Below, one piece after another: positions 1 through 64,000 of a stretch of DNA of 64,000 bases. The notes below the pieces were generated by a model, which was not told the origin of the DNA, did not search any database, and saw nothing but the letters and a program-made list of their open reading frames with translations. How positions within the stretch are numbered: position 1 is the first letter of the stretch; the number at the start of each line of letters is the position of its first letter. The translations under genes and the position numbers were made by a program. The DNA comes from Marsupella aquatica. Its lineage: Eukaryota; Plantae; Marchantiophyta. The stretch lies in NCBI GenBank assembly GCA_973895155.1, contig OZ316891.1:1851324-1915323 (forward strand), written 5' to 3'.

Positions 1-590
1 AAGTGGACCTATGCACATCGTTACTACCTACCTGATCATGATCAACTGTTGGAGTACTCGCAAGCGGAGGCAGAAGCCTTTTTGGAGAGACTCCATGAGT
101 GCGCACAAAAGGAGGTGCAACAATTTTTTGACGGTCAGGAGAGTCAAACTAGTTTCAACGAGTACCGTATTAAACTTGTAAAATTGACGAGTTTAGCACA
201 CGAACATTTTGAGCAATTTGTACAATACGTGGAGGATGGAAGCGCGTGAGCAGATATACGGGAAAGTTTAAACGAAGGTGACACGTTATACAAAGGTGTC
301 AGGACGTACTCCTCAAAAAAGGGGTCCAGTACCTGGCTCTCAACGCTGATCTGTGAGCAATCCGGTATAAAAGTGCCCGAGGCTTTACCAGAAGTCCATA
401 GCGGAGTCTGCCCCTCTGGACCGTCCAACTAATACTGGGACTTATACACGAACGCTTGGGTTAATTAGGAATTCGACAGCTTTGTCGATCGTGAGCTTCT
501 CAGCTGTCACAAGCAGGCTCACGCGATGTATAGCAAACTCAAGGACGGCCCTATTCGGCAGCGACTAAAAGCTTTGCAGGATCTAGTTTA
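1..590 (+). pseudogene. 3' part of an ARIADNE-type RBR E3 ligase copy (Ariadne domain), continuing upstream of the window
   Basis: Reads KWTYAHRYY...EYSQAEAEAFLERLHECAQKE...KLVKLTSLAHEHFE, matching the Ariadne helical domain. Stop at 247-249. Paralogous to 27806-28380. Confidence 0.8.
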
Positions 591-1197
591 ATTTGCATCC
601 GTAGCCTTGCATCTTGTATACATGACCGCTAGAGAACTGCTCCGGACCCACTCTGCTAGTTGTAAGCTGCCAAACCAAATTATGGCTTAGAATATATATA
701 TGGTTAAATATGACTAGTTAGAGCCGTTAGAGCCGATTCTGATGCATTTTTTGATTGTCGGTATGAACACAAATGATCGTGCCTGTGATGATCTCTGATC
801 AATTCGCGTAGCCATTTTTATCGTTTGTTATGACACGTAAACAATCTCATATAACTAAGTGACTTACCATCCAGATACTGGTAGGCTCTCACTTTTGTCC
901 GTCCTGTTTGCTACTGAATTGAATACAAAATTTAGATGTCTGCTTTTGAATATCAGTCATGGCTCAAATTGGATTGATGAAAAGGAGTAGGGTGGTCATC
1001 CTTATAGTTTGGTCAATTCTCATGCTAGGGCCGAAAACGCTAAATTAAAGCTCTTGGGAATCCTTGTATTGCAACTTACTTTTGACTAAAGGTGTTCTCT
1101 AAGGTGCTCACCCTTTTAGAGGGAGAGAAAAACTGATAGGGCAATGCTTAATTAGCACTACAGGTATAGATCTCTTGTTGCTTTCATATGCAAATGC
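1..1197 (+). repeat. Direct segmental duplication, copy 1 (partner 27806-28968)
   Basis: Collinear similarity from aagtggacctatgcacatc to tttcatatgcaaatgca, including the 3' non-coding flank. Confidence 0.9.
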
Positions 1198-1201
1198 ATA
1201 T

Positions 1202-2702
1202 GCCACTTCTGTGTGATCAATGCCTATTCGTCTAAGTCTCTCTTCTCACAGGGCCACCGACCACATCATTCAGAAGGCCGTCTTTTACACTCTCGATCGT
1301 GAGTTTTCATACCCTGTAGTGCTTGTCATCTGGTGGTTCCGTGATCGAAGAGCATGTAGTCTCGTATAATAATTCGTCCTTGCTATTTCTGGGTGAAGTC
1401 ATTGACCGTCAAGTGCTTACAGACTTTCTCCAGAATGCTCGACGAGAACTGCAATCTGTTGGCTCGTAAAAGGGGGTCTCAAAGCTTGAAAATTATGGAT
1501 AAGGGCATTAACTCCTATAATACACAGTTGCGTCACTTTTTGAAGTGATAGTCATTCAAATTTGGAGAGGCTTTTTGAGTGAAAGAAAAGGGAACTGGAA
1601 AAAGAGAAAGGAATAAGAGAAAATAATTATGTTTTCAAATTTGGAGAGGCTTTTTGAGTGAAAGAAAAGGGAACTGGAAAAAGAGAAAGGAATACTTAAG
1701 AGAAAATATTATGTTTTGTGTGAACACTCTTTTTCAAGGAAGAAAAGTACAAGTATTCCCCTTTACCATCCATGCTACCCCATGCTCCTCCCTCTACCAT
1801 CCATGCCACATCATCCATGCAAAGGTAATGCTGCATCTTGACATCAATCATGAGAGGAGTTTAATCACAAATATTTTACATAATCAAGAAAATAGTGCAC
1901 AATCTAATCAATGAGACATAGACAAGACGAGAAAAATAGTGAAAATTTAAAGGACGGTTTTAAAAGATATAAATAATTCCAAAAACAATTAAAAAATCAT
2001 TCTCATTTTGTTGTACTTTGCTGGTGGTTGTCGCCTCTCTTTGTGTCATGAAACTGCCTCTCTTTGTGTCATAAAATCTTTCACTCGACCAATTGTTAAT
2101 TTTATGCAATAAGAGCTTTCTAACAAAGATATGTTTCGCACCATGATTTTTTCAACTACATAAAATCTTTAGCACAATGTCATATATTAAGCATTGATGT
2201 CTTTTGCCAAACAATATCTTTTAGTAAACTACTTCTTTTGTGCAAAGACATCTTTCGAGCAACTACATATTTTACTTAACGATATCTTTTTTTTAACAAT
2301 ATTGTAAATGCAATGATGTATTTACGCAACAACACTTTGTGCAATGGAGACTTGACAACATATATGATTGACTAACAACGTCAATTTACTTAGGGACCAT
2401 TTTGTACTTAACAACAACTTAGTTTATACTTAACAACATCTTTTCTCTTATCGACATCTTGGGCGTAGTGACATCTTTTGTCTCAACGACATTGCAACAT
2501 GACATGATCTTTTCTCTTAACAACATCTTTTTTCTTAACGACATCTTTGGTGACACAACATCTTTTCTCTTAACGACATCTTGGGCGTCACGTCATCTTT
2601 TGTGCAACGCACGGGTATTGAGCTCGTTTGGCCATAAAGAAATGGTCATAAATTTTTCCTTTCACAAGCATTTATAGTGACTAATGGTAATGGCATAGGA
2701 CC
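1202..2702. repeat. Left arm (1202-1507 plus 2627-2702) of a roughly 0.4 kb inverted repeat; partner 10670-11082
   Basis: gccacttctgtgtgatc...aaaattatggat and tttggccataaagaaatggtcata...ggcataggacc are near-exact reverse complements of 10670-11082. Confidence 0.9.
1508..2626 (+). mobile_element. Non-autonomous Helitron-like insertion
   Basis: Interrupts the inverted-repeat arm at an A|T with no TSD (empty site gagtgca|tttggcc in the other arm). The 5' end is ttaactcctataata. The 3' end gtgcaacgcacgggtattgagctcg resembles the plant Helitron hairpin plus a degenerate CTAG. Confidence 0.7.
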
Positions 2703-3424
2703 AATCCTTCTTGCAAAAAGTTATGGACTACCAATTTTGTAGTCTCTAACATTTTGTGTCCAAAACCCAATACTAGCACTTAAAGTCCATGAAGTTTTCA
2801 GCCCCTAGTGAGGACACGCCTAAGAGCATGATTGTAGAACAAAGAACAAAACAGGTGTCAGTGACTGATCTCTAGTAGCTAGGGGGTCCCAAATTTTCCC
2901 TTTCTTCCTCTACTCAATTTCAAAGACAAATTGCCAGAAAAAAGTGGCAGACATGGAAATGCGTGTCAGCACATGCCTGACTGGTGACCAAAAGTGATAG
3001 TTTTGGGCCAAATGTTTTTCTGCAAACTTCCCCGGGTTTAAAGTTTAGGGTTCCTGTTTCAACACCTCCTGGTTGAGGCTCTGTTGTTCCCTAGATGGTT
3101 TCATACCAGTGCATTTACATTCTGGTTATGTTGCTGCTCTCTTGGTACATTTATAAACCCTAATGCCAAATCACAATGTGACAGTAAAAGCACCTTGCAT
3201 AAGACATAAAAGCACCAAATCTGTCACAGGAAGCACTTTGACCTGCTCTATAAGGTGAACATTAGGCTTTTTACTTTTCATTTTTTGCTTTTTCTAGGCA
3301 AAACTGATGTGATTTACACATTAACTGGTATGAATCCCTCTTTGAAACTCACTGTTCTATTTTTGTGGGCAAAACTGATGTGATTCACACATTAACTGGT
3401 ATTCCCTCTTAATTTGAATGAAAG

Positions 3425-3711
3425 CTCGGGGGGTTGACTATCAAAAATCATAGGAACCACGTGCGATCCAAAATAGGTATTTTTCATAGAAATTAGCTAA
3501 ATTTTTAAAAAGCGTAGGAAGCAAAAGAAGGTATTATAGACCAATATTTATAGAATATTCTTTAATATATACTTTTTATAAAGTAAAATAGGTCATTAAT
3601 ATTGAAAATAGAGAACATTTTTGGAATATTCCCATTATAAAATAGGTGTGTTTATATTAGGCTAGGATCGCACGTGGTACCCCAAAATATACACTAAGTT
3701 AACCCCCCAAG
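3425..3711. mobile_element. MITE, 8-bp TSD family
   Basis: TIRs ctcggggggttgact / agttaaccccccaag. Perfect TSD aatgaaag. Internal inverted repeat ccacgtgcgatcc / ggatcgcacgtgg. Confidence 0.85.
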
Positions 3712-5078
3712 AATGAAAGCAAACGCATTTTCTCATTCTCTCTTTCAGTGCAAGAGTTTTTTGTTGCTCTACTCAAGCACAGGTTATGGACCAGTTTAAG
3801 AATAATTATTGAGGTGTCATACACTTTCATTGTTTCTTACTTGCTTTCTAGTCTATGTGATTTTCCTGTCAGTACATAGCATTTATAGTCTATGTGATTT
3901 TCCTGTCAGTACATGATCATGGTCTTCCCTCATTTTTTGCATCAGGATTTGTTTTGCACCACTTGATTGCTCTGGAAAGAGCAGCATGTATTGGGGGCTG
4001 AGATGGGCAGTGTAGAGAGCCCCAACTAAGATAACTGGGGAGCATTCCTTGATGTCAATTTAAGGCACACTACCATGTTGCCATTAAACAAAGATACTTA
4101 GGCCAAAAACCCAATCAATGGAGAACAGGGAAAACTAAGGCCAATAAGCCAAAAAAAGACAAGGGCAGGAGCCCTGCACAAGAAAAACCACCTACGCAAA
4201 CTCTACCCTAGCTACCTATCTGTAAACTGAAAAGCCTGGTAAAGCTAAGGCATAAAAGCCCATAGAGGCATGACTTTGTGGTAGCTCACTTGAATAAAGA
4301 CTGACAAGTCTTGGGTTCAACTATTGTGGCTGACTCTTCCCTTTTTGTGGGGTTTCACAGATTTCCTAAAAACATTTACACCAAAGCTCAGGAATAAATT
4401 GTATAGGAGGGTCAAGCAATGGAATCCAACTAGATGCCCAAAATCCAACACTCAACCTCTCCCCTCACATTTAGGTCTGAAAAGTACTTAGTAGTGAGAT
4501 TCTCTGGCAAAATTGAAGAGAATTTGGAAAGGGATTGGCTATTTTTCCTTTTGATGCCCAGATTGGCTACTTTTGAAGTGCGTGACAGATTTTATAGGTT
4601 TGCACCTAGTTCAATGTGATCTAGAATATGAATCTGATTCCATTTTACTCTATAATGAGCCATCCAGCCAAACGGGGGCAGAGTTAGTTTTCTCAAAACT
4701 TGCTTGCATTGTTTACTTATCTCAATTATATAGAATCTAATAGAACACTGGACGAGCTAGGAGCCCTTTACGCTTTCTTTTTGTTGTTGTAGATGATGTG
4801 GAGTATTATGTGCCTGTCCCCTCTGGTGCTTGGACTTAGTTGTTTTAGGTTGCCCAATTCTGGAGGCCTTCCCGGTCTTGCTTTGGCCTCGTACAACTCT
4901 TGGTACAACTTTGTTTTAGTGCAAGGTTTGCTCTCCCCTTTGTGCTTGCTTCCCCTCATCCGTGGGGTTTACACGGAATTACTTATAAATGTTTTAAAGA
5001 AAATTCATAAAAATAAAATAAAACACTAGAGAGGCCCATCAAGTCCTTCCCAAGTCCTTTTGTCAAGGCCAATTTGCC

Positions 5079-5373
5079 CTTGGGGTTTCACTTCCATAGA
5101 ATAGGTACATCACGTGCAACAAAGAATATGGTAGTTTTATTGGTTTTAAAGGATGACTTAGAAATTTTTGTGGAACAATTTTAGGGTCTTTTAAATCCAA
5201 TTTGGAGTCTTGGAAAAACTTTAGGGTACTTTTAATCAAAATTTTGGAATATTCCAACTTTATAGGGTTTCAAAAATAATAATTCTTTGCATTTTACGGG
5301 GTGCAGGGCTTAGAAATGTCACAGGTGATTTGGGGGGGGGGGGGCTTTATGTACACGTACTGAGACTCCTGAG
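5079..5373. mobile_element. MITE, 8-bp TSD family
   Basis: TIRs cttggggtttca / tgagactcctgag. Perfect TSD aatttgcc. Interior similar to the reverse complement of the MITE at 47702-47998. Confidence 0.85.
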
Positions 5374-6764
5374 AATTTGCCAGATTACAGTACTAGCTCA
5401 ACTGAGTGGGAGCTCAACACCCTATCTTGCACACAAGATGTTGAGCACAAGATGTAGTTGTGTAAAGATGACATTAATGAGTAAAAAAATGTAGTTGCCG
5501 AAGTGATGTTGTTGTGCAAAATTGTAAAATAAGAGTAGTTGTTGTCAAATAGAGGTGAAAATTAGTGGAAAATAGTGTCTTTAAAGACTAAAATGAGGAC
5601 TGAAATATAAGTCATTTGTACCAATATATGACTAGAGCTTTTCTGTCATACCTGCCTCGTCTTTTAGGACAGTCAATTACGACAAATGATTAAAACTCTT
5701 ATCAGTCATTTATGGTAGTCCTAAATGACACAATATTTCAGAAATGACATGGTGAACACGTTGACGGACCAAACGAGAAGTGTGACAGGCTTCTCGTTTG
5801 GGCCACCCCAAATTTGTTCTAAGTGTAAAACGCAATGTGATACAAACCAAAATTTCCTACAAAATCAAACATTTCCAAGCGCAAAATCAAAACATCTCAA
5901 ACTTTGACTAGTGAACCTTACGAAACGAGATAAAATGACATTTTGTATCACCAAGTTTTATGGAGGCAACACAAAATATGATACGGGGCATCATATTTCA
6001 CATGCCTAACAAGTAAATTTGGTGTGATTTCTTTATCAGTAGAGAATATTCTAAAAGGATACCAACTATGGTCAAGTTAACCCATTAAGAATTGTATGAT
6101 GGTAAAACTTAACTCGACCACGGTACAAACTAAACTAAGTTGAATCTGAAAACCACCACAACAAATAATTAGCTTCACAATTTTGTTTTGTGCCCTCTAA
6201 CCCATGTTGCTCCTTCCTCAATGTCAACAGTTGTCCATACAAACCCGGATTCAAAAAGGCCATGACTAAAATGCTAGTAGTTATCCTCACTTATCCTCCT
6301 TTCCTCACTTTTAAACCCAAATCTGATTCTTCATATCACATTTCAGATTCTTAACATTTGTTACTTACTATTCATAGCTTGATTGGTTTTTCACTAAGCA
6401 ACAAAATAAAGAAATGATTTGGTTTCCAGAATTTTGAGAGCACTATGATCCAGGTATCATGGTTTGGATTATACTCAATGTTTTGTTTCTAGTGACAGAT
6501 AGACTGACCAGGTGTTTTGATAGGAGGTTTTTTTGTGTTCGCAAGAATTCTGATCCGTGTATCACGATTGTAATTCCTTTCAAGGTTTGGAGGATTAGAA
6601 AATAATTTAAAGCATGTTTTTGAAGATGTGTTTTTGAGTTTGGGAACCCACTGATCCAAGGATCACAGATTGAATTCCTCCCATTGTTTTGTGGGCTAGA
6701 AAATCATTTTTATTTTCAATGGGTAGTTTTGTGTATCGGCAACAATCCATGATCCGGTTGACCT

Positions 6765-6866
6765 CGAGGTGCTGCTATCATTGCAAGTTTTATTTTAATA
6801 ATTTCTTTTGGTACACTTTTTTCAATTAATAAAATTCAATCATGGAAGGAGAATTTTGACAAATAA
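6765..6866 (+). pseudogene. cysT: cysT C-terminal fragment (plastid-derived)
   Basis: RGAAIIASFILIISFGTLFSINKIQSWKENFDK*, the last transmembrane helix of CysT. Confidence 0.75.
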
Positions 6867-6958
6867 CGATACCGAATGTAACTAAAATGTAACTAGAATA
6901 TAATTAAAAAGTGATTAACGAAACACATCTCTTAATCACTTTTTAGCTACATTTTTTT

Positions 6959-7032
6959 TATGAGTAGTGGGATCCGAACCCACGACTTGTATCACCCAAG
7001 CATGGTGCGTTACCAAAACGTGCTATACCCTG
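6959..7032 (-). tRNA. trnP-GGG: Degenerate plastid trnP-GGG (pseudo-tRNA)
   Basis: Contains TAGC..TTTGGTA D-arm, TT-GGG-TG loop and GGTTCGGATCC T-arm, at the syntenic position between cysT and trnL. Stems are imperfect. Confidence 0.6.
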
Positions 7033-7113
7033 TTTATTCTTGAATCCAATAGTTGGATCTATGAATCTTTCAGAGATTGTTTAATACAATATATATTAAT
7101 ATAATATATTGTA

Positions 7114-7193
7114 GCCGTTATGGTGAAATTGGTAGACACGTTGCTCTTAGGAAGCAATGCTAGCGCATCCCGGTTCGAATCCGGGTAGCGGCA
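7114..7193 (+). tRNA. trnL-UAG: Plastid-derived tRNA-Leu(UAG)
   Basis: GCCGTTATGGTGAAATTGGTAGACACG-TTGCT-CTTAGGA-AGCAA...GGTTCGAATCC...GCGGCA. Confidence 0.93.
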
Positions 7194-7350
7194 CAAAAAA
7201 CATATTTTTTTCTATCAGGTAATTATCTATATGGGAAAAAGTTTTTGTAAAATCTTTGGACTTTTACATTAGTAATTTATAATCAAATTATAGGATATTT
7301 GGGTTAATGGACTCTAGGAAAAAATCTAAACAACTTTTGAATCTTCAATT

Positions 7351-7840
7351 ATGAAATTTACGATTTTGGAAGAACTTTTGGCGCATATTTCTTTCCTTCT
7401 CTTATTCTGTGTTACCTTAATTTATTGGGGGAAATTTGTATACATAAATAATGAGAGATTTAATCTTATAGGAAAAATAGGCATGATAATTGTTTCTTCG
7501 TTCATAACACTATTTCTTTCAATTTGATGGATTCTTTCGAAACATTTTCCTTTAAGTAATTTATATGAATCATCAATGTTTCTTTCTTGGGGTTTAACAT
7601 TGATTCATTCCATTTTGGAAAATAGAACAAAAACTAATTGGTTAGGGATAATAACCGCTCCAAGTGCGATGTTAGCTCATGGGTTTGCTACTTTAAGTCT
7701 ACCCAAGGAAATGCAACAATCCCTTCCCTTGGTCCCCGCTTCACAATCGCATTGGTTAATGATGCATGTAACTACAATGATATTAAGTTATTCTGCACTT
7801 TTATGTGGATCCTTGTTGGCAATAGCTTTATGGATTGTTA
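7351..7840 (+). pseudogene. ccsA: ccsA 5' half (cytochrome c biogenesis), truncated, with an internal stop
   Basis: [16 protein letters not shown]...[27 protein letters not shown]. In-frame TGA at about 7525. Ends at the inversion junction. Confidence 0.9.
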
Positions 7841-8573
7841 CCGAAATTACTAAATCTTTCATTGGAATATTAGATGCTATCAAGACTATTGATCCATATT
7901 CTCCCAACGCTCTTGAAAATCCCAGCGTTGTTCCCGTCAGTAATGACGGAATTAATGGTGGGAATAGAATATGCCAAAATGTTGTCCAAGATGATGCCCC
8001 TAAACATTGTGCAGCCTCCTCAGGTTCTTTCTCCATATTTTGGAGAACGGGTTGTATAGTACGTACAACAAAAGGCATAGATACAAAAATCATAGCTATA
8101 AGAACTCCCAATGGACCAAAAACTATTCTTATACCTAACAAAGAAAAAATAGGTTTTAACCATCCTTTATCACTAAATACAGTCATTAGAGTTAATCCAC
8201 CCACAGAAGTTGGAAGAGCAAATGGGAGATCTACAGTAGCATCTAAAAATTTCTTTCCGGGAAATTCATATCTTACTAAAACCCAAGCAAGTATTAGTCC
8301 AAATAATGCATTTATTATTGTTGCTGATAATGCGGTTAAGAATGTGAAGCTATAAACAAATAAAATTATGGGTTCCGTAGTAATTCGTAGTAGTGTATCC
8401 CAGGATTGTTGTTTAGTTGTGTATAACAAAATAGATATGGGCAAAACTAGTATGAAAATACCATAATGTAATGCTAAGGATAATACAACTTTGAATTTTG
8501 CTAGGAATCGTATTTTTCCCTTAGTAATTATAAATAGTATAAAGGGAGTGATAAAGAAAATTTGAATCATCAT
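7838..8573 (-). pseudogene. cysT: Plastid sulfate ABC transporter permease CysT, lacking its C-terminus at this position
   Basis: [28 protein letters not shown]...[12 protein letters not shown]...[26 protein letters not shown]. Confidence 0.93.
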
Positions 8574-8729
8574 TTTCTAATTGGCTGCAAAAAATGTAGT
8601 TAAACCTCTTTTTTTTTCCTTATCATATTATTTCCATCCGCAAATTCACGTTATAATTTATCCAATTTTAGAAGTATTGAATAAATGTAATTTCTGTGAA
8701 AAAACTTTAATTATATTTTACTATCTATA

Positions 8730-8930
8730 TCATTTCGCATCGGTTGAATAATATTCTGGGGGGTCGGCTACTTCACGATTTACTGCGTAATAATAATTTT
8801 TTGAACGATCCGTCAAAATAGATTTAGCTAAAGAAAAATCTTTTAATGCTATTTTGTTGGCCTTACCCTTCCAAATACTTCCGCGAATTTTCGTCTTCAA
8901 TTTCAAAGTGCATTTTTTTGGAACTGCCAT
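8730..8930 (-). pseudogene. rpl32: Plastid ribosomal protein L32 (NUPT copy)
   Basis: MAVPKK.T.K.KTKIR..IWKGKA...FSLAKSILT. Confidence 0.9.
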
Positions 8931-9054
8931 GATGAAGAATACCTCATTAGTAATGATTTAATAAGAAAATTTTGTATCTTTCTGTTTCTCGGTCATAAAA
9001 AAATAAAAAATTTATTGATTAACAACTTTATATTTAAAAATCTATTTACGCATC

Positions 9055-9388
9055 TTATTCGTACATATCCTCTCCATTTAGGAAGATGGAATCGACAACA
9101 AATCGTGTTGATTTTTGTCTATGACCCAATTTACGTCGTGTTTTCTTTTTCAAAACCATTTTATAAATTAAAACCTTTATTTCAAGATAAGAGTGAAGAA
9201 TTTGGCCTTTAATGACAGCACCCTTTAACCACGGGTGACCTATGTCTATATCCGATTTTTGACGAACCATCAAAACACGATAAATTAATATTCTGGTGTT
9301 CTGCTCTAATTTATTAGATGTTAATGAGACCAAATGACGAATATTATAAAATCTTCCAGGCTCGACTCGGAGTTGTTGACCTCCAGTT
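9055..9388 (-). pseudogene. rpl21: Plastid ribosomal protein L21, missing its first codons
   Basis: [14 protein letters not shown]...IGHPWLKGA...[21 protein letters not shown]. The native N-terminus is replaced at the NUPT border. Confidence 0.9.
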
Positions 9389-10183
9389 TGTTGATTTGAA
9401 TCGTGCAACAATGCCGTTTAGTACTTGTGGAGGTACAATGAGTGAGTCTTAGGTTAACCCGAAGTGAGTTAAAGTAACTGAATGTGGATGTAACTGCGCA
9501 GTTGCGTGGTAGTCCCGAAACCTTGGGTTCACATGACGATCAAATTTAGAGTTTTGGGTATATTTCAATTCATAAATTATTACCGTTATTTTGCATTGCT
9601 GTCAAACAACATTTGGGCAGGTTGCAAAAGTCAATTTGTAAACTGAATCCAAAATTTGATACGTGGTATCACTTTTGGTATGTGAAAAGTTAAGTGTACT
9701 GTTGCTCATCATAAAAAAAATAGTTTTTGGTCAAAATCTTGAGTTTGGAAACAATTGCAAAATTTTATCTAACACATTTTATTTTTCCAAATGTGAGTGT
9801 TCTAGTCTCTAGTCTCTCGCAAAAAATGACATCCAAATATTTGATTTCTAGATCATTAGTTTAGCTCCCAAAACGTCACTAGGCGCAATACAAAAACTGA
9901 TCCATTTCTATTTTTTTTCAAAAAAGTTTGTTTTAACAAAAAAACATGTTTTGTATCACCATTTTTTGCAAAATCTGAACAGGCTTCTCGTTTGGTGGTC
10001 ACACTTCTCGTTTGGTCCGTCAGCGTGTTGGTGTCCAAAATGAACGACCGTCAGTCATTTGTCCATTCTTTAATGACACATATTTAAACAAATTATATTA
10101 CAACAAGTGACAATTAAGCAAGCACGTATGGTTGTCATAATAAGTTATATAAGACATGTCGTAAATGACACAACAGTGAACCA

Positions 10184-10394
10184 TTTAGGGTGTCATACAG
10201 GGTGTCATAAAGGGTGACTGTCATTGAGGGTGTCATACAGGGTGTCATTGAGGGTGTCATTTAGGGTGTCATATAGGGTGTCATTCAGGGTGTCATTCAG
10301 GGTGTCATATAGGATGTCATTCAGGGTGTCATATAGGGTGTCATTTAGGGTGTCATACAAGATGTCATATCGGGTGTCATACAATAATGTCATA
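10184..10394. repeat. 12-bp minisatellite, consensus approximately TWYAGGGTGTCA
   Basis: About 16 tandem units of agggtgtcatnn. Confidence 0.9.
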
Positions 10395-10669
10395 CAGGAT
10401 GTTTCAAGTTTTATGGTTTATGGGAAGCTCACAATGTTGTATTCAAAATCACATATAATGAATCCACTTAAAACACTAAACTCACACATCACCTTATGTA
10501 CACATCATTCATAATGATATTGAAAAATTCAAAATCCAACATTCACAAGCTCTGATATAGAATGATTGAAAAAACATAAGTCTTTATGATGAAGAGATAT
10601 ATAGAAAGAGATATATAGAAAGTTCACATTTTACACTTGCATGAGTTAAACAATGGTAACCAACATTCA

Positions 10670-11082
10670 GGTCCTATGCCATTACCATTAGTCACTATAA
10701 AAGGCTTGTGAAAGGAAAAACAAAAAAAAAACTTTTCCATAAATCTTGTGAAAAATTTATGACCATTTCTTTATGGCCAAATGCACTCATCCATAATTTT
10801 CAAGCTTTGAGACCCCCTTTTACGATCCAACAGATTGCAGTTCTCGTCGAGCATTCTGGAGAAAGTCTGTAAGCACTTGACGGTCAATGACTTCACCCAG
10901 AAATAGCACGGACGAATTATTATACGAGACTACATGCTCTTCGATCATGGAACCACCGGATGACAAGAACTACAAGGTATGAAAACTCGGGATCGAGAGA
11001 AGACGGCCTTCTGAATGATGTGGTCGATGGCCCCGTGAGAAGAGAGACTTAGACGAATAGGCATCGATCACACAGAAGTGGC
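10670..11082. repeat. Right arm of the long inverted repeat
   Basis: Reverse complement of 1202-1507 plus 2627-2702. Confidence 0.9.
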
Positions 11083-12169
11083 GCCCTGTTTGGCAAGGGC
11101 GGACCAGACGACATCTGCTGCAGAGATAATGCGTTTCTTGTATTCCTGATGGCCCACCATGTAAAGCACCTGGTTCATTACTGAATCCATTTACTACGAT
11201 TTATAATTTCTTATGGCCCACGACTCTGAGCTTACTCAAGCTCGTGTGGAATTGCAACAGTATTCCGAGGTTTGGGCCCTACTCCATGGATCTCGGACCA
11301 TGCCCGTTGAAAGTTGAGTTACGGTATTGATGAACTTGAATGATAAATACGATACTCAAATGTGAAGAGAACCTGTCCAAACTGGTACCGGTCAGAAGGT
11401 GCGCTTCGTAGTTTTCAAGTTGCGATAAGTCTTACCTGCTATGTTTTAGTACACCTGTGCACTATTATCTGAAAAGAATATTGCCCGGGACGATGAAGCT
11501 CACGTATAACTCTAGCGGAATGAACAAAATGTCAGGAAGGACGGTTCAATCGCTGCAGCTGTTCGTGACCTAAGCGTTTCCAGTACTAACGCATGGGACT
11601 GAGCCCTACAGCTTATGTCGTACTCCCAGAAGAAGTACACGAGTCACAATGTGTTGGGAGTGACTAAAAGAAGGGAAAGGTTACAATGAAGATCGCACTC
11701 TGCTCTGGTCTCTGGTTTCGATGTAAGACAAGGCGTGGAACATTTACCGGCACGAAAGGAAAAGTTAGTGTACCTAATTGGTTCAAACAACCTTATCAAA
11801 CCTCCATGAAACAGAGACTCCAGCAATAACCCTTACTGACACTTCTTGACATCACATAACTTGATGCTTCGCGTTATTGCATAGCGAAGATCAGAGACCT
11901 GAAGATGATATGCTTTGCAGATGTTTTCATATGAATTTTCCTGCCCACCAGTTGGGTTTACAGAAGTAATCTTCAAAGGCTCAACTGCCGAACATCCCCT
12001 TCACCAAGGAATATTCAGTTGAAGGGTTAAGTAATCTATACACTGTCCAACCAAACGAGTCCAATCAAAACAATTGTGGACAGAATGGAAGAACCCAAGA
12101 ACTATACTTCTAAGTCCCAAAAATTGGAGGCTGTTCACCTTCACTAACCTACTAAGTATGTTCTCTGCC

Positions 12170-15100
12170 TTAGGTGAAAAGCTCGCTGCCCAGGGTCACG
12201 GTGGCTGTTCCATCACCTCCACCGGTAGTAAGGCCCCTCTCCATCTCCAGTGCAAATTCAAGGTCAGCAACTACTTCAGTCATATCCGGTCTTTTCCACC
12301 CTGTTGCTTCCACACACTTGAAACCAACCTCCACGACCTTTCGCATAGCAGATTCCATATAATTTGATCCCAGAGTATCATCAACAAGAGCACCCAAATT
12401 CCCTGCCTGCAAAAGCGAGCGCCCCTGCAACCATATTCACAATTGCAAAATTAATCAGATTCACAACATGCACCATTATCCTAAACGCGATGGTAGTCTG
12501 AACAGTTGCCGGCATTCAAACCAAGCATTCATTTCGAAGACGAGACAAGAGGGTACCCATTCCACCAAGCTCCACTCTGGGCGAGGTCGATTCATGCAGA
12601 TGGCCTCCCGGCCACTAATGAGTTCCAACAAAAACACACCAAAACTGAAGACATCACTTTTTGGCGTCAGCCGTTGTATTTTGTAGTACCTGAAACAGGA
12701 CAATCATGATATCAGCACTAAGACCATGTATACCATATACGGACACGGAGATAAGGAAAACACTCACAGCCAACTATAAATACATGGGGTTTACTTGTCT
12801 GTACTTAGGAAATGCAGACAGCATTTAGTCAAGAGGAAATGTTCAAGATATAGGCACCGGAAACGTGAGAGGAGGTTGAGATAAAGGTGGAGAGCCATAC
12901 TCTGGATCTAGAAAGCCTGCAGTCCCATCTCCACTTGACGATGAGACCAAAACAGGCCCCTCTTGCAAAAGCCGACCTTCTGAGAGAAGCCGAGATAGTC
13001 CAAAATCTGTCACCTTGGCTACTAGGCTTGCATCCAGCAAGACGTTGTTGGTCTTAAAGTCCCTATGGATGAGTGAAGGTGCCATTGTGTGCAAATGCTC
13101 TAATCCTGCGACCAGAAAAGCAGATTAATCTCACCGCTGCTGTTGCATGTTCACGGAAGAAGCGACGTGATGTAGCAATAAAAGAGCTCATTATGAAGAT
13201 ATCAGGCTTGCAGAAACTTCAAGGTTTTAATCAGACATCACCCGTTCGAGACAATATCAGCGCGCCGGATCAACTGGCCTACTTTGATTCCCCGAAGAAC
13301 AGTCCGGAACATCGTTCAAATCTGATTTCATGATTTATCAACTCAACTCTAGCAAGGCCAATAATGAACATCACTATACCTTTAGCAGCCCCTAGTGCTA
13401 TTGATAACCTCTGCTTGAAATCAAACTCTCCAATAGCAGCTCCAGTAGTGTCTGCCAGGCCAAAAGCGAACAACATCTCAGAATCAGCGAAATTGTAGTA
13501 GATCAGCAACCATACAAACATGCCGCCAACTACTGGAAAGTTTTAGCCAAAATCAATAGAATCAGAAAATCGCCAAAGGACACTTTTCCATTTTAACGGG
13601 CGTACCATAGAGGTGACTACAAACACTTCCATTAGAGACATAGTCGTAGACCACCATCTGCTGATCGTTCTCTTGACAGAATCCCAGTACATTTACGAGG
13701 TTCCTGTGCTGTATTTGAGCTAGAGAATCAACCTGCGAGCCATAAATACATTAGATATGGTTAGTACACTTGATAGCGGAATGGTGAACTCGAATATCAC
13801 ATCCAAATAAATGTATTGTAGCTGAAGATTTAAGAAAAAGTTTGTCATAGGGGACAACCTCCATCCCATCTTTGTTGCATAGATTGCTTCACATGGAACG
13901 ACAACAAACTACACCAGGCTACAGCTTGATAAATTTCAAGTTTGGGTCCAATAAAGGCAGTTTGTGACAAGAAGATCGGGAAAAAGACTTCCACATAATA
14001 TACTTAACCTCGAACACACATTCTAGCCTTTTAGACTGGCACTTGGACAACAGATGAGACTTCTTACTAACCTCCATTGCAAAATCTCGACTGGCATTGC
14101 CTGATCGTCTCTTTACAGCCACTATAGTTCCATCCTCAAGGAGACCCTTGTAAACAAACCCAAAACCGCCCTCTCCAATCAAGTTGTTTGTTGAAAAGTT
14201 CTTCGTAGCATGCTCGAGCTCTTCGACAGAGAATACTTTCGCTGTATGTGTTTCAGGAACTACTGCCGGCCCACCTCCAACCGGGGGTGCTTCAGGCCCT
14301 TTTGCCCAATCAACTGCTCGGACCACATCAGAGAAAAATCCATAGTTTATGAATATCTACTTCGCGATCAGATACAAAGGCAGCGGGAACAATGTTCATA
14401 TCGTCACGACGTGAAAACATCCTGACAGTCAGTTTTCAAAGATACACAGAGAAAGCAATCAACCTGAATGTTAGCTATACCTTGAGCAGAAGGGTCGGAT
14501 GATCCTGTATCAGAGGTGGCACTCGGCCAACTCTTAGCTCGGAAAAGACAGCATGCAACGAGAATTACAGTGAAAACAATCAAAACCACAGCTCCAGCAA
14601 CACCTCCAACAATTGCAGCCACGTGAGTATTCCCCTTGACAGACGGTGGTATCGCAGCAACAGGTCCGAATATGAGCGCAGGTGCTAGGCCTGGGCCGCA
14701 CACCGGTACTCCATATCCAGGTAGTAATGAACAAAGTCGATTATTCCCATCAACGCTGCAACAGAAAGACACGTTCCAATCAGCATGTCTAGTTATCAAG
14801 CCTCCAAACTAGCACACATGACGTAGACCTGGATTTCACATTTTATTGTATTCAATAACATTATCCCGATTGGCCCCCTACTGTCTACGCTCTCAAGTAA
14901 GCCACTCAAGTAGGCACCCCATTCAGTTTCCTGCACACTCTGGTTATTCCATCTTAAGGTGATCAAAACCATCGCAACTTCTTGATACCATACATTGCCG
15001 ACTGGAAATGCAAACGGACACTGCTGAAGTACCAGCAAAAAATAAACACCACCGTATACAATAAACGATAATCGAGAGGCTCTAAACACTCACACGATAC

Positions 15101-17798
15101 GCGCGACACGAGCTGCTGAATAAGTGAAGGGAAGTGCTCCACTGAGATCGTTATTAAATAAGTATCTGGTGAAAGAATCATAGCAAACGGTCAAGGGATA
15201 GCCGAAGTTGAGATATGAGCCCACAAGTATCCTCCGTAACAAACGATCAAAACGAAGGCCACTGATCGATGGGATAAATTTGAATAAAACTGGACAATCA
15301 TCCACAATTGACAATGTGAACATCTGAAAGTTGGTCATACGGAAAGTACCCAACATTCAAAATACACGCTTACCATAGGTGAAAGTCTTTTGAATGTATT
15401 GAAAAGATGAAAAGTAAAGTGGCAATCTGAAATATCTATTTCAACAATTCATGGTAATGATACCAATACTCACAATTCTTTTAGGTTGGGTAGCACGCCA
15501 AGACTTTCCGGAACACTCCCACTGAAGAAATTGTTTGAAAGTCGCCTGTGATTCATCGTCACAGGAGACGTTAGTTTCCGATCATTTTCGCTGAGATATT
15601 CCATTGATACATATCCTCAAATACACATTAAGACGTGACATTTTCGCCAGATCAACCCATGGGAACTGCTCTCTTCAAGATGGACACATTCAACTAGTGG
15701 ACCCAATAAAATAACAAAAACCAACGTAAGGTCAGAAAAGCTTAAAGTACGACTATTGCTTCGGCAACGGAAGCTTCGAGAAACGGCTCGGGAAAAGTTG
15801 AATAAACCATGAGTATTTTTCCCAGAAATGCTCTCGGAGAAAACGTTTCAGATTATAACGCCGTACTCCCTACTGACCGACAGCGAATATGTTTTCCATG
15901 GGGATACTCTCTACCTAGCTGAGTATGCAGCAAAGGAGAAGGTTGCAAATCTTACAGTGAAGTCAAGTTCCTCAGCTCTCCAAGTTGGGAGGGTATTGGT
16001 CCAACAAATGAATTTGAGTCCAGCCATCTGCAGAAACCAAAATCAGGAATGCTCGCCTTGTTTCCGATCCCAACAGACGTTTGCCTGTGAGCTAATCCGA
16101 ACAATAAATTTGAAAATTTGATTTGGTCTCTCTTGGGTCACATTCTCTCTACAAGCCACGACAATCTTCCCGTGCGCAAGTCGAAATTATTTTCTAGCTT
16201 ACAGAAGCACGAGTCACTAAGCAATGCGCTAGAATTGTAGTCGTAGGGACACAAGGACGGCAATAATGCCAGACAAGTTTGTAGACTGTAGATACGCACA
16301 ATGTCCTTAAGGTCGTCAACTTCCCGAGCACTGGAGAAAGAGTTCCTGTGAGCTTGAGATTTGAGAGCTTTCTGTACAATCAAATTGCGCAAGCTGCATC
16401 AGAAATTAGAGATCACATGCGAATGTACCAAACTGCTCGCCAGATCTAATCGCTCCATTCACTTCCTCGCGAATAAGCCCATTACTATTAATCTTCCCAA
16501 AGAAGTAAAACAAACTGTAGACAGGATTAGCTAATTCAAACTAGCATGCCGTGACCAAATGAAAGAAGACTGCACTCACAGGGACGTAATGCTAAAATTG
16601 TCTTCACATTCAACACCTATCCATCCCGATGAACATGGATCACCGTGTCCCCAACTCGTTAAAACAGGAGGATTCTGCACGGACACGCGGAATGCTTGCA
16701 ATGAAGCCACTGCGGACAAACATTGCGGATACGTTAGATACCAGTGCATTATGTCTTGACTGTAATGAAGGAGCAAATCCCACCTGAAATGCCTGGAAAG
16801 TGGCCTCAACCTGTGAGATGCATTCGTGCATTCCGTACCAAGTGAGGAACCTGGCCTAGATATGTATTCGTGAGCTTCAAATCTCATCAAAAGTGCAGCA
16901 AAACGGTCAGATGCTACTGTACGTACAATCACTTATCGTATTACAAGGGACAAGCAGGTGGCTTCCCAGTGCGTCAAATGACAATCGCAGGTTGTTCCAG
17001 TTTCATCTGAGAACACACATAAAATAGAGTTCATTGGCAAAGCTCTGTAAGAGTCCAAACTCGGGAAATGTCTAGCATTCTCTGAGGTACCGGGTCTCAA
17101 CATTCGTGGCTCCATCAGTTCCACCGAAGAACCAAGCCTTCTGCAGTAGCGATAGGATCATCAAAGGTCCAATCTAAACGATTCACGGTCAACAAACACT
17201 ATTTCCTAAAGGCAGTAAAAACCATGCTGACCCATGCTGACCGACGGCAACATCTTATACGAACCGTCGGCAGGATCATTCGTTACTCTAGATAGGCAGA
17301 GGAGTGAGCCAGAATAGAAGGGAAGAAATGGTCGAAGTTACCATCAATTCAGTGATGACTATCCAACACACTGCTCTTGTCAATCATGACTTAGCTCCAC
17401 GATCTCTCAGACAAAGCAAGTCAGAGGAGACCTTACACAACTTCAAGGTTTTCCTTCAAATCTAAAACGAATCCCAAAGGTCCTGTGTCCAATTCCGGCT
17501 CGCAGCCTCTTGACAAGTTTTCGTTCATAGTTTGAAACCCGTTCGTTACTCAGTTTTCAAATTTCAGCGCAGAGAAGGCAAAGGATAATAGAGGGAGTGA
17601 TCTACCTGCAATTTGCTGATAGCGCCGATAGGAGGAAGCAGCGGCCGGGCAGAGCAGAGCAGCAAAAATGAGAGCAACAAGACAGTGCAACCACAGAGTC
17701 CTCTGGAGATCGGTGCCATTCAAGCGACAACGCCTGCTATTACTGCTGAGAAAACTACCATCGAGCAAAAATCTCGGACATGAATGCCCAATCCGCAT
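12170..17798 (-). CDS. LRR receptor-like Ser/Thr kinase, about 13 exons
   Basis: Approximate exons: 17798-17606 (signal peptide); 16709-16580 ([22 protein letters not shown]); four LRR exons of about 72 nt (16371-16300, 16028-15957, 15546-15475, 15165-15094); 14756-14480 ([11 protein letters not shown]); kinase exons 14323-14072 (IGEGGFG, VAVK), 13732-13609, 13452-13380, 13105-12900 ([21 protein letters not shown]), 12690-12558 (KSDVFSFG) and 12426-12170. GT-AG borders visible. Confidence 0.92.
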
Positions 17799-18954
17799 GG
17801 TGGTGCTTGCATGCTATAAACCCACGCCCCTCCCTCTAACGATCCGGCCACCCTCGCTCCAATCCCACGCAATCCAGCTCCACCGAATCCATTTTCCATT
17901 TCGCTCACAAGAATTTCACACAAAGTTGCAAAACCCAAAAGCTTCCGTCCCTCATCGCTCCTTCCCCTCCCCTCGCTCTCTCATCCTTTCTCCTCTCGCT
18001 CTGTTCGGGTGCTTTCGATCTTCTTCGTCAACTCTCTGCCTCTGTCTCTGTGCGCTCTTCTTCCGCGCGTTACAGCGGATTCACGAGAGAATGGACGCCT
18101 TTACAGCACATTTCAGCAGGGCAGCGAATTCGCAAGCTGGATTCAAAAAAGAGGCGCTGCAGGAGAAAAAGCATTTTCCTGCAGCAGCACAGAGGGAGAA
18201 GGCGAGAAGCAGACCAAAGCAAAAGCCAAAGCCAAAGCCTGAAGAAAAGGAATTGTCGTCCTCCGACCTCCTCTTTCTCAGACCCAAACTGTTGTGCCTG
18301 ACTTGACTCCTTCAAAGGCGCAGGAGGCGACACGACGAGGCGGAAACCTGCCGGGTTCCACTCTCCCTTTCCCGAGCACCCCTCTCACTGTTCCCCCCCG
18401 TCGACACGCAAGCGAAATCGGCAACCCGCCCGGTTTCCTGTCTGCCGAGAAACCCCCCAACCGGAAGGGGGGGTAATTTCACATCAAATCATAACCCGAA
18501 GGGTGCTGGTAATTTTGTACGTCAATATATTTGACCCGTAATTGCACATCAAATCACAACCCGAAGGGTGTCGTTAATTGTACATCAAAATATTTGACAT
18601 ATATAAAATATATGCGCCTATGTACTGTAGTTTACATAAAAATATGACACATAGGAATATATTTAACAATTTCATATCATGATAAATCCTGTTATTTTGA
18701 TTATCTTGCACTACATATTATCACGTTTTTATACGTGCTTACTAGTAAGGGAAGAGGAAACTCACGACTCCACCTAGGACTGAAATCTAAATAATATTTC
18801 AGACTATTTTTATCTTAAAGTACACTCTAATATATAGAAATTAAGATCTAACGGTCAGGGTGGTGCGTTCATCTTCGTGCAAAACCGTAAATCTGTAGAT
18901 TTACTGTCCAAATGCAAATACGGTGGGAATCACAGCATCGGGCCTGGGATAGAC

Positions 18955-19269
18955 TAGGGCGTCTCAAACTTAAGCATTTGGAATTCCGAATGGCACCCGG
19001 GATTTCACAGTCGCGGGCCGCCCGGATCAGGTGGTCGGCCCACCGATTTGGTGACCGTAAAGTTTTTCCCGGGTTTTTTTGATTACAATTTTTCTTTGGA
19101 AAAACCCAGGTCTAACCCGTGCCGGGACTCCTTTGAGGTGCGAGGTAAAGTTCAGACCCCCAGTTTTTTGGGACCCGATTTTGGGTACCGGTGTTCAATA
19201 TCGGGCGGCGATTAGAGACATCCGGGTGACCGGAAGGAGTCCTAGAACGCGTAGGGTTGAGACGCCCTA
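18955..19269. mobile_element. hAT-like MITE
   Basis: Perfect 13-bp TIR tagggcgtctcaa / ttgagacgcccta and ccgg-rich interior. No TSD found. Confidence 0.6.
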
Positions 19270-21356
19270 CTCTTGTTGAGGCTGACGGGGACTATGCCGG
19301 CGGCTGGAGTTCCCATTCCAGCGGTTTGTGAACCATCCTGTCCACCTCTTACTCCACGAGCTCTTAGTAAATTCTAGAATACGATGACATCGTGTGATCC
19401 ACACTGTAGAATATACATATGGATGGTCACGATTAAGTGACGGAACTTCCACTGGAATAAAGTTATTTAAAAGGAGATGTGGGTGCAGTTCTGACGACAG
19501 ACACAGCTCCACTCTATACATGAAGAGAGGCAAGAAAATGCTAGAATGGAGTTACACAAGGATATGATAGAAGATGCTCTCGGGTTCAATCTTGACAAAA
19601 CACCAGTTCGATTTCAGTACATCAGTTCACTTTCATGCTACATCATTTCTATTTAATGATGTTAAATGCTATCTGAAAAACTTGCATTGTGTGACTACCT
19701 GTGGATTAAACCACCACAGTTAGGGGAAACTAAAACGTACATTTAAATTTATTTTTTTAAGAGAATTACTCACTCATTTTAGTAACCTGGATCCACGTAA
19801 TGAGTGAGAAAAGCATTGAGTCCATGATACGAAAAAGGCCACGACAATAATAAATAATGCCTTAAAGAGGGAGAAGGGGAATGCCCGAATGGTCTATGTT
19901 CTATACCCCCCACTATTACAGGTTGTGTCGCCAGCCTGCACTACAACATTTTGTCTGCAAAAAAACAAAAGAGAAAACAAAAACTTTATTGTAGCGAACG
20001 TTGACTGGATACCATCGAGCAAGCATATTCCGCCTCCTCACATCAAGCCATCGTCTGCCGTCACTGGCCAGCATGCATCCGGCATACCTGTCGTAGTACT
20101 GTACTCTTGAGAGTCTGTACATTACCGACGATCGGCAACATCGTATAATTAGAACGTTCTCAAACATATATAGTTGTTTATTGAAAGTCACAAACCTCAC
20201 CGTAGATATTGGATATCGACGGTTTAGAGAAGTAGATTCTGCTTTATCCAAATAATCGGGTACGACACGATACTTGGTCCGACCGTATAGTACACGGATG
20301 AGCGTATGTACGTACCGAAGGGGACTTTATATACCAGGAAACGATTGAAATGATTAGGCGACCATTACTCTCGTACCGTTGATGCCATCCATCCACGACC
20401 CAGATATGGATGTAAGTCTTCACGAATTGGAAAACACGCGGTTTAATAATTTCATGATAAATTGCCTTGGTCACTGGCATTATTAACTCTTCGCTGTAGG
20501 TAAATATTCCCTATCAGGTACAGTTCTCAGCTGTTTTATCGTCAGTTCGAACCCTAGAGGTATTGCCCCTCGTTGGTCCACTTTAGATATTGTAATGAAA
20601 CAGATCACCTTTTTTTAAGTCCTTAACTCATAATGGGTATTTGAGTCATATCCTCGGATAAAATCTCAAATGGAACATTCATCCTTAGATCTTGCCTTTG
20701 GGTCCTGTCTCTAGCCTTTGCGCTGTTTGCCTTTTGGTAAAGTTCTAGATAATCCAAACTTTAAGGTTAGATAGGATTCAATGCATGATTGATATAAACC
20801 TGACAAGACTAATTTTCTGAGTCTACAAGTAGTCTGGACTTATTCAATATTTTGGCCGATTTCACATTGTAGTGTGAAAAATTGTCATTGTGAGCCAAAG
20901 TTGCAAAATTAATTATTTCTTTAACAGACTTAAATTTTTTGCACTTTCAAAGTTTGGACAATATTGCCACTCCCACAACAATTGTCTTTTTCTAGGGAGC
21001 CCAGTAAGATTGCCAGGTGAAGGAAAGACAAAAGCTCATGGCTTTTTACCCTGTTCACATCTTATCACTCTTTCCTCCATAGCAGATTTTTATGTACTTA
21101 TTGTTTTGTTTTGTTTTGGAATGAAAGCAAAAAAAGAGCCCTTCTTGCATTACAAAATGTTGGGTTAGTTCTTAAACTGTTAAGATTTACTTTTAGGTCT
21201 AGAGTTACAACAATATCGTAGTGAAGGCTAACCTTAGTTGCAGACCAGGTTAGGTTAGTCATGTTATGCACACACTATACCCAGGTGTTTGCTTGGAGAG
21301 TAGGAACTCAAGCTCATTGTGATGGAGCCACTTGAGAGATAGGAAGAGCTTGTGTT

Positions 21357-21658
21357 CCCAGGGTCCTCACTTCTTTTCTTCCGACCCATCACGCGCAAAT
21401 AATTATAGGGTTTTTTATTGGGTTTAGTCAAATGCTTTTAAATTTTTGTTGAAGAACATTAGGGTTATTTTAATCCAATTTTGAGAATTATAAGAATCAT
21501 AGGATTTTTATTATCAAATATGAGAATATTCTTGGAATATTCCATTAAGTTAGGGGTAAAAAATTCCTATAAAAAAATATTGACTTAACTTTTAGGGTGG
21601 TTATTCCCCCAAACTTTTGAGCGTGATATGGGACATTGCTTGGATTGAGGCCCCCGAG
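21357..21658. mobile_element. MITE, 8-bp TSD family
   Basis: TIRs cccagggtcctca / tgaggcccccgag. TSD cttgtgtt / cctgtgtt. Interior shares aatattcttggaatattcc with other family members. Confidence 0.7.
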
Positions 21659-24600
21659 CCTGTGTTGTGAATGTTTGGTATAGCCGATCAACTTAAAGTG
21701 CAGTAAAGCTCTTGTGTGTTCCCATGGACGTAGTCTCATGTGAAGGTGAACCACGTATCTCTTGGTGTCGATACTTGTACGTTGGATGATTAATGGTTTG
21801 TCATTGTGATTCTCGTCTTTGCTCAATATAAACCACCATAAACAACATTTTTGTAAATTTAAGAACATTATTGACTTATTTTGGTGACTTGGATCCACTA
21901 GGTTTGGCTTCAAAAACAGTCGCGGTTCAAAGACCATGCTGGGTTGGTGCTTGCCTTGCTGGCCGGTTATTGCATGGCAGGCTTAACCACAATTGGGTTA
22001 ATTTTTCTGGGTGTGGGAATTTTTTGTTTGTTTTTGTCTTGAATGGAGCACTTTATTTACAAGGAAAGTAAAACCCAATAACACCTGGAGTAAACCAGCC
22101 AGACCACAAAAAACGGTCCAAGGCCAACAGCGAGTGGGAATTCTGACCACGGAATATATCAATAACTACCTCAAGAGTTCCTATGCTGGCATGGAAATCG
22201 TGGGTCAGAAGGCCCATTTTGCTGGTAGTTTTGTAACCCGACTTAGTTTTTCAACCTCAGGTAAATCTAATCGTCACTGGTAATGTCAATAAAGGCTCTC
22301 CTTGAAGATCGACGGTTCGAATAAGGAGATTGATTGGAAAGAAGTTTACAGACGTCGATCCCCTCCGAACCCGTTACAACGTAAAGACAGCGTGGCACGG
22401 GGCTCGCGTCCCGTAATCAAGGCACGCGGGGCAACTTGTGAGACGTAACCTGAGTTGTGTTTGCAGGAAAGAATAAACGGCCCGGATGCGTCCTTAAATT
22501 CCAACTGGAAGTTTTTAACCGTCGATCACCCAGCAGCACCAGAGTGCTCTCTCTAAGGCAGGAGCCTACAGTTACTGTAGAGGGCTGTGGGCACGGGGCC
22601 GGTGCAGGCGTGCCTTCGGGACTTGGTCGCTGGAGCATTAAAGAGGCGGATTTCTGTTCAATTATTATGCAAGGGAGGCTCCCCACTCGATGCAGTCATG
22701 CGGACATTTATTGTTGGCCTGCTTTATGTGGAAGGCCACCCTCAGTGACTCAGTCCCTCACCCAAACGGTAACATACTGTGGAGGGGAATGACGGAAATG
22801 AAATTAAGGCCTTCCGTTGGAAAGGATTGATGGCTTGTTTGTGTATGTGAGACCATTTATTGTACTGCGTTGTGAACTGGAGGGGATGGTTGTGAACTGG
22901 AGCGGATGTTGCTTTCTTCTCATGGTTGATTTTCCTTTGCGCCTTGGCCGTCCCTCCTCCTTTTTTTTTCGAACCGTTTCAGCCTGTTTTTAAGTACACA
23001 ACTGTTATTGATCTGAAGCTGACACCAAGGCAAGGCAGCATAATATTGTCATAATATTCAAGCTCAGCTTTTCTCTTACAAGTCCATTAACAGCACGTAA
23101 CCTGGAGTGATTAGTGCGGATGCGGGCCCGGACTACAAGACACTACATAATTATGTGGCAGGTGCAGACGAAGATCGAGAAACGTCCCGCACTTTGATGG
23201 AGTTGCTATTGTGGAAAGAGTGTAGGGTTTAGGATCTGACTGTAAATCTTCTCATGATTTTCTAACGATAAAGCCAGGAAAGGTGATACTAAGGCTACTG
23301 GCCAGGAATCATGGATTTGAACTACTTGAACTTGGGTGGGGCCTACTCTACGTTGGCCAGTTCCATCTTGTCAAATGTCAATGCTAAGCAGACGACATAA
23401 GCCACTGGTATCAAAGCTACAGGAAGTGTTGAAATGATCACGTTGGAGCGAATTGGACTATTTGGACACAAACAGTTCTACATATTTGATCATCCTCGTC
23501 TCCACGATCTATTCGATTCCATGGCAAGCTATGGTCGGACAGTAGGACGGTAGCCCGTGTCTTCGCTGCACGGCATCTGAGATCTCTAGCGGGCATCTAG
23601 AAATCATAAGCTCGAGGATCTTGTCCTACGTATCCTATCAAGAAACAACAACTGGATCAAGAGTCGGGTACTAAGCTGTGGTAGGTAAGTTGCCCAACAC
23701 AGGGCTTTCGTTTGGCTGAGGAGGACATCGCTCGCGGGAGTGGAAAGACGACTTGAGACAGGCATGGAGTTGGGCATTGAGTGCTCTTCGCATGGAGGTG
23801 TTTGAAGGCACGTAATGTCGCTCCACCTTGTACACAATTGTTGATGGATTTCATGACCGACCCTTGGGTCTAGAAAGGTTGTTAGTCTTGATCTGCTATC
23901 ATCTACTGGTTTGGGTTATTGTGATGAATTTAGTTTTCCGAGTTAATCTCACTCAATCGTACGTAGGTAGCGTGCTGACTGCCCATGCCAGGAATTCCAA
24001 GAATTTAAACTGTTCAAGGAAAAGATGTGAGGTGTTTCAAATATTGCTGGAAGTTTGCTGCCGATCGACAAGGAGAGTCATTTTTCGGCACCTGTTTCGA
24101 GGACACCACCAGAATTCGATACTGCTTAGCTTATGGCTGCAGCTGTGAGAAAAGCTGGATGTAGATCCATTTAATTAATAAAGGTTCATACCTTTTCAAT
24201 CCAGATCGAAGCTTAATGGCCATAGAAGTTTCCTGAAAGCTTTGTGTTACTCACCCACAATATAATTGTTTAGTTGTCAAAAATACCAGAATATTTTATA
24301 TTCATTTTCAAAGATACCAGAAGTTAGCACCGGTATATGCAGTTCCAAAACCCGATCGAAACTCGCAGATAATGTGCAATGAGCTTTGTTATCTTCATTG
24401 AATTTAGTTCGAGTGGCAACACGTATGAATCCTGTTCTCTCCATACGCTGCCTTCCGGTCTAGATCAGTCATCGCACTCAAGCTTAGTCAGTTTCAAATA
24501 GGTCTCCACCGCTGGCTACATGGTATGTCATGTGATTTTGTGTTTCACCGCGTTCCCCTCAGGGAACTATATGATCTGATTCCCTTCGTGCTAAGCAAGT

Positions 24601-26612
24601 ATTTTTATTCAAAAATGTGTCACTCGGTTGCATGCTTCATAAATATTTATGTGCAAAGTTTGTAATCCTCGACTCAAGATTGCATTTAAAGAGTCTTTTC
24701 AAAGTGAGGGCTGCTTTCACAATTTTGTATGACCATATTGATCTTCAGATCGCCATCCTCTCACATTCTGCTCCGAGTTGTTTAAAGCTCATACGAAACC
24801 TGAGCTTCTAAACGAATTGAACGAATCGTCAGGACTGGTGGAGGGATGACTTTTGTACTTCTGTACTTGAATCTGTAGTTCTGTAGCTAGAGGTACGGGA
24901 GGACACGCTAACCGTCTGATCTGGTGGCCCTAGCTAGATGATGGGACGGCATAGCCGAGCTTGAATATGCTACTATGCCCACGTATCACAAAACGTTCTC
25001 CAAACAAAAGACGTTTCCTGCAGTGTATGTGGGAGCACACAAAGAAAAGAACTTGAGATGAGCTCATCGTAACGATGGGTCAGATATATCGAGCACGAGA
25101 TCGAGACTAGGCTTCCTGCCTTCGATAGTACCTCATTTGTCGTTCGTATCCATAAGCTGCAGCAGACTATGTAGGGACCTCTTTCTCCCCAACTTTTCCT
25201 GTTTCCGAACAGCGTTGTCTTACATGGCATCGTGAGAATTCGTTTGTTGGTTAATTTGGCGTTTGCATGGATCGAGCATATGGAAGAGCCGCTAGCATTT
25301 TCTTCCCCTTTCTTTGCTTGATCAGTTATTCTAGGGCTAGAAGTGTTCTTCAACGCTGCTAATTTTTTATGATGTGAATACCAAATATTGTAAACCAGGA
25401 GATTTTTTACAACCCTCCTACTGTCGCATTTTTTTATCGAAATAGTTTCCAGACTTCTAGGAATACCTTGAGACCTTATTGCAGAATGGTCAGACCTATG
25501 ATAGGCCTGGAACTGCAAAGATCACAACCTGTTGGTAGTCCAGAATGAATGTGAACTCTGGCGATACCAACTTGCTCAGAATAATTAAACTAAATCCCTG
25601 CGAGAGTTTTATCTTCGTATGCTTCTGGACTTTCTGGAATTGCCCATAAAAGAGTGTAATTTAGAGAATTGTGTCTCTTGGTAACGACACTAAATTCTGA
25701 ACCTGCATGAACATCGTGTTCAGTTGTGAGGAAAATAAATAGGAGTTAACAATCTTTCACAAATTAGGTATACCAAATCTTTGTTACCAGGGCATTCTAG
25801 GTCACAACTATAGTTATATTCTGAAAATAAAATTTATTAGTGAGGGGGGCCTTACAAGAATGAGCCAACAGACAAGTCTTCATTTTCTAAGCTCGGATTC
25901 CTGGGCATTGGCTCGCCTCCCAATATGGAAAACCACAGCGGTATAATACTTCGTGTGCAGAGGAACTTGAAATTGATGTTGATAACGTTGTTCAGTGGTT
26001 CCGAGAACACTCTGGCCGGGGACTCAGAATTACCGCCTCTAGGCCGGTCACCAGATGAAATACACCAATCGACTAACTATGATATGCTTTGACTTGTCTT
26101 GTGAAGCAAATATAGCAGTTGTGAGAAATTAATATATGGCGATAATAAACCACTACACCTATTATCAATGTCGATCTGAGGCAGTTTTCGATCTTCCAGC
26201 TGTCACTTACCTTCAGCGCTGGTCGCTAGTCATATGTAATAACACTTGGCCAATCCCTGAGTTTCTCAGAATTCACTAGTCATACGTTCTGTGTTCCTTA
26301 TTTCAGCGCTGGTCACTCGTCATGTGTAAGTACTCACGTACTACTATAGTGCATGGCCAATCGTTAGCTCCAATCCACTCATCTCGCATGTCATTCGTTG
26401 GTCGCTCAGACACTCGTGTCCTGCTGGACTTTGGATCCTTACGTAACCTATTTAAGCCAAGGAAGCCCGTCAAAACTTCACAAAGCAGTCGGGAATCCAT
26501 CGCTGATCGACCGTTAAAGATTCTTCCTTCGCTCAGAATTTATCTACTTCTCGTGCATGCGTTGTTATTGTTAAGCGTCAGGCTTACGGCATGCACTTAT
26601 CCTTTTCAGCAA

Positions 26613-28087
26613 ATGGAGAAGACAACGTCTACTATGACTGTGAAGACGGGTGTGACCCAAGGAGTCGAGAACGACAAGCGCAAAGACCAGTCAGGTTATG
26701 AAATTTTAAGTCAGGAGGACATCCACCAGCGCCAGGAAGACGCGGTTTCCAGGGTCACCAGGATCCTATCATTCTCGAGGCCTGAAGCCGTTGTTCTTTT
26801 GCAACATCTCGATTGGAACGTCAGCAACGTGCTTGAGGAATGGTGTGAAGATGAGTACCGACTTCGCGAATTTACGGGGCTTGTCCAATCCCATCCACAA
26901 CAGGAAGAGGAAAGGAGATCTCTTCCAGACATGACATGCGGAATCTGCTACGAGTCGCAGAATTCAGAGCACATGAAATCGGCCGCGTCGTGTGGGCATT
27001 TCTTCTGCGACACATGCTGGACGTCATACATCCACACCGCCATTGAAGACGGCCCAGGCTGTTTGACTCCGCGCTGCGCTCATCCGTCTTGCAGCGCTGC
27101 TATAAGGGAAGACATAGTTCTATCGCTGGTCTCAGAAAACGACGGAGCCAAGTACACAAGATACCGGCTCAGAGCGTTCGTGGAAGACAGCAAAACGGCC
27201 AAGTGGTGCCCGGCTCCGGGGTGCGAGTATGCTGTGGAGTGTGAGCATCTTGCTGGCTCTAAGTCCATTGTGTGGAAGTGCTCCCACAAGTTTTGCTGGA
27301 CTTGTTTGCAGGAGGCTCACCGGCCTGCAGATTGTGAGACTGTTGCGAAGTGGGTTCTGAGATTTAGTTCAGAATCCAAAAACATGAACTGGATTCTGGT
27401 GAACTCCAAGGCTTGTCCCAAGTGTAGGCGACCAATAGAAAAGAATGACGGGTGCATCCATATGACCTGCCAGGCACCCTGCAGGTTTGAATTCTGCTGG
27501 CTCTGTCTTGGAGCTTGGACCACTCACAATGAGGAGTCGGGAGGAAACTACGCTTGTAATGGATATGATGATTCCGTGAAACAGGGTCAGCTTGATGGAG
27601 CACAAGAAAGATAAACATGGCTAATGACTTCCGTTACACGCAGTTCTGTGAACGCTGGGTTGCGAATGAATCTTCGAAGAGAAAAGCCCTTGAAGTTCTT
27701 CAGCACGTGCAGTCCATCCTCTACGACAAGCAATGCCAAACTAAGTCCGAATTGGAATTCTTGAATAAAGCATGGGTGCAGATCGTCGACTGTCTACAAC
27801 TTCTGAAGTGGACGTATGCACATCACTACTATGAACCTGACCATGATCAAATGTTGGAGTACTCGCAGGAGGCAGAAGCCGTACTGGAGAGACTCCACGA
27901 GTGCGCCCAAAAGGAGCTGCAACAATTTCTTGACGGTCAAGAGACTCAAACTAGTCTCAACGAGAACCGTAATAAACTTGTAAACTTAACGACTTTAGCA
28001 CACGAACATTTTGAGAACTTTGTACAATACGTGGAGAATGGAGCACGTGATCGAGCAGATATACGGAAAACGTTTGAACGTAGGTGA
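26613..28087 (+). pseudogene. ARIADNE-like RBR E3 ubiquitin ligase, intronless CDS, frameshift near 27610
   Basis: UBA-like region (LLQHLDWNVSNVLEEW), RING1 (CGIC...CGHFFCDTCW), IBR (KWCPAPGC), RING2 (KACPKCRRPIEKNDGCIHMTC), then the Ariadne domain in a shifted frame (27617-28087). Acceptor cttttcag lies just before ATG 26613. Confidence 0.88.
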
Positions 28088-28968
28088 CAAAAGTTTACAA
28101 AGGTGGCAGGACTCCGCAGAGAAGGAGTTCAGTACCTGGCTCTCAACGCCTATCTGTGATCGATCCGCTATAAAAGTGCCCGATGTTTTGCCAGAAGTCC
28201 ATAGCGGAGTCCAACTAATACTGGGACTTATGCACGAACGCTTGGGTTAGGAATTCCACAGCTTTGTCGACCTTGAGCTTCTCAGCTTTCACGAGCAGGC
28301 TGACGAGATGTATAGCAAACTCAAGAGGACAGCCCTATTCGGCAGCGCGCGAAAAGCTGAGCAGGATCTAGTTTAATTTGCATCCGTAGCCTTGCATCTT
28401 GTATACATGAACACCAGAGAACTGCTCCCACACTGCTTGTTGTAGGGTGCCAAACCAAATTATGGTTTAGAGTATATATGGTTAAATGGTTAAATATGAT
28501 TAGTTCTCACAGTTAGAGCCGATTCTGATGTATTTTTTTATTGTCGGTATGAACACAAATGTTCGTGCCTGAGATGATCTCTGATCAATTCGCGTAGCCA
28601 TTTTTCATCGCTTGTTATGACACTGTATCCTTGACAATCTCATGTAACTATATAAGTGAATTACCATCCAGATACTAATAAGCTCAAACTTTTTTCCGTC
28701 CTGTTTGCTATTAATTGAATACAAAATTTAGATGTCTGCTTTTGAATATTTCTCATGGCTCAAATTGCATTGATGAAAAGGAGTGGGGTGGCCACCTTTC
28801 TTGTTCGGTTAATTATCATGTTAGAGGGGAAAACACTAAATTAATGCTCTATGGAATCCTTGTATTGCAACTCACTTTTGACTAAAGTTGATCAGGCGTT
28901 TAGAGGGAGACAAATTAAAACTGATGGGGTAAATCATGCTGTTGTTGCTTTTCATATATGCAAATGCA
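27806..28968 (+). repeat. Direct segmental duplication, copy 2 (partner 1-1197)
   Basis: Collinear with the start of the window. Confidence 0.9.
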
Positions 28969-29904
28969 AAAAGCTATGCTGGTAATGTATATACATTGTG
29001 AGTAGGGCTTGACTGATTTGAGTGCAATTTTCTAGAGGTAGTCTTGAAAGAGATACAAGGGGAATTGGCAACGGAGAGAGAGAATTATTGGATATGAATA
29101 TGATACCATTTCTCACGAGCAAGCCGTCATATATAACTTTTGCCATTAACCATGGTTAAATTATGGCATAACCCAAGTTAGGAACAACTAACCTGGGAAC
29201 AAAGTATGGTTAAAAGTCATGGCTACAAGTCGACTGCACAGTTTCAGTCCTTACCCAAACAGAAATTTTCTCAATCAAAAATGATTCTTGAATGTCAAAA
29301 GCAATCCTAGTGTGCGAGTTTATATCGTGTCAATCATGTTTTACCAAATTAATCTTGGTCATCTTGCAAGTTGTGTATAGACTTTCATGTCCCCAGAAAA
29401 AAATATGGATTTCCAATAACAATAAATATGGTCACACTTTTCATTCGGTCCCACATTGCATACAATTTACGTGGACTATATGGATAGACGAACACCAAGA
29501 AAGTAATACACTATTGCTATTATGCATGATTGGACAGTGGAATGCCATGCAAAAGTACGCTGACTACTATAACATTTTGTGAGTACTCCATACTTAGAAT
29601 GATACAAGGACTATATAGGATGTATGACACAAGAATGAGCATATATGGACAAGTCTTCCTTTTCTAGACTAAGATCTCAGCCATGAATCAAAGATGGATG
29701 ACCATTCTTGACTATGGAAGACTGGCAGCCATTTTGATCAGCACTAACATTCCCCAACCTACATGGTAATGGGTACCATGATTAGTAATTATAGCAAAAT
29801 GGGGAACTCTGTAACTACATTGTTTTTGTGCAGGAAGTTTACTTAGGTCACCTAAGCAAGAGATGGGCCACACTTTTGTCCTTCCTATCTCCTGGAATAC
29901 TTTC

Positions 29905-30245
29905 CTCTGCTGCTCTTTCCAATAGACTAGAATGTAAATAAAAGCCATCCCCTGGAATGATAAGCTTCTCGACCTGGTGGTCTTCTCAATAAAAGAGATG
30001 TTTGTCTATAAGCTTGAGCTTGTTTTGAAAGATCATCATCATAAACAATAAGAGTGTGTTGTTCACGTGTGCTGTTCATGATACTTCAAGTATTTCGCAA
30101 GCGCTGCTCCTGTATAAGGAGCAAGATATTGTAATGTAGCAGGAGAATTTGCAGTTTCTGCAACGACTATTGTATGTTCGAGAGCACCGCATTCTTCAAA
30201 AGTATTCACTACTTGTCCCACCAATGATTTTTTTGCCCAATAGCC
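29905..30245 (-). pseudogene. atpA: Degenerate plastid atpA fragment (second, older NUPT)
   Basis: [26 protein letters not shown]...[30 protein letters not shown]...FYLHS.LLERAA. Wording is plastid-type rather than mitochondrial. Contains indels and stops. Confidence 0.85.
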
Positions 30246-33012
30246 ACATACACACATATTGGAGTACAAAGGTTGGTCACGCCTCTGAATTTAATCACAG
30301 TAATATTCATTCCATACTCACAACGTCCCATATATGGGTATTATCTGGAAATTCTTTTAATAGGAATAATAAATTACCAATTTTGTTTCATGAATATCGA
30401 GATAAAATCCATTCTACAAAAATCATTGTGAAAGAAAACAATACTTTTTATTATTTGGGGAATAAAAACCAAATAATAATTGTATCTCGAATTGCTGGAC
30501 ACCCAATGCACCTTGTTTATTATCACATCCTGAAAACTAGATTCTAGGCTGAAAGTAGACTTACACTGGATTTTGTGGTACCGCCCCCCCCCCCCCCTAC
30601 ACCCCCCCAAGAAGCTCCTCTACTTCAACAGAGTGTAGAAGCTAGATTTTAGGCTAAAAGTTCTCCGGAGGGCTTGGTGTGGCGTTGCAGTGAGCACGTT
30701 CTTGTGAAGCCCCTAAGAAGAATTAGAAGAAACACCTACAATACTTGTCTAGTGCCTCCTACAACTATTGTACAGATTTTAGTAGATTACAGGCCTAGGT
30801 AACTATGTAATCTGACTGACAAAGAGGTCCAATGGCGGTGTGGCTGCCTTTAAAAGAGGCCACAACTTGGCACATGGGTGTGAAACTTTTTGAAGATTTT
30901 CCAAGCCCTTAACTGGGTGAATTTGGGGGAGGCCAATATCTAAGGGCCCACTTGCATGTAGTCGGTCCTTCAGAATGCGGCCTTCACACTTGCCTAACGT
31001 TAGCGCATAAGCACGATCTTGTTGATGCAGTCGATCCTACCCACTCCAACATGCAGTCCAGCCTTTCGACCCCGTGTCCCTGCTGTGTCGTTATGTGCAC
31101 ACGGTATACAGGGAAGATTGACAGGATGAGGCTCTGCAAACCGAGTGAACCTGTAAATCGATATGTGCGACGACTGAACCCTGCAAAAGTGCCGAAAGCA
31201 AAAACACAATGACGACTGAACCCTGCAAACTTCTCAAATAATTTTCAGCTTCCAAATTCGATCATGTCTGATTTCGACTGTGCACCCCCCCCCGTGCGGT
31301 TGATCTTGGCTGTGCGCTCCAAGACTTTCGAGCTGCTTGACGACATCTTTTTCTCTTTCGATTTTCATTCAGTGAAAGACTTGGACAGTCCCTGGACATA
31401 CCGGAAGATTCCTCCATAGCTTGTCGCGATGTATTCCACCAACGCCAAATAGAGGACGATGCTTGGGAGCGATGGCCGATGCCACAAACTTCACCCGAGG
31501 AAAATAATTGTGGCCTTGTGCAACACCGTTTTCAGCAAGGAAGGCTTATTGGTTGTGCGGAGAAATCCCATCGGGGGACGTTGAATGAGATTGTGGAGAG
31601 TACATAGCCATGAGAAATCTCACGAGGACAAAGATTGTGAAGAGGACATGGCCGGCTCCTGGACTGGAGGATAGAAAGTGTCGATCCTAGCCTAAACACA
31701 GACATTCTATTCTACACAGACATCCGATGAACGATTCCATGTCCTCTGTTTGGTCTTCGATTTTTCTATGAATTGGCCTCAATATTGAGCAATGTCGATT
31801 GTTGCTCTCGGGAAGTAGAGATTGTTGGATTGGGTAATCGGTGGGGACCTGCATTGCATTGCATAGAAGAGGAAGCAGCTGCTGCTTACTTGACTGTCGC
31901 CGTATCAAGTCCTGTACTGCTGCCAAAGGACTCTCGTTGTGCTCAAGGTCAGTGTAGCGTGAAAAATAGATGTTCACACGAAGTGCCTTGAGTATTTTAC
32001 TTGTATTCATCACAAAACTGAAATTTTGTTTGTTTTGTATCTATTGGACATAAGAGTGATTGCTACAAATGGCTATGTCCAATTTATGTTTTATGCATGA
32101 CACCATGCCATCTTAATATGCTATAACAAATTCATCTATTTTATATCCGTATGATGTCTATGCAATGCTGAAAGTTTATTTAATTACATTATGAAACATA
32201 TATACTTTTGATGTAGATTTGCTATTGACATTTTAATTTATTTGATATAAACCTTATGTTCCATCTATAATTGGTGTGTAAACTACACATATATAACTGT
32301 CATAAATTTTTGACCAAATAAGCTTAAAAAACTTTTGAATTCAAAAACTTTGGAGGAAATATTTAACCAAAATAAGCAGTGAAAGATTTCCACAAAATTT
32401 TCATAGATGTTAAAGTAAGGAGAAAGGGAAAACTTTATTTCAATAAACTTTGTTCCTCTAAACTACATAGTATTTCCCAGAGTAGTGCTTTGTCAGCCAG
32501 TTTTGTTTGACTGTTTCTAGAGATAACCTAATGCCATTAAAGTGTCAACATGTGAGAACCACAGCCGGTTGGAGACAGTCACCAGTGGTAACCTTAGTGG
32601 TAACCTTTGAAAGACCTCACTGCCAGAACATATTTGCAACTAACTACCCTTTTGCTCAGTCTGAAGACAAAAAATTGTCAGCTGGTACAGGCCGCTCCAT
32701 AGAAACCTCAACATGAGCATATTCATCTATTCGAAGGCCAACAGCAAAAGCTGTTGCGCGGCTCTTTCCTATCTCTTGCACAGAAAGAGGACTGGCCTTG
32801 AGTTGCTTCTTGACGCTAACTCCATCCTGTGAACCCAACAATTATGTGAGAAAAGCAAATCACACATGAAGACTCAATTACCTCTCCTGTCAAATGAATC
32901 CAGATCAAAAATTATCAACAGCATACACCTGGCAGGCTGACTCAAAACACAAATAAACAGAAGCGATATATAAAGGCTACAAGATATAGTACCTGCATTG
33001 CATGGTCCACCA

Positions 33013-36000
33013 TTAAAGTTTGAATCTGTTTTCAAAATATGTGCCAACTTGAGCAAAATTAGGGACACAATGAATCACTTTAGCAATGTTTGCTACCTCC
33101 ACAACAATATAAGGCACTTTGGATCTTTTGTAAAGTGCTTTTCTGCTTGTAGAGGCTGTCGTGCCTTCATCAACCCACTGGAGCTTTGTGCAGTGCAATA
33201 ACTTCCAATCTCCATCCCTTGGCAGCTTCTCCATCATTCTAACAAATGCTAGATGCTTCATGATCTTCTTGCCACCCTCATCAATGACTTCACAAGAAAT
33301 CAGCAACCTCAGTTGACCATAAGATGTTACAGGATCAATGCCAGCTTCTTCCATCTGAAGAGAGACGAATCCAAACCATTCTTTACCATGGAAACTTCTG
33401 CAGGCACGGGTGTACATTGGCCAATCTCCAAATCGAATGCCTTCCCCAGCAGGCACTGCTAAGCTTTTCCAAATTTGTATTATCTCAGGAACTGCACAGT
33501 TCTCATCATTCAAGTGCATAACAAAGGCTTCTCTCAGGTGCAGTTGTATTTCTGGTTGACACTGAAATAGTTCACTCACTTCTACAGGCACAAAGTCATT
33601 GTTACTTGCATCAAGCCAACTCAATGTCAACCTTATATCCTTTCCAGATAGGGTGATCTGTCCTGTCAATACAGCCTGCACATATCAAATCATAAAGCAC
33701 ATGCATAAGTGCCTACAAGACATCCTTTGTAAAGTGACATGTGTTGCTACACAGAAAGTACAAACTGAAAGTGTAGCAGAAGTGGGAGGGAGGTAAGGGG
33801 AATAGTACTCGGTCCAGTGCAGTAACATCTTCTGCGTGCACTCTTAAGTCTTCTTGATAGCTTGCTTCGTCTAGTAAAATTCTAGTCCTCTGGCTATGCC
33901 TTGCTATTTGCCCCATGAAATTCCTCTTGTTGCTATGTCTGTATGGAACCTTCATGAGGGCAATGTGAAGATGTTCGAATATACCTGTGTCATATTCTAA
34001 AGGCAACCCACATCGTTTGATACAATCTTTCAGGTGACTCATGGCATGGACTTTTACAATGTTGAAACTTGACTTCTGCCAAGTTTTAGCGTGTTTTATC
34101 ATCGATCCTACTGCTTTTTTCATTAACTGATCCATTTGATTCAAGGACCTCTCAGAATGTTGTTTACTCTGGAATGCTAGCAAATACCAATCTATGAAGT
34201 CCACAAAAACCTCAATGAGCGGATTTGGAATGACGCCAAGCAAACAAAATACCACAACCTGCATAACAAATTTATGCTCGAATCCATGAAAGTTAGCATT
34301 GCTTTGAAAGTAACCACTTTGGTTACTCCCAGGCAATCTAAAGGAAGCATAACGACATTCCTTGTGTATTTTCTGGAGTCTTCTATCAAGTTCTTGCATA
34401 GGTTTTTTCACAAGGCTCTGGGAAGCAGCAGCCGATCTCACAATGCCCACTAGAGTCTTGAATACACCTAGTATGGACTGATGAAGACCGTCTAATTGTA
34501 TGCATTGATAGGGATTTCCATACAGCAAATCACCTCCACAAAATCCCCATAGAGCACACTGCAAGACATCACAAGAAAAAAAATCACTCACAGTTGACAG
34601 AAAGAGAAGAATAACTGAACACATTCAAAACTCCCTTTGCACAATCAATGCTCATCTCAGTAAGAAGTGCTTACCTGTACTGGATAAATCGACTGCTCCT
34701 TAGACATCTGTTTCTGATCTTGCACAGAAGACTGTCGCATCTCTTCTAAGATTGCTTCCATTCCCTTCTCATCCCTGTAAGAAAATCTTCTTGCAACATT
34801 GCTGAGGGATTCTTTTGGACAGAAACAACAACTGCATGGATAATTTGACTTGTTTGTATCAAATGTGCATGTGATTCTACTCCCCTCTGTCTGGTCACAG
34901 ATATACAGACATAGTCTTGGAAAGACCCACTGGGATTGACCAAATGGGTCTTTCATGTGAACTCCTGTATGACTTGCCGCCTTCAATGGTGCCAAAACAA
35001 TCTCCTCACATTTGTGAAACAGTTCCAATTTGGCTGTACTAGGAACCTCTGTCTCCAATATACCTACAGCAAAGAAATTAGTGTAAGTATTTCAAAATGA
35101 ATATAAAGGTTGTAAGTGTTGGACTTTTTAACATCCTGGGAATATCTACACAGACAAAGAGCAGTCAAATTCAACTGGAGGGGAATAATTGCAGTTTAAA
35201 TCTCACCTGGATCATTCGGACCAATAACAGGAAGAATAGCCAGCAAAGCGTGACCTTCTGGCAAACTTCTAAGACTGCAATTAATATTGCCAATTGTCAT
35301 GACTAAAGGCCAACCCTGAGTTCTCTTGTTGTGAGACAAGGCAGTCTGATCAGAATACAAAATGATGGGTGCAATCACTCCTCCTTTGCAAGTAGATTCA
35401 ACGTCTTGCTCCATTTCCCTCCACCACTCAGCGGATTGCAAAGTAGTGTACAATCTCTCACTGCCCTTTATAGCAACTGAAGAGTGAAGTGCAAACTCTT
35501 CTTTATTTTTAGGAGAAGAAAATAGATCTTCCAAAACACGTAATGGATCACGATGCAACAAATGAACTGGAGCACTTTCAGTCTCCTCGCGGACTTCAAC
35601 CTTTTCCCAATTTTGGTCACCCCTCTCACTTGTTAAACTTTCCTCATATTTACAAACCTCAGCAGCAGTATGAACCTGGACTTTTTTGGTATCGAATTGA
35701 GGGTGGTGCAGCAGCCGAAATAATCTGTTCATATCTTTGTGAGATAATCCTCCTCCGTTGTGGCATTGTCTCATAAAGAAGACAAGTTGAAAAGTAACAT
35801 CAAATTTTTTATTACATTGGGCAGGAGATGTGAATTCATTCTCAAACAGGTCCATGAATTCCTCAGAGGACTGCTCTCCAACTGTCTCAACATTGGCCTG
35901 TATAGATTCCGGTATACATGTGTTCCCAACGTTTACACTCGTACGAAACCCTTCGTGCTCTGCCTCCATCACATGATCAGTCTGTTTAGCCCTTTGCACA

Positions 36001-36110
36001 GCTCTCTGTTTAGCTAAGCAAAGTCCATTTCGTCCTTGGTGGGTCCGCAAAGCTGTATAATCCAGAAATCCCAAAGCTCCACAAAAATTACACTTAAAGT
36101 TTGAAGCCAT
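33013..36110 (-). CDS. Plavaka-type (CACTA/Mirage/Chapaev-related) transposase, 4 exons, about 901 aa, apparently intact
   Basis: Exons 36110-35207, 35063-34675, 34558-33809 and 33675-33013, with GT-AG introns joining in frame (2706 nt). Motifs: N-terminal CxxC...H...C finger, PIILYSDQT, GWPLVMTIGNI, CDQTE, CSCC, DGLHQSILGVFK, FNIVKVHAMSH...FEHLHI..K.PYRHSNKRN. Confidence 0.82.
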
Positions 36111-38839
36111 CAAAAATCCTGTTGTCCCTACACAGTATAAAATCAATAGTGTATTAAAACCACTACTCTGCACATCGATACTTATTGTTGATTACATTCA
36201 TTTGAAGCTCATAAAATATTCATGGCTCTCTTTCACCAAGACTTCCTTTTTCTAAATTTCTTCTGACCTTCCACTATTGAGTAACTACTTTTGTTGAACT
36301 GAGAAACTGCTGCTGTTGAACTGAATACAAAATTGGAAATTTTTCAATGAATTACTTAGGGAGTCACCTTAAGTCACCTGATGATGCACCTGAGTCCGCG
36401 ATGTGACTAATTATAGACCAATCCTTTGGTTGCACTAATAAATCACATCACATACCCACCTTCTGATGTCCGCCTCTGCAGAAAAAGCAACGTCTATCTG
36501 TCACTAATTGAACAGTGTCATACATTGCACGGAAGCAAATTGGCCATCGGTATCATGCACGAGTGTTGTTCTCGCTGTTGTGTTGATGTAGTAGCGTTAC
36601 TTCTCGCTGTGCTCACTCTTTGGAAGCGCTCGTTGGATTAGTCAATTTGTTCGCACCTACAGTAGGACGCATAGTTATGTGCAATAGCATTGGTGCAGTA
36701 GCGGTGTCTCTCGCTGAGTATGCAGTAGCGTTACCTGTCATTGTGCTCACTATTTGGGAGCCCTCGTTTCATTCATCAATTCGTTCGCAACTGCAGGTTG
36801 TTAAAGCTCCGCGCAATCTGAGCTCTATTAAACACTCTGTCTTGTTCTCAAGTCGTTTGCAACCAGGTCAAAGCATTTTCGCAAGCTCCCGGAAATAAAT
36901 CTTAGCTATTCGACTACACGCTCTCTCGTTTTGTTCGCTACTACATCTAATTGAAGCATTCTATCAAGGCGAAGCACAAAAATCGGAACTCCCGGCTATC
37001 ATGGCAATTGAAAAAGGTAAGAATCTCGCCCGGTTTCTTCCCTATCCCGTGTGATTTCTCCCTGCGGACGGACGGACAACAATTTTGCCGTAGGATCTGA
37101 CGTCCGGCTCTTGCCCATAGCGTCTCCTTTTGACTTGGGCTCCTAGTCAGATACTTCATCTTGACCTCTCCTTGACGTGCTCTAACCTGTCATCGAGCTC
37201 CTAGAGAAAAAGGAGATATATCGATGTTCCAATTATAAGCAGCCCGTACCATGCAGTGGTCCACAAACTTGTGAAGAATTCAGGGAGTTTGCCACCAAAT
37301 TCGATCCACTTACCTTCACATTAAAATATTCTAAACCCTTTCCTAACCTTGTCTCTTCGTCGATTTTCACTCGACCGCTTGACTCGAGACCTGTGCAAAA
37401 TTGCAAACTGGAGCTCGGCCCTCCCGTAGCAACATTTCTCTCTCGCTTGCAGCTTCCGCATCCCTTGCACTCGAAAAGAATATTATTACTTATTGAACGC
37501 GCTTGCATCTCCTCGACCTCTCTTGCTTTGAGGGAAAGCCCTTTGCCACCCTAGTGAGAAAGAAATCTGCAGCATATATCCTCTGCTGGTACCGCTTGCA
37601 GTACCAGCATCTTGCATCTCCTCGACCTCTGCGCTTGCATCTCCTCGACCTCTGCCATACTTGTCGATTCCAAGTTCGGCGGCCGAAGGGAGACCGACTG
37701 GCACCACTCTAGGTCTGTCCGTTCCGTTCAGAATGCCGGAACCTCGATCTCATCACCTTGCTTGCAAAACCAAATGCAATGTCTGAGCAACCGCGAGTCA
37801 ACTCACTAGGTGAACCCGCCTGTGAGCAATGCCGGCACCTCTCACTCACTCCCTGGTATAAGATTTAGCAGGGATCTTCCTCTCAATCGGTTGCATCCCA
37901 CTACCCTGAGGACCCCGAAATATTGCTTCATCGCATAGACTCTCTCGTCGGGAATTGTCTCTCTTACCACTACCGTGCGGTACACTCTCGTCCATTCTCG
38001 TTACTGCCGCAAGCATCGCGTCACTCATTTCCTCCTTTCTATCGGACGTTCCGTGTCCTATGGATGTTGACAGTCAAGGGTTAAATTACCTGACGGCGAG
38101 GAGCCCATCGGATGCTAGAGTAGAGCATTGCATATTGGACACTCGTTGGCATTTTGGCGCAGGACTCCAGAGAATCCATCCATTCCATCATCCGCTCGCT
38201 CTCCTTTCTTTCGGTAGCCTTAAACCTGAGTGACCTTCGAATTCTAGAGGACTGTATCACTGCAAGACGGCTCTGACGCCCGCACTCCCTCCACCAGCAA
38301 GAGGTTAAAATTTTCCAAGCTAATACTAGACACCGCTAGTCTCGAAAAGTGTCATGTCTGCAACGTGAACTGTGCAGTCCAGCCGACCAATTTGTCCACT
38401 TCTGTGTCTCTATCGGTCTCTCTCCCTCTCTCCTCAGTCTATTTCCTTTCCTCGGAAGCTAGCTCGCATTGTCCAAGCCCCTCTCTTATTCGAAAGCGAG
38501 GCATCAAAGCCACCTACTTGGAGCTAGGGAGGGAGAGGGACTTGAACTGTAAGTGAATCAATCAACTAATCAATCAGTCCAATCAACATTCTGAAAGTGA
38601 GGATATTCACCTGCTACATTCCGTGATTCGTAGCTGAACAGGACTTAACGATGGCTGAAATCTTCTCTAGCTCTTACTCTCAATATCTTGTCTCAATATC
38701 TTCTCTACAATGCAGCATAGAGTAGTATTCAATAATGCCCTCTTTGCTAATATGGGATAATGCCTTCTAAAGAGGACTCACTTTGGTATACAAAAAGAAC
38801 TAAAAATCATACAAAGGCGCGAAAGACAAACGAGGACTA

Positions 38840-39110
38840 AATCAGAATGTGTGCAAGGGACTTCCCACACATGCCAATGAGAATCTGAGGCCCCTTGGCC
38901 AAAACTACTATGGTATCGGCCAACAGCATCGAGAACTTTCTTGTCGTTGGATCCACCACCTCTTGGAACCCAAGCACGACATTGAACACCATGCCCGCTT
39001 TCAGCAGGACTCCATCATTGCTCACAGACAATGTCATGTTCGATTCGTTGAACTCGATTCCAATCCCGTGCCCAGCATCTCGCGTCAGATGTGGAAGAAA
39101 CTGGCCCTTT
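38840..39110 (-). pseudogene. FACT subunit SPT16 peptidase-M24-like domain fragment
   Basis: LTRDAGHGIGIEFNES...LKAGMVFNVVLGFQ...KFSMLLADTIVV matches the SPT16 pattern G.GIG.EFRES...FNVSLGFQ...FSLLLADT. Isolated fragment. Confidence 0.75.
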
Positions 39111-41684
39111 ATTTGACCTTTGTTCAAATGTTCCTTCTCGTCTTGAAGTCAAGATCTTCGACCATGACTGTCGTCCGCAAGCCCCTGTCAGAGGCATCTA
39201 CAGACTTGGCACATGTAGGCTAAAATAAGCTTGTTATGAAATCTGGTCTCTCCTCTGATATCGTGAATGTTAGCTCATGATAGATTCTCACCGTCTATCG
39301 CTGTCAAACTATGCTAGCTACCGTGGTTGTAACCTATGAACTTTAAGTCGTCTTGTGTCCTCAAAGTATATGTTGCTCATCGGGTTGAGACAGAGACTAG
39401 AAAGCACCCCTTCAATCAACGCCCGATGCCTTGACAATTGCATACACACCGACTGAGTATGCAACGCAAGGATTACAGCCTGTGTTCTCCAAGTTCTCCA
39501 AGTGGCCGAAGTGGTGGTCGAAGTAGTCAAAGTAGTTGAACTCCTCGTCCTCCTCTGCCCCGCCCTTCCTCCTTCCCTTCCTCTTCGTCGTCTAAGTTGG
39601 ACTAGTACTGAGGTTGCTGCTGCTGCACCGGCTCGTCCATTTTGACACTGCTCCTCCTTGTGCTGCATTTTTCCTTCCTCACCCTCGCAGCTGCTCCTCC
39701 TCCTCCTCCCGACTTCCTCTCCACGTTGCCGTCGTCGTGCGGCCCTCAACTCCAATTCCCCTAAACTCCTTGCTTCGCCCCTTCCTCCTCCTCCCCCTCC
39801 CCCTCCTCCCCCTCCCCCTCCCCCTCCTACGACAAAGAGCGCAGCCCCGTCGGCCGCCCCCGACGGGCGTCTTGACATTTGGAAGGGCCGTCTCGGGCAT
39901 GAGCGACGAATTGTAGTCTTGACGTCCGGAAGGGCCGTCTTGACGTCCGGAAGAGCCGCTTTGACGTGCAAAAAGAGTGCAGGGAATAAATCTGCTTTTA
40001 TAACACGTAGAGCATACTTTCAGATTTTCTACCTCCCGGTCAAGTTTTTTGAGCTCAAAATTGGTCCTTCAAGGGTCCTTGAAAGATTTTGATGCCAAAA
40101 CGCTCTTGCACAAATAGGCGAATGTGACAATAGCAATCAGTGACAGTAACTCGCTGTTCGCTTTGAATTGTTTGCATGGCTAGATGGACAATGGAATGCA
40201 TGAGGGTTTTCGTGCGGGAAGATGCGCTGAGACAGAGTAGATTACATTGTACGTGTGCTCTAAATGCGAGGGCAAATTGGACCACTCAAGATTCATTTAG
40301 AGTATCTAATCTCTTTGTCCGGATGAAGAATCAGTCCGGCGCCGATCTGTTTGTGTTCGGTGTCAAAAATGAATTCCAGACAGGCAGAAGCTATTATTGC
40401 AATGAACATCGAACTGCGTGGAGTTAGATTGTTGGAATGTTAGATTGTTCCTACTGTGGTTGCTCTGGCCGGGTGTATTCCAACTTGTGCGGCACACAAA
40501 CCCTAAACCTTTGAGCAACTGGCACAAAACTGCTTTTGAGTATGGACGGTCTCAACTTTGTATTCTAAGATTCTAAAGATCCTGGATGTCCTTCCCCTTT
40601 GTCCATCATGTCAATGTAATTTTTGCACGCTGAGCATCTCCCATGATATTCCGAATTGCTCTTCCTGCATGCCTGATGTATGTGTCAGTCTAGTGCCTGT
40701 TAAACTTCTAATTAAAAAAAGTCTACAGTAGTTGGTGGGCAAGATATTTAAGTTCACGCTAACCCAATTTTGCTTTGGCATGCAGGCATGACGGGGAAAG
40801 CTGACATTGAAGGATCTGAAAAGCTGATGCACGTGTCCATTTAAAATAGTCCTATATTTTGCCTGCCCTACTATAGTGTCTACCCAGCAAAAACTTGAAC
40901 AATCCAGCAAGTGAACTGGAAATGATGCACTGGTATTGTTTTATATGATGCCCACCAGGCGACAGCTAGCCTGTGTGGGAGTTGAGAGTTTGACTGAAAT
41001 CAGAATTCAGAAAAGAGAGGCTGTTGTCATCTATCCACGGTCGTGTAATAGTGAAAGGGAAGGCTATGAGGAGTGGAGGATTTGTACAGACAACCAGAGA
41101 ATTGGAGTCATTCACCGAGCAACAAAAGGTTTAGCATGCAGGTAAAAGCAAGAGCGAGAGAGGGGCGTTTCATTTTGGCAGTGGAACCTGAAAAGATTCA
41201 CTGTTAATTTTCACTCTACATGGACGTCTACAAAAGGAGATCAAAGACTGTGTTCATTTTCATAGTGATGGCACCAATGATGATGAGACTGGTAACTTGC
41301 CACAATCTTCTACAGCAATCTCAAATGGAGATCCGCACTGCAGAGAAAGATCCAGCATGCAATCTATTCTTTGCGGGACCTTTACTGCAAGGAATCATTT
41401 TGCAAAGTGAAGGAGATAGATATAGTAGGTTCAGACCATATTGATCTTTATTTGATTTTTATTTGATTTTCTGGATTTGCAACAGAGAATAACAACTGAA
41501 CAAAAAGAAAATGACAAGTACGCAGAGTTTATCTGGTTTGCAACAGTAAGTAGATACAACTAAAGTAGGTCCACTATCTACTCGCAAATTATAGCTATCA
41601 ACTGACTAGTTGTAAATTGTTGGCCTATTTTATTTTTCAGAAAAGTAACTTGTCAGGTTCATACATCAGCTTCTTGTCATACTA

Positions 41685-43032
41685 AGCGTCAGGACACTTA
41701 ATTGCTATGCGCTTCATATATGGCTCCCACTCAACAATTTTCTGCGACATTTCCTCCAACTCGCCTGCCAGAGTAAGTCTTTCGTTGCCCTATAGATTCC
41801 GGTCCTCCATAGCCAAAGTCAGCACATAAAATATGAAAGCAGCCAGATCAAGAGACAGTGAAATTATGTCAGACGGGATATAGTGAACTCCAAAGATTGC
41901 CTTGGAAATGGCAGCATGCACTGCTAAAGAACCCCAAGGGTCCCATATTCCATCTGACTCAGAGGTTCTCCATGCGTCATTGTGCTTGTGGACCTGTAGT
42001 TCTTTTATGAAATATTCTTTCTCCTGTAAAGTTGATCCTCTGTGATACTTCCTGACTCCCAATTGTTGATATAGCTCATCTCTGAGACTCTGCAAAATAA
42101 AACAGTGAAATTTTAGAATAATTATACAACATAAGGAGAGTGCATAGTATTTTACTTCTGATCTTGTTGAAAGCTTACCTTTGTGAGCAATCCTTTTCTC
42201 CTCCTCATTGCATCTTTCATGATTGCTCTGAAATTTGGTTGGCTGGTATTGTTGTTCCAGGCTCTAACGAATTCATCACGAGATTTCTTGTCTTCAATAG
42301 AAATTCCAAATTCATGCAGCAATGCCTCTTGCTGAATATCCTCTGTAGGATAGAGTAGCTCTTTCTCCAAGAGCAGGTGGCTGACAACAGAGTTCGAAAT
42401 TCTCTTCAAAATTCTCGGGTTACAGTGAGCAGGCGGTTCTTCGCTATCCTTCAATGCACTTTGATTTGCTTTGAGTAAAAACTGAATAGTCTCTTGTGCT
42501 TGCTTGATCTCTCCCCTCAAAAGTTGAAGCTGTATCCGCTCGCCAGCATTTACCAATGACTTCTGCTGTGTAACCTCCATGTGTGGAATCTCTGCATGCG
42601 CAGTGCTTGCCTCGGGCACCTGATCTGCTAGAAAAGTGCGTGGATTCCCAGAAGATGGCAACGTTGTTTGAAATGGCACCTGACCCTTTGAACAAGCACG
42701 TGCATCTCCAGAAGAATGTAACGGTGGGCTAGGAGAGCCGTCAGGATTTGTACTCTCAAGGGACCCTCGCTGACTGGAACTAGTTTGAGAGTTTCTAACA
42801 GTATTGACAAAAGTATCTCTCCCTAACTTTTTGCCACTGTGAACAGTGTCTTGACTGAAGCTACATTTCCTCATGATAGAAGTCTTTTTTCAGCAGGTTG
42901 GGGAGGCGTGCCTGGACAGGAAGGAGGAGGAGACACAACTGCTGGAGGAGGAGGGTCCGGATACAGATCCAAATCAATTATGTCGACTTGTCTCCCCTCT
43001 ACTGCTCGTTGGATAAGCCAGGGCTCAGCCAT
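41685..43032 (-). pseudogene. Unknown, probably TE-associated two-exon ORF with a frameshift and an internal stop
   Basis: 240-aa ORF 42152-42874 with a coiled-coil segment. Donor aag|gtaagc near 42178 and acceptor ttttgcag near 42090 lead into ORF 41790-42095. Family not recognised. Confidence 0.45.
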
Positions 43033-43442
43033 TGAAAATGAGCCCAAAGTATTTCAAACTTACTTTATGGAATGGTGCAAGTGGCCTGGAGGCCATGGAT
43101 CGATCGACGCTTCAGCAAGTGGCTTGGAGGCCATGGATCGACACCGCAGCAACTGGCCCGCACCATTGATCTTCATCTCACTTGGAAAATGTAATTATAA
43201 AGATCGTTGAAGTGTACTCTACTTGATTTGGAAAATGGCGCTAGCGCCCCAATTTTGAAATTGATAATTCTTATTTTGTTCCGTGGCAGAGGGATTTCAA
43301 TCGTGAATTGGTAAAGTGTCAATTAGCATCTTTCTTTGCTCCATGCAGGCATTGTGATCCATAGAGACTGCCATGGGTGGAAATTGTGATCCGGGAGAGA
43401 CTGCCATGGGTGGACATGATGCATTATCACGAGATGGAGAAC

Positions 43443-44520
43443 GGATGGCTCTGCGGTGTGGAAATGCAGAGCTGGGAACAAATTTTGTCTCTCGAATCTT
43501 AGACTGATTCGTCCACCTCGGAGCCTAGAGGAAGGCGCTCAATCATGGACTTCTTGGTTTGAATCCAGTTTTCTTTTTTTGTCCGCTGTTGTTCTGAGAA
43601 AGTGGGAATCGGGGGATTTTTAGGAGGAGATGCCTCTGCGCTGTGGAAATATATGCAGAGGTGGGAAGTTCTTTCACTTCTCGAATCTTAGACTAATCCG
43701 CTCGCCTCGAAGCTGAAAGGAAGGCGCTGAATCGTAGACTTCTTGGTTTGCTGAATCCAGTTTTTTCTTGCTATCCTCTGTTGTTCTGGGAAAGGGGAAT
43801 CGGAGGATTTTTAGGAAAAGGATGGCTCTGGGGTGTGGAAATGCAGAGGTAGGAACGAATTTCACTTCTCAAATCTTACACTGATTCGTTCGCCTTGGAG
43901 CTTAAAGGTAGCCGCTGAATCGTGGACATCTTGGTTTGTGGAATCCTGTTTTCGCTTGCTATCCCCTGTTGTTTTGACAATGGGGAATCAAAGGATTCTT
44001 AGATGGAGGCCCTATTAAGGAACACGATCGTCTTTAGCAAAACATTAAGTGTTGAGTAATACACTGATTTGAAGTGTTGCATGTGAACTGTGCAAAATTA
44101 GCTGAGGACCTCAACAACTGGCTCTGCGCTGTGGAAATGCGGAGGTAGGAACGAGTTTCACTTCTCGAATAGATTTATCCGTTTGCATCGGAGCTTAGAG
44201 GAAGGCGCTGAATCATGGATTTCTTTGTTGTTGAATCCACTTTTCTTTTGCTATCCCCTGTTGTTCTAAGAAAGGGGAAATCGGAGGATTCGTAGGAGAA
44301 GGATGGCTCTGGGGTGTGGAAATGCAGAGCTGGGGACAAATTTCACCTTAGACTGATCCGTTCGCCTCAGAGCGTAGAGGAAGGTGGTGAATCGTGGTCA
44401 TCTTGGTTCGGTGAGATCCGTCCAGTTTTTTCTTTCGATTCACTGCTGCTTTGAGAATGGAAATATCAGAGGATGTTTAGGACAAGGATGACTGTGCTAT
44501 GGGGAAATGCAGAAATGGAA
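43443..44520. repeat. Degenerate tandem array, unit about 185-190 bp
   Basis: Motif ggatggctctg.g.tgtggaaatgcagag recurs at about 43443, 43629, 43820, 44120, 44301 and 44486. Confidence 0.85.
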
Positions 44521-46449
44521 ACTAGAGCAGCAGCTTCCACGATTTGGAGTCCCATCAAATAGTTCCGTTTCGCCAGGTGCTGTCCGAAATTCAACATGGA
44601 TTGGAGTAGTTTGAGGAGGGGAATTTACCAAGGAACAGACAAAAGAACGGCTTGATTATTGAACTACTGTGACGCGCTATGCTCGATAGACTCTCCACAA
44701 TCTATGGAGCGCTTTCAACGAGCAGCCCCTTCACCTGATTGCTGGAAACGTAGATTTGAGGAGATGGTTTCCTCAGTCTGTATGTTGTCGAGCTGGTAGT
44801 GACTAGGGAATATCGCGTCATGGATCATCTTCGTAGTTCCAATATCAAGCTGCCTTTTGAATGCCTCTTCTGAATTCTCTGGAAACCCGATGAACTTTGT
44901 TCATGAAGTGAATTACACGACATTCTGTCGCAAATTGACAAATGTTCACTTGCAAAAATGGCAGAACTGTGCACCAATGGAGGGAAACAAGAAGGGAGAC
45001 GAAACGAGGTCGCTGACAGCACCACCACCACCACCACTACCAGGAAGGCCAGCCAGCAAGCCGAGGAGACCACTGAAGACGTACCAGAACCACGGCAAAA
45101 GCACGGAAGCAAGGACCCACCGCGTCAACGACCCACCCTACAATATTCCTATGTCTGCACTCCACCCGAAATGACGCAGAGCTACCCCCAGTCCAATCCA
45201 AGCTCGCCACTCCCCGAGCTTCTCATATACCCAATGCCGACTGCGGGATTCAAGACTGGCTTTTGATTTCTAGGCTGGTACTGCCCCACCTTTTCTCCCT
45301 CGCCGTCAATTTCATTGGAGAACTTCTCCATCCACCCTCTTCTGCCGTTACGTTATATTCCAATACTTCCAATTCTATTATGAACATTTCGGGATGAATA
45401 TTAAAGGACTCATCTAGCTTGGCAAGCGTGAGAAAGGCCTCTCTTTGCCTCTCTAATGAAGCCAAATTCTTCTCTTGGAGCCGTTCTATTCCACTCTAAT
45501 GCGGTGGGTGGCTGGACCTTTGTGTGCAACGAATATGTTGAAGACTAATTTATCTCTTATGTCGTTGTCAGTTTAGTTGTTTCTCCTTCTGTTGCCAGGT
45601 TGTCTTCATTGGAACGTGTATGGTCCTCTCTTTCTGTCTGCGTCTATTATGGTCTCCGCCATCTCTTTTGTTCTCCTCTACATCACCCTAGTGTCTTCTG
45701 GTCGGGCAGCCCGCGATTAGTGTTCTCGCTGTAGGTTTGAGTACCTCTCATCTGGCAACGTCCGTAGCGAGTTCAGTTGGATCTCTCATCTAGACCAGGT
45801 AAGTCCCTTCCATCACTGAATTCCAGGAAAGTCTATGTTGCAGATAGGATCGGAATTTCTCCCTTCTGTCAACTGCCCGCCAGCCGTCCACAGAGGGATC
45901 GGTGCGGGCTTGGATTCCTTTGGCTCTACCTTGTAGGGAGATTTCCTCCCTGGGGACGAGAGTTCCCTAGGACTATCGCTGGCCTGATCGAGTTGCTCTT
46001 CTCGAGTCCATTCCCTCGTCGCAGCGTCCCTTTCCAAACCCACCCTCCCCCCCCCAAACACACAGGCATGGCCTGCCGTCTCAGGTGGTCAGGATGGTGC
46101 GAGTGAGCCTTTCCTGCCCTAATGAACATTGGAGCACCAGTTATTCGGGATTATTGAAGCACATACTAGTCTGTAACTAGGTTAGTTCTACATTGTGCAG
46201 TAACTCGTGGCTTCCATGAAGTGAGCTGGAACATATTTCTGAGTTGATCTCATGTCAATTATCTCGGTTTGGCAGATGCTGTGTGAGAATTGGTATTGTA
46301 TGAACGTGGGTGCCAATGCTTTGTTTCACAAAGGATTGGTTCATTAGCTACAAATGAAGAGTGTAAGCATATGGCACGCAATTGTGAAATCCCCTTTGAA
46401 TCCTCTAAGATGCAATCACATAACAACATTCCTCCTTCAATGGAATGTG

Positions 46450-46555
46450 ATGTTCTGCTTATGGCAGCTTACCCAGTATGATAAAGTCATCTACATCGAT
46501 TCAGATTTGCTTGTGCTACAAAATCTGGACTTCCTCTTCGACATGCCGGAGCTCC
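46450..46555 (+). pseudogene. Glycosyltransferase family 8 (glycogenin/GUX-like) fragment
   Basis: LWQLTQYDKVIYIDSDLLVLQNLDFLFDMPEL with the DxD motif. Confidence 0.7.
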
Positions 46556-46725
46556 AGTCACTGTGCCTGCTCTACCTTGCTCACAATGCCCTCCCGCCTT
46601 GATAACATGTGTTCGAGTATGACAACATTAAAAGAGGAACTCCAGTCACTGTGCCTGCTCTACCTTGCTCACAATGCCCTCCCGCCTTGATAACATGTGT
46701 TCGAGTATGACAACATTAAAAGAGG
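46552..46725. repeat. 88-bp-period tandem duplication, near perfect
   Basis: ctccagtcactgtgcctg...acaacattaaaagagg occurs twice. Confidence 0.9.
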
Positions 46726-47400
46726 GTCGACGTGCTGCAATCATAGTAAAGTAAGAGCAAGAGATGTGTGGTAGAATGAGCTGCATGCACAACCCAATAA
46801 CTACTTCTTACCCATTATTAAGTCAATATTACTACATCATCTATATGCGATCTTTTTTTTGTTTAATACATGGACATATCGTAGCAATCTATTGTTAATT
46901 TTTAATGTCTACCGGATATCTAACTGACGTTGGTTCAAGTACATGAACATTACAATTAAGCCATGACATGTTTTTATGTAAAAGTTATGACTCATATATG
47001 TCAATGGGATATGCAATCCAATTTACATCATAATCACATACAACCAATATCAACTTAGCATATTAAGCAGTTTGATACAAAATGATTGTCCAGTACACTC
47101 ATAGAATTGACGAAGAAACCATGTACTAATCCACCTTATGTCAAATACATATACACCTCAGTTTCGTGATGTTGAATAAGTTCAAAGTATAGGACATGTC
47201 CATATACTTGGAAAAACCAATTGCTTTTTCACTAAGATCACCGGCACTCTATTTTTCTTTGGGATGACAATTCTAGATTGCTTTCATTTAGTTTGTACAG
47301 GTTTTCTTCACTTGATATGATGGTTTCACTTGATATAACTCTGTTTGTTTTCTTTCTTCCATATATTGTGCAGGCCTTGGGATTGCAAAACTTGGAAAAT

Positions 47401-49019
47401 ATGGTTCTTTCAAATGAGGAACTTGAAATCATTGTGTCAACAATTCTTGCGTTCCAACAAGTGGTAGAGCAGCAAATGCGATTTGCAGCTCTTGTTGGTA
47501 ACTATTTTTTGGAATCAGGTGATGGGAGACTCCTTGCAAACTTGTTTATACTCTTCCAAACCATTCAACATGCATTTTTCCAGAGACCAGATCGTCTTCT
47601 ATCTGACAATTATATCGAGCCCAGATCTAGAGAATGGAGTGGCTGGTACCTTATGCATGTTATCGAAGACGATCCTGTCCGCTTCAAGCATTTGTTCCGC
47701 GCTCGGGGGTCTCACTATATGGGGACCTCCCCATCACCTGCAACGTTTTTAGGCCTCGGACCCCCTAAAATGTAAGAAAAAATTATTATTTTTTAACCCC
47801 TATAAAGTTTAAATATTCTTGGAATATTCCAAAAATTTGATTAAAAAGGCCCAAATGTTCTTATAAGTCTCAAAATTGAATTTAAAAGACCCTATTGTTC
47901 TTCTACAAAAATTCTTAAGTCTTCCCTTACAACCAATAAAATGACCCTATCCTTCGTCGCATGTGATATGCCATTTTTGTGGAAGTGAAACCCCCAAGGT
48001 TCCGCGTGTCACCCGCAACATTCATGTACATTTGCGACTTGTTTCGAGAAGATTTGACTACACATCCCCCACCTGGCCTTCGCAATTTGACCAACAGGGC
48101 ATTGTCCGTTGAGCGACAAGTTGCCATAGTGCTGCGTAGATTTGCTACTGGGTGTTTGTTGTTGACACTTTCAGAGATGTTTGGGGTTTCAGTTCCATGC
48201 ATTTCTGATGTGATTTGGCGATTTGTTAAGGCATTAACAAGACGCGGTAGAGAAAGATATTTGAGTTGGCCGCAAGGAGAGGCCATGGCAAGGGTGAAAG
48301 AGGAATTTTTCCAATTGCAAGGATTTCCAAATTTTTGTGGTGCAATTGATGCTACTCATTTTCAAGTAAAGTTACCTCTTGGAACAAACTCAACTGATTA
48401 TCGTGACTACAAACATGGCCAAAGCATTTCAATGCAAGCCATTTGTGATAGTCGACTTTGATTTTTGGATGTCTTTGCAGGATGGCCTGGTAGCATTCAA
48501 GATTCACGACTTTTGAGAGTCTCAGGTTTTTATGACGACGTTTTGACACACCGCACAAAACTCTCTGGTCTCACATTTACAGCTTCGATAGGATTCACTA
48601 CAGGGGAGTATATTATTGGTGATGTTGGCTACCCTGCTTATCCTTGGTTGCTAAACCCTTTTCCAGCAACTAGAGAGCATAGTCAAAAGAGAGAGTTCAA
48701 CTACAGGCTTAGCTCAACTAGGATGTGTGTGGAGCGTGCTTTTGGTCAAGTGAAAAACAGTTGGAGATTTTTTTCTCGCAAAATGTTTCGGCCGCATCCA
48801 TAGCAATTGCCACATTATATTACATGTGCATGCCTTTTGCATAACATTCGTATTGACCGTGGAGATGTATATGATCCAGCATGGGGTATAGATGCAGACC
48901 CTCCATATGAACCTGGAGGTCCCCCTGCTGCACCTCAAACTTCAAATAATGGGCGTAGATATCGTATTGCAATGATGAATCATTTGCTAACTGAGGGAGA
49001 ATGGGGGCATGAAGCTTAG
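47401..49019 (+). pseudogene. PIF/Harbinger DDE transposase (HARBI1-like), disrupted by a MITE and two stops
   Basis: FRVSPATF, GAIDATH, DVFAGWPGSIQDSR, IIGDVGYP, RMCVERAFG, ACLLHN. In-frame TGA at 48459 and TAG at 48801. Confidence 0.92.
47702..47998. mobile_element. MITE, 8-bp TSD family, inside the Harbinger transposase
   Basis: TIRs ctcgggggtctcact / agtgaaacccccaag. Perfect TSD gttccgcg. Removing it restores LFRVSPATF. Confidence 0.92.
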
Positions 49020-49177
49020 AGTGTGCTACCCGAGTTGCCAATAGATGTAATAGACAAAGATGAAATTTAATAAAACCAAACTGTGCATGAAAATGGCACC
49101 ATATTTTATTCATGTGCAATTATATGTTGTCATTTCAAGAAGTACACTTGACTTTAGAAATGGAAGTAGTTGCTTCT

Positions 49178-50341
49178 CTAAACCAAGTATGTGCAACTAC
49201 TCCATTGGGATGGTCGTGAAGAATTTGCTAGCTTCTCTAGAAGAATGTCATTCAAACGTCCCATCTGCTCAGCTGTTGTGGTTGATGCTGTGGTGATTGC
49301 TGTTGCCAAAACAGCAGATTGCCGCTCACGGCTTTCACAATCAAGCTTGGCCATGGAAACCATCTCTGCACAACTATTGGCCATGGATTTCAAATGTGCT
49401 TGTTTGTCGTTCCCAATCTTGGCTACCTTTCGCTTTACACCTCTATTGTCGGGGCCAGAGAAGTCCTGAGGGGATGATGGTTGCTGCACTCCACCTGTAC
49501 TCTCTGTATTTGGTTGCGCCCTCTCATGTGTTGGTCCTGTGAAATGTGTCTGGCTTGATGGTGCCGACCTGTCTTCCTCAACCCCAACATCATCATCACT
49601 TGTAGAATAGTATAGACATGATTCCTTGCATTTAGTAGAGCAAAGAGGAAGGAGAGAAATGTCACCCCAAAAATTTACAGTACCAATCCACCATAACAAA
49701 AATTAAATTGCACAATGTAAATGAAAGAAAAAATTCATCAGGTAGGAAAAAATAGATTACTCACTTCCAGATGACAAGTTGAATGGGTCCTGGTTTGTAT
49801 TGTGGTTCATCCTAGAGTAATCAGATAAAAACTCCGTAGGTGGCGTGATGTGTGGAACATCTTTATACCATCCCAACAGATCTGCGTACAGATCAACTGA
49901 GAAATGAGTCGGGAATTGTTGTAGGCGTCGCTCCTTCTCATCCATGTCAAAGTAAGAAATCTTCCCGGTCTTCTCCTTTCTCTCATAATCGTAAATCTTT
50001 TTGAACTTGCTGTCAATGAGCTGCCACTTCTTCTTGCAAGAGGATGGATCTCGAATAGGTCGGGTGAACCCCTCATCCTCCATAAATTTTGCCACGGCTT
50101 TCCATTTCAACTTGGTGCTAGTCATCTTTTGTTGCGTAGAACCCTCCATGATAACATTGAGGTATTCAGATCGCTTGGCTGCAATCAAGCACTTCATCTC
50201 CTCATTTGTCCAATCAGGCAACTTATTCTTGACTGGAGGTTGTGGTGCACCGTTAGGACCTGTACCAATGTTGAGGTCCAAGTCAACTAATTGAATACGT
50301 TCTAGTGAAGGTAGACCACGACTCTGCTTCTGGCTCGTCAT
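49178..50341 (-). CDS. Harbinger ORF1: Myb/SANT (trihelix-like) DNA-binding protein, two exons, convergent with the transposase
   Basis: WTNEEMKCLIAAK...KWKAVAKFM...RDPSSCKKKWQLI...SYFDMDEKERR, followed by an acidic and coiled-coil 3' exon. The acceptor near 49600 looks mutated. Confidence 0.82.
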
Positions 50342-52054
50342 TTGACATTACAGAGTAGCACTACTCCATATTTGTCGTTTTTGCGAAGGTCAATTACAAG
50401 GGGATAAACACACCGCGAAGCGCCGTTCATCGCTCATCTTGCGATGCAAACCGCATCTCAAACTGCAACACTGACACTCTCGCAACCATTATTTGCGAAA
50501 CCAACATCTTCGCAAATATTTGCAAAACCAAATATCTTGCAAAATGTTTCTGAACCTTTGAGCATTCTACTTAGTAGCGATGTTTACCGTTTTGCAAACA
50601 ACTTGCGACGCCGATTGCATCGATAACGTTGCAATATTTCTGTTATCAGAAAGCGGCGTGCGATGCAAAATTAATCGCAATACAGCGAAAGTAAGAGAAT
50701 CGCCAGTTTGCGAGGTGGTGTGGCTCGCAAAATCATGGCGCCTCAGTGGTTCTCTTTAGAGAAGGCTTGAGTTTCGGAAAGTTGAGATGCGCGTTGCTTC
50801 GGAATGTAGCGATGGTTTTGGGATGGGATCTAGCGATGAGGTAGGGATCGTTAATGTAGCCATTAGGTTGAGATGGGTGGGGGTTCGCAAAATGGTTCGG
50901 AAATTTGGTTTTGGGGTTTCTCAGATTTAGAAAGGGCATGGGACAAGGAATGGAGGAAGGAGGGTCAAGGAGAGAGGAGGGAGGAGGGAGGAGGTACACT
51001 TTAGGAAGAAAAGGAGGAGGAAGGGGTTGACTTAAGGGGGGACAAGGAACAAAGGGAGGAGGGCGGTTTAGGGTGCACAAGGAAATGAGGGAGGAGGGAG
51101 GTACCTACAGTTTAGGGAGGGAAAAGGAAAGGAGGGAGGAGGGAGGGAGGGTGGAAGGTATAGGTTTAGGAGAGGGACAAGCCAAGGAGGGAGGAGCATA
51201 GGTTGAGGACAGTGAAAGGTGGAAAAAATTGAGGGCATGTATAGGTTTTAAAAAGGAAGGGGTTGAGACAAGGGGAGGAGGGAGGTGGGTACAAGTACTA
51301 GAGAGAAACACTACAACACTATCGGCCGGTTTTGCAAAGACAATCTCATCGCAACTAACAAGCCCCTGATTTTCATAATTCTGGCCATTGCGATCATACG
51401 CGCATCGCACCACCTTTGCACTTTGCCAACCTAATAACTTCGCACGCGGACCATTGCAACGACATCGCAACACCATGGCAAACTGCGAAGCTGAGAGGTT
51501 CGCAAGATTCAATACTTGTGCGATCCATTATACGTCGCATAAGGTTCGCAAACATACACGCACACGTCCCGCGCAGGCGTCGATATTTGAGAAGGATTTA
51601 CCATCGCATCATATTTGCGAAAGATACTGGTTCAATTGTTTTGATGGGGATTGTATGACAAAGAGCGATACCGGTGATTTCAGAAGTTTGTGAACGGGTT
51701 CGATTAGGAAAGTTCGATCCTAGAAGTATCACAAAAACCCGACATATTTGGATCTGAAGTTCTGAAGTTAATTGACTCAAAAAGTGCGATGGCTTGGGGT
51801 TTATATTGTGCGATGGGAATGAGTTCTTAAAGGGTTCGCAAAATTATGATCACAGACATTATTTGCGAGGGGTTTTCCTTGGGACCCAATGTGGAAGGCA
51901 AAATTGTTGTTTTATAAAATGGAAAAGCATGAACAAAATGATAGGGCTTCAAAGAACCCTATACATGGACAAGAGGGGGGAAATGTCTGATGCTAGGCCC
52001 TTCTAAACCTATGCTGCCTCTTCCTACCCTAAGCTCCGGCATGACAAGTCACTC

Positions 52055-54116
52055 TCATGCATGTATCTCTACAAAATAACTAGAATGGGCTCTTGCGGCT
52101 CCTCTTGGTTGGCTTCTTGGCTGGCTTCTTGCCCTTATTCTTCCGGGGATCCTGTTGGTGACGGGTGCGTGATGGCCGTCGGCGCTCCTGCTCCTGTTGC
52201 TCCTCTGGCTCCTCCTGCCCCTCCTGCTCCTCCTCCTCATCCTCAGGGTCCTCCTTCTCCCCCTGGTCATCAACGTGTGCTGATGACACACGACTACCAC
52301 CACTACCACGGTGGGAAGAACCTACCTCATGACTACTCCCCCCCGAGCACCACTAGTACCAGGAGTAGCCCCCTCATCGTCATCACTACTGCTCACATCA
52401 GCACCCGACCCCTCAGGCTCATCCAAATCTTGCATCCATTACATATCATTAGTTTCCGCAAGACATAAAGGGTCACTCACAACGTTCGCATGCTAATCAT
52501 ATGGTTCACACTTAGACACTTATAGTAGCCAACTCGGCATCTACCATCGCAAAGAGGTACTTTCATCCATGCTCTATCGCCACCTCAATATGCTTTTTTG
52601 ATATCTTCCTTATGTACCTCCGATACTGCCATGCATAAAACCAATTAAAATTGGTTAAATTTGCCCTTAAGCATACCCTATAGCCACAAGTGACGCCTAA
52701 ATCCTCAACTACTAAACACGACCCAAAAAAAATTTAAAATTCAAATTTGTGAACTTATAAGCATGGCAACTTGCGAACCACATTTTTTGCGAAGGCGTTG
52801 CGATGGAGTTTGCGATGCGCATTTGTTTGCAAAGGCATCAGAAAATTGAAATGGAAAAAGTCCATGATAGAATTTGCGAGGGGTTTGCGAACAAATGCGC
52901 ATCGCAACACCTTCGCAAACTGTGTTCCCGAGAGTTTTGAAAAATTTGCCAAAAATTCTAAGTGTCAGAGTTGCCCTAAACTAGTAACCAAGCAAGCATG
53001 CACAACAGCAAGAACATTTGGGGATGTCATTCACTTGCATTGCACAACTCTAAAAGGAATAGAAAGGTTAGGGAGGAGCAAGAGGCACTCACAAAGTGTG
53101 ACTTGAGGCCGAGGAGCCCGCCTTGACCCAACTTGTGGACTGGATTGGGGGTGGATTTCACTCGTTTGGCTGCATCTGTGAAACGCTTGGGTGGCTTTCC
53201 CTCCTGGTCGGCCACCTTCTGCATCTCAGCTACCTTCTGCTCAAGTGGCTTCAGGTTGTGGTCAAGGGGGAGCTTCTCGGCCTCCTTTGCTTTCAAGGCT
53301 CGATCTAGATTTCCCTTCCACTCTTCCAACTCGTGAGCTGCCTTAATTTGCACCTCAATCTTGTAAAACGAATTCCAGATGTCCTCGGTGAAGTGGAGGG
53401 GTCTGCGCAAGTTCCTGTATGATCTCAAGTCTTTCAGGTGGGCTCTAATCTTCATCCTGTCATGGTATCGCATTTGAGACATAGAATTTGAAATCTTATC
53501 TGCCAACCATTGCTCATCTATGTCAGGCCCATTGCAAAATGCATCCTTGATTTGGTTGATGACCCTCTTTCGCTCTGCCTTCTCAATCTTCCCCCACTGC
53601 ATGCCTCGTGAGAAATTGCTTGTGATAATCTGCTTGATTGTGCTCTTAGCCCCTGCATACGCTAGCTCAGTTGGAGTCCCACTTGTCTCCAAGGCAATGA
53701 ATGGAAGTTTTTTCTTGCTTCCTCTTTCTGACGTTGCTCCTCCCTCTGTTTTCGAATTGAATCTCTCTCCTCTCTTCTCTTCTGCTTCTCTAGGGCTTGA
53801 GGAGAGGCAACTCCCGACTTAGTTCTTTCCTCTCTCTTCCTTTTTTTCTCTCTAGCCTTATCTTCAGCTGCGGCCCTCTCCTCCCCCTCTTAGTAGCTTG
53901 TCCTGCTACAATCCCAGTTTGCAAAACCTGTCCAAGAATGGCACTCAAAGAGGCAAGCCCTGTTGGAGAATTGAGATTCACTTCTCCCAATTGTGCAGCA
54001 CTGAGATGTTGGGCCACTAAGTCTGCCCAGGCATTCTTCTCTTTCTCTGGATTTCCCCCATTGCCACTACCACTACCACTACCACCTTGCCCTCCACTCC
54101 CCTCACCGGTAGCCAT
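52055..54116 (-). pseudogene. CACTA ORF2 (TnpA / Ptta-En/Spm-like), divergent from the transposase, frameshifted and internally incomplete
   Basis: MATGEGSGG...; W......R helical region; P..FTEDIW..F; HKLGQGG motif followed by donor ttt|gtgagt near 53092; acidic and basic tail at 52055-52330. Confidence 0.6.
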
Positions 54117-54599
54117 AGCTCCCCTCTCTCACAGTCTCCCTCGTACTGTCGCGTGCGCTCCGGCCCTTCTCGTCTCGCTCAAAAACTGAAATGAGCCCGA
54201 ATGCGAGCTCTCGCCGATGTTTACGCTGTTCAAAAACGGGTATGTGATGACATACGCATGGGAAACTGCGAAGCCCGCGCCCTCGCAAATAGTCTCGCAA
54301 CTTGCAAGGCACTTCCGAATCTATTCCCTTCGCAAGGCCATCGCAACCAGCAAAAGACTCAAAAAATCGTTCTCGGACTCTGTTTTTGCGAAGTAAGTGT
54401 GAAGGCCGTAGGTTCGCAAAAAGATTCTCTAACTTGTGAAATAATTTGCGAGGCAGGTCTTATCGGTTTAGGGTTGGAAAACACTTTGGGGTGTCAAACG
54501 GCTATTAAGGTTTGTCAAACGACATTTAAGGTATGTTAAGTTCCCGTAAGTTAACATGGAAGGGGTGGCAATGGATGTTTGGGTTGTAAGGATACCTCG

Positions 54600-55400
54600 A
54601 ATATAAGTTAACAAAGGTTTGAGTTTAATTAAAGGTTAGGTTTATATTTGGTTTTAATCTAGGAGTATTTGGTTTAATTAAGGGGGTTAGAACTTGGGTT
54701 AGGTTGGAATAAAAGGGTTGGGTTTAAATTAATGGGTTTGGCTTAGGGTTCAAGGTAGAGGTTTGCATTAGGTTGTGAGTAATTACAGGGGTTGGGTTTG
54801 GTTTTAGTTGAGGGGTTGAATTGTGGTTGTTTTTGAAAGGGATTGGGTTTGGTTTTTAGTTGGGGGGTTTAATTGTGGTTTTTTTAAAGGGGTTGGGTTT
54901 CTAATGTAAGTGTTTGGGTTGGGGTGTAACATGATATAGGGTTGGATTTGGTTCTAATTGAGGGGGTACAATTTTTGCTTAAGTTTTAAAAAAGGGCCTC
55001 AATTTAGGGGTTAGGGTGAAGTTTAGAATAACTATAGGGGTGGGGGTTGGCCTATATAGGTAAAGTAAGGTGTAGATACTAGGGTAAGGGTTTTATATGT
55101 AATTGGGGGATTTGGGTTGGGTTTAGGGTAAAGGTTTGAATTTTTAATGAGGGATTTGGGTATTGGTTAGGATAAGGGTAAGGGTTTAGGGTGATTGAGG
55201 GATTTGGGTTAGGTTTTAATGAAGTGTTTCATTTCATGGTTTGGGTTTAGGGTAGGGGTTTAGGGTAAAGGTTTGAATTTTTAATGAGGGATTTGGGTAT
55301 TGGTTAGGGTGAGGGTAAGGGTTTAGGGTGATTGAGGGATTTGGGTTAGGTTTTAATGAAGGTTTCATTTCATGGTTTGAGTTTAGGGTAGGGTTTGGGT
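54600..55400. repeat. Degenerate telomere-like (TTTAGGG / GGGTT) tract with a tandem duplication of about 137 bp
   Basis: Strongly G/T-skewed, with many gggtttaggg. 55119-55255 is repeated at 55256-55390. Confidence 0.8.
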
Positions 55401-55836
55401 TACTTATATTTCTTTCTCTATCTCATTAACATGGAGTGGAAAACTCTTTGGCGTTGTAGGGCACTTCCCCATGTTTTTTAAAGTTTTGGCTAATGCATGA
55501 TAATGCCTTGCGAGAGCCCGGGCATCTGAAAGGTATAACGTTTTCTCACGCATTTCTAGTCATTGCTGTAAATATGGAGGGTTACAATCTATCATCCTTT
55601 TTTTCTGGTTCACCATAAGGCATGGCTTAATTCATTGTATATTGGCAGATTTTCCCCTCCTTCCAGATTTGGTTCATGAAATTTGAGCCACAAGATCCGT
55701 CAAGGCATTGCTAAGCCCGAGTCTCATAAAGGTATTTTTCTGTCAATTCTTTTTAATATGTTTGGGTAGGGATTATCAATGATGGTTTTGGTGAAGTTTT
55801 TACTAATCGCCTTCCAATTGCTATATACTTGTCAGA

Positions 55837-56073
55837 TGTCTTCATCCTCTACAACTTCCACCACATCAGATTCCTCTTCCGATGAAGAAAGTCGTCCTCC
55901 TCGATCCTCAGCCTGAACCAACCGTACGTCGACCTAGTGGTCCACCACGCCAACTTTGTGGTTGTAAAAAATGTGTGGGGATGGTTGTCCAAAAGTCATA
56001 TGTATGTGCGGAGCACATTGCTCGATATGGCCAACATCGAGGTCTTACACCGAGAGCTTCTTCATCCCGTATG
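55837..56073 (+). CDS. First coding exon: transposase-associated Zn-binding domain (one frameshift near 55900)
   Basis: CGCKKC...YVCAEHIARYG fits the CxCxxC...HLxxxG pattern at CACTA transposase N-termini. Ends ATG|GTGAGT (phase-0 donor at 56074). Confidence 0.7.
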
Positions 56074-56185
56074 GTGAGTTGTAAACTTACTGTGATTTCC
56101 ATTTTATTTTGTAAATCTTGCTAGGTAGCATAAAATAAAATTTGGGAGGTTCATCACACTCACTTGGTTCCATTTCTTCCTATAG

Positions 56186-57008
56186 GTATCCAGTAGGCCT
56201 ACACCCACTACACCAACACCCTATGTTCCCTCACAAGGAGTTCTAGATGCTATAGGCTCGGCACTTTCACAAGCTTTTCGTTTAGTGGCAGCAGGGCAAG
56301 GTAGTGTTGGGACAATTCAGGGTGACGGTATTGGTACAAGAGGGAAAAAAAGTCAAAAAGACAGCCTAGAGGGGAAGTGGATCAGTACACTTGTAGGGTT
56401 GTTGATGGTAGATGGGGCCCTTGTACCTTCACAAGGAAGTGTGTTCCTATCTTAAAGGATTGGAATCCGGTCCGGAGTGCCTTGGTTTGCCATGTGATAT
56501 AACCTATGGTGAGGAGATAGAAGTTTGGGGAAGACGTTGGGTTGTCAAGAGTTTGACCCTAGGGGAGAGGCATGGGTATGGGATTTTCTCTTGTCAGGAC
56601 ATTATTGTGGATGATATGGGTGGAAAAGGGCGCTCTTCGGATGGACCAACGTTGTTCCCGTATGGTGGACCCATTTACAAGAGGAGACATTGGAACATGA
56701 TCCTTGTTCAACACCCTGAGTGGAAGACTTATGCATTGGACATGGATACTTTTGATGGTTGCACCAGAAAGTATTGTGACCAGCGTATAATTGATGGTGA
56801 TCCCATCCGTAGTGGGAATATTGCCGGTTTCATCAACAGTACTGTGGGGACCCAGCCTAAGCGTAGGAAAAACTGTGAATGGGTTTTTGTTGATGGTCCC
56901 CCTCCAGCCCCTTATGGGCAGAGATATCATCATGACCATTGTCTAGTTGTAGCTAATAGGACCATTCTGGCTGGAGAGGAGTTGTTTACACATTATGAAT
57001 GGGATTAA
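56186..57008 (+). CDS. SET-domain (lysine methyltransferase-like) exon; SET core open in 56412-57008, upstream linker with about two frameshifts
   Basis: Ordered SET motifs: VVKS....HGYGIFSCQDI, PYGGPI, YALD, IDGD..SGNIAGFINST, NC, LVVANRTILAGEELFTHY. Acceptor ttcttcctatag ends at 56185. Confidence 0.82.
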
Positions 57009-57977
57009 GATTACTTTAGGGACATGTATTATACGTTCATCGTATGTGAACGTATGTTTTGTAATGACATGTTCTTTTTATATTGTTAATAATATGTTTC
57101 GAGCACTACTATATTTGGAGTTAATTTCATTGTGAATGCTTTATTGTATTGTCTATAGTTCAATGTGCGGCCTAGTCAAGATATGTTGCCAAGGAGGTTG
57201 AGAGCTACATATCAAGAAATGGGCTTGCCACAAGACGGGGAAACATCATCAGCAGATTCCTCATCAAGGGACAATGATAATGACAGTCCAGATGAAGGGG
57301 CACCTTGGACAGATTATGAGGTCATGCAAGACGAAGAGTCAGCCATGGATGACTTCATGACAGATTGGTTTGGTGTAGACATTGGTGGTGAAGGAGGTGT
57401 CCCACCCAATGAAGGAGATCCTCCACCAAATGTTGCACATGATCCAAGGCCTCAACGTACACCTGAAGGACAAAAACAATGGGAAGAAGCTGCTCAGGCA
57501 CATGCTAGAACACCTATTTATGGGGGTGCTCGTTTGAATAGACTATCTGCCATCTTGGCATTGATGAATCTTCAGGCAAAACACAAGGCAAGCAATGCGC
57601 TACTATCGGATTTGTTTGCAATTTGCCATGATCTCTTGTTACCCAGTGAAAATGTTTGCCAGGAACTTGGAAGGAGGCAAAGAGGGTTCTATCATCCATT
57701 GGCATGGAATACCATATCATTCATGCTTGTGTGAATGACTGCATTCTCTATCATGAGACCAATGCCAGTGCAACTGAGTGTCCAATTTGTCAAGAGCCTC
57801 GATATGAAACCAACATGTTGACCTCAAAGGTGCCTAGAAAAGCTGTTCGTTGGTTTCCTATTATTCCTCGATTGTTGCACATGTACCGATGTTTTGACTT
57901 GGCAGAATTGATGGTATGGCATAAGACACATCGATCAGAGGCTGGTGTCATGCGGTTGCCAGTTGATTCCCCTGCTC

Positions 57978-58180
57978 CCCTGGGCCCTCACTCCGTGTAA
58001 AAGAAGTTGACCCCCCTGCGATCGGCCCCTTTTCGTGTTTACCCCTTGTTATTTCCATTTTACCATTAAAAGTTCTCTTATTATCGATAATAATTATAAT
58101 TATTAGTTCAAAATGAATAAAAACTACCCTTGGAGTGTTCGCACGTCTTGCATGTATTAGTTAAGACTGAGGGCCTAGGG
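57978..58180. mobile_element. MITE, 8-bp TSD
   Basis: TIRs ccctgggccctca / tgagggcctaggg. TSD ccctgctc / ccctactc. Removing it restores PVDSPAHKHVESQWP. Confidence 0.88.
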
Positions 58181-60385
58181 CCCTACTCACAAGCATGTGG
58201 AGTCACAATGGCCAGAGTTTGCACGTGACCCTCGTCATGTGAGGTTGGGGTTGGCATCAGATGGGGTGAGCCCACACTCCCTTGGAGGGAAAGGGCGCCC
58301 TACTTCGGTTTGGACGGTGGTTTTTATGAATTACAACCTTCCCCCATGGTTGTCCATGAAAAAAGGATTCTTATTGCTATCATTGATTATCCCAGGTCCA
58401 TCTAAGGTAAAAAACATGGACACCTACTTGGCGCTCTTGGTTGGGGAACTTCATAAATTATGGGGGGGTGTATGGGCATATGATGGTCGGACAACTACAG
58501 GAGGGTTACCACGTGTCTTCCAATTGAAGGGAATCATTATGTGGACCATGCATGACTATCCAGGTGAGTGGTATGGATTTGTATTTTTTTCATGTATTGG
58601 AGATCAAGTTTGTCTGGAAGGAAGTCCCTCTTTAATTCTATGTACATGAACTTTTCAATTCCTTTGACTCTCATGAGAATGTTATTTTGTAAGCAGGGTT
58701 TGGGTTTGTTTCTGGGTTCCAAACTCAAGGGTACAAGGCATGCTCCACTTGTGGTCCAAGCCTTCACGATATGGCCAAGTACTCAAAATGGCTGCACAAG
58801 ATAATCTACCTTGGTCATACCAAGTTTCTTCCACTTGGGCATCACATGAGGTCTGACCCCCTTTTGTTTTCAGACTTTGACATGATCAATGGTGATGAGC
58901 GTGAGATACCTGACCGCACAAAATTTTCGTATTGGAAATCCATAGCTGATAGGGTGGCAGACCCTGAAGATGCCATGGGATTTGATGGTAGTGGATTGAT
59001 AAGGTGGAGTATACTGGCCACTTTGCCCTATTGGCCTGAGTTGAAGATTCATCACTTGTTAGACCCCATGCATATAGAGGGAAATGTTGGGAAGGCTTTG
59101 ATCAAGCACTTTTATGGGGAAAAGAACATTAATTTTAGGGAGGCATGCCAGGATCTAGAACGACATCCAGATGTATGGATAACAGTTGATGAATCCACAG
59201 GGATGGAACATCGTCCTTCAGCTCCATGGGTTTTGAGTGTTGGTGAAAGAAGAGAGTTTCGACAATGCATAGGGCAGATGCGGTTTCCTACAGGCTATGG
59301 TGCCAATCTACGTAAGGCTTTTGGGATGGAGGACAGTCATAAATGACCAATGTATCTCAAGACACATGACTATCATCGTTTACTACAACATATACTTCCT
59401 GTGGCAATCATAGGTTTGGGGAGTGAAGAAGTGCAAGACACCCTTTGGTCACTGGGCACTTTGTTGAGATGGATATGCTCAAAGGAAATATATGAAGAAG
59501 AGATACCACGGATGGAGGTATTAGCAGAAGAGGTGGTATGCAAGTTGGAGAAGGCCCTCCCTCCTTCCTTCTTTGATTGTCAGGTGCATCTTCTCGTTCA
59601 TCTTGTGAGGGAGGTTGCCATTGCCGGTCCGGTGCATTGTAGGTGGATGTATTGGTTGGAAAGGTACATGGCCCAGTGTTAAAGGCTTATGTACGGAACC
59701 ATGCACGAGTGGAGGGGAGCATGGAAAATGGATACTTGGCAGCTGAGAGTATGTTTTATTGTAGTAACATCTTAGCTACCATTGATCCTAGTTGTCCATG
59801 CACTTGGATGGAAGAGAGGGAAGTGGAGGAGGACCATTTAACAGGTGCAAAAAAAACACGCTTACTAACCGCAGTGGAGTTGACACAAGTTAGTACTTTC
59901 ATGTTGAGTAACAACAATGTGATGGAAGATTGGAGAGAGTTTTATGAGGATGCAAAGAGGGAGAGTCGTCGCCCAAGAATCTTTCCAAAGTTCCTTGAGT
60001 ATATGAAGGAGAAAGTACTTCAGTTGGATGCTATGGTGGCCCAAGGTGAGAATGTATCACATTTTCCAGATATGACTCCTGAGGTTCGAACAATTGTTCA
60101 TGGTCCTTTAAGACTTGTTCAGACCAGAACAGCAATGTGGACACAAGGGAGGCATTTCAGGATTTCTGACCTTGATGAGAAGAGGGGAAGAACTTTTGAT
60201 TGTGGAGTTCAAGGGCAGTTCATGCAAGATTCACAAAGTAGCCGTCATGACACTAATGTGATCAGAGATGTGGTGCCTCACTATGGGAAGATTGAAGAGA
60301 TCTTGATCATATCCTATGATGCCGATTCCAGATTTGAAGAATATGCCTTCAAGTGTAAGTGGTTCAAAATTCACCTGGTTTGTGA

Positions 60386-60684
60386 CCCTGGGGAATCACT
60401 CGTTGGATTATTAGAACGGGGTGCGAACAAATGAAGGTTCTTTTTAATCTTGTTGGTGTAATAATTATAATCAAAAATTTGTACTAACTTAGGCGTTTAA
60501 AAATCCAATTTTGGTAAAAATATTAGTTTTTATATTCAGCAAGGTATTTAAAAATTTGTCAAAGCCATATAATCAAGGGTACAAGGGTATTTTTAATTGA
60601 ATTTATTTTTTCATTTATTTTTTCAAATTTCATTGGTTTGTTCTCACTTGTTTTAGGGGTTTTACTCTAAGTGATTCCCTAGGG
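60386..60684. mobile_element. MITE, 8-bp TSD
   Basis: TIRs ccctggggaatcact / agtgattccctaggg. TSD gtttgtga / gttggtga. Interrupts the transposase after CKWFKIHL. Confidence 0.88.
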
Positions 60685-61982
60685 GTTGGTGATAATCGCA
60701 CGGTACTTCTTGATGAGTGTGGGTTTACTCGACTGAAGACATCATCAACTAGCTTTCAACCATCTCATTGGCAAACATCTGAACCATTTACATTCCCAAG
60801 TCACCTTGAGCAGTGTTTCTATATTCCGTACTCACCAGACCCAGAGTGGTCAGTTGTTATACCGTATGTGCCACGGTCCCGTTCCATTATCTCGGAAAAA
60901 CCTGACGTTATTATTGTGTCAAATGGAGGAGAGGATGAGGACCAGGTTTGATGCACTAGTAGTAAAACTTGTTGTGGGCCCAGAATTTGACCCTAAACTA
61001 ACTATCATGGTTTTATTTATATTAACATATTAATTTTCTTCTTTTGTTTTACAAACACTTAATTGGACTTTGAAATTTCATCTCACTGTTATATATGCAA
61101 CCCTAGCCATTTCCAAAGCTATCCTCATGCATGCCACCTTTTTGAAAACCCTAGCTGTAACCTAAACACATGCATTCTCCATCTTGTAAAGAAACTCTCT
61201 CAAACATTTCCATTCTACAAACTTTTCAAACAACTCTCTTTGCAAAACATTTTCAAGCTTGTCAAGAAGCAACTTCTGAACACTTTGTGAATAACACACC
61301 ATCGGTAATTGTGATGCCAATGGGTTCTCAACTTTGCGAATCAACTGGCTTTGGTAACTTGCAACTATTTATACTTCACAATATTGTGCGAAGCTAATAG
61401 GTTCACAAGATATATTTGAGTACATTATTATCACTAAATTATGAAACAAAAGAGATCCAAATGCAGTCGCGATGGTCACGGATCCACAAATACTTTGTGA
61501 GACAAATAGTATCTGAAAGAGTTGCGAATTCAATCCGATCTCAAACAAATTGCGAGGTATTTAGCTTCGCAACACTATGTTGCAAACCTTTGAGCATGGT
61601 TTATTGTGATGCGTGTTTGATCACAAAATATCTGAAGTCGATGACATCGCAAGACCATCCCGGCGTTAAAAAAAAGCTTCGCAAAAGGGGCCAATATGTA
61701 GTAGTGAAAGGCTAGGGGGTGGGAGAAGGAAAGCTACGAGGAGGAATGACTACAAGCGACATGAGTTTTCTTTTCATAAAGTGTACCAAAAGGTGTGGGA
61801 GTGTACATAGGACTGTGGGGATGGAAGATGTAAAAAAGCCACATTTAAAATTGATATACTTACAAGATTGATTTGGGCAAGTTACATAAATTTATTAATA
61901 ATTTAGAAACACATATTTCTCCAACCAAGAAGAGAGATCCTCATGTTCAAATCTAACTGTATATCCACATAACATATACCCC

Positions 61983-64000
61983 TCAAACTTGGTCCTCATC
62001 CTCTTCAGGTTGGGACACAACCAAAATATCTGGTTTTTCCCCAACAACTGAACGAGATCGTGGCACATATGTGATGACAAGTGACCATTCCTCTGGGTTT
62101 GGGGGGTATGGAATATAGAAACATTATTCCACATGACTTGGAAAAGTGAACGTCTTCGATGTTTGCCAATGAGATGGCTGGAAACTAGTGGCAGATATCT
62201 TTAGCGGTGTAAATCCACACTCATCTTGAAGCACGGTAGGACTGTTACCTGCAAGGGTCACTTTGAACCACTTGCACTTGAAGACATACTCTTCAAACTT
62301 TGATTGTGCATCATAAGAGATCACTAGGATCTCCTCTATCTTTCCATAATGTGGCACAACATCTCAAATAATATTTGTGTCATGGCGACTGTTGCGGGAA
62401 TCTTGAGAGAATTGTCCTTGAACTCCATAATCAAAGGTACGACCCCTCTTCTCATCAAGGGAAGAAACCCTAAAATCCACCAAACCATAAGGACATGTTA
62501 CAAAAATAGGCATAAACATATAACAATTAATATCACATGCCAAAAAATTATCTCTTCAATATATGTGGGTGTATTACACATAAATTAAAATCACCATAGA
62601 TGAAAGGTTACTAAGGTACTTGGAAATAACCTGAAATGTCTCCCTTGTGTCTACATTGCCGTCCTTGTTGTAACCATTCTCAAGGGACCATGAACAATGG
62701 TACGGACATCATCTATGATAGCTGGAAAATGTAATAGATTCTCTCCCCTCGCTACCATGTCATCCACCTCAACCAACTTCTCCTTCATGTAGTCATGGTA
62801 CTTTGGAAAGATCCTTGGTCTTCTACTGGTACTTTTGGCATCCTCATAGAAATCCCTCCATTCTTCCATGATAGTGCTGTTACTCAACATGAATGTGGTT
62901 AGTTGTTTCAACTCCACTGGTGTCAACATGCGGGTTTTGATAGCACCTGTTAAACGATCCTCCTCATCTTCCCTCTCCTCTACCCAAGTACGGGGAGAGG
63001 TACGATCAATTGTGGCCAATATGTTACTGCAATAGAACATACTCTCTGCTGCCAAGTATCCTGTAGCCATGCTTCCCTCAACCTGTGCCTGGTTACGTAC
63101 ATAACCCTTTAATACTGCCATGTACCGTTCCAACCAATACATCCACCGACAATGCACAGGACTAGCAATGGCCACCTCATGAACAAGATGAACAAGTAAA
63201 TGCACTTGGCAATCAAAAAAGGAAGGGCCTTTTCTAACTTGCATACCACCTCTGCTGCCAGTACCTCCATTCCCGGGATCTCTTCATAGTATATCTCCTT
63301 AGAACATGTACCCATCTCAATAGTTTTCCCAATGACCAAATGGCAGATCTTGCACTTCTGAACTTGCCAAACCTATTATGGCCGCGGGCAATATATGTTG
63401 CAATAACTGATGATAGTCATGCGTCTTGAGATACATTGGCCACTTATGATTGTCCTCCATCCCAAAGGCCTTCCGGAGATTGGCACCATAACCAGTAGGA
63501 AACCGCATGCCTCCTATGCGATTCCTAAACTCCCTTCTCTGGCCAACAGGAAGCACCCATGGGGCTGAAGGTCGATGTTCTATCCCTGTGATAGGATCAA
63601 TTGTGACCCATACATCTGGATGCATCTCAAGATCCTCATAAGCCTCCCTAAAGTTAGTGTCCTTTTCTCCACAGAAAGCCTTTATCAAAGCCTTTCCCAC
63701 ATTTCCCTCAATGTGCATGGGGTCTAATAGATGGCGGATCTTCAACTCTCCCCAATAAGGCAAAGTGGTTAATATACTCCATCTAGTCAACCTGCTACCC
63801 TCAAATTGCATGGGATCCTCCGGGTTTGCCACTCTATCAGCCAAGTCTTTCCAATGTGCAAAAGTTGTTGGCTCTGGTATATCACGTTCATCACCAAAGG
63901 CCATATCAATGGAGGAAAATAGTAGTGGGTCAAACCTCATCTGATGGCCCATTGGCAGAAACTTTGTATGCCCAAGATAAACAATCTTGTGAAGGTGTGA
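61983..64000 (-). pseudogene. Second CACTA transposase (3' half), related to the inner one
   Basis: LDPMHIEGNVGKALIK, RFPTGYGANLRKAF, LKTHDYH, SPVHCRWMYWLERYM, HYGKIEEI...FKCKWFK. Frameshifts and stops; intron 62470-62630. Confidence 0.93.

Follow-up and report, generated by a model that had tools for sequence, protein, structure and literature searches.

What is an apparently intact transposase gene of the Plavaka type, a group reportedly defined by Iyer et al. in 2014, doing in the genome of the liverwort Marsupella aquatica? The gene lies on the minus strand at 33013..36110 of the 64,000-nucleotide stretch of DNA analysed here (the window). A preliminary description, made from the letters alone, had offered three answers: a young active element, a domesticated gene, or a lineage acquired from fungi. 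The best explanation, to which we assign a probability of about 85%, is that the gene is the still intact transposase of a complete PlavakaB-type transposon, 15,164 bp long and inserted in another transposon, and that the family of this PlavakaB element has likely moved in recent times and likely descended within green plants.

Gene structure and splicing

Joining four minus-strand exons gave 901 aa plus a stop codon (2706 nt) with no internal stop, just as had been proposed, and all three introns were of the GT-AG type. Exon 1 (35207..36110, aa 1-301) carries a putative C2HC zinc finger and the first presumed catalytic aspartate, D254; exon 2 (34675..35063, aa 302-431) holds the second, D358, together with a CxxC motif; exon 3 (33809..34558, aa 432-681) contributes the HxxxH zinc ligands and the presumed catalytic glutamate, E626; and exon 4 (33013..33675, aa 682-901) encodes a domain with a predicted BAH fold. 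Intron 1 (35064..35206, 143 nt, phase 1, 34% GC) and intron 2 (34559..34674, 116 nt, phase 0) occupy the same positions in homologues, and intron 3 (33676..33808) is 133 nt long and also in phase 0.

Freedom from stops gives no unique splice model by itself, since 440 combinations of junctions keep the frame open. The choice is fixed by the homologues, which either run across the same junctions or break at them. The continuous proteins P0001, P0002, P0003 and P0159 cross the junctions wherever each covers them. Among the 19 proteins compared, ORFs from genomic contigs break at these points: P0010 aligns precisely to aa 302-431 (92% identity), P0153 covers aa 431-682 (91%) and P0006 spans 681-901, while P0160 and P0067 cease matching at aa 303-304, P0004 ends at 431, and P0005, P0007, P0154, P0065, P0073 and P0096 all start at 430-431. 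The exceptions were P0060, which continues to 316, and P0004, which shows no break at intron 1.

Indels between copies gave a similar picture, as 7/7 of those inside the gene fell in introns among the indel rows listed (24 of 248 rows); in one contig comparison, intron 3 held 6/6 of the gene-internal indels among the rows listed (12 of 188). From these genomic comparisons we infer that the transposase transcript would be spliced at three introns. The nearest named protein, P0001 of the liverwort Calypogeia fissa, is 66% identical over 669 columns and 71% identical over exon 3.

Conserved residues and predicted fold

The Plavaka identity was borne out by a Pfam search, in which PF18759 scored 77.2 bits on exon 1 and 57 bits on exon 2, against a cut-off of 26.3; exons 3 and 4 gave no Pfam match above cut-off. 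Matches below the cut-off to Integrase_H2C2, MCM6_C, CoV_NSP13_ZBD and DUF4096 were weak and were treated as chance.

The motifs named in the preliminary description (SDQT, CDQTE, DxLHQ, and those of the HxxxH and ExLH types) are all present: SDQT at aa 253, CDQTE at 357, DGLHQ at 454, KVHAMSH at 600 and FEHLH at 625, with CSCC at 378. They coincide with columns that are nearly or fully invariant among the ungapped rows of an 87-sequence alignment (D 70/70, D 77/77, E 82/82, H 82/83 and H 80/83), and every conserved catalytic and zinc-binding residue is intact in the window's transposase. The protein displays a presumed DDE triad plus C(2)C and H(3-4)H, both lying after the second D and ahead of the final E (D254, D358, C378/C381, H602/H606, E626), in which D254, D358 and E626 would be the catalytic residues. 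The N-terminal zinc finger also described earlier (C7, C10, H24, C31) is plausible as a pattern of ligands, although no Pfam zinc-finger match was obtained at E<=1.

For the fold of the whole protein we used the Calypogeia homologue, 66% identical, as a stand-in (pLDDT 90.9). Its model matched RAG1 with E 2.4e-8 (Z 19.2, rmsd 4.2, 378 aligned). Exon 4 of the window was folded alone with AlphaFold2 (pLDDT 87.8), and ranks 1-15 of the 48,161 chains compared with this model were all BAH-containing (Z 9.4-6.1, with rank 16 at Z 5.1). The best structural match was the TNRC18 BAH domain (Z 9.4, rmsd 3.9, 118 aligned); with Foldseek alone the likeness was weak (best E 0.07). The last exon is thus predicted to adopt a BAH-type fold, a shared fold being a likeness that shows no function. 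A profile of the exon-4 region also matched Chara, Chlorokybus and Bryopsis and, weakly, fungal rows, so the tail appears to be old rather than plant-specific.

Boundaries of the element

Terminal inverted repeats, which the preliminary description had failed to find, are present at 32008-32021 and 47158-47171, the former 1 kb downstream of the transposase gene, the latter 11 kb upstream. The element reads on the minus strand, so that 32008..32021 (CATCACAAAACTGA, plus strand) is its 3' end and 47158..47171 (CATCACGAAACTGA on the minus strand) its 5' end. The first matches the reverse complement of the second at 13/14 positions, with the 14-bp consensus CATCAC(A/G)AAACTGA; this is the only pair in the window matching at 12/14 or better, and 0.008 such pairs are expected by chance in 32 kb. 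A TT target-site duplication (TSD) flanks the repeats at 32006..32007 and 47172..47173 on the plus strand.

Empty sites were seen as well. In 4/4 public sequencing runs, position 32005 is linked within a contig to 47173, a single C intervening (seen for runs X2 and X4), so that two bases separate 32005 from 47174 and the empty site reads A-CT-G, as against A-TT-[element]-TT-G in the window; on its shorter side the joint covers just 21 letters, under the 30-letter caution level. These sites probably lie in sister copies of the host repeat and are not proven alleles of the locus. Diverged copies begin matching at 32006-32008, with other flanks. Inverted repeats, TSD, empty-site joint and copy edges together delimit an element of 15,164 bp at 32008..47171.

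PlavakaB is defined in section 3.2.2 of Kojima 2025 (PMC12730594) by CATCA..TGATG ends and a TSD of 2-3 bp. The present element has PF18759 above cut-off, 5'-CATCA..TGATG-3' termini and a 2-bp TSD (from one insertion only), and its assignment to PlavakaB rests on domain, ends and TSD, the fungal rows in our trees being unclassified as A or B.

Other delimitations were considered. Termini of the PlavakaA type (5'-TGT..ACA-3') could be sought in the 8-bp pair TGTAGTCG/CGACTACA at 30957/36918, which was dismissed, the empty site and the copy edges lying at 32008/47171. The repeat edge at about 30954 is without an inverted partner. An EnSpm/CACTA element proper would have CAC..GTG ends, a 3-bp TSD and Transposase_21, whereas here we found CAT..ATG, a 2-bp TSD and no PF02992 match; in the same window, PF02992 gave 121.7 bits on a CACTA copy.

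The host repeat and the rest of the window

The repeat that received the element has its left part at 30954..32005, joined to 47173 in the empty sites. Its left edge is approximate: single-depth contigs stop at 30983 in 4/4 runs, and depth then rises. The right part, from 47174 to a provisional edge at 50347, is Harbinger/PIF-like, with a broken transposase on the plus strand (a weak DDE_Tnp_4 match, E=0.03) and a Myb/SANT gene on the minus strand (Myb_DNA-bind_4, E=8.9e-10). Inside the Harbinger-like transposase, at 47702-47998, sits a MITE of about 300 bp and very high copy number (depth hundreds of times that of the flank), which comes with an 8-bp duplication and for which 3/4 runs show empty sites.

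Elsewhere the window holds two decayed CACTA transposase copies, at 56412-60431 (plus strand) and 62654-64000 (minus strand), in inverted orientation and 78% alike; in the former, a SET-domain frame (56412-57005, E=3.8e-6) lies upstream of Transposase_21. A plastid-derived insert at 7528-9417 has ccsA-like and cysT-like frames (7528-8576), cysT being retained in liverwort plastids; together with the Calypogeia match, these frames make a liverwort host probable. A second insert, at 30063-30490 and at organelle-level depth, is a piece resembling ATP synthase alpha. Frames for an ARIADNE-type RBR ubiquitin ligase (IBR, UBA_ARI1), without obvious introns, lie at 26280-28084 (plus strand). The segment 27806-28932 is 83% alike to 1-1144, and receptor-like kinase exons of a host gene occur at 13922-14808 (minus strand).

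Other contents of the element

A second gene, ORF2, lies at 41682..42874 on the minus strand, with two exons (42874-42179 and 42089-41682) and an 89-nt intron. Contig depth there is as high as over the transposase, and since the two rise alike ORF2 is likely a conserved gene of the family. In the window's copy it is interrupted by an in-frame TAG at 41790-41792; a possible upstream start at 43032 is in another frame, and there may be a frameshift near the start. ORF2 had no Pfam match and no homologue at E<=0.01 in 1010 candidates from among proteins of 362-2000 aa, which is weak evidence; in the ESM Atlas the best score was 0.91, with low recognition and basidiomycete clusters, which is a lead only. 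Upstream of ORF2 is an array of repeats of about 188 bp at 43443..44513 (43443-44002 by TRF, extended to 44513 by self-BLAST).

CACTA-type elements pick up scraps of host genes, and two such captures were found here. One, at 38840..39148 on the minus strand, has a peptidase-M24 fold (PF00557, E=2e-6) and resembles the FACT subunit SPT16; the other, at 46348..46725 on the plus strand, is a glycosyltransferase-8 scrap (PF01501, E=3.9e-5) with a tandem duplication of 88-90 bp inside it, detected by TRF. At 37053-37087 there is a 35-bp fragment of another repeat, from which 12-21 contigs per run continue into different shared sequence.

The link to TET/JBP genes mentioned in the preliminary description was not borne out for this element: TET/JBP, SET and methylase families matched 0/104 stop-to-stop ORFs of at least 50 aa at E<=0.01, a search that small or decayed exons could escape.

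Copies, age and mobility

Copies were followed in contigs from four public runs belonging to two studies, one of which may be the window's source; the runs look like DNA, because their contigs span introns. The ratio of contig depth to unique-flank depth was 5.2, 5.6, 15.7 and 18.5 over the coding part and 2.0-5.8 over the interior of the element, values that are rough estimates, a depth ratio being no true copy number. On these figures there may be some 5-18 related copies, of which 2-6 would be almost the same as the window's, and for this reason we favour a young mobile family over a domesticated gene.

Interior contigs differed from the window by 0-3 positions per 232-786 bp in 15/16 of the pieces listed (37000-41700 or 44000-45500); the X2 contig at 40309-40845, with 33 differences, is probably from another locus. 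Contigs of the coding region differed by 0.6-3%. Copies about 90% alike start at 32006-32008 with foreign flanks, as seen in a 3094-bp single-depth contig and in three loose ends in X2. These data point to a small, very young subfamily inside an older family of up to about 18 copies.

The young element of the preliminary description is thus supported by its inverted repeats, 2-bp TSD, empty sites and near-identical copies, but present activity is a separate matter. At sites such as 32400, 32408 and 33229 all aligned contigs differ from the window, and since every contig does so at several sites the window's copy has started drifting. An alternative that we regard as possible, if somewhat doubtful, is that the family is no longer mobile, a recent last burst explaining the open frame and the copies now being silenced; it differs from our preferred reading in present-day activity only. 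Such silencing would fit the private changes, the broken ORF2 and a marked shortage of CpG in the gene (o/e 0.29), which prolonged methylation would be expected to produce. It sits less well with interior contigs at 2-6 times flank depth that are identical or nearly so to the window, with the integrity of all conserved residues, and with the confinement of the listed gene-internal indels to introns.

CWG sites are not depleted in the transposase gene (o/e 1.54), and the decayed CACTA copies at 55000-64000 gave 0.38 for CpG and 0.70 for CWG. Depletion of CpG only in the Plavaka gene could be due to codon constraint or to weaker non-CG methylation.

Relatives and origin

A search of representative sequences returned 1662 matches at E<=0.001, of which 150 were listed. 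Thirty of these were looked up and 21 could be named (Calypogeia 1, Closterium 12, Chara 1, Chlorokybus 1, Bryopsis 2, fungi 4); Calypogeia 2, Sphagnum 1 and Marasmius 1 brought the named relatives to 25. In rank, the named matches of Calypogeia, Sphagnum, Closterium and Chara all came ahead of the first fungus, and the fungal ones had only 26-30% protein identity to the window's transposase. Seed plants, ferns and lycophytes were not among the 25, a sample too small to indicate absence, and a tblastn search of phages gave no match. The Chara braunii relative (P0031, GBG85192.1) is annotated as 2125 aa, combining a Plavaka transposase with a core-histone domain; fusion during gene modelling may account for this.

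Trees, which were unrooted and without red algae, were built from 173 profile matches, 126 of them covering at least 330 positions; 13 redundant ones were dropped to leave 113 rows. In the FastTree of this set the query fell in a 54-row clade whose named rows were all green plants (19/19), and the named fungi (5/5) fell in the other clade, of 59 rows. A 35-row quick tree under a mixture model supported the bryophytes at 99, their union with Closterium at 96 and the addition of Chara at 93. With 20 rows, the query, Calypogeia and Sphagnum grouped at 100/99 and joined Closterium at 98/97, the place of Chara being weak (49/16).

Descent within green plants, from green-algal ancestors, is therefore likely on the evidence of the trees. 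Acquisition of the bryophyte lineage from a fungus, for instance a mycorrhiza-like symbiont, is disfavoured, because homologues occur in streptophytes as well as chlorophytes, in a nesting that approximates the plant tree. The preliminary description had itself named widespread, vertically inherited homologues in streptophytes as grounds against transfer, and we judge a fungal source improbable. It could draw on the ends of the element, which come close to those of fungal PlavakaB, for example CATCACGAAAAC and CATCACAAAATT (supplement of PMC12730594), and on ESM Atlas neighbours that are mostly Basidiomycota clusters, but Atlas clusters need 50 members, a bias favouring fungi. An AU test rejected a grouping of bryophytes with basidiomycetes (p=0.0009) and left one of bryophytes with all four named fungi unrejected (p=0.058); the rank order among the listed matches, the low fungal identity and the separation of the named fungi in the 113-row tree all speak against a fungal donor. 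The element provides no evidence for fungus-to-plant transfer.

That the gene is a domesticated derivative of a Plavaka transposase we consider very improbable: three introns at conserved positions, undepleted CWG (1.54, as against 0.70 in the decayed CACTA copies) and 66% identity to the Calypogeia protein could be cited in favour, but the gene is multicopy and lies within intact inverted repeats and TSD inside another transposon for which empty sites exist, and introns are normal in CACTA-type transposases.

Proposed mechanism and implications

In the mechanism that we propose for this PlavakaB-type transposon, the spliced 901-aa protein, with its predicted RAG1/Transib-like fold, would bind the CATCAC ends and cleave through the D254/D358/E626 triad, zinc being held by C378, C381, H602 and H606; reinsertion would take place with a 2-bp stagger. 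The predicted BAH-fold tail may contact chromatin or partner proteins. ORF2 would likely be an accessory factor, broken here and, if needed, supplied by sister copies.

One could go further and picture an active land-plant Plavaka, carried since a green-algal ancestor, whose tail reads silent chromatin and steers insertions into other transposons. We consider this extension unlikely as it stands; if true, it would be a DNA-transposon parallel to chromodomain-guided retrotransposons.

Irrespective of such targeting, our preferred reading means that at least one bryophyte lineage kept Plavaka, and that it was mobile there in recent times. It also means that CATCA ends and a 2-bp duplication are common to the plant and fungal branches despite only about 25-30% protein identity. 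With its ends mapped, this intact RAG1-like enzyme from a plant would lend itself to a transposition assay, and its predicted BAH-fold tail is open to testing.

Comparison with known systems

With PlavakaB of Agaricomycotina, as far as described in the available text of PMC12730594, the element shares CATCA..TGATG ends and a short TSD. It differs in its land-plant host, its lack of TET/JBP, the grouping of its transposase with green plants, ORF2 and the scraps of host genes. The main text of PMC12730594 on fungal PlavakaB makes no mention of a BAH domain, whereas a BAH-fold tail is predicted here. The literature searched likewise yielded no BAH domain in Plavaka, and the founding description (Iyer 2014), outside that search, may cover the C-terminal domain.

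Within Archaeplastida, the available text of PMC13519894 describes Plavaka from red algae, from chlorophytes and streptophyte algae, and from moss; it infers that the ancestor already had them and that land plants lost them, traces in moss excepted. The putative Plavaka of Spirogyra and other Archaeplastida described there likewise have Plavaka transposase domains in plant lineages. We found no delimited land-plant Plavaka in the literature searched, and the supplement of that paper (Figure S3) may include liverworts.

The giant Plavaka of the red alga Bostrychia (bioRxiv 10.1101/2025.02.11.637652) is comparable in size, at 17-19 kb against 15 kb here, and according to the text available also has accessory genes and internal tandem repeats; its copies are mostly degenerate. 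The domains of its accessory genes PAG2 (methylase/SET) and PAG3 (ParB/2OG) were not found in the window's element. Lanisha of the moss Ceratodon purpureus (PMC8245031), assigned to the CMCT clade in the available text of PMC12730594, is likewise a cut-and-paste element from a bryophyte, within the same broad clade, a likeness drawn from its description only.

More distantly, the catalytic core fold recalls RAG1, HzTransib and BbRAGL (PDB 6oes, 6pqx and 6b40; Z 19.2, 15.4 and 17.4, respectively, for the Calypogeia homologue), although identity is 10-13% and, unlike in these proteins, a predicted BAH fold is fused at the C-terminus. Published work already covers Plavaka in algae and moss (PMC13519894, in its available text); new here are a fully delimited land-plant element, its second gene ORF2, its captured scraps, the absence of detectable TET/JBP and a last exon with a predicted BAH fold.

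Follow-up and report, generated by a model that had tools for sequence, protein, structure and literature searches.

In maize En/Spm and the Arabidopsis elements EN/SPM3 and EN/SPM7, all of them CACTA transposons, TnpA and TnpD are made by alternative splicing (PMC13547354, 10.64898/2026.08.24.746577). SET domains, for their part, are known as transposon cargo: the red-algal Plavaka element PAG2, a member of the EnSpm superfamily, has a SET domain for which chromatin modulation is proposed (10.1101/2025.02.11.637652), SET genes are carried by HarbingerS and MuDR elements of Phytophthora and by Helitrons (PMC12730594, Bostrychia preprint), and in SETMAR (Metnase) the SET and transposase coding sequences lie side by side (PMC8704517). 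Other transposon-encoded factors, among them VANC of the VANDAL elements and the TET/JBP cargo of fungal elements, have been proposed or shown to counter silencing, and bryophytes are described as marking their transposons with H3K9 methylation as well as H3K27me3 (PMC11982613). In the literature surveyed, the function of transposon-carried SET genes appears untested. SET cargo and En/Spm-type alternative splicing are each known; we have not found the combination in print, and a search whose scope left out Repbase, subscription journals and supplements returned no description of a bryophyte SET-bearing CACTA element or of the shared exon.

The 64,000-nt stretch of Marsupella aquatica DNA analysed here (the window) contains a decayed CACTA element in which a SET exon sits between a finger exon and the transposase exons. 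This SET-exon design is real, conserved and old. We consider it fairly probable that, in the working family, one pre-mRNA is spliced to either a finger-SET or a finger-transposase product by choice of acceptor, with the SET protein a predicted lysine methyltransferase acting on the element's own chromatin.

The element and its setting

The termini of the element follow the CACTA...TAGTG pattern (CACTACAAC at 51309, GTAGTAGTG at 61706), although the inverted repeats are imperfect past the first 6 nt, and a 3-bp duplication, AAA, flanks both ends. Subterminal motifs of the TTCGCA type reach 5-6 per kb near both ends versus 0-1 in the coding regions, with clusters at 51-52, 54 and 61 kb. The transposase is of the Tnp2 type expected for CACTA/En-Spm, matching PF02992 (E 3e-35) and DUF4218 (E 2e-20), with a weak match to DUF4216, and its gene is broken in the window copy. 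That copy is dead, and neither finger-SET nor transposase can be made from it. Its features are collected in Table 1.

Table 1. Features of the SET-bearing element, in order of position in the window
Feature	Position	Strand	Remarks
CACTA/En-Spm element	51309..61706	+	10,398 bp; imperfect TIRs CACTACAAC.../...GTAGTAGTG; TSD AAA
Divergent broken ORF	52050..54128	-	TnpA/ORF2-like by position only; left bound approximate
Degenerate TTTAGGG-like tract	54500..55400	+	Between divergent genes; repeat families D5, D11, D16
Probable leader exon, conserved 3' end	55514..55532	+	Donor AAAG/GTATAA at 55533
Probable second leader exon	55667..55731	+	Acceptor 55666 or 55648; donor AAAG/GTAT at 55732
Finger exon	55836..56073	+	Ser/acidic leader and CxCxxC-x13-H finger; phase-0 end; frameshifted in window copy
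Intron to acceptor 1	56074..56185	+	112 nt, GTGAGT...CTATAG; 111 nt, same place and phase in L001
SET exon	56186..57008	+	Own stop; two frameshifts in window copy, near 56344 and 56466
Gap	57009..57158	+	150 nt, U-rich, 72% AT, three TGTA, one AATAAT; ends at acceptor 2
Tnp2 transposase exons	57159..60951	+	Broken: frameshifts, stop 59344-59346, two MITE-like inserts; intron about 58564-58696

The SET-bearing element appears to be nested inside an older, related CACTA element on the minus strand, which it interrupts (50359-51308 and 61707-64000). We make this call because of the target-site duplication and the termini, the continuity of the outer element across the insertion having given short matches only. 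The older element has a terminus at 50359 and a minus-strand transposase at 61980-64000 with about 78% DNA identity, its 5' part lying outside the window. Within the SET-bearing element, none of the four pieces of the divergent minus-strand ORF that were scanned gave a Pfam match, and the TTTAGGG-like tract is the probable promoter region.

The window holds further insertions. The two MITE-like inserts in the transposase gene (57978-58180 and 60386-60684) have inverted ends of 15-16 nt, both starting CCCT(G/A)GG, and joints in the run contigs introduced below skip both. A Harbinger-like element at 47236-50347 comprises DDE_Tnp_4 pieces and a Myb/SANT ORF, and a Plavaka transposase (PF18759) lies on the minus strand at 33013-36191. 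An ARIADNE-like RBR ligase at 26280-28087, read in two long overlapping frames with no evident introns, is perhaps a retrocopy, and a portion of 27868-28893 is duplicated at 66-1097. At 7528-8576 there is a plastid-derived insert with ccsA-like and cysT-like pieces; the cysT transporter gene is retained in liverworts.

Two acceptors behind one finger exon

A sequence-only reading of the window had proposed that the finger exon ends at a phase-0 donor facing two in-phase acceptors, one leading to SET and the other to the transposase, and its coordinates hold. The donor GTGAGT starts at 56074, directly after a complete ATG codon (...CGT ATG), and the two CTATAG acceptors end at 56185 and 57158, both opening phase-0 frames, which translate as VSSRPTP from 56186 and as FNVRPSQD from 57159. 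The SET exon does lie between the finger exon and the second acceptor, with its own stop at 57006-57008.

Two acceptors in phase would arise by chance in about one of nine single copies. The arrangement goes beyond chance because the donor, its phase and both acceptors recur in a diverged copy, the metagenome locus L001, at a dS near saturation. At the same donor position L001 has its shorter intron, followed by an uninterrupted SET exon of 262 aa, a stop and a gap of 219 nt that runs to the second acceptor, ...TCATAG/AAT, six bases past which the sequence ends. In the window copy the three bases after acceptor 2 (at 57159, in frame) are absent from the contigs of all four runs considered here; this first codon is private to the window copy, and the family junction is therefore AG/AAT, as in L001. 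Related loci were found in two of 36 metagenome stretches (L001 and L002, the latter left out at 39% identity over 48 aa), in none of 45 viral-contig stretches and in none of 38 from prokaryote genomes.

L001 also retains the two probable leader exons (289-314 and 414-499), matching the window at 24 of 26 nt for the first, donor included, and at 76% over 89 nt for the second. The latter holds an upstream ATG at 55676, in the same place in both copies and opening 12 codons in the window and 8 in L001, which could possibly act as a translational brake.

The intact form of the family can be read from contigs of four runs from two studies. These cover all 30 bins, and the introns with them; the type of the runs is unrecorded, and one run may be the window's own source, so that the contigs do not count as independent support. 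Their majority indels fall near 55901, 56344, 56398 and 56466 (four bases near 55901 are absent in three of the four runs), and with them both exons become multiples of three, giving a stop-free finger-SET frame of 349 aa. It aligns with the Calypogeia gene model P0048 at 224 of 342 residues identical (65%), and the junction in P0048, M/VSSRP, falls in the same place as in the window. The two predicted junctions do not appear in the 15 joints, of 77, that are listed for the run contigs, which has no bearing on splicing. A joint at 58565-58694 in the X1 and X3 contigs skips approximately the length of the transposase intron and could come from an intronless or a diverged relative.

When the window is compared with L001, dN/dS comes to 0.13 both over 44 codons of the finger and over 161 codons of SET, as against 0.14 for two transposase copies in the window; the comparison with L001 is a single pair at a dS of 1.2-1.4, near saturation. 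Judged by this codon comparison, the SET domain is under purifying selection.

The finger exon begins with an ATG at 55836, right after an AG and out of frame with CGCKKC in the window copy. The finger is a putative Zn binder by its invariant Cys/Cys/Cys/His, and a search of the Atlas with it gave no usable match. Against PF13963, the transposase-associated domain, the window finger aligns at positions 36-65 (E 0.003, below the cut-off), and 6 of 18 finger proteins match the C-terminal half of that domain (positions 31-65 of 74) at 13-18 bits versus a cut-off of 27.7. When the residue after the end of the finger exon is read in 13 short read-through ORFs, picked from finger-only profile hits after exclusion of two that were frameshifted and two that were gene models, it is Val (GTN) in ten, Val one column earlier in two and Ile in one. 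A GTN codon following an exon end is a donor read in frame.

The proposed choice of acceptor has fared differently in its two halves. The finger-SET join is well supported, because of the P0048 junction, the intron and phase in L001, the lack of an in-frame Met before motif I in the window SET exon (the first Met is residue 142, motif I being at 127) and a protein, P0096, that is a single 423-aa ORF call with finger and SET on a 2.1-kb Logan contig. A second Logan call, P0114, runs straight on through the intron, so the single frame of P0096 probably reflects a spliced or intronless sequence and not a join made by prediction. The finger-transposase join, which none of the fetched proteins displays directly, is likely on indirect grounds. 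We therefore regard splicing to acceptor 1 as very probably real, as judged from these comparisons, and splicing to acceptor 2 as likely to be.

It could be argued that finger-transposase is the sole real product, SET being intron cargo that is rarely expressed or begins at its own Met, and the finger-SET models artefacts. Sphagnum and two Calypogeia models do have a Met four residues past the start of the SET exon (L001 has one a few codons in), and many database entries begin at a Met near that point. Yet in the window family motif I is not preceded by any Met in the SET exon, and the window, L001 and P0048 all have acceptor 1 in phase. P0096, moreover, carries finger and SET in a single frame, and calls from its source, P0114 for one, run on through introns. 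SET also shows purifying selection. We hold this account to be quite improbable.

Splicing to acceptor 2 is favored by the conserved phase-0 acceptor, the short 150-nt gap before it and the sub-threshold likeness of the finger to PF13963. The gap probably holds the 3' end signals of the SET transcript, as its composition suggests. The competing account is that of two separate genes, in which the finger would belong to SET alone and the transposase would be translated from a transcript of its own, or from one processed in another way, beginning at the Met that precedes LPRRL. The transposase could start independently at this Met, which the window and Sphagnum share a short way into the transposase exon; in addition, Arabidopsis En/Spm families alternate between splicing and split genes, according to PMC13547354. 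Proteins also lend this account something. Among the 251 that we fetched, 56 bear the finger (32 continuing into SET-exon sequence, 24 finger-only) and none of the 56 joins it directly to transposase, nor does any of the 68 candidates that came up when long finger-bearing proteins were sought, although these zero counts weigh little, the sample being redundant and drawn with SET-rich queries. On the other side, a mere 150-219 nt of U-rich sequence separates the SET stop from a conserved phase-0 acceptor, the finger resembles a transposase-associated domain, and acceptor 2 needs an upstream donor, the last 150 nt of the window SET exon containing no consensus donor. Two separate genes thus seem improbable to us, and the shared finger exon remains our preferred reading.

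A three-part chain, finger-SET-transposase, which would resemble SETMAR and be made via a donor late in the SET exon, would account for some gene models. Ten of these models run on from SET into transposase sequence, three of them entering at the same GFDPPE acceptor and two of these from the same place; L001 has GCAG/GTGAT where one model, P0085, leaves SET. But the bridges leave SET at differing places, nine of the ten lack a complete ELxxY motif, no more than a few residues follow the catalytic Tyr in most SET proteins, and the window copy has no such donor. This chain is the least probable of the accounts considered here; we take the ten models for joins that gene prediction made across decayed copies, though there is a small chance that they record a real minor form.

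The SET domain and its distribution

The window SET matches PF00856 at E 3.8e-6 and 27.7 bits, above the curated cut-off of 22.4. A homolog 75% identical to it, P0004, gave a predicted model with a pLDDT of 94.6 and a SET fold; this model was built on a deeper alignment, and the full-length finger-SET model (pLDDT 39) was left out. Compared with known SET structures, the P0004 model scores Z 10.9-12.0 (rmsd 2.3-2.8 over 123-134 residues), and although ctPRC2 stands at Z 12.0 (rmsd 2.6 over 133 residues), many SETs are tied and no subfamily is ahead, with PRC2, COMPASS, SET7/9, SET8, NSD2 and LegAS4 all in the same range. Identity to known SET classes is 16-28%, again with no class standing out, and Pfam scans for the pre- and post-SET domains of the host classes E(z), ASH1, TRX, ATXR5/6, SUV39 and SMYD found none. 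From these matches the element SET seems not to derive from capture of a host class. Sequence searches of the PDB gave matches with A4 and none with P0048 or A3. A viral origin of SET is not claimed, as the giant-virus and haptophyte Atlas neighbours and the viral folds are no closer than cellular SETs.

The GxG motif, the Asn of the SAM site and the catalytic Tyr have established roles in SET lysine methyltransferases. Across the clade the second Gly of GxG is kept in 75 of 76 sequences, the Asn in 68 of 76 and the last Tyr in 61 of 63, while the His of the NH motif is replaced by Ser in 72 of 76. The same His is missing (YINF) from LegAS4, which is the best match both by sequence profile and by Foldseek and is reported to methylate H3K14 (10.64898/2026.05.29.728679). 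Because LegAS4 also lacks it, the missing His weighs more against filing the domain in a canonical subfamily than against activity. It should be noted that splicing could proceed as described with a SET that is catalytically dead or directed at non-histone targets, for example the element's own proteins; the replaced His and the lack of a host subfamily that stands out speak for this, while the reported activity of LegAS4 and the retention of Gly, Asn and Tyr across the clade speak against it, and we consider it a somewhat unlikely outcome. The conserved residues suggest that the enzyme is probably active. Its substrate is not readable from the structure and sequence matches, and we consider a histone substrate slightly more likely than not.

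A profile search of 1.84 billion proteins gave 128 matches only, those named being from Sphagnum, Calypogeia fissa and Riccia sorocarpa. Finger and SET stand together in proteins, most of them gene models, from more than one deep branch: those of Sphagnum and Calypogeia, two clades of Riccia, and P0096. Near-identical intact models exist in Sphagnum. Among the fetched proteins, 7 of 251 have transposase sequence directly after SET. In a tree that is midpoint-rooted and has few named rows, the window SET and a protein of Calypogeia fissa form one group (support 99/89), which, like the cysT-like piece of the plastid insert, points to a liverwort as the probable host. Given this rooting and the few named rows, we make no claim of horizontal transfer between mosses and liverworts. 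A distant member of the SET clade in Calypogeia fissa (P0163, P0222; 503 aa) has a different Cys/His-rich N-terminus and possibly is domesticated or belongs to another element.

The SET clade is under purifying selection across one moss genus and two liverwort genera. One practical consequence is that hundreds of Sphagnum entries named 'SET domain-containing protein' (a cluster of 360 members) probably belong to transposons and make SET genes seem more numerous than they are.

A proposed splice switch and its relation to known systems

We can present the following proposal for the working element. One transcript starting in the 54.5-55.4 kb tract would pass through two leader exons and then the finger exon. 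By the first route it would be spliced to the acceptor at 56185, run to the stop at 57008 and be 3'-end processed in the 150-nt gap, giving a product of about 349 aa; by the second, the same donor would skip 1,085 nt to the acceptor at 57158, and the transposase would gain an N-terminal finger. With TnpA and VANC as the analogues, the SET product would then most likely mark the chromatin of the element against silencing. That the finger brings the enzyme to the element, or to its transpososome as the sequence-only reading also allowed, is a tentative suggestion. It is conceivable, if doubtful, that the whole represents an old, bryophyte-wide CACTA clade in which a splice switch alternates between moving and self-marking, with the finger aiming a non-host SET that lays down an anti-silencing histone mark. 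If true, land plants would harbour a histone writer that is encoded by a transposon and targets that same transposon, and if the finger is shared, the family would offer a direct handle on the role of the transposase-associated finger.

Of the described systems, En/Spm is the most alike: a CACTA element in which one transcription unit is spliced, as is likely here too, to give either the transposase or another protein, which regulates the chromatin state of the element there and is proposed to do so here. In En/Spm, however, that other protein is TnpA, which binds DNA and has its coding sequence downstream. In the present element it is a predicted SET enzyme, encoded within the first coding intron, and the ORF that is TnpA-like by position is on the other strand, in a head-to-head layout unlike that of maize En/Spm. 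The available description of PAG2 has an accessory gene with an N6-adenine methylase domain and does not mention an exon shared with the transposase. The SET cargo of HarbingerS, MuDR and Helitrons belongs to other superfamilies and other hosts, and exon sharing is likewise not mentioned in the accessible text of those sources. SETMAR is a domesticated host fusion of SET and mariner in one chain, whereas the present family is mobile and under selection, and its SET has its own stop. VANC and TET/JBP act on DNA methylation and have no SET domain. The splice choice proposed here would give an element its own chromatin-marking enzyme, and a histone writer encoded by the element itself would add a further, new way of countering silencing to those of VANC and TnpA.

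Follow-up and report, generated by a model that had tools for sequence, protein, structure and literature searches.

A conserved SET exon lies inside the transposase gene of a CACTA transposon family of mosses and liverworts

Introduction

A contig of the liverwort Marsupella aquatica raises the question of what a CACTA transposon does with an open reading frame that has the motifs of a SET domain. The window analyzed here is the whole stretch of 64,000 bases from contig OZ316891.1 (GCA_973895155.1), positions 1,851,324 to 1,915,323 of the forward strand, and all coordinates below count from its first base. To our knowledge, the anti-silencing proteins of plant transposons (TnpA, VANC) are DNA-binding factors, and none is known as a chromatin-modifying enzyme. 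A first-pass annotation had proposed that the frame encodes a transposon-borne chromatin writer or a decoy. The unusual feature of the locus is a SET exon inside a transposase gene, conserved and transposon-borne; here we ask what it encodes, how it is kept, and what its product may do.

Results

A complete element inside another CACTA

The SET frame belongs to the inner of two nested CACTA elements:

51309..61706 (+): inner CACTA, complete, 10,398 bases; CACTAC ends, AAA at 51306-51308 and 61707-61709
50359..51305 (-): outer CACTA, distal end, with CACTAC at 50359; insertion target of the inner element
61710..64000 (-): outer CACTA transposase, ~78% identical to the inner transposase; continues past the window edge, so that any SET position would lie beyond view

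CACTA termini and terminal inverted repeats are present. Contigs from runs X1 and X4 carry the empty site, joining 51304 to 61706; the 10,401 bases they skip correspond to the inner CACTA plus one 3-base duplication, which indicates a complete element. An empty-site-like joint also occurs in contigs of run X2. The first-pass annotation had called a complete CACTA with terminal inverted repeats and a target site duplication, and the CACTAC ends, the AAA on both flanks and the empty-site contigs agree with it. Among metagenome loci of the same family (see below), CACTAC-type ends were also found in L007, L010, L020, L023, L032, and L035; L023 is itself complete, with an ACA target duplication.

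Several other features of the window were recorded along the way. A Harbinger-like element lies at 47236-50347, with DDE_Tnp_4 frames on the forward strand and a Myb/SANT frame on the reverse, and a Plavaka-type transposase with an N-terminal zinc finger lies in several pieces at 33013-36191 on the reverse strand (PF18759, E 2e-21). A gene for an ARIADNE-like RBR ubiquitin ligase, intronless and disrupted by a frameshift, occupies 26280-28087 (+) and has a partial duplicate, 87-91% identical, 27.8 kb upstream at 66-1097. Tandem repeats include a 12-base array (10183-10407) and an array of 185-190-base units (43446-44518). At 7528-8576, an insert of plastid origin contains a ccsA fragment and, on the other strand, an open cysT-like sulfate permease frame; it sits within a 9.9-kb unit that has 220-base inverted repeats at its two ends (1290-1509 and 10780-10999). 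According to the accessible text of PMC5877570, cysT has been lost in mosses (few sampled) and kept in a liverwort and a hornwort. There are hints that the insert came from a liverwort- or hornwort-type plastome.

The frame encodes a SET fold

The open frame at 56412-57008 carries the SET motifs in order: HGYGIF (56571-56588), YGG (56661-56669), GNIAGFINST (56814-56843), and GEELFTHY (56973-56996). The chain stops three residues past the last Tyr, and the cysteine clusters that may precede or follow a SET domain are absent. Motif order, NST in place of NHS, and missing cysteines had all been read from the sequence earlier, and the motif positions and Pfam match agree. Pfam SET matches the frame at E=3.8e-6 (27.7 bits vs. 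a cut-off of 22.4), and 53 of 64 aligned relatives match PF00856 at E<=0.1. A structure model built from these 64 relatives has a pLDDT of 90.1. All 40 Foldseek matches listed for it are SET enzymes, the best at E 1e-7 (SET8, LegAS4), and a second structural aligner gave Z scores of 11.1-12.4 over 118-135 residues (rmsd 2.2-3.2) against solved SET enzymes. The SET call thus passes both a profile search and a fold comparison, and that the frame encodes a true SET fold is settled.

The first description of the domain as “minimal” was not borne out. The folded module comprises ~200 residues, among them a hairpin-helix extension at the N terminus and an inserted helix (pLDDT ~90), and is preceded by a zinc-finger exon, whereas chlorovirus vSET is a stand-alone domain of ~120 residues that forms a homodimer and acts on H3K27. 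Viral SET proteins matched at only 8-20% identity, and vSET and PRDM chains do not appear in the best 50 structural rows, an absence that does not exclude them as matches.

No clear best match to one host class emerged from comparison with SET1, SET2/ASH1, SUV39, E(z), SET8, and ATXR5/6, and none of the class-specific flanks (pre-SET, AWS, CXC, post-SET) was found. Z scores for Set1, ASH1L, SET8, EZH2, SETD7, and LegAS4 lie within ~1 of each other at 16-27% identity. Among solved structures, LegAS4 matches best by sequence (profile, E 7e-5) and comes second in Foldseek; a single-sequence search of solved structures returned nothing, the profile search alone giving matches. As judged from the model, the structural ties span H3K4, H3K36, H4K20, H3K27, and non-histone enzymes, so that an activating mark is not favored over a repressive one.

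A moss and liverwort transposon family with fixed gene order

Identity was 63-81% for the 47 proteins that a word search returned, and some of these belong to clusters with 75-360 members. A profile search against 1.84 billion representatives gave 110 clusters (50% identity) at E<=0.001. Of the 30 clusters that we looked up, 20 belonged to these 110; no canonical or near-identical host SET protein was found among the examined clusters of the 110. Named sources are Sphagnum species, Calypogeia fissa, and Riccia sorocarpa, and intact, high-copy members are present in Sphagnum and liverworts. A tree of 57 of the 64 aligned rows (seven were too short) covers family members only, to the exclusion of SETs from hosts, viruses or bacteria; it has several deep subfamilies, with Riccia in two. 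With narrow search patterns, none of 92 matches in viral contigs was a relative, and the 2 of 20 matches in prokaryote genomes that passed weakly were both short motifs in unrelated frames. Seven proteins (P0194 and P0195 from Calypogeia fissa, with P0165, P0186, P0191, P0198, and P0209) are distant SET-family members with other N-terminal regions, and may reside in other transposon types.

Genomic context came from 37 metagenome loci, from which L036 and L037 were removed as chance matches. The transposase lies directly downstream of the SET exon in 20 of the remaining 35 (11 end too soon), and in four a truncated SET is followed by other DNA. The upstream zinc-finger exon (exon 1) was found in 20 of 35, and the divergent gene ORF2 upstream in 12; L004 and L022 are long enough to contain ORF2, yet lack it. 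A Riccia sorocarpa gene model fuses SET and Transposase_21, as do three further proteins. The SET gene is therefore transposon-borne, with a fixed gene order across mosses and liverworts.

One first exon, two predicted products

The gene containing the SET exon is laid out as follows:

55836..56073 (+): exon 1, with a Ser-rich start and a C-x-C-x2-C...H zinc finger (PF13963 E=0.013, below cut-off)
56074..56185 (+): predicted intron, GTGAGT...TATAG, GT-AG, phase 0, as in the 343-aa Sphagnum models
56186..57008 (+): SET exon, comprising linker, N-terminal extension, SET domain (~56520-57005), and stop
57009..57158 (+): non-coding stretch with a second phase-0 acceptor (TATAG) at its end, directly preceding the transposase core
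57159..60951 (+): Tnp2 transposase core, with Transposase_21, DUF4218, and DUF4216 (the last below the Pfam cut-off)

The first-pass annotation had described the frame as intronless. This holds for the SET core, which lies in one exon, but the gene as a whole has the additional exon at 55836-56073 and the GT-AG intron at 56074-56185. The 343-residue Sphagnum relatives contain the same parts as the window gene: Ser-rich start, C-x-C-x2-C...H finger, linker, and SET. The exon 1 finger, modeled at low confidence (pLDDT 58-77), resembles the transposase-associated domain, which normally opens Tnp2 transposases, and the transposase core begins 150 bases beyond the SET stop.

The exon 1 donor and its phase are the same in all 11 Sphagnum-like loci in which the end of exon 1 was found, and 10 of these keep the AG of the SET acceptor. 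The transposase acceptor, CATAG|AAT, is present in 18 of 19 loci and mutated in one. Donor and both acceptors are also in phase 0 in the more distant L009, which brings the arrangement to three subfamilies, counting the window and the Sphagnum-like loci. Residues ahead of the first Met of the transposase are conserved (NIRPSEDM vs. NVRPSQDM). From the common phase of the two acceptors and these conserved residues, we infer that exon 1 is shared: its donor probably joins the SET exon in some transcripts and, skipping that exon, the transposase core in others, giving a finger-SET and a finger-transposase product. Counting against a shared exon 1, the transposase exon has its own Met. None of the seven transposase proteins examined (from 11 matches, mostly single-exon gene calls) joins exon 1 directly to the transposase core. 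Contigs from the four runs show no joint at the predicted introns; the kind of contig is not given, so this bears neither way on splicing. The zinc-finger exon, probably common to both products, had been overlooked earlier.

Purifying selection on the family, decay of the window copy

By the Nei-Gojobori method, dN/dS for the SET core is 0.15-0.20 between the window and 20 loci (dS 1.0-1.3, near saturation, with pairs that are not independent) and 0.29-0.32 between L009 and four loci. Values for the other parts are 0.11-0.17 for the transposase (12 pairs), 0.15-0.29 for exon 1 (6 pairs), and 0.13-0.19 for ORF2 (4 pairs). Purifying selection on the SET exon, like that on the transposase, is thus supported. 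For 19 near-identical loci, the median SET value is 0.86 (171 pairs), which indicates that single copies decay freely after insertion. A dS of ~1.1 to Sphagnum-like elements appears low for the liverwort-moss split and may hint at horizontal transfer.

The window copy is dead in all three genes. Frameshifts upstream of the SET core, noted in the first pass, are located at ~55901 in exon 1 and at ~56344 and ~56466 in the SET exon. The transposase is broken by indels, a stop, and two insertions (~57972-58183 and ~60376-60684), and ORF2 is frameshifted near 53890 and 52337. High-depth contigs from four runs are free of the three SET-gene frameshifts (55901 is uncovered in X4; depth is not copy number), and the dominant family contigs also lack the transposase lesions. 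The family sequence is thus unbroken, with a dN/dS well below 1, two points that the first pass had proposed to check. The insertion at 60376-60684 is itself missing from family contigs in three runs, with very high depth, and is probably a small high-copy element.

The broken window copy and the near-neutral ratio among close loci are what one would expect had a host SET exon been captured by chance and left to drift. Between lineages, however, the low ratios, the position of SET fixed across mosses and liverworts, and the 110 clusters, with no canonical SET protein among those examined, all speak against chance capture, which we regard as having a nearly negligible probability. It is largely refuted by the layout of the loci, the unbroken family contigs and dN/dS, and the earlier judgment that this is no random host fragment stands: the family has many copies, and the profile search gave no near-identical host SET.

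Catalytic residues and possible substrates

Key residues are kept in 89-100% of the rows that cover them, in an alignment of 64 rows that are 26-50% identical: G55 in 56/59, G57 in 59/60, Y89 in 61/62, N142 in 57/64, N154 in 63/63, E190 in 56/58, and Y195 in 53/57. At the position of the NHS His, 61 of 64 rows have Ser, which makes the His-to-Ser change a family trait rather than decay; N142 is replaced by Gln in five. Among the motifs for SAM binding and catalysis given in PMC6054832, GxG and ELxF/YxY with its catalytic Tyr are present, while NH(S/C)xxPN is incomplete, with the Asn kept and the His lost. The same source reports Cys for this His in PRDM9, and LegAS4 carries Phe. Since both are active without the His, its loss bars the family from the canonical subfamilies but not from activity.

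The Legionella enzyme LegAS4 is reported to trimethylate H3K14, with a SET domain that is inactive alone and requires its ankyrin partner domain (PMC10653858). The chain in the bryophyte family ends three residues after the Tyr, leaving no post-SET lid, and a partner may therefore be needed. A predicted complex of SET and ORF2, made without alignments, scored 0.00 and speaks neither for nor against such a pairing. On the residue pattern, we consider it likely that the family protein is an active enzyme, perhaps dependent on a partner, and there is a good chance that it binds SAM and methylates a lysine. The lost His, the absent post-SET segment, and the Gln at N142 in some rows would also fit a protein that has lost catalysis and serves as a reader or decoy, either by binding a histone tail or by titrating partners of host methyltransferases. 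We think this improbable, because GxG, the Asn, the Glu-Leu pair, and the catalytic Tyr are conserved across such divergent rows and because active SET enzymes without the His exist (LegAS4, PRDM9).

An active enzyme need not act on histones. SETD7, a broad protein methyltransferase, ties for best fold match and gives the longest aligned stretch (134 residues), and the low identity to every histone enzyme (17-27%) leaves room for a non-histone substrate such as a host silencing factor or one of the element's own proteins (transposase or ORF2). The SET protein would moreover be placed at the transposition complex by the shared zinc finger. By sequence, the closest solved structures are nevertheless histone enzymes, and other transposon SET genes have been described, by homology only and in the accounts accessible to us, as histone methyltransferases. 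We therefore rate a non-histone target as unlikely.

ORF2 and clusters of TCGCAA

The element contains a second gene and four non-coding motif clusters:

52083..54116 (-): ORF2, second gene, divergent from the SET/transposase gene; no Pfam match
51309..51871 (unstranded): left terminal inverted repeat and subterminal TCGCAA cluster (8 copies)
52547..52918 (unstranded): TCGCAA cluster in an ORF2 intron (9 copies); matching cluster in L023
54280..54451 (unstranded): presumed promoter between the divergent genes, with a TCGCAA cluster (7 copies) and no CpG depletion
61334..61706 (unstranded): right terminal inverted repeat, with a subterminal TCGCAA cluster (6 copies)

Thirty of the 31 TCGCAA copies in the element fall inside the four blocks, which make up 20% of its length and were delimited after the counts were seen. 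L023 has 29 copies vs. 4.7 in shuffles, 27 of them in the same four clusters. The CpG observed/expected ratio is 1.0-1.3 in the blocks, 0.3-0.4 in coding regions, and 0.87 in exon 1. Between the presumed promoter and exon 1 is a degenerate, G+T-rich, telomere-like repeat tract (54520-55420) with an internal 137-base duplication.

The Arabidopsis TnpA-Spm1 motif is given as YCCTCGCAA (bioRxiv 10.64898/2026.08.24.746577). Exact copies number three in the window, all within the blocks, a marginal count that 4 of 100 shuffles reached. The nearest named Atlas family to ORF2 is Transposase_24 at 0.75, a weak lead. ORF2 may be a TnpA-like DNA-binding protein and, on weak evidence, is the candidate binder of the TCGCAA clusters. 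In VANC systems, motifs are clustered in introns and in intergenic and terminal non-coding regions (PMC5735166). By analogy, the TCGCAA layout suggests an anti-silencing setting, to which the present data do not tie the SET protein; TnpA alone, without any SET, can be enough to explain anti-silencing. Subterminal motifs are also needed for transposition.

These clusters, which retain CpG and look like targets of anti-silencing, count against a SET protein that writes a repressive mark, whether as a brake on the element itself or as a means of shutting down host defense genes, as vSET does with H3K27. So does the lack of relatives among the 92 pattern matches in viral contigs. The tie of EZH2 for fold score, and the nearest Atlas clusters beyond the family's own, which include giant-virus SET proteins at 0.96, lean the other way, as do the many liverwort and hornwort transposons reported to carry H3K27me3 (bioRxiv 10.1101/2022.10.24.513474). 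On balance a repressive writer seems quite unlikely.

Discussion

The reading we prefer, which we place a little short of an even chance, is that the family makes a zinc-finger-SET lysine methyltransferase, by predicted alternative splicing, that marks the chromatin of its own copies against host silencing. Exon 1 would be spliced either to the SET exon or to the transposase core, and the resulting finger-SET protein would bind SAM and methylate a lysine. Either the shared zinc finger or the TnpA-like candidate ORF2, sitting on the TCGCAA clusters, could recruit it to the element, and its target would be a histone lysine whose methylation opposes silencing. A more far-reaching version, which we put forward tentatively and find doubtful as a whole, is that of an ancient land-plant transposon lineage with a self-made, sequence-targeted histone methyltransferase, formed by splicing a transposase zinc finger onto a separate SET subfamily and placing a protective, perhaps non-canonical mark on its own copies. 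It would be the first self-encoded chromatin writer of a land-plant transposon, possibly with horizontal transfer between mosses and liverworts.

Should the SET protein prove active and targeted, this would be a transposon that writes its own histone marks, in plants where many transposons lie under H3K27me3 rather than H3K9me2. Intact natural members make the family directly testable, and a SET domain this small, equipped with a targeting module, could also serve epigenome editing.

Comparison with published systems

The first-pass annotation took a SET gene in plant CACTAs to be undescribed. This novelty was overstated: four transposon groups with SET are in print, one of them within the CACTA superfamily. 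SET genes have been published in HarbingerS and MuDR elements of Phytophthora (PMC12730594) and in Phytophthora Helentrons, the latter Clr4-like with 50% similarity (PMC4067079), and the accessory gene PAG2 of red-algal Plavaka elements (EnSpm/CACTA superfamily) includes a SET domain (bioRxiv 10.1101/2025.02.11.637652). The idea that Cryptons are further carriers finds no support in the accessible text of PMC3212892. In the literature outside Repbase Reports, subscription journals and bioRxiv supplements, we found no land-plant transposon with SET, and no assay of the SET in the published accounts of SET-bearing transposons that we examined.

PAG2, as far as its accessible description goes, resembles the bryophyte gene as a long-kept SET on a CACTA-superfamily element that is proposed, by prediction, to act on chromatin. 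It differs in being a separate gene, a fusion of N6-adenine methylase and SET beside the Plavaka transposase. In the bryophyte family, SET follows a transposase-type zinc finger inside the Tnp2 (Transposase_21) gene, a layout that sets the two apart, and no methylase family was found on the full-length relative P0011, a 343-aa Sphagnum protein. HarbingerS, MuDR, and Helentrons are likewise DNA transposons with a SET gene, but of other superfamilies and hosts; compared with the Clr4-like SET reported for Helentrons, the bryophyte SET stands well apart from every host class and is without the NHS His. LegAS4 (RomA) shares the lack of this His and of cysteine-rich flanks, at 20-27% identity, but is described as a secreted bacterial effector with ankyrin repeats, which are absent here; the match does not imply kinship or a common substrate.

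Among anti-silencing systems, VANC of VANDAL MuDR elements offers an accessory protein and similarly placed motif clusters (PMC5735166), but belongs to another superfamily, is not described as a SET protein, and has a demonstrated anti-silencing activity that for the bryophyte family is inferred. TnpA-like proteins are reported only from flowering plants, and Spm genes as alternatively spliced, in the accessible text of bioRxiv 10.64898/2026.08.24.746577. With TnpA and TnpD of En/Spm, as described there, the bryophyte family shares a CACTA element, alternative products of one gene (predicted here), motif clusters, and the TCGCAA core. TnpA is a DNA-binding protein with no known enzyme domain, whereas the alternative product here is a predicted enzyme, and the TnpA-like candidate is encoded by a separate, divergent gene.
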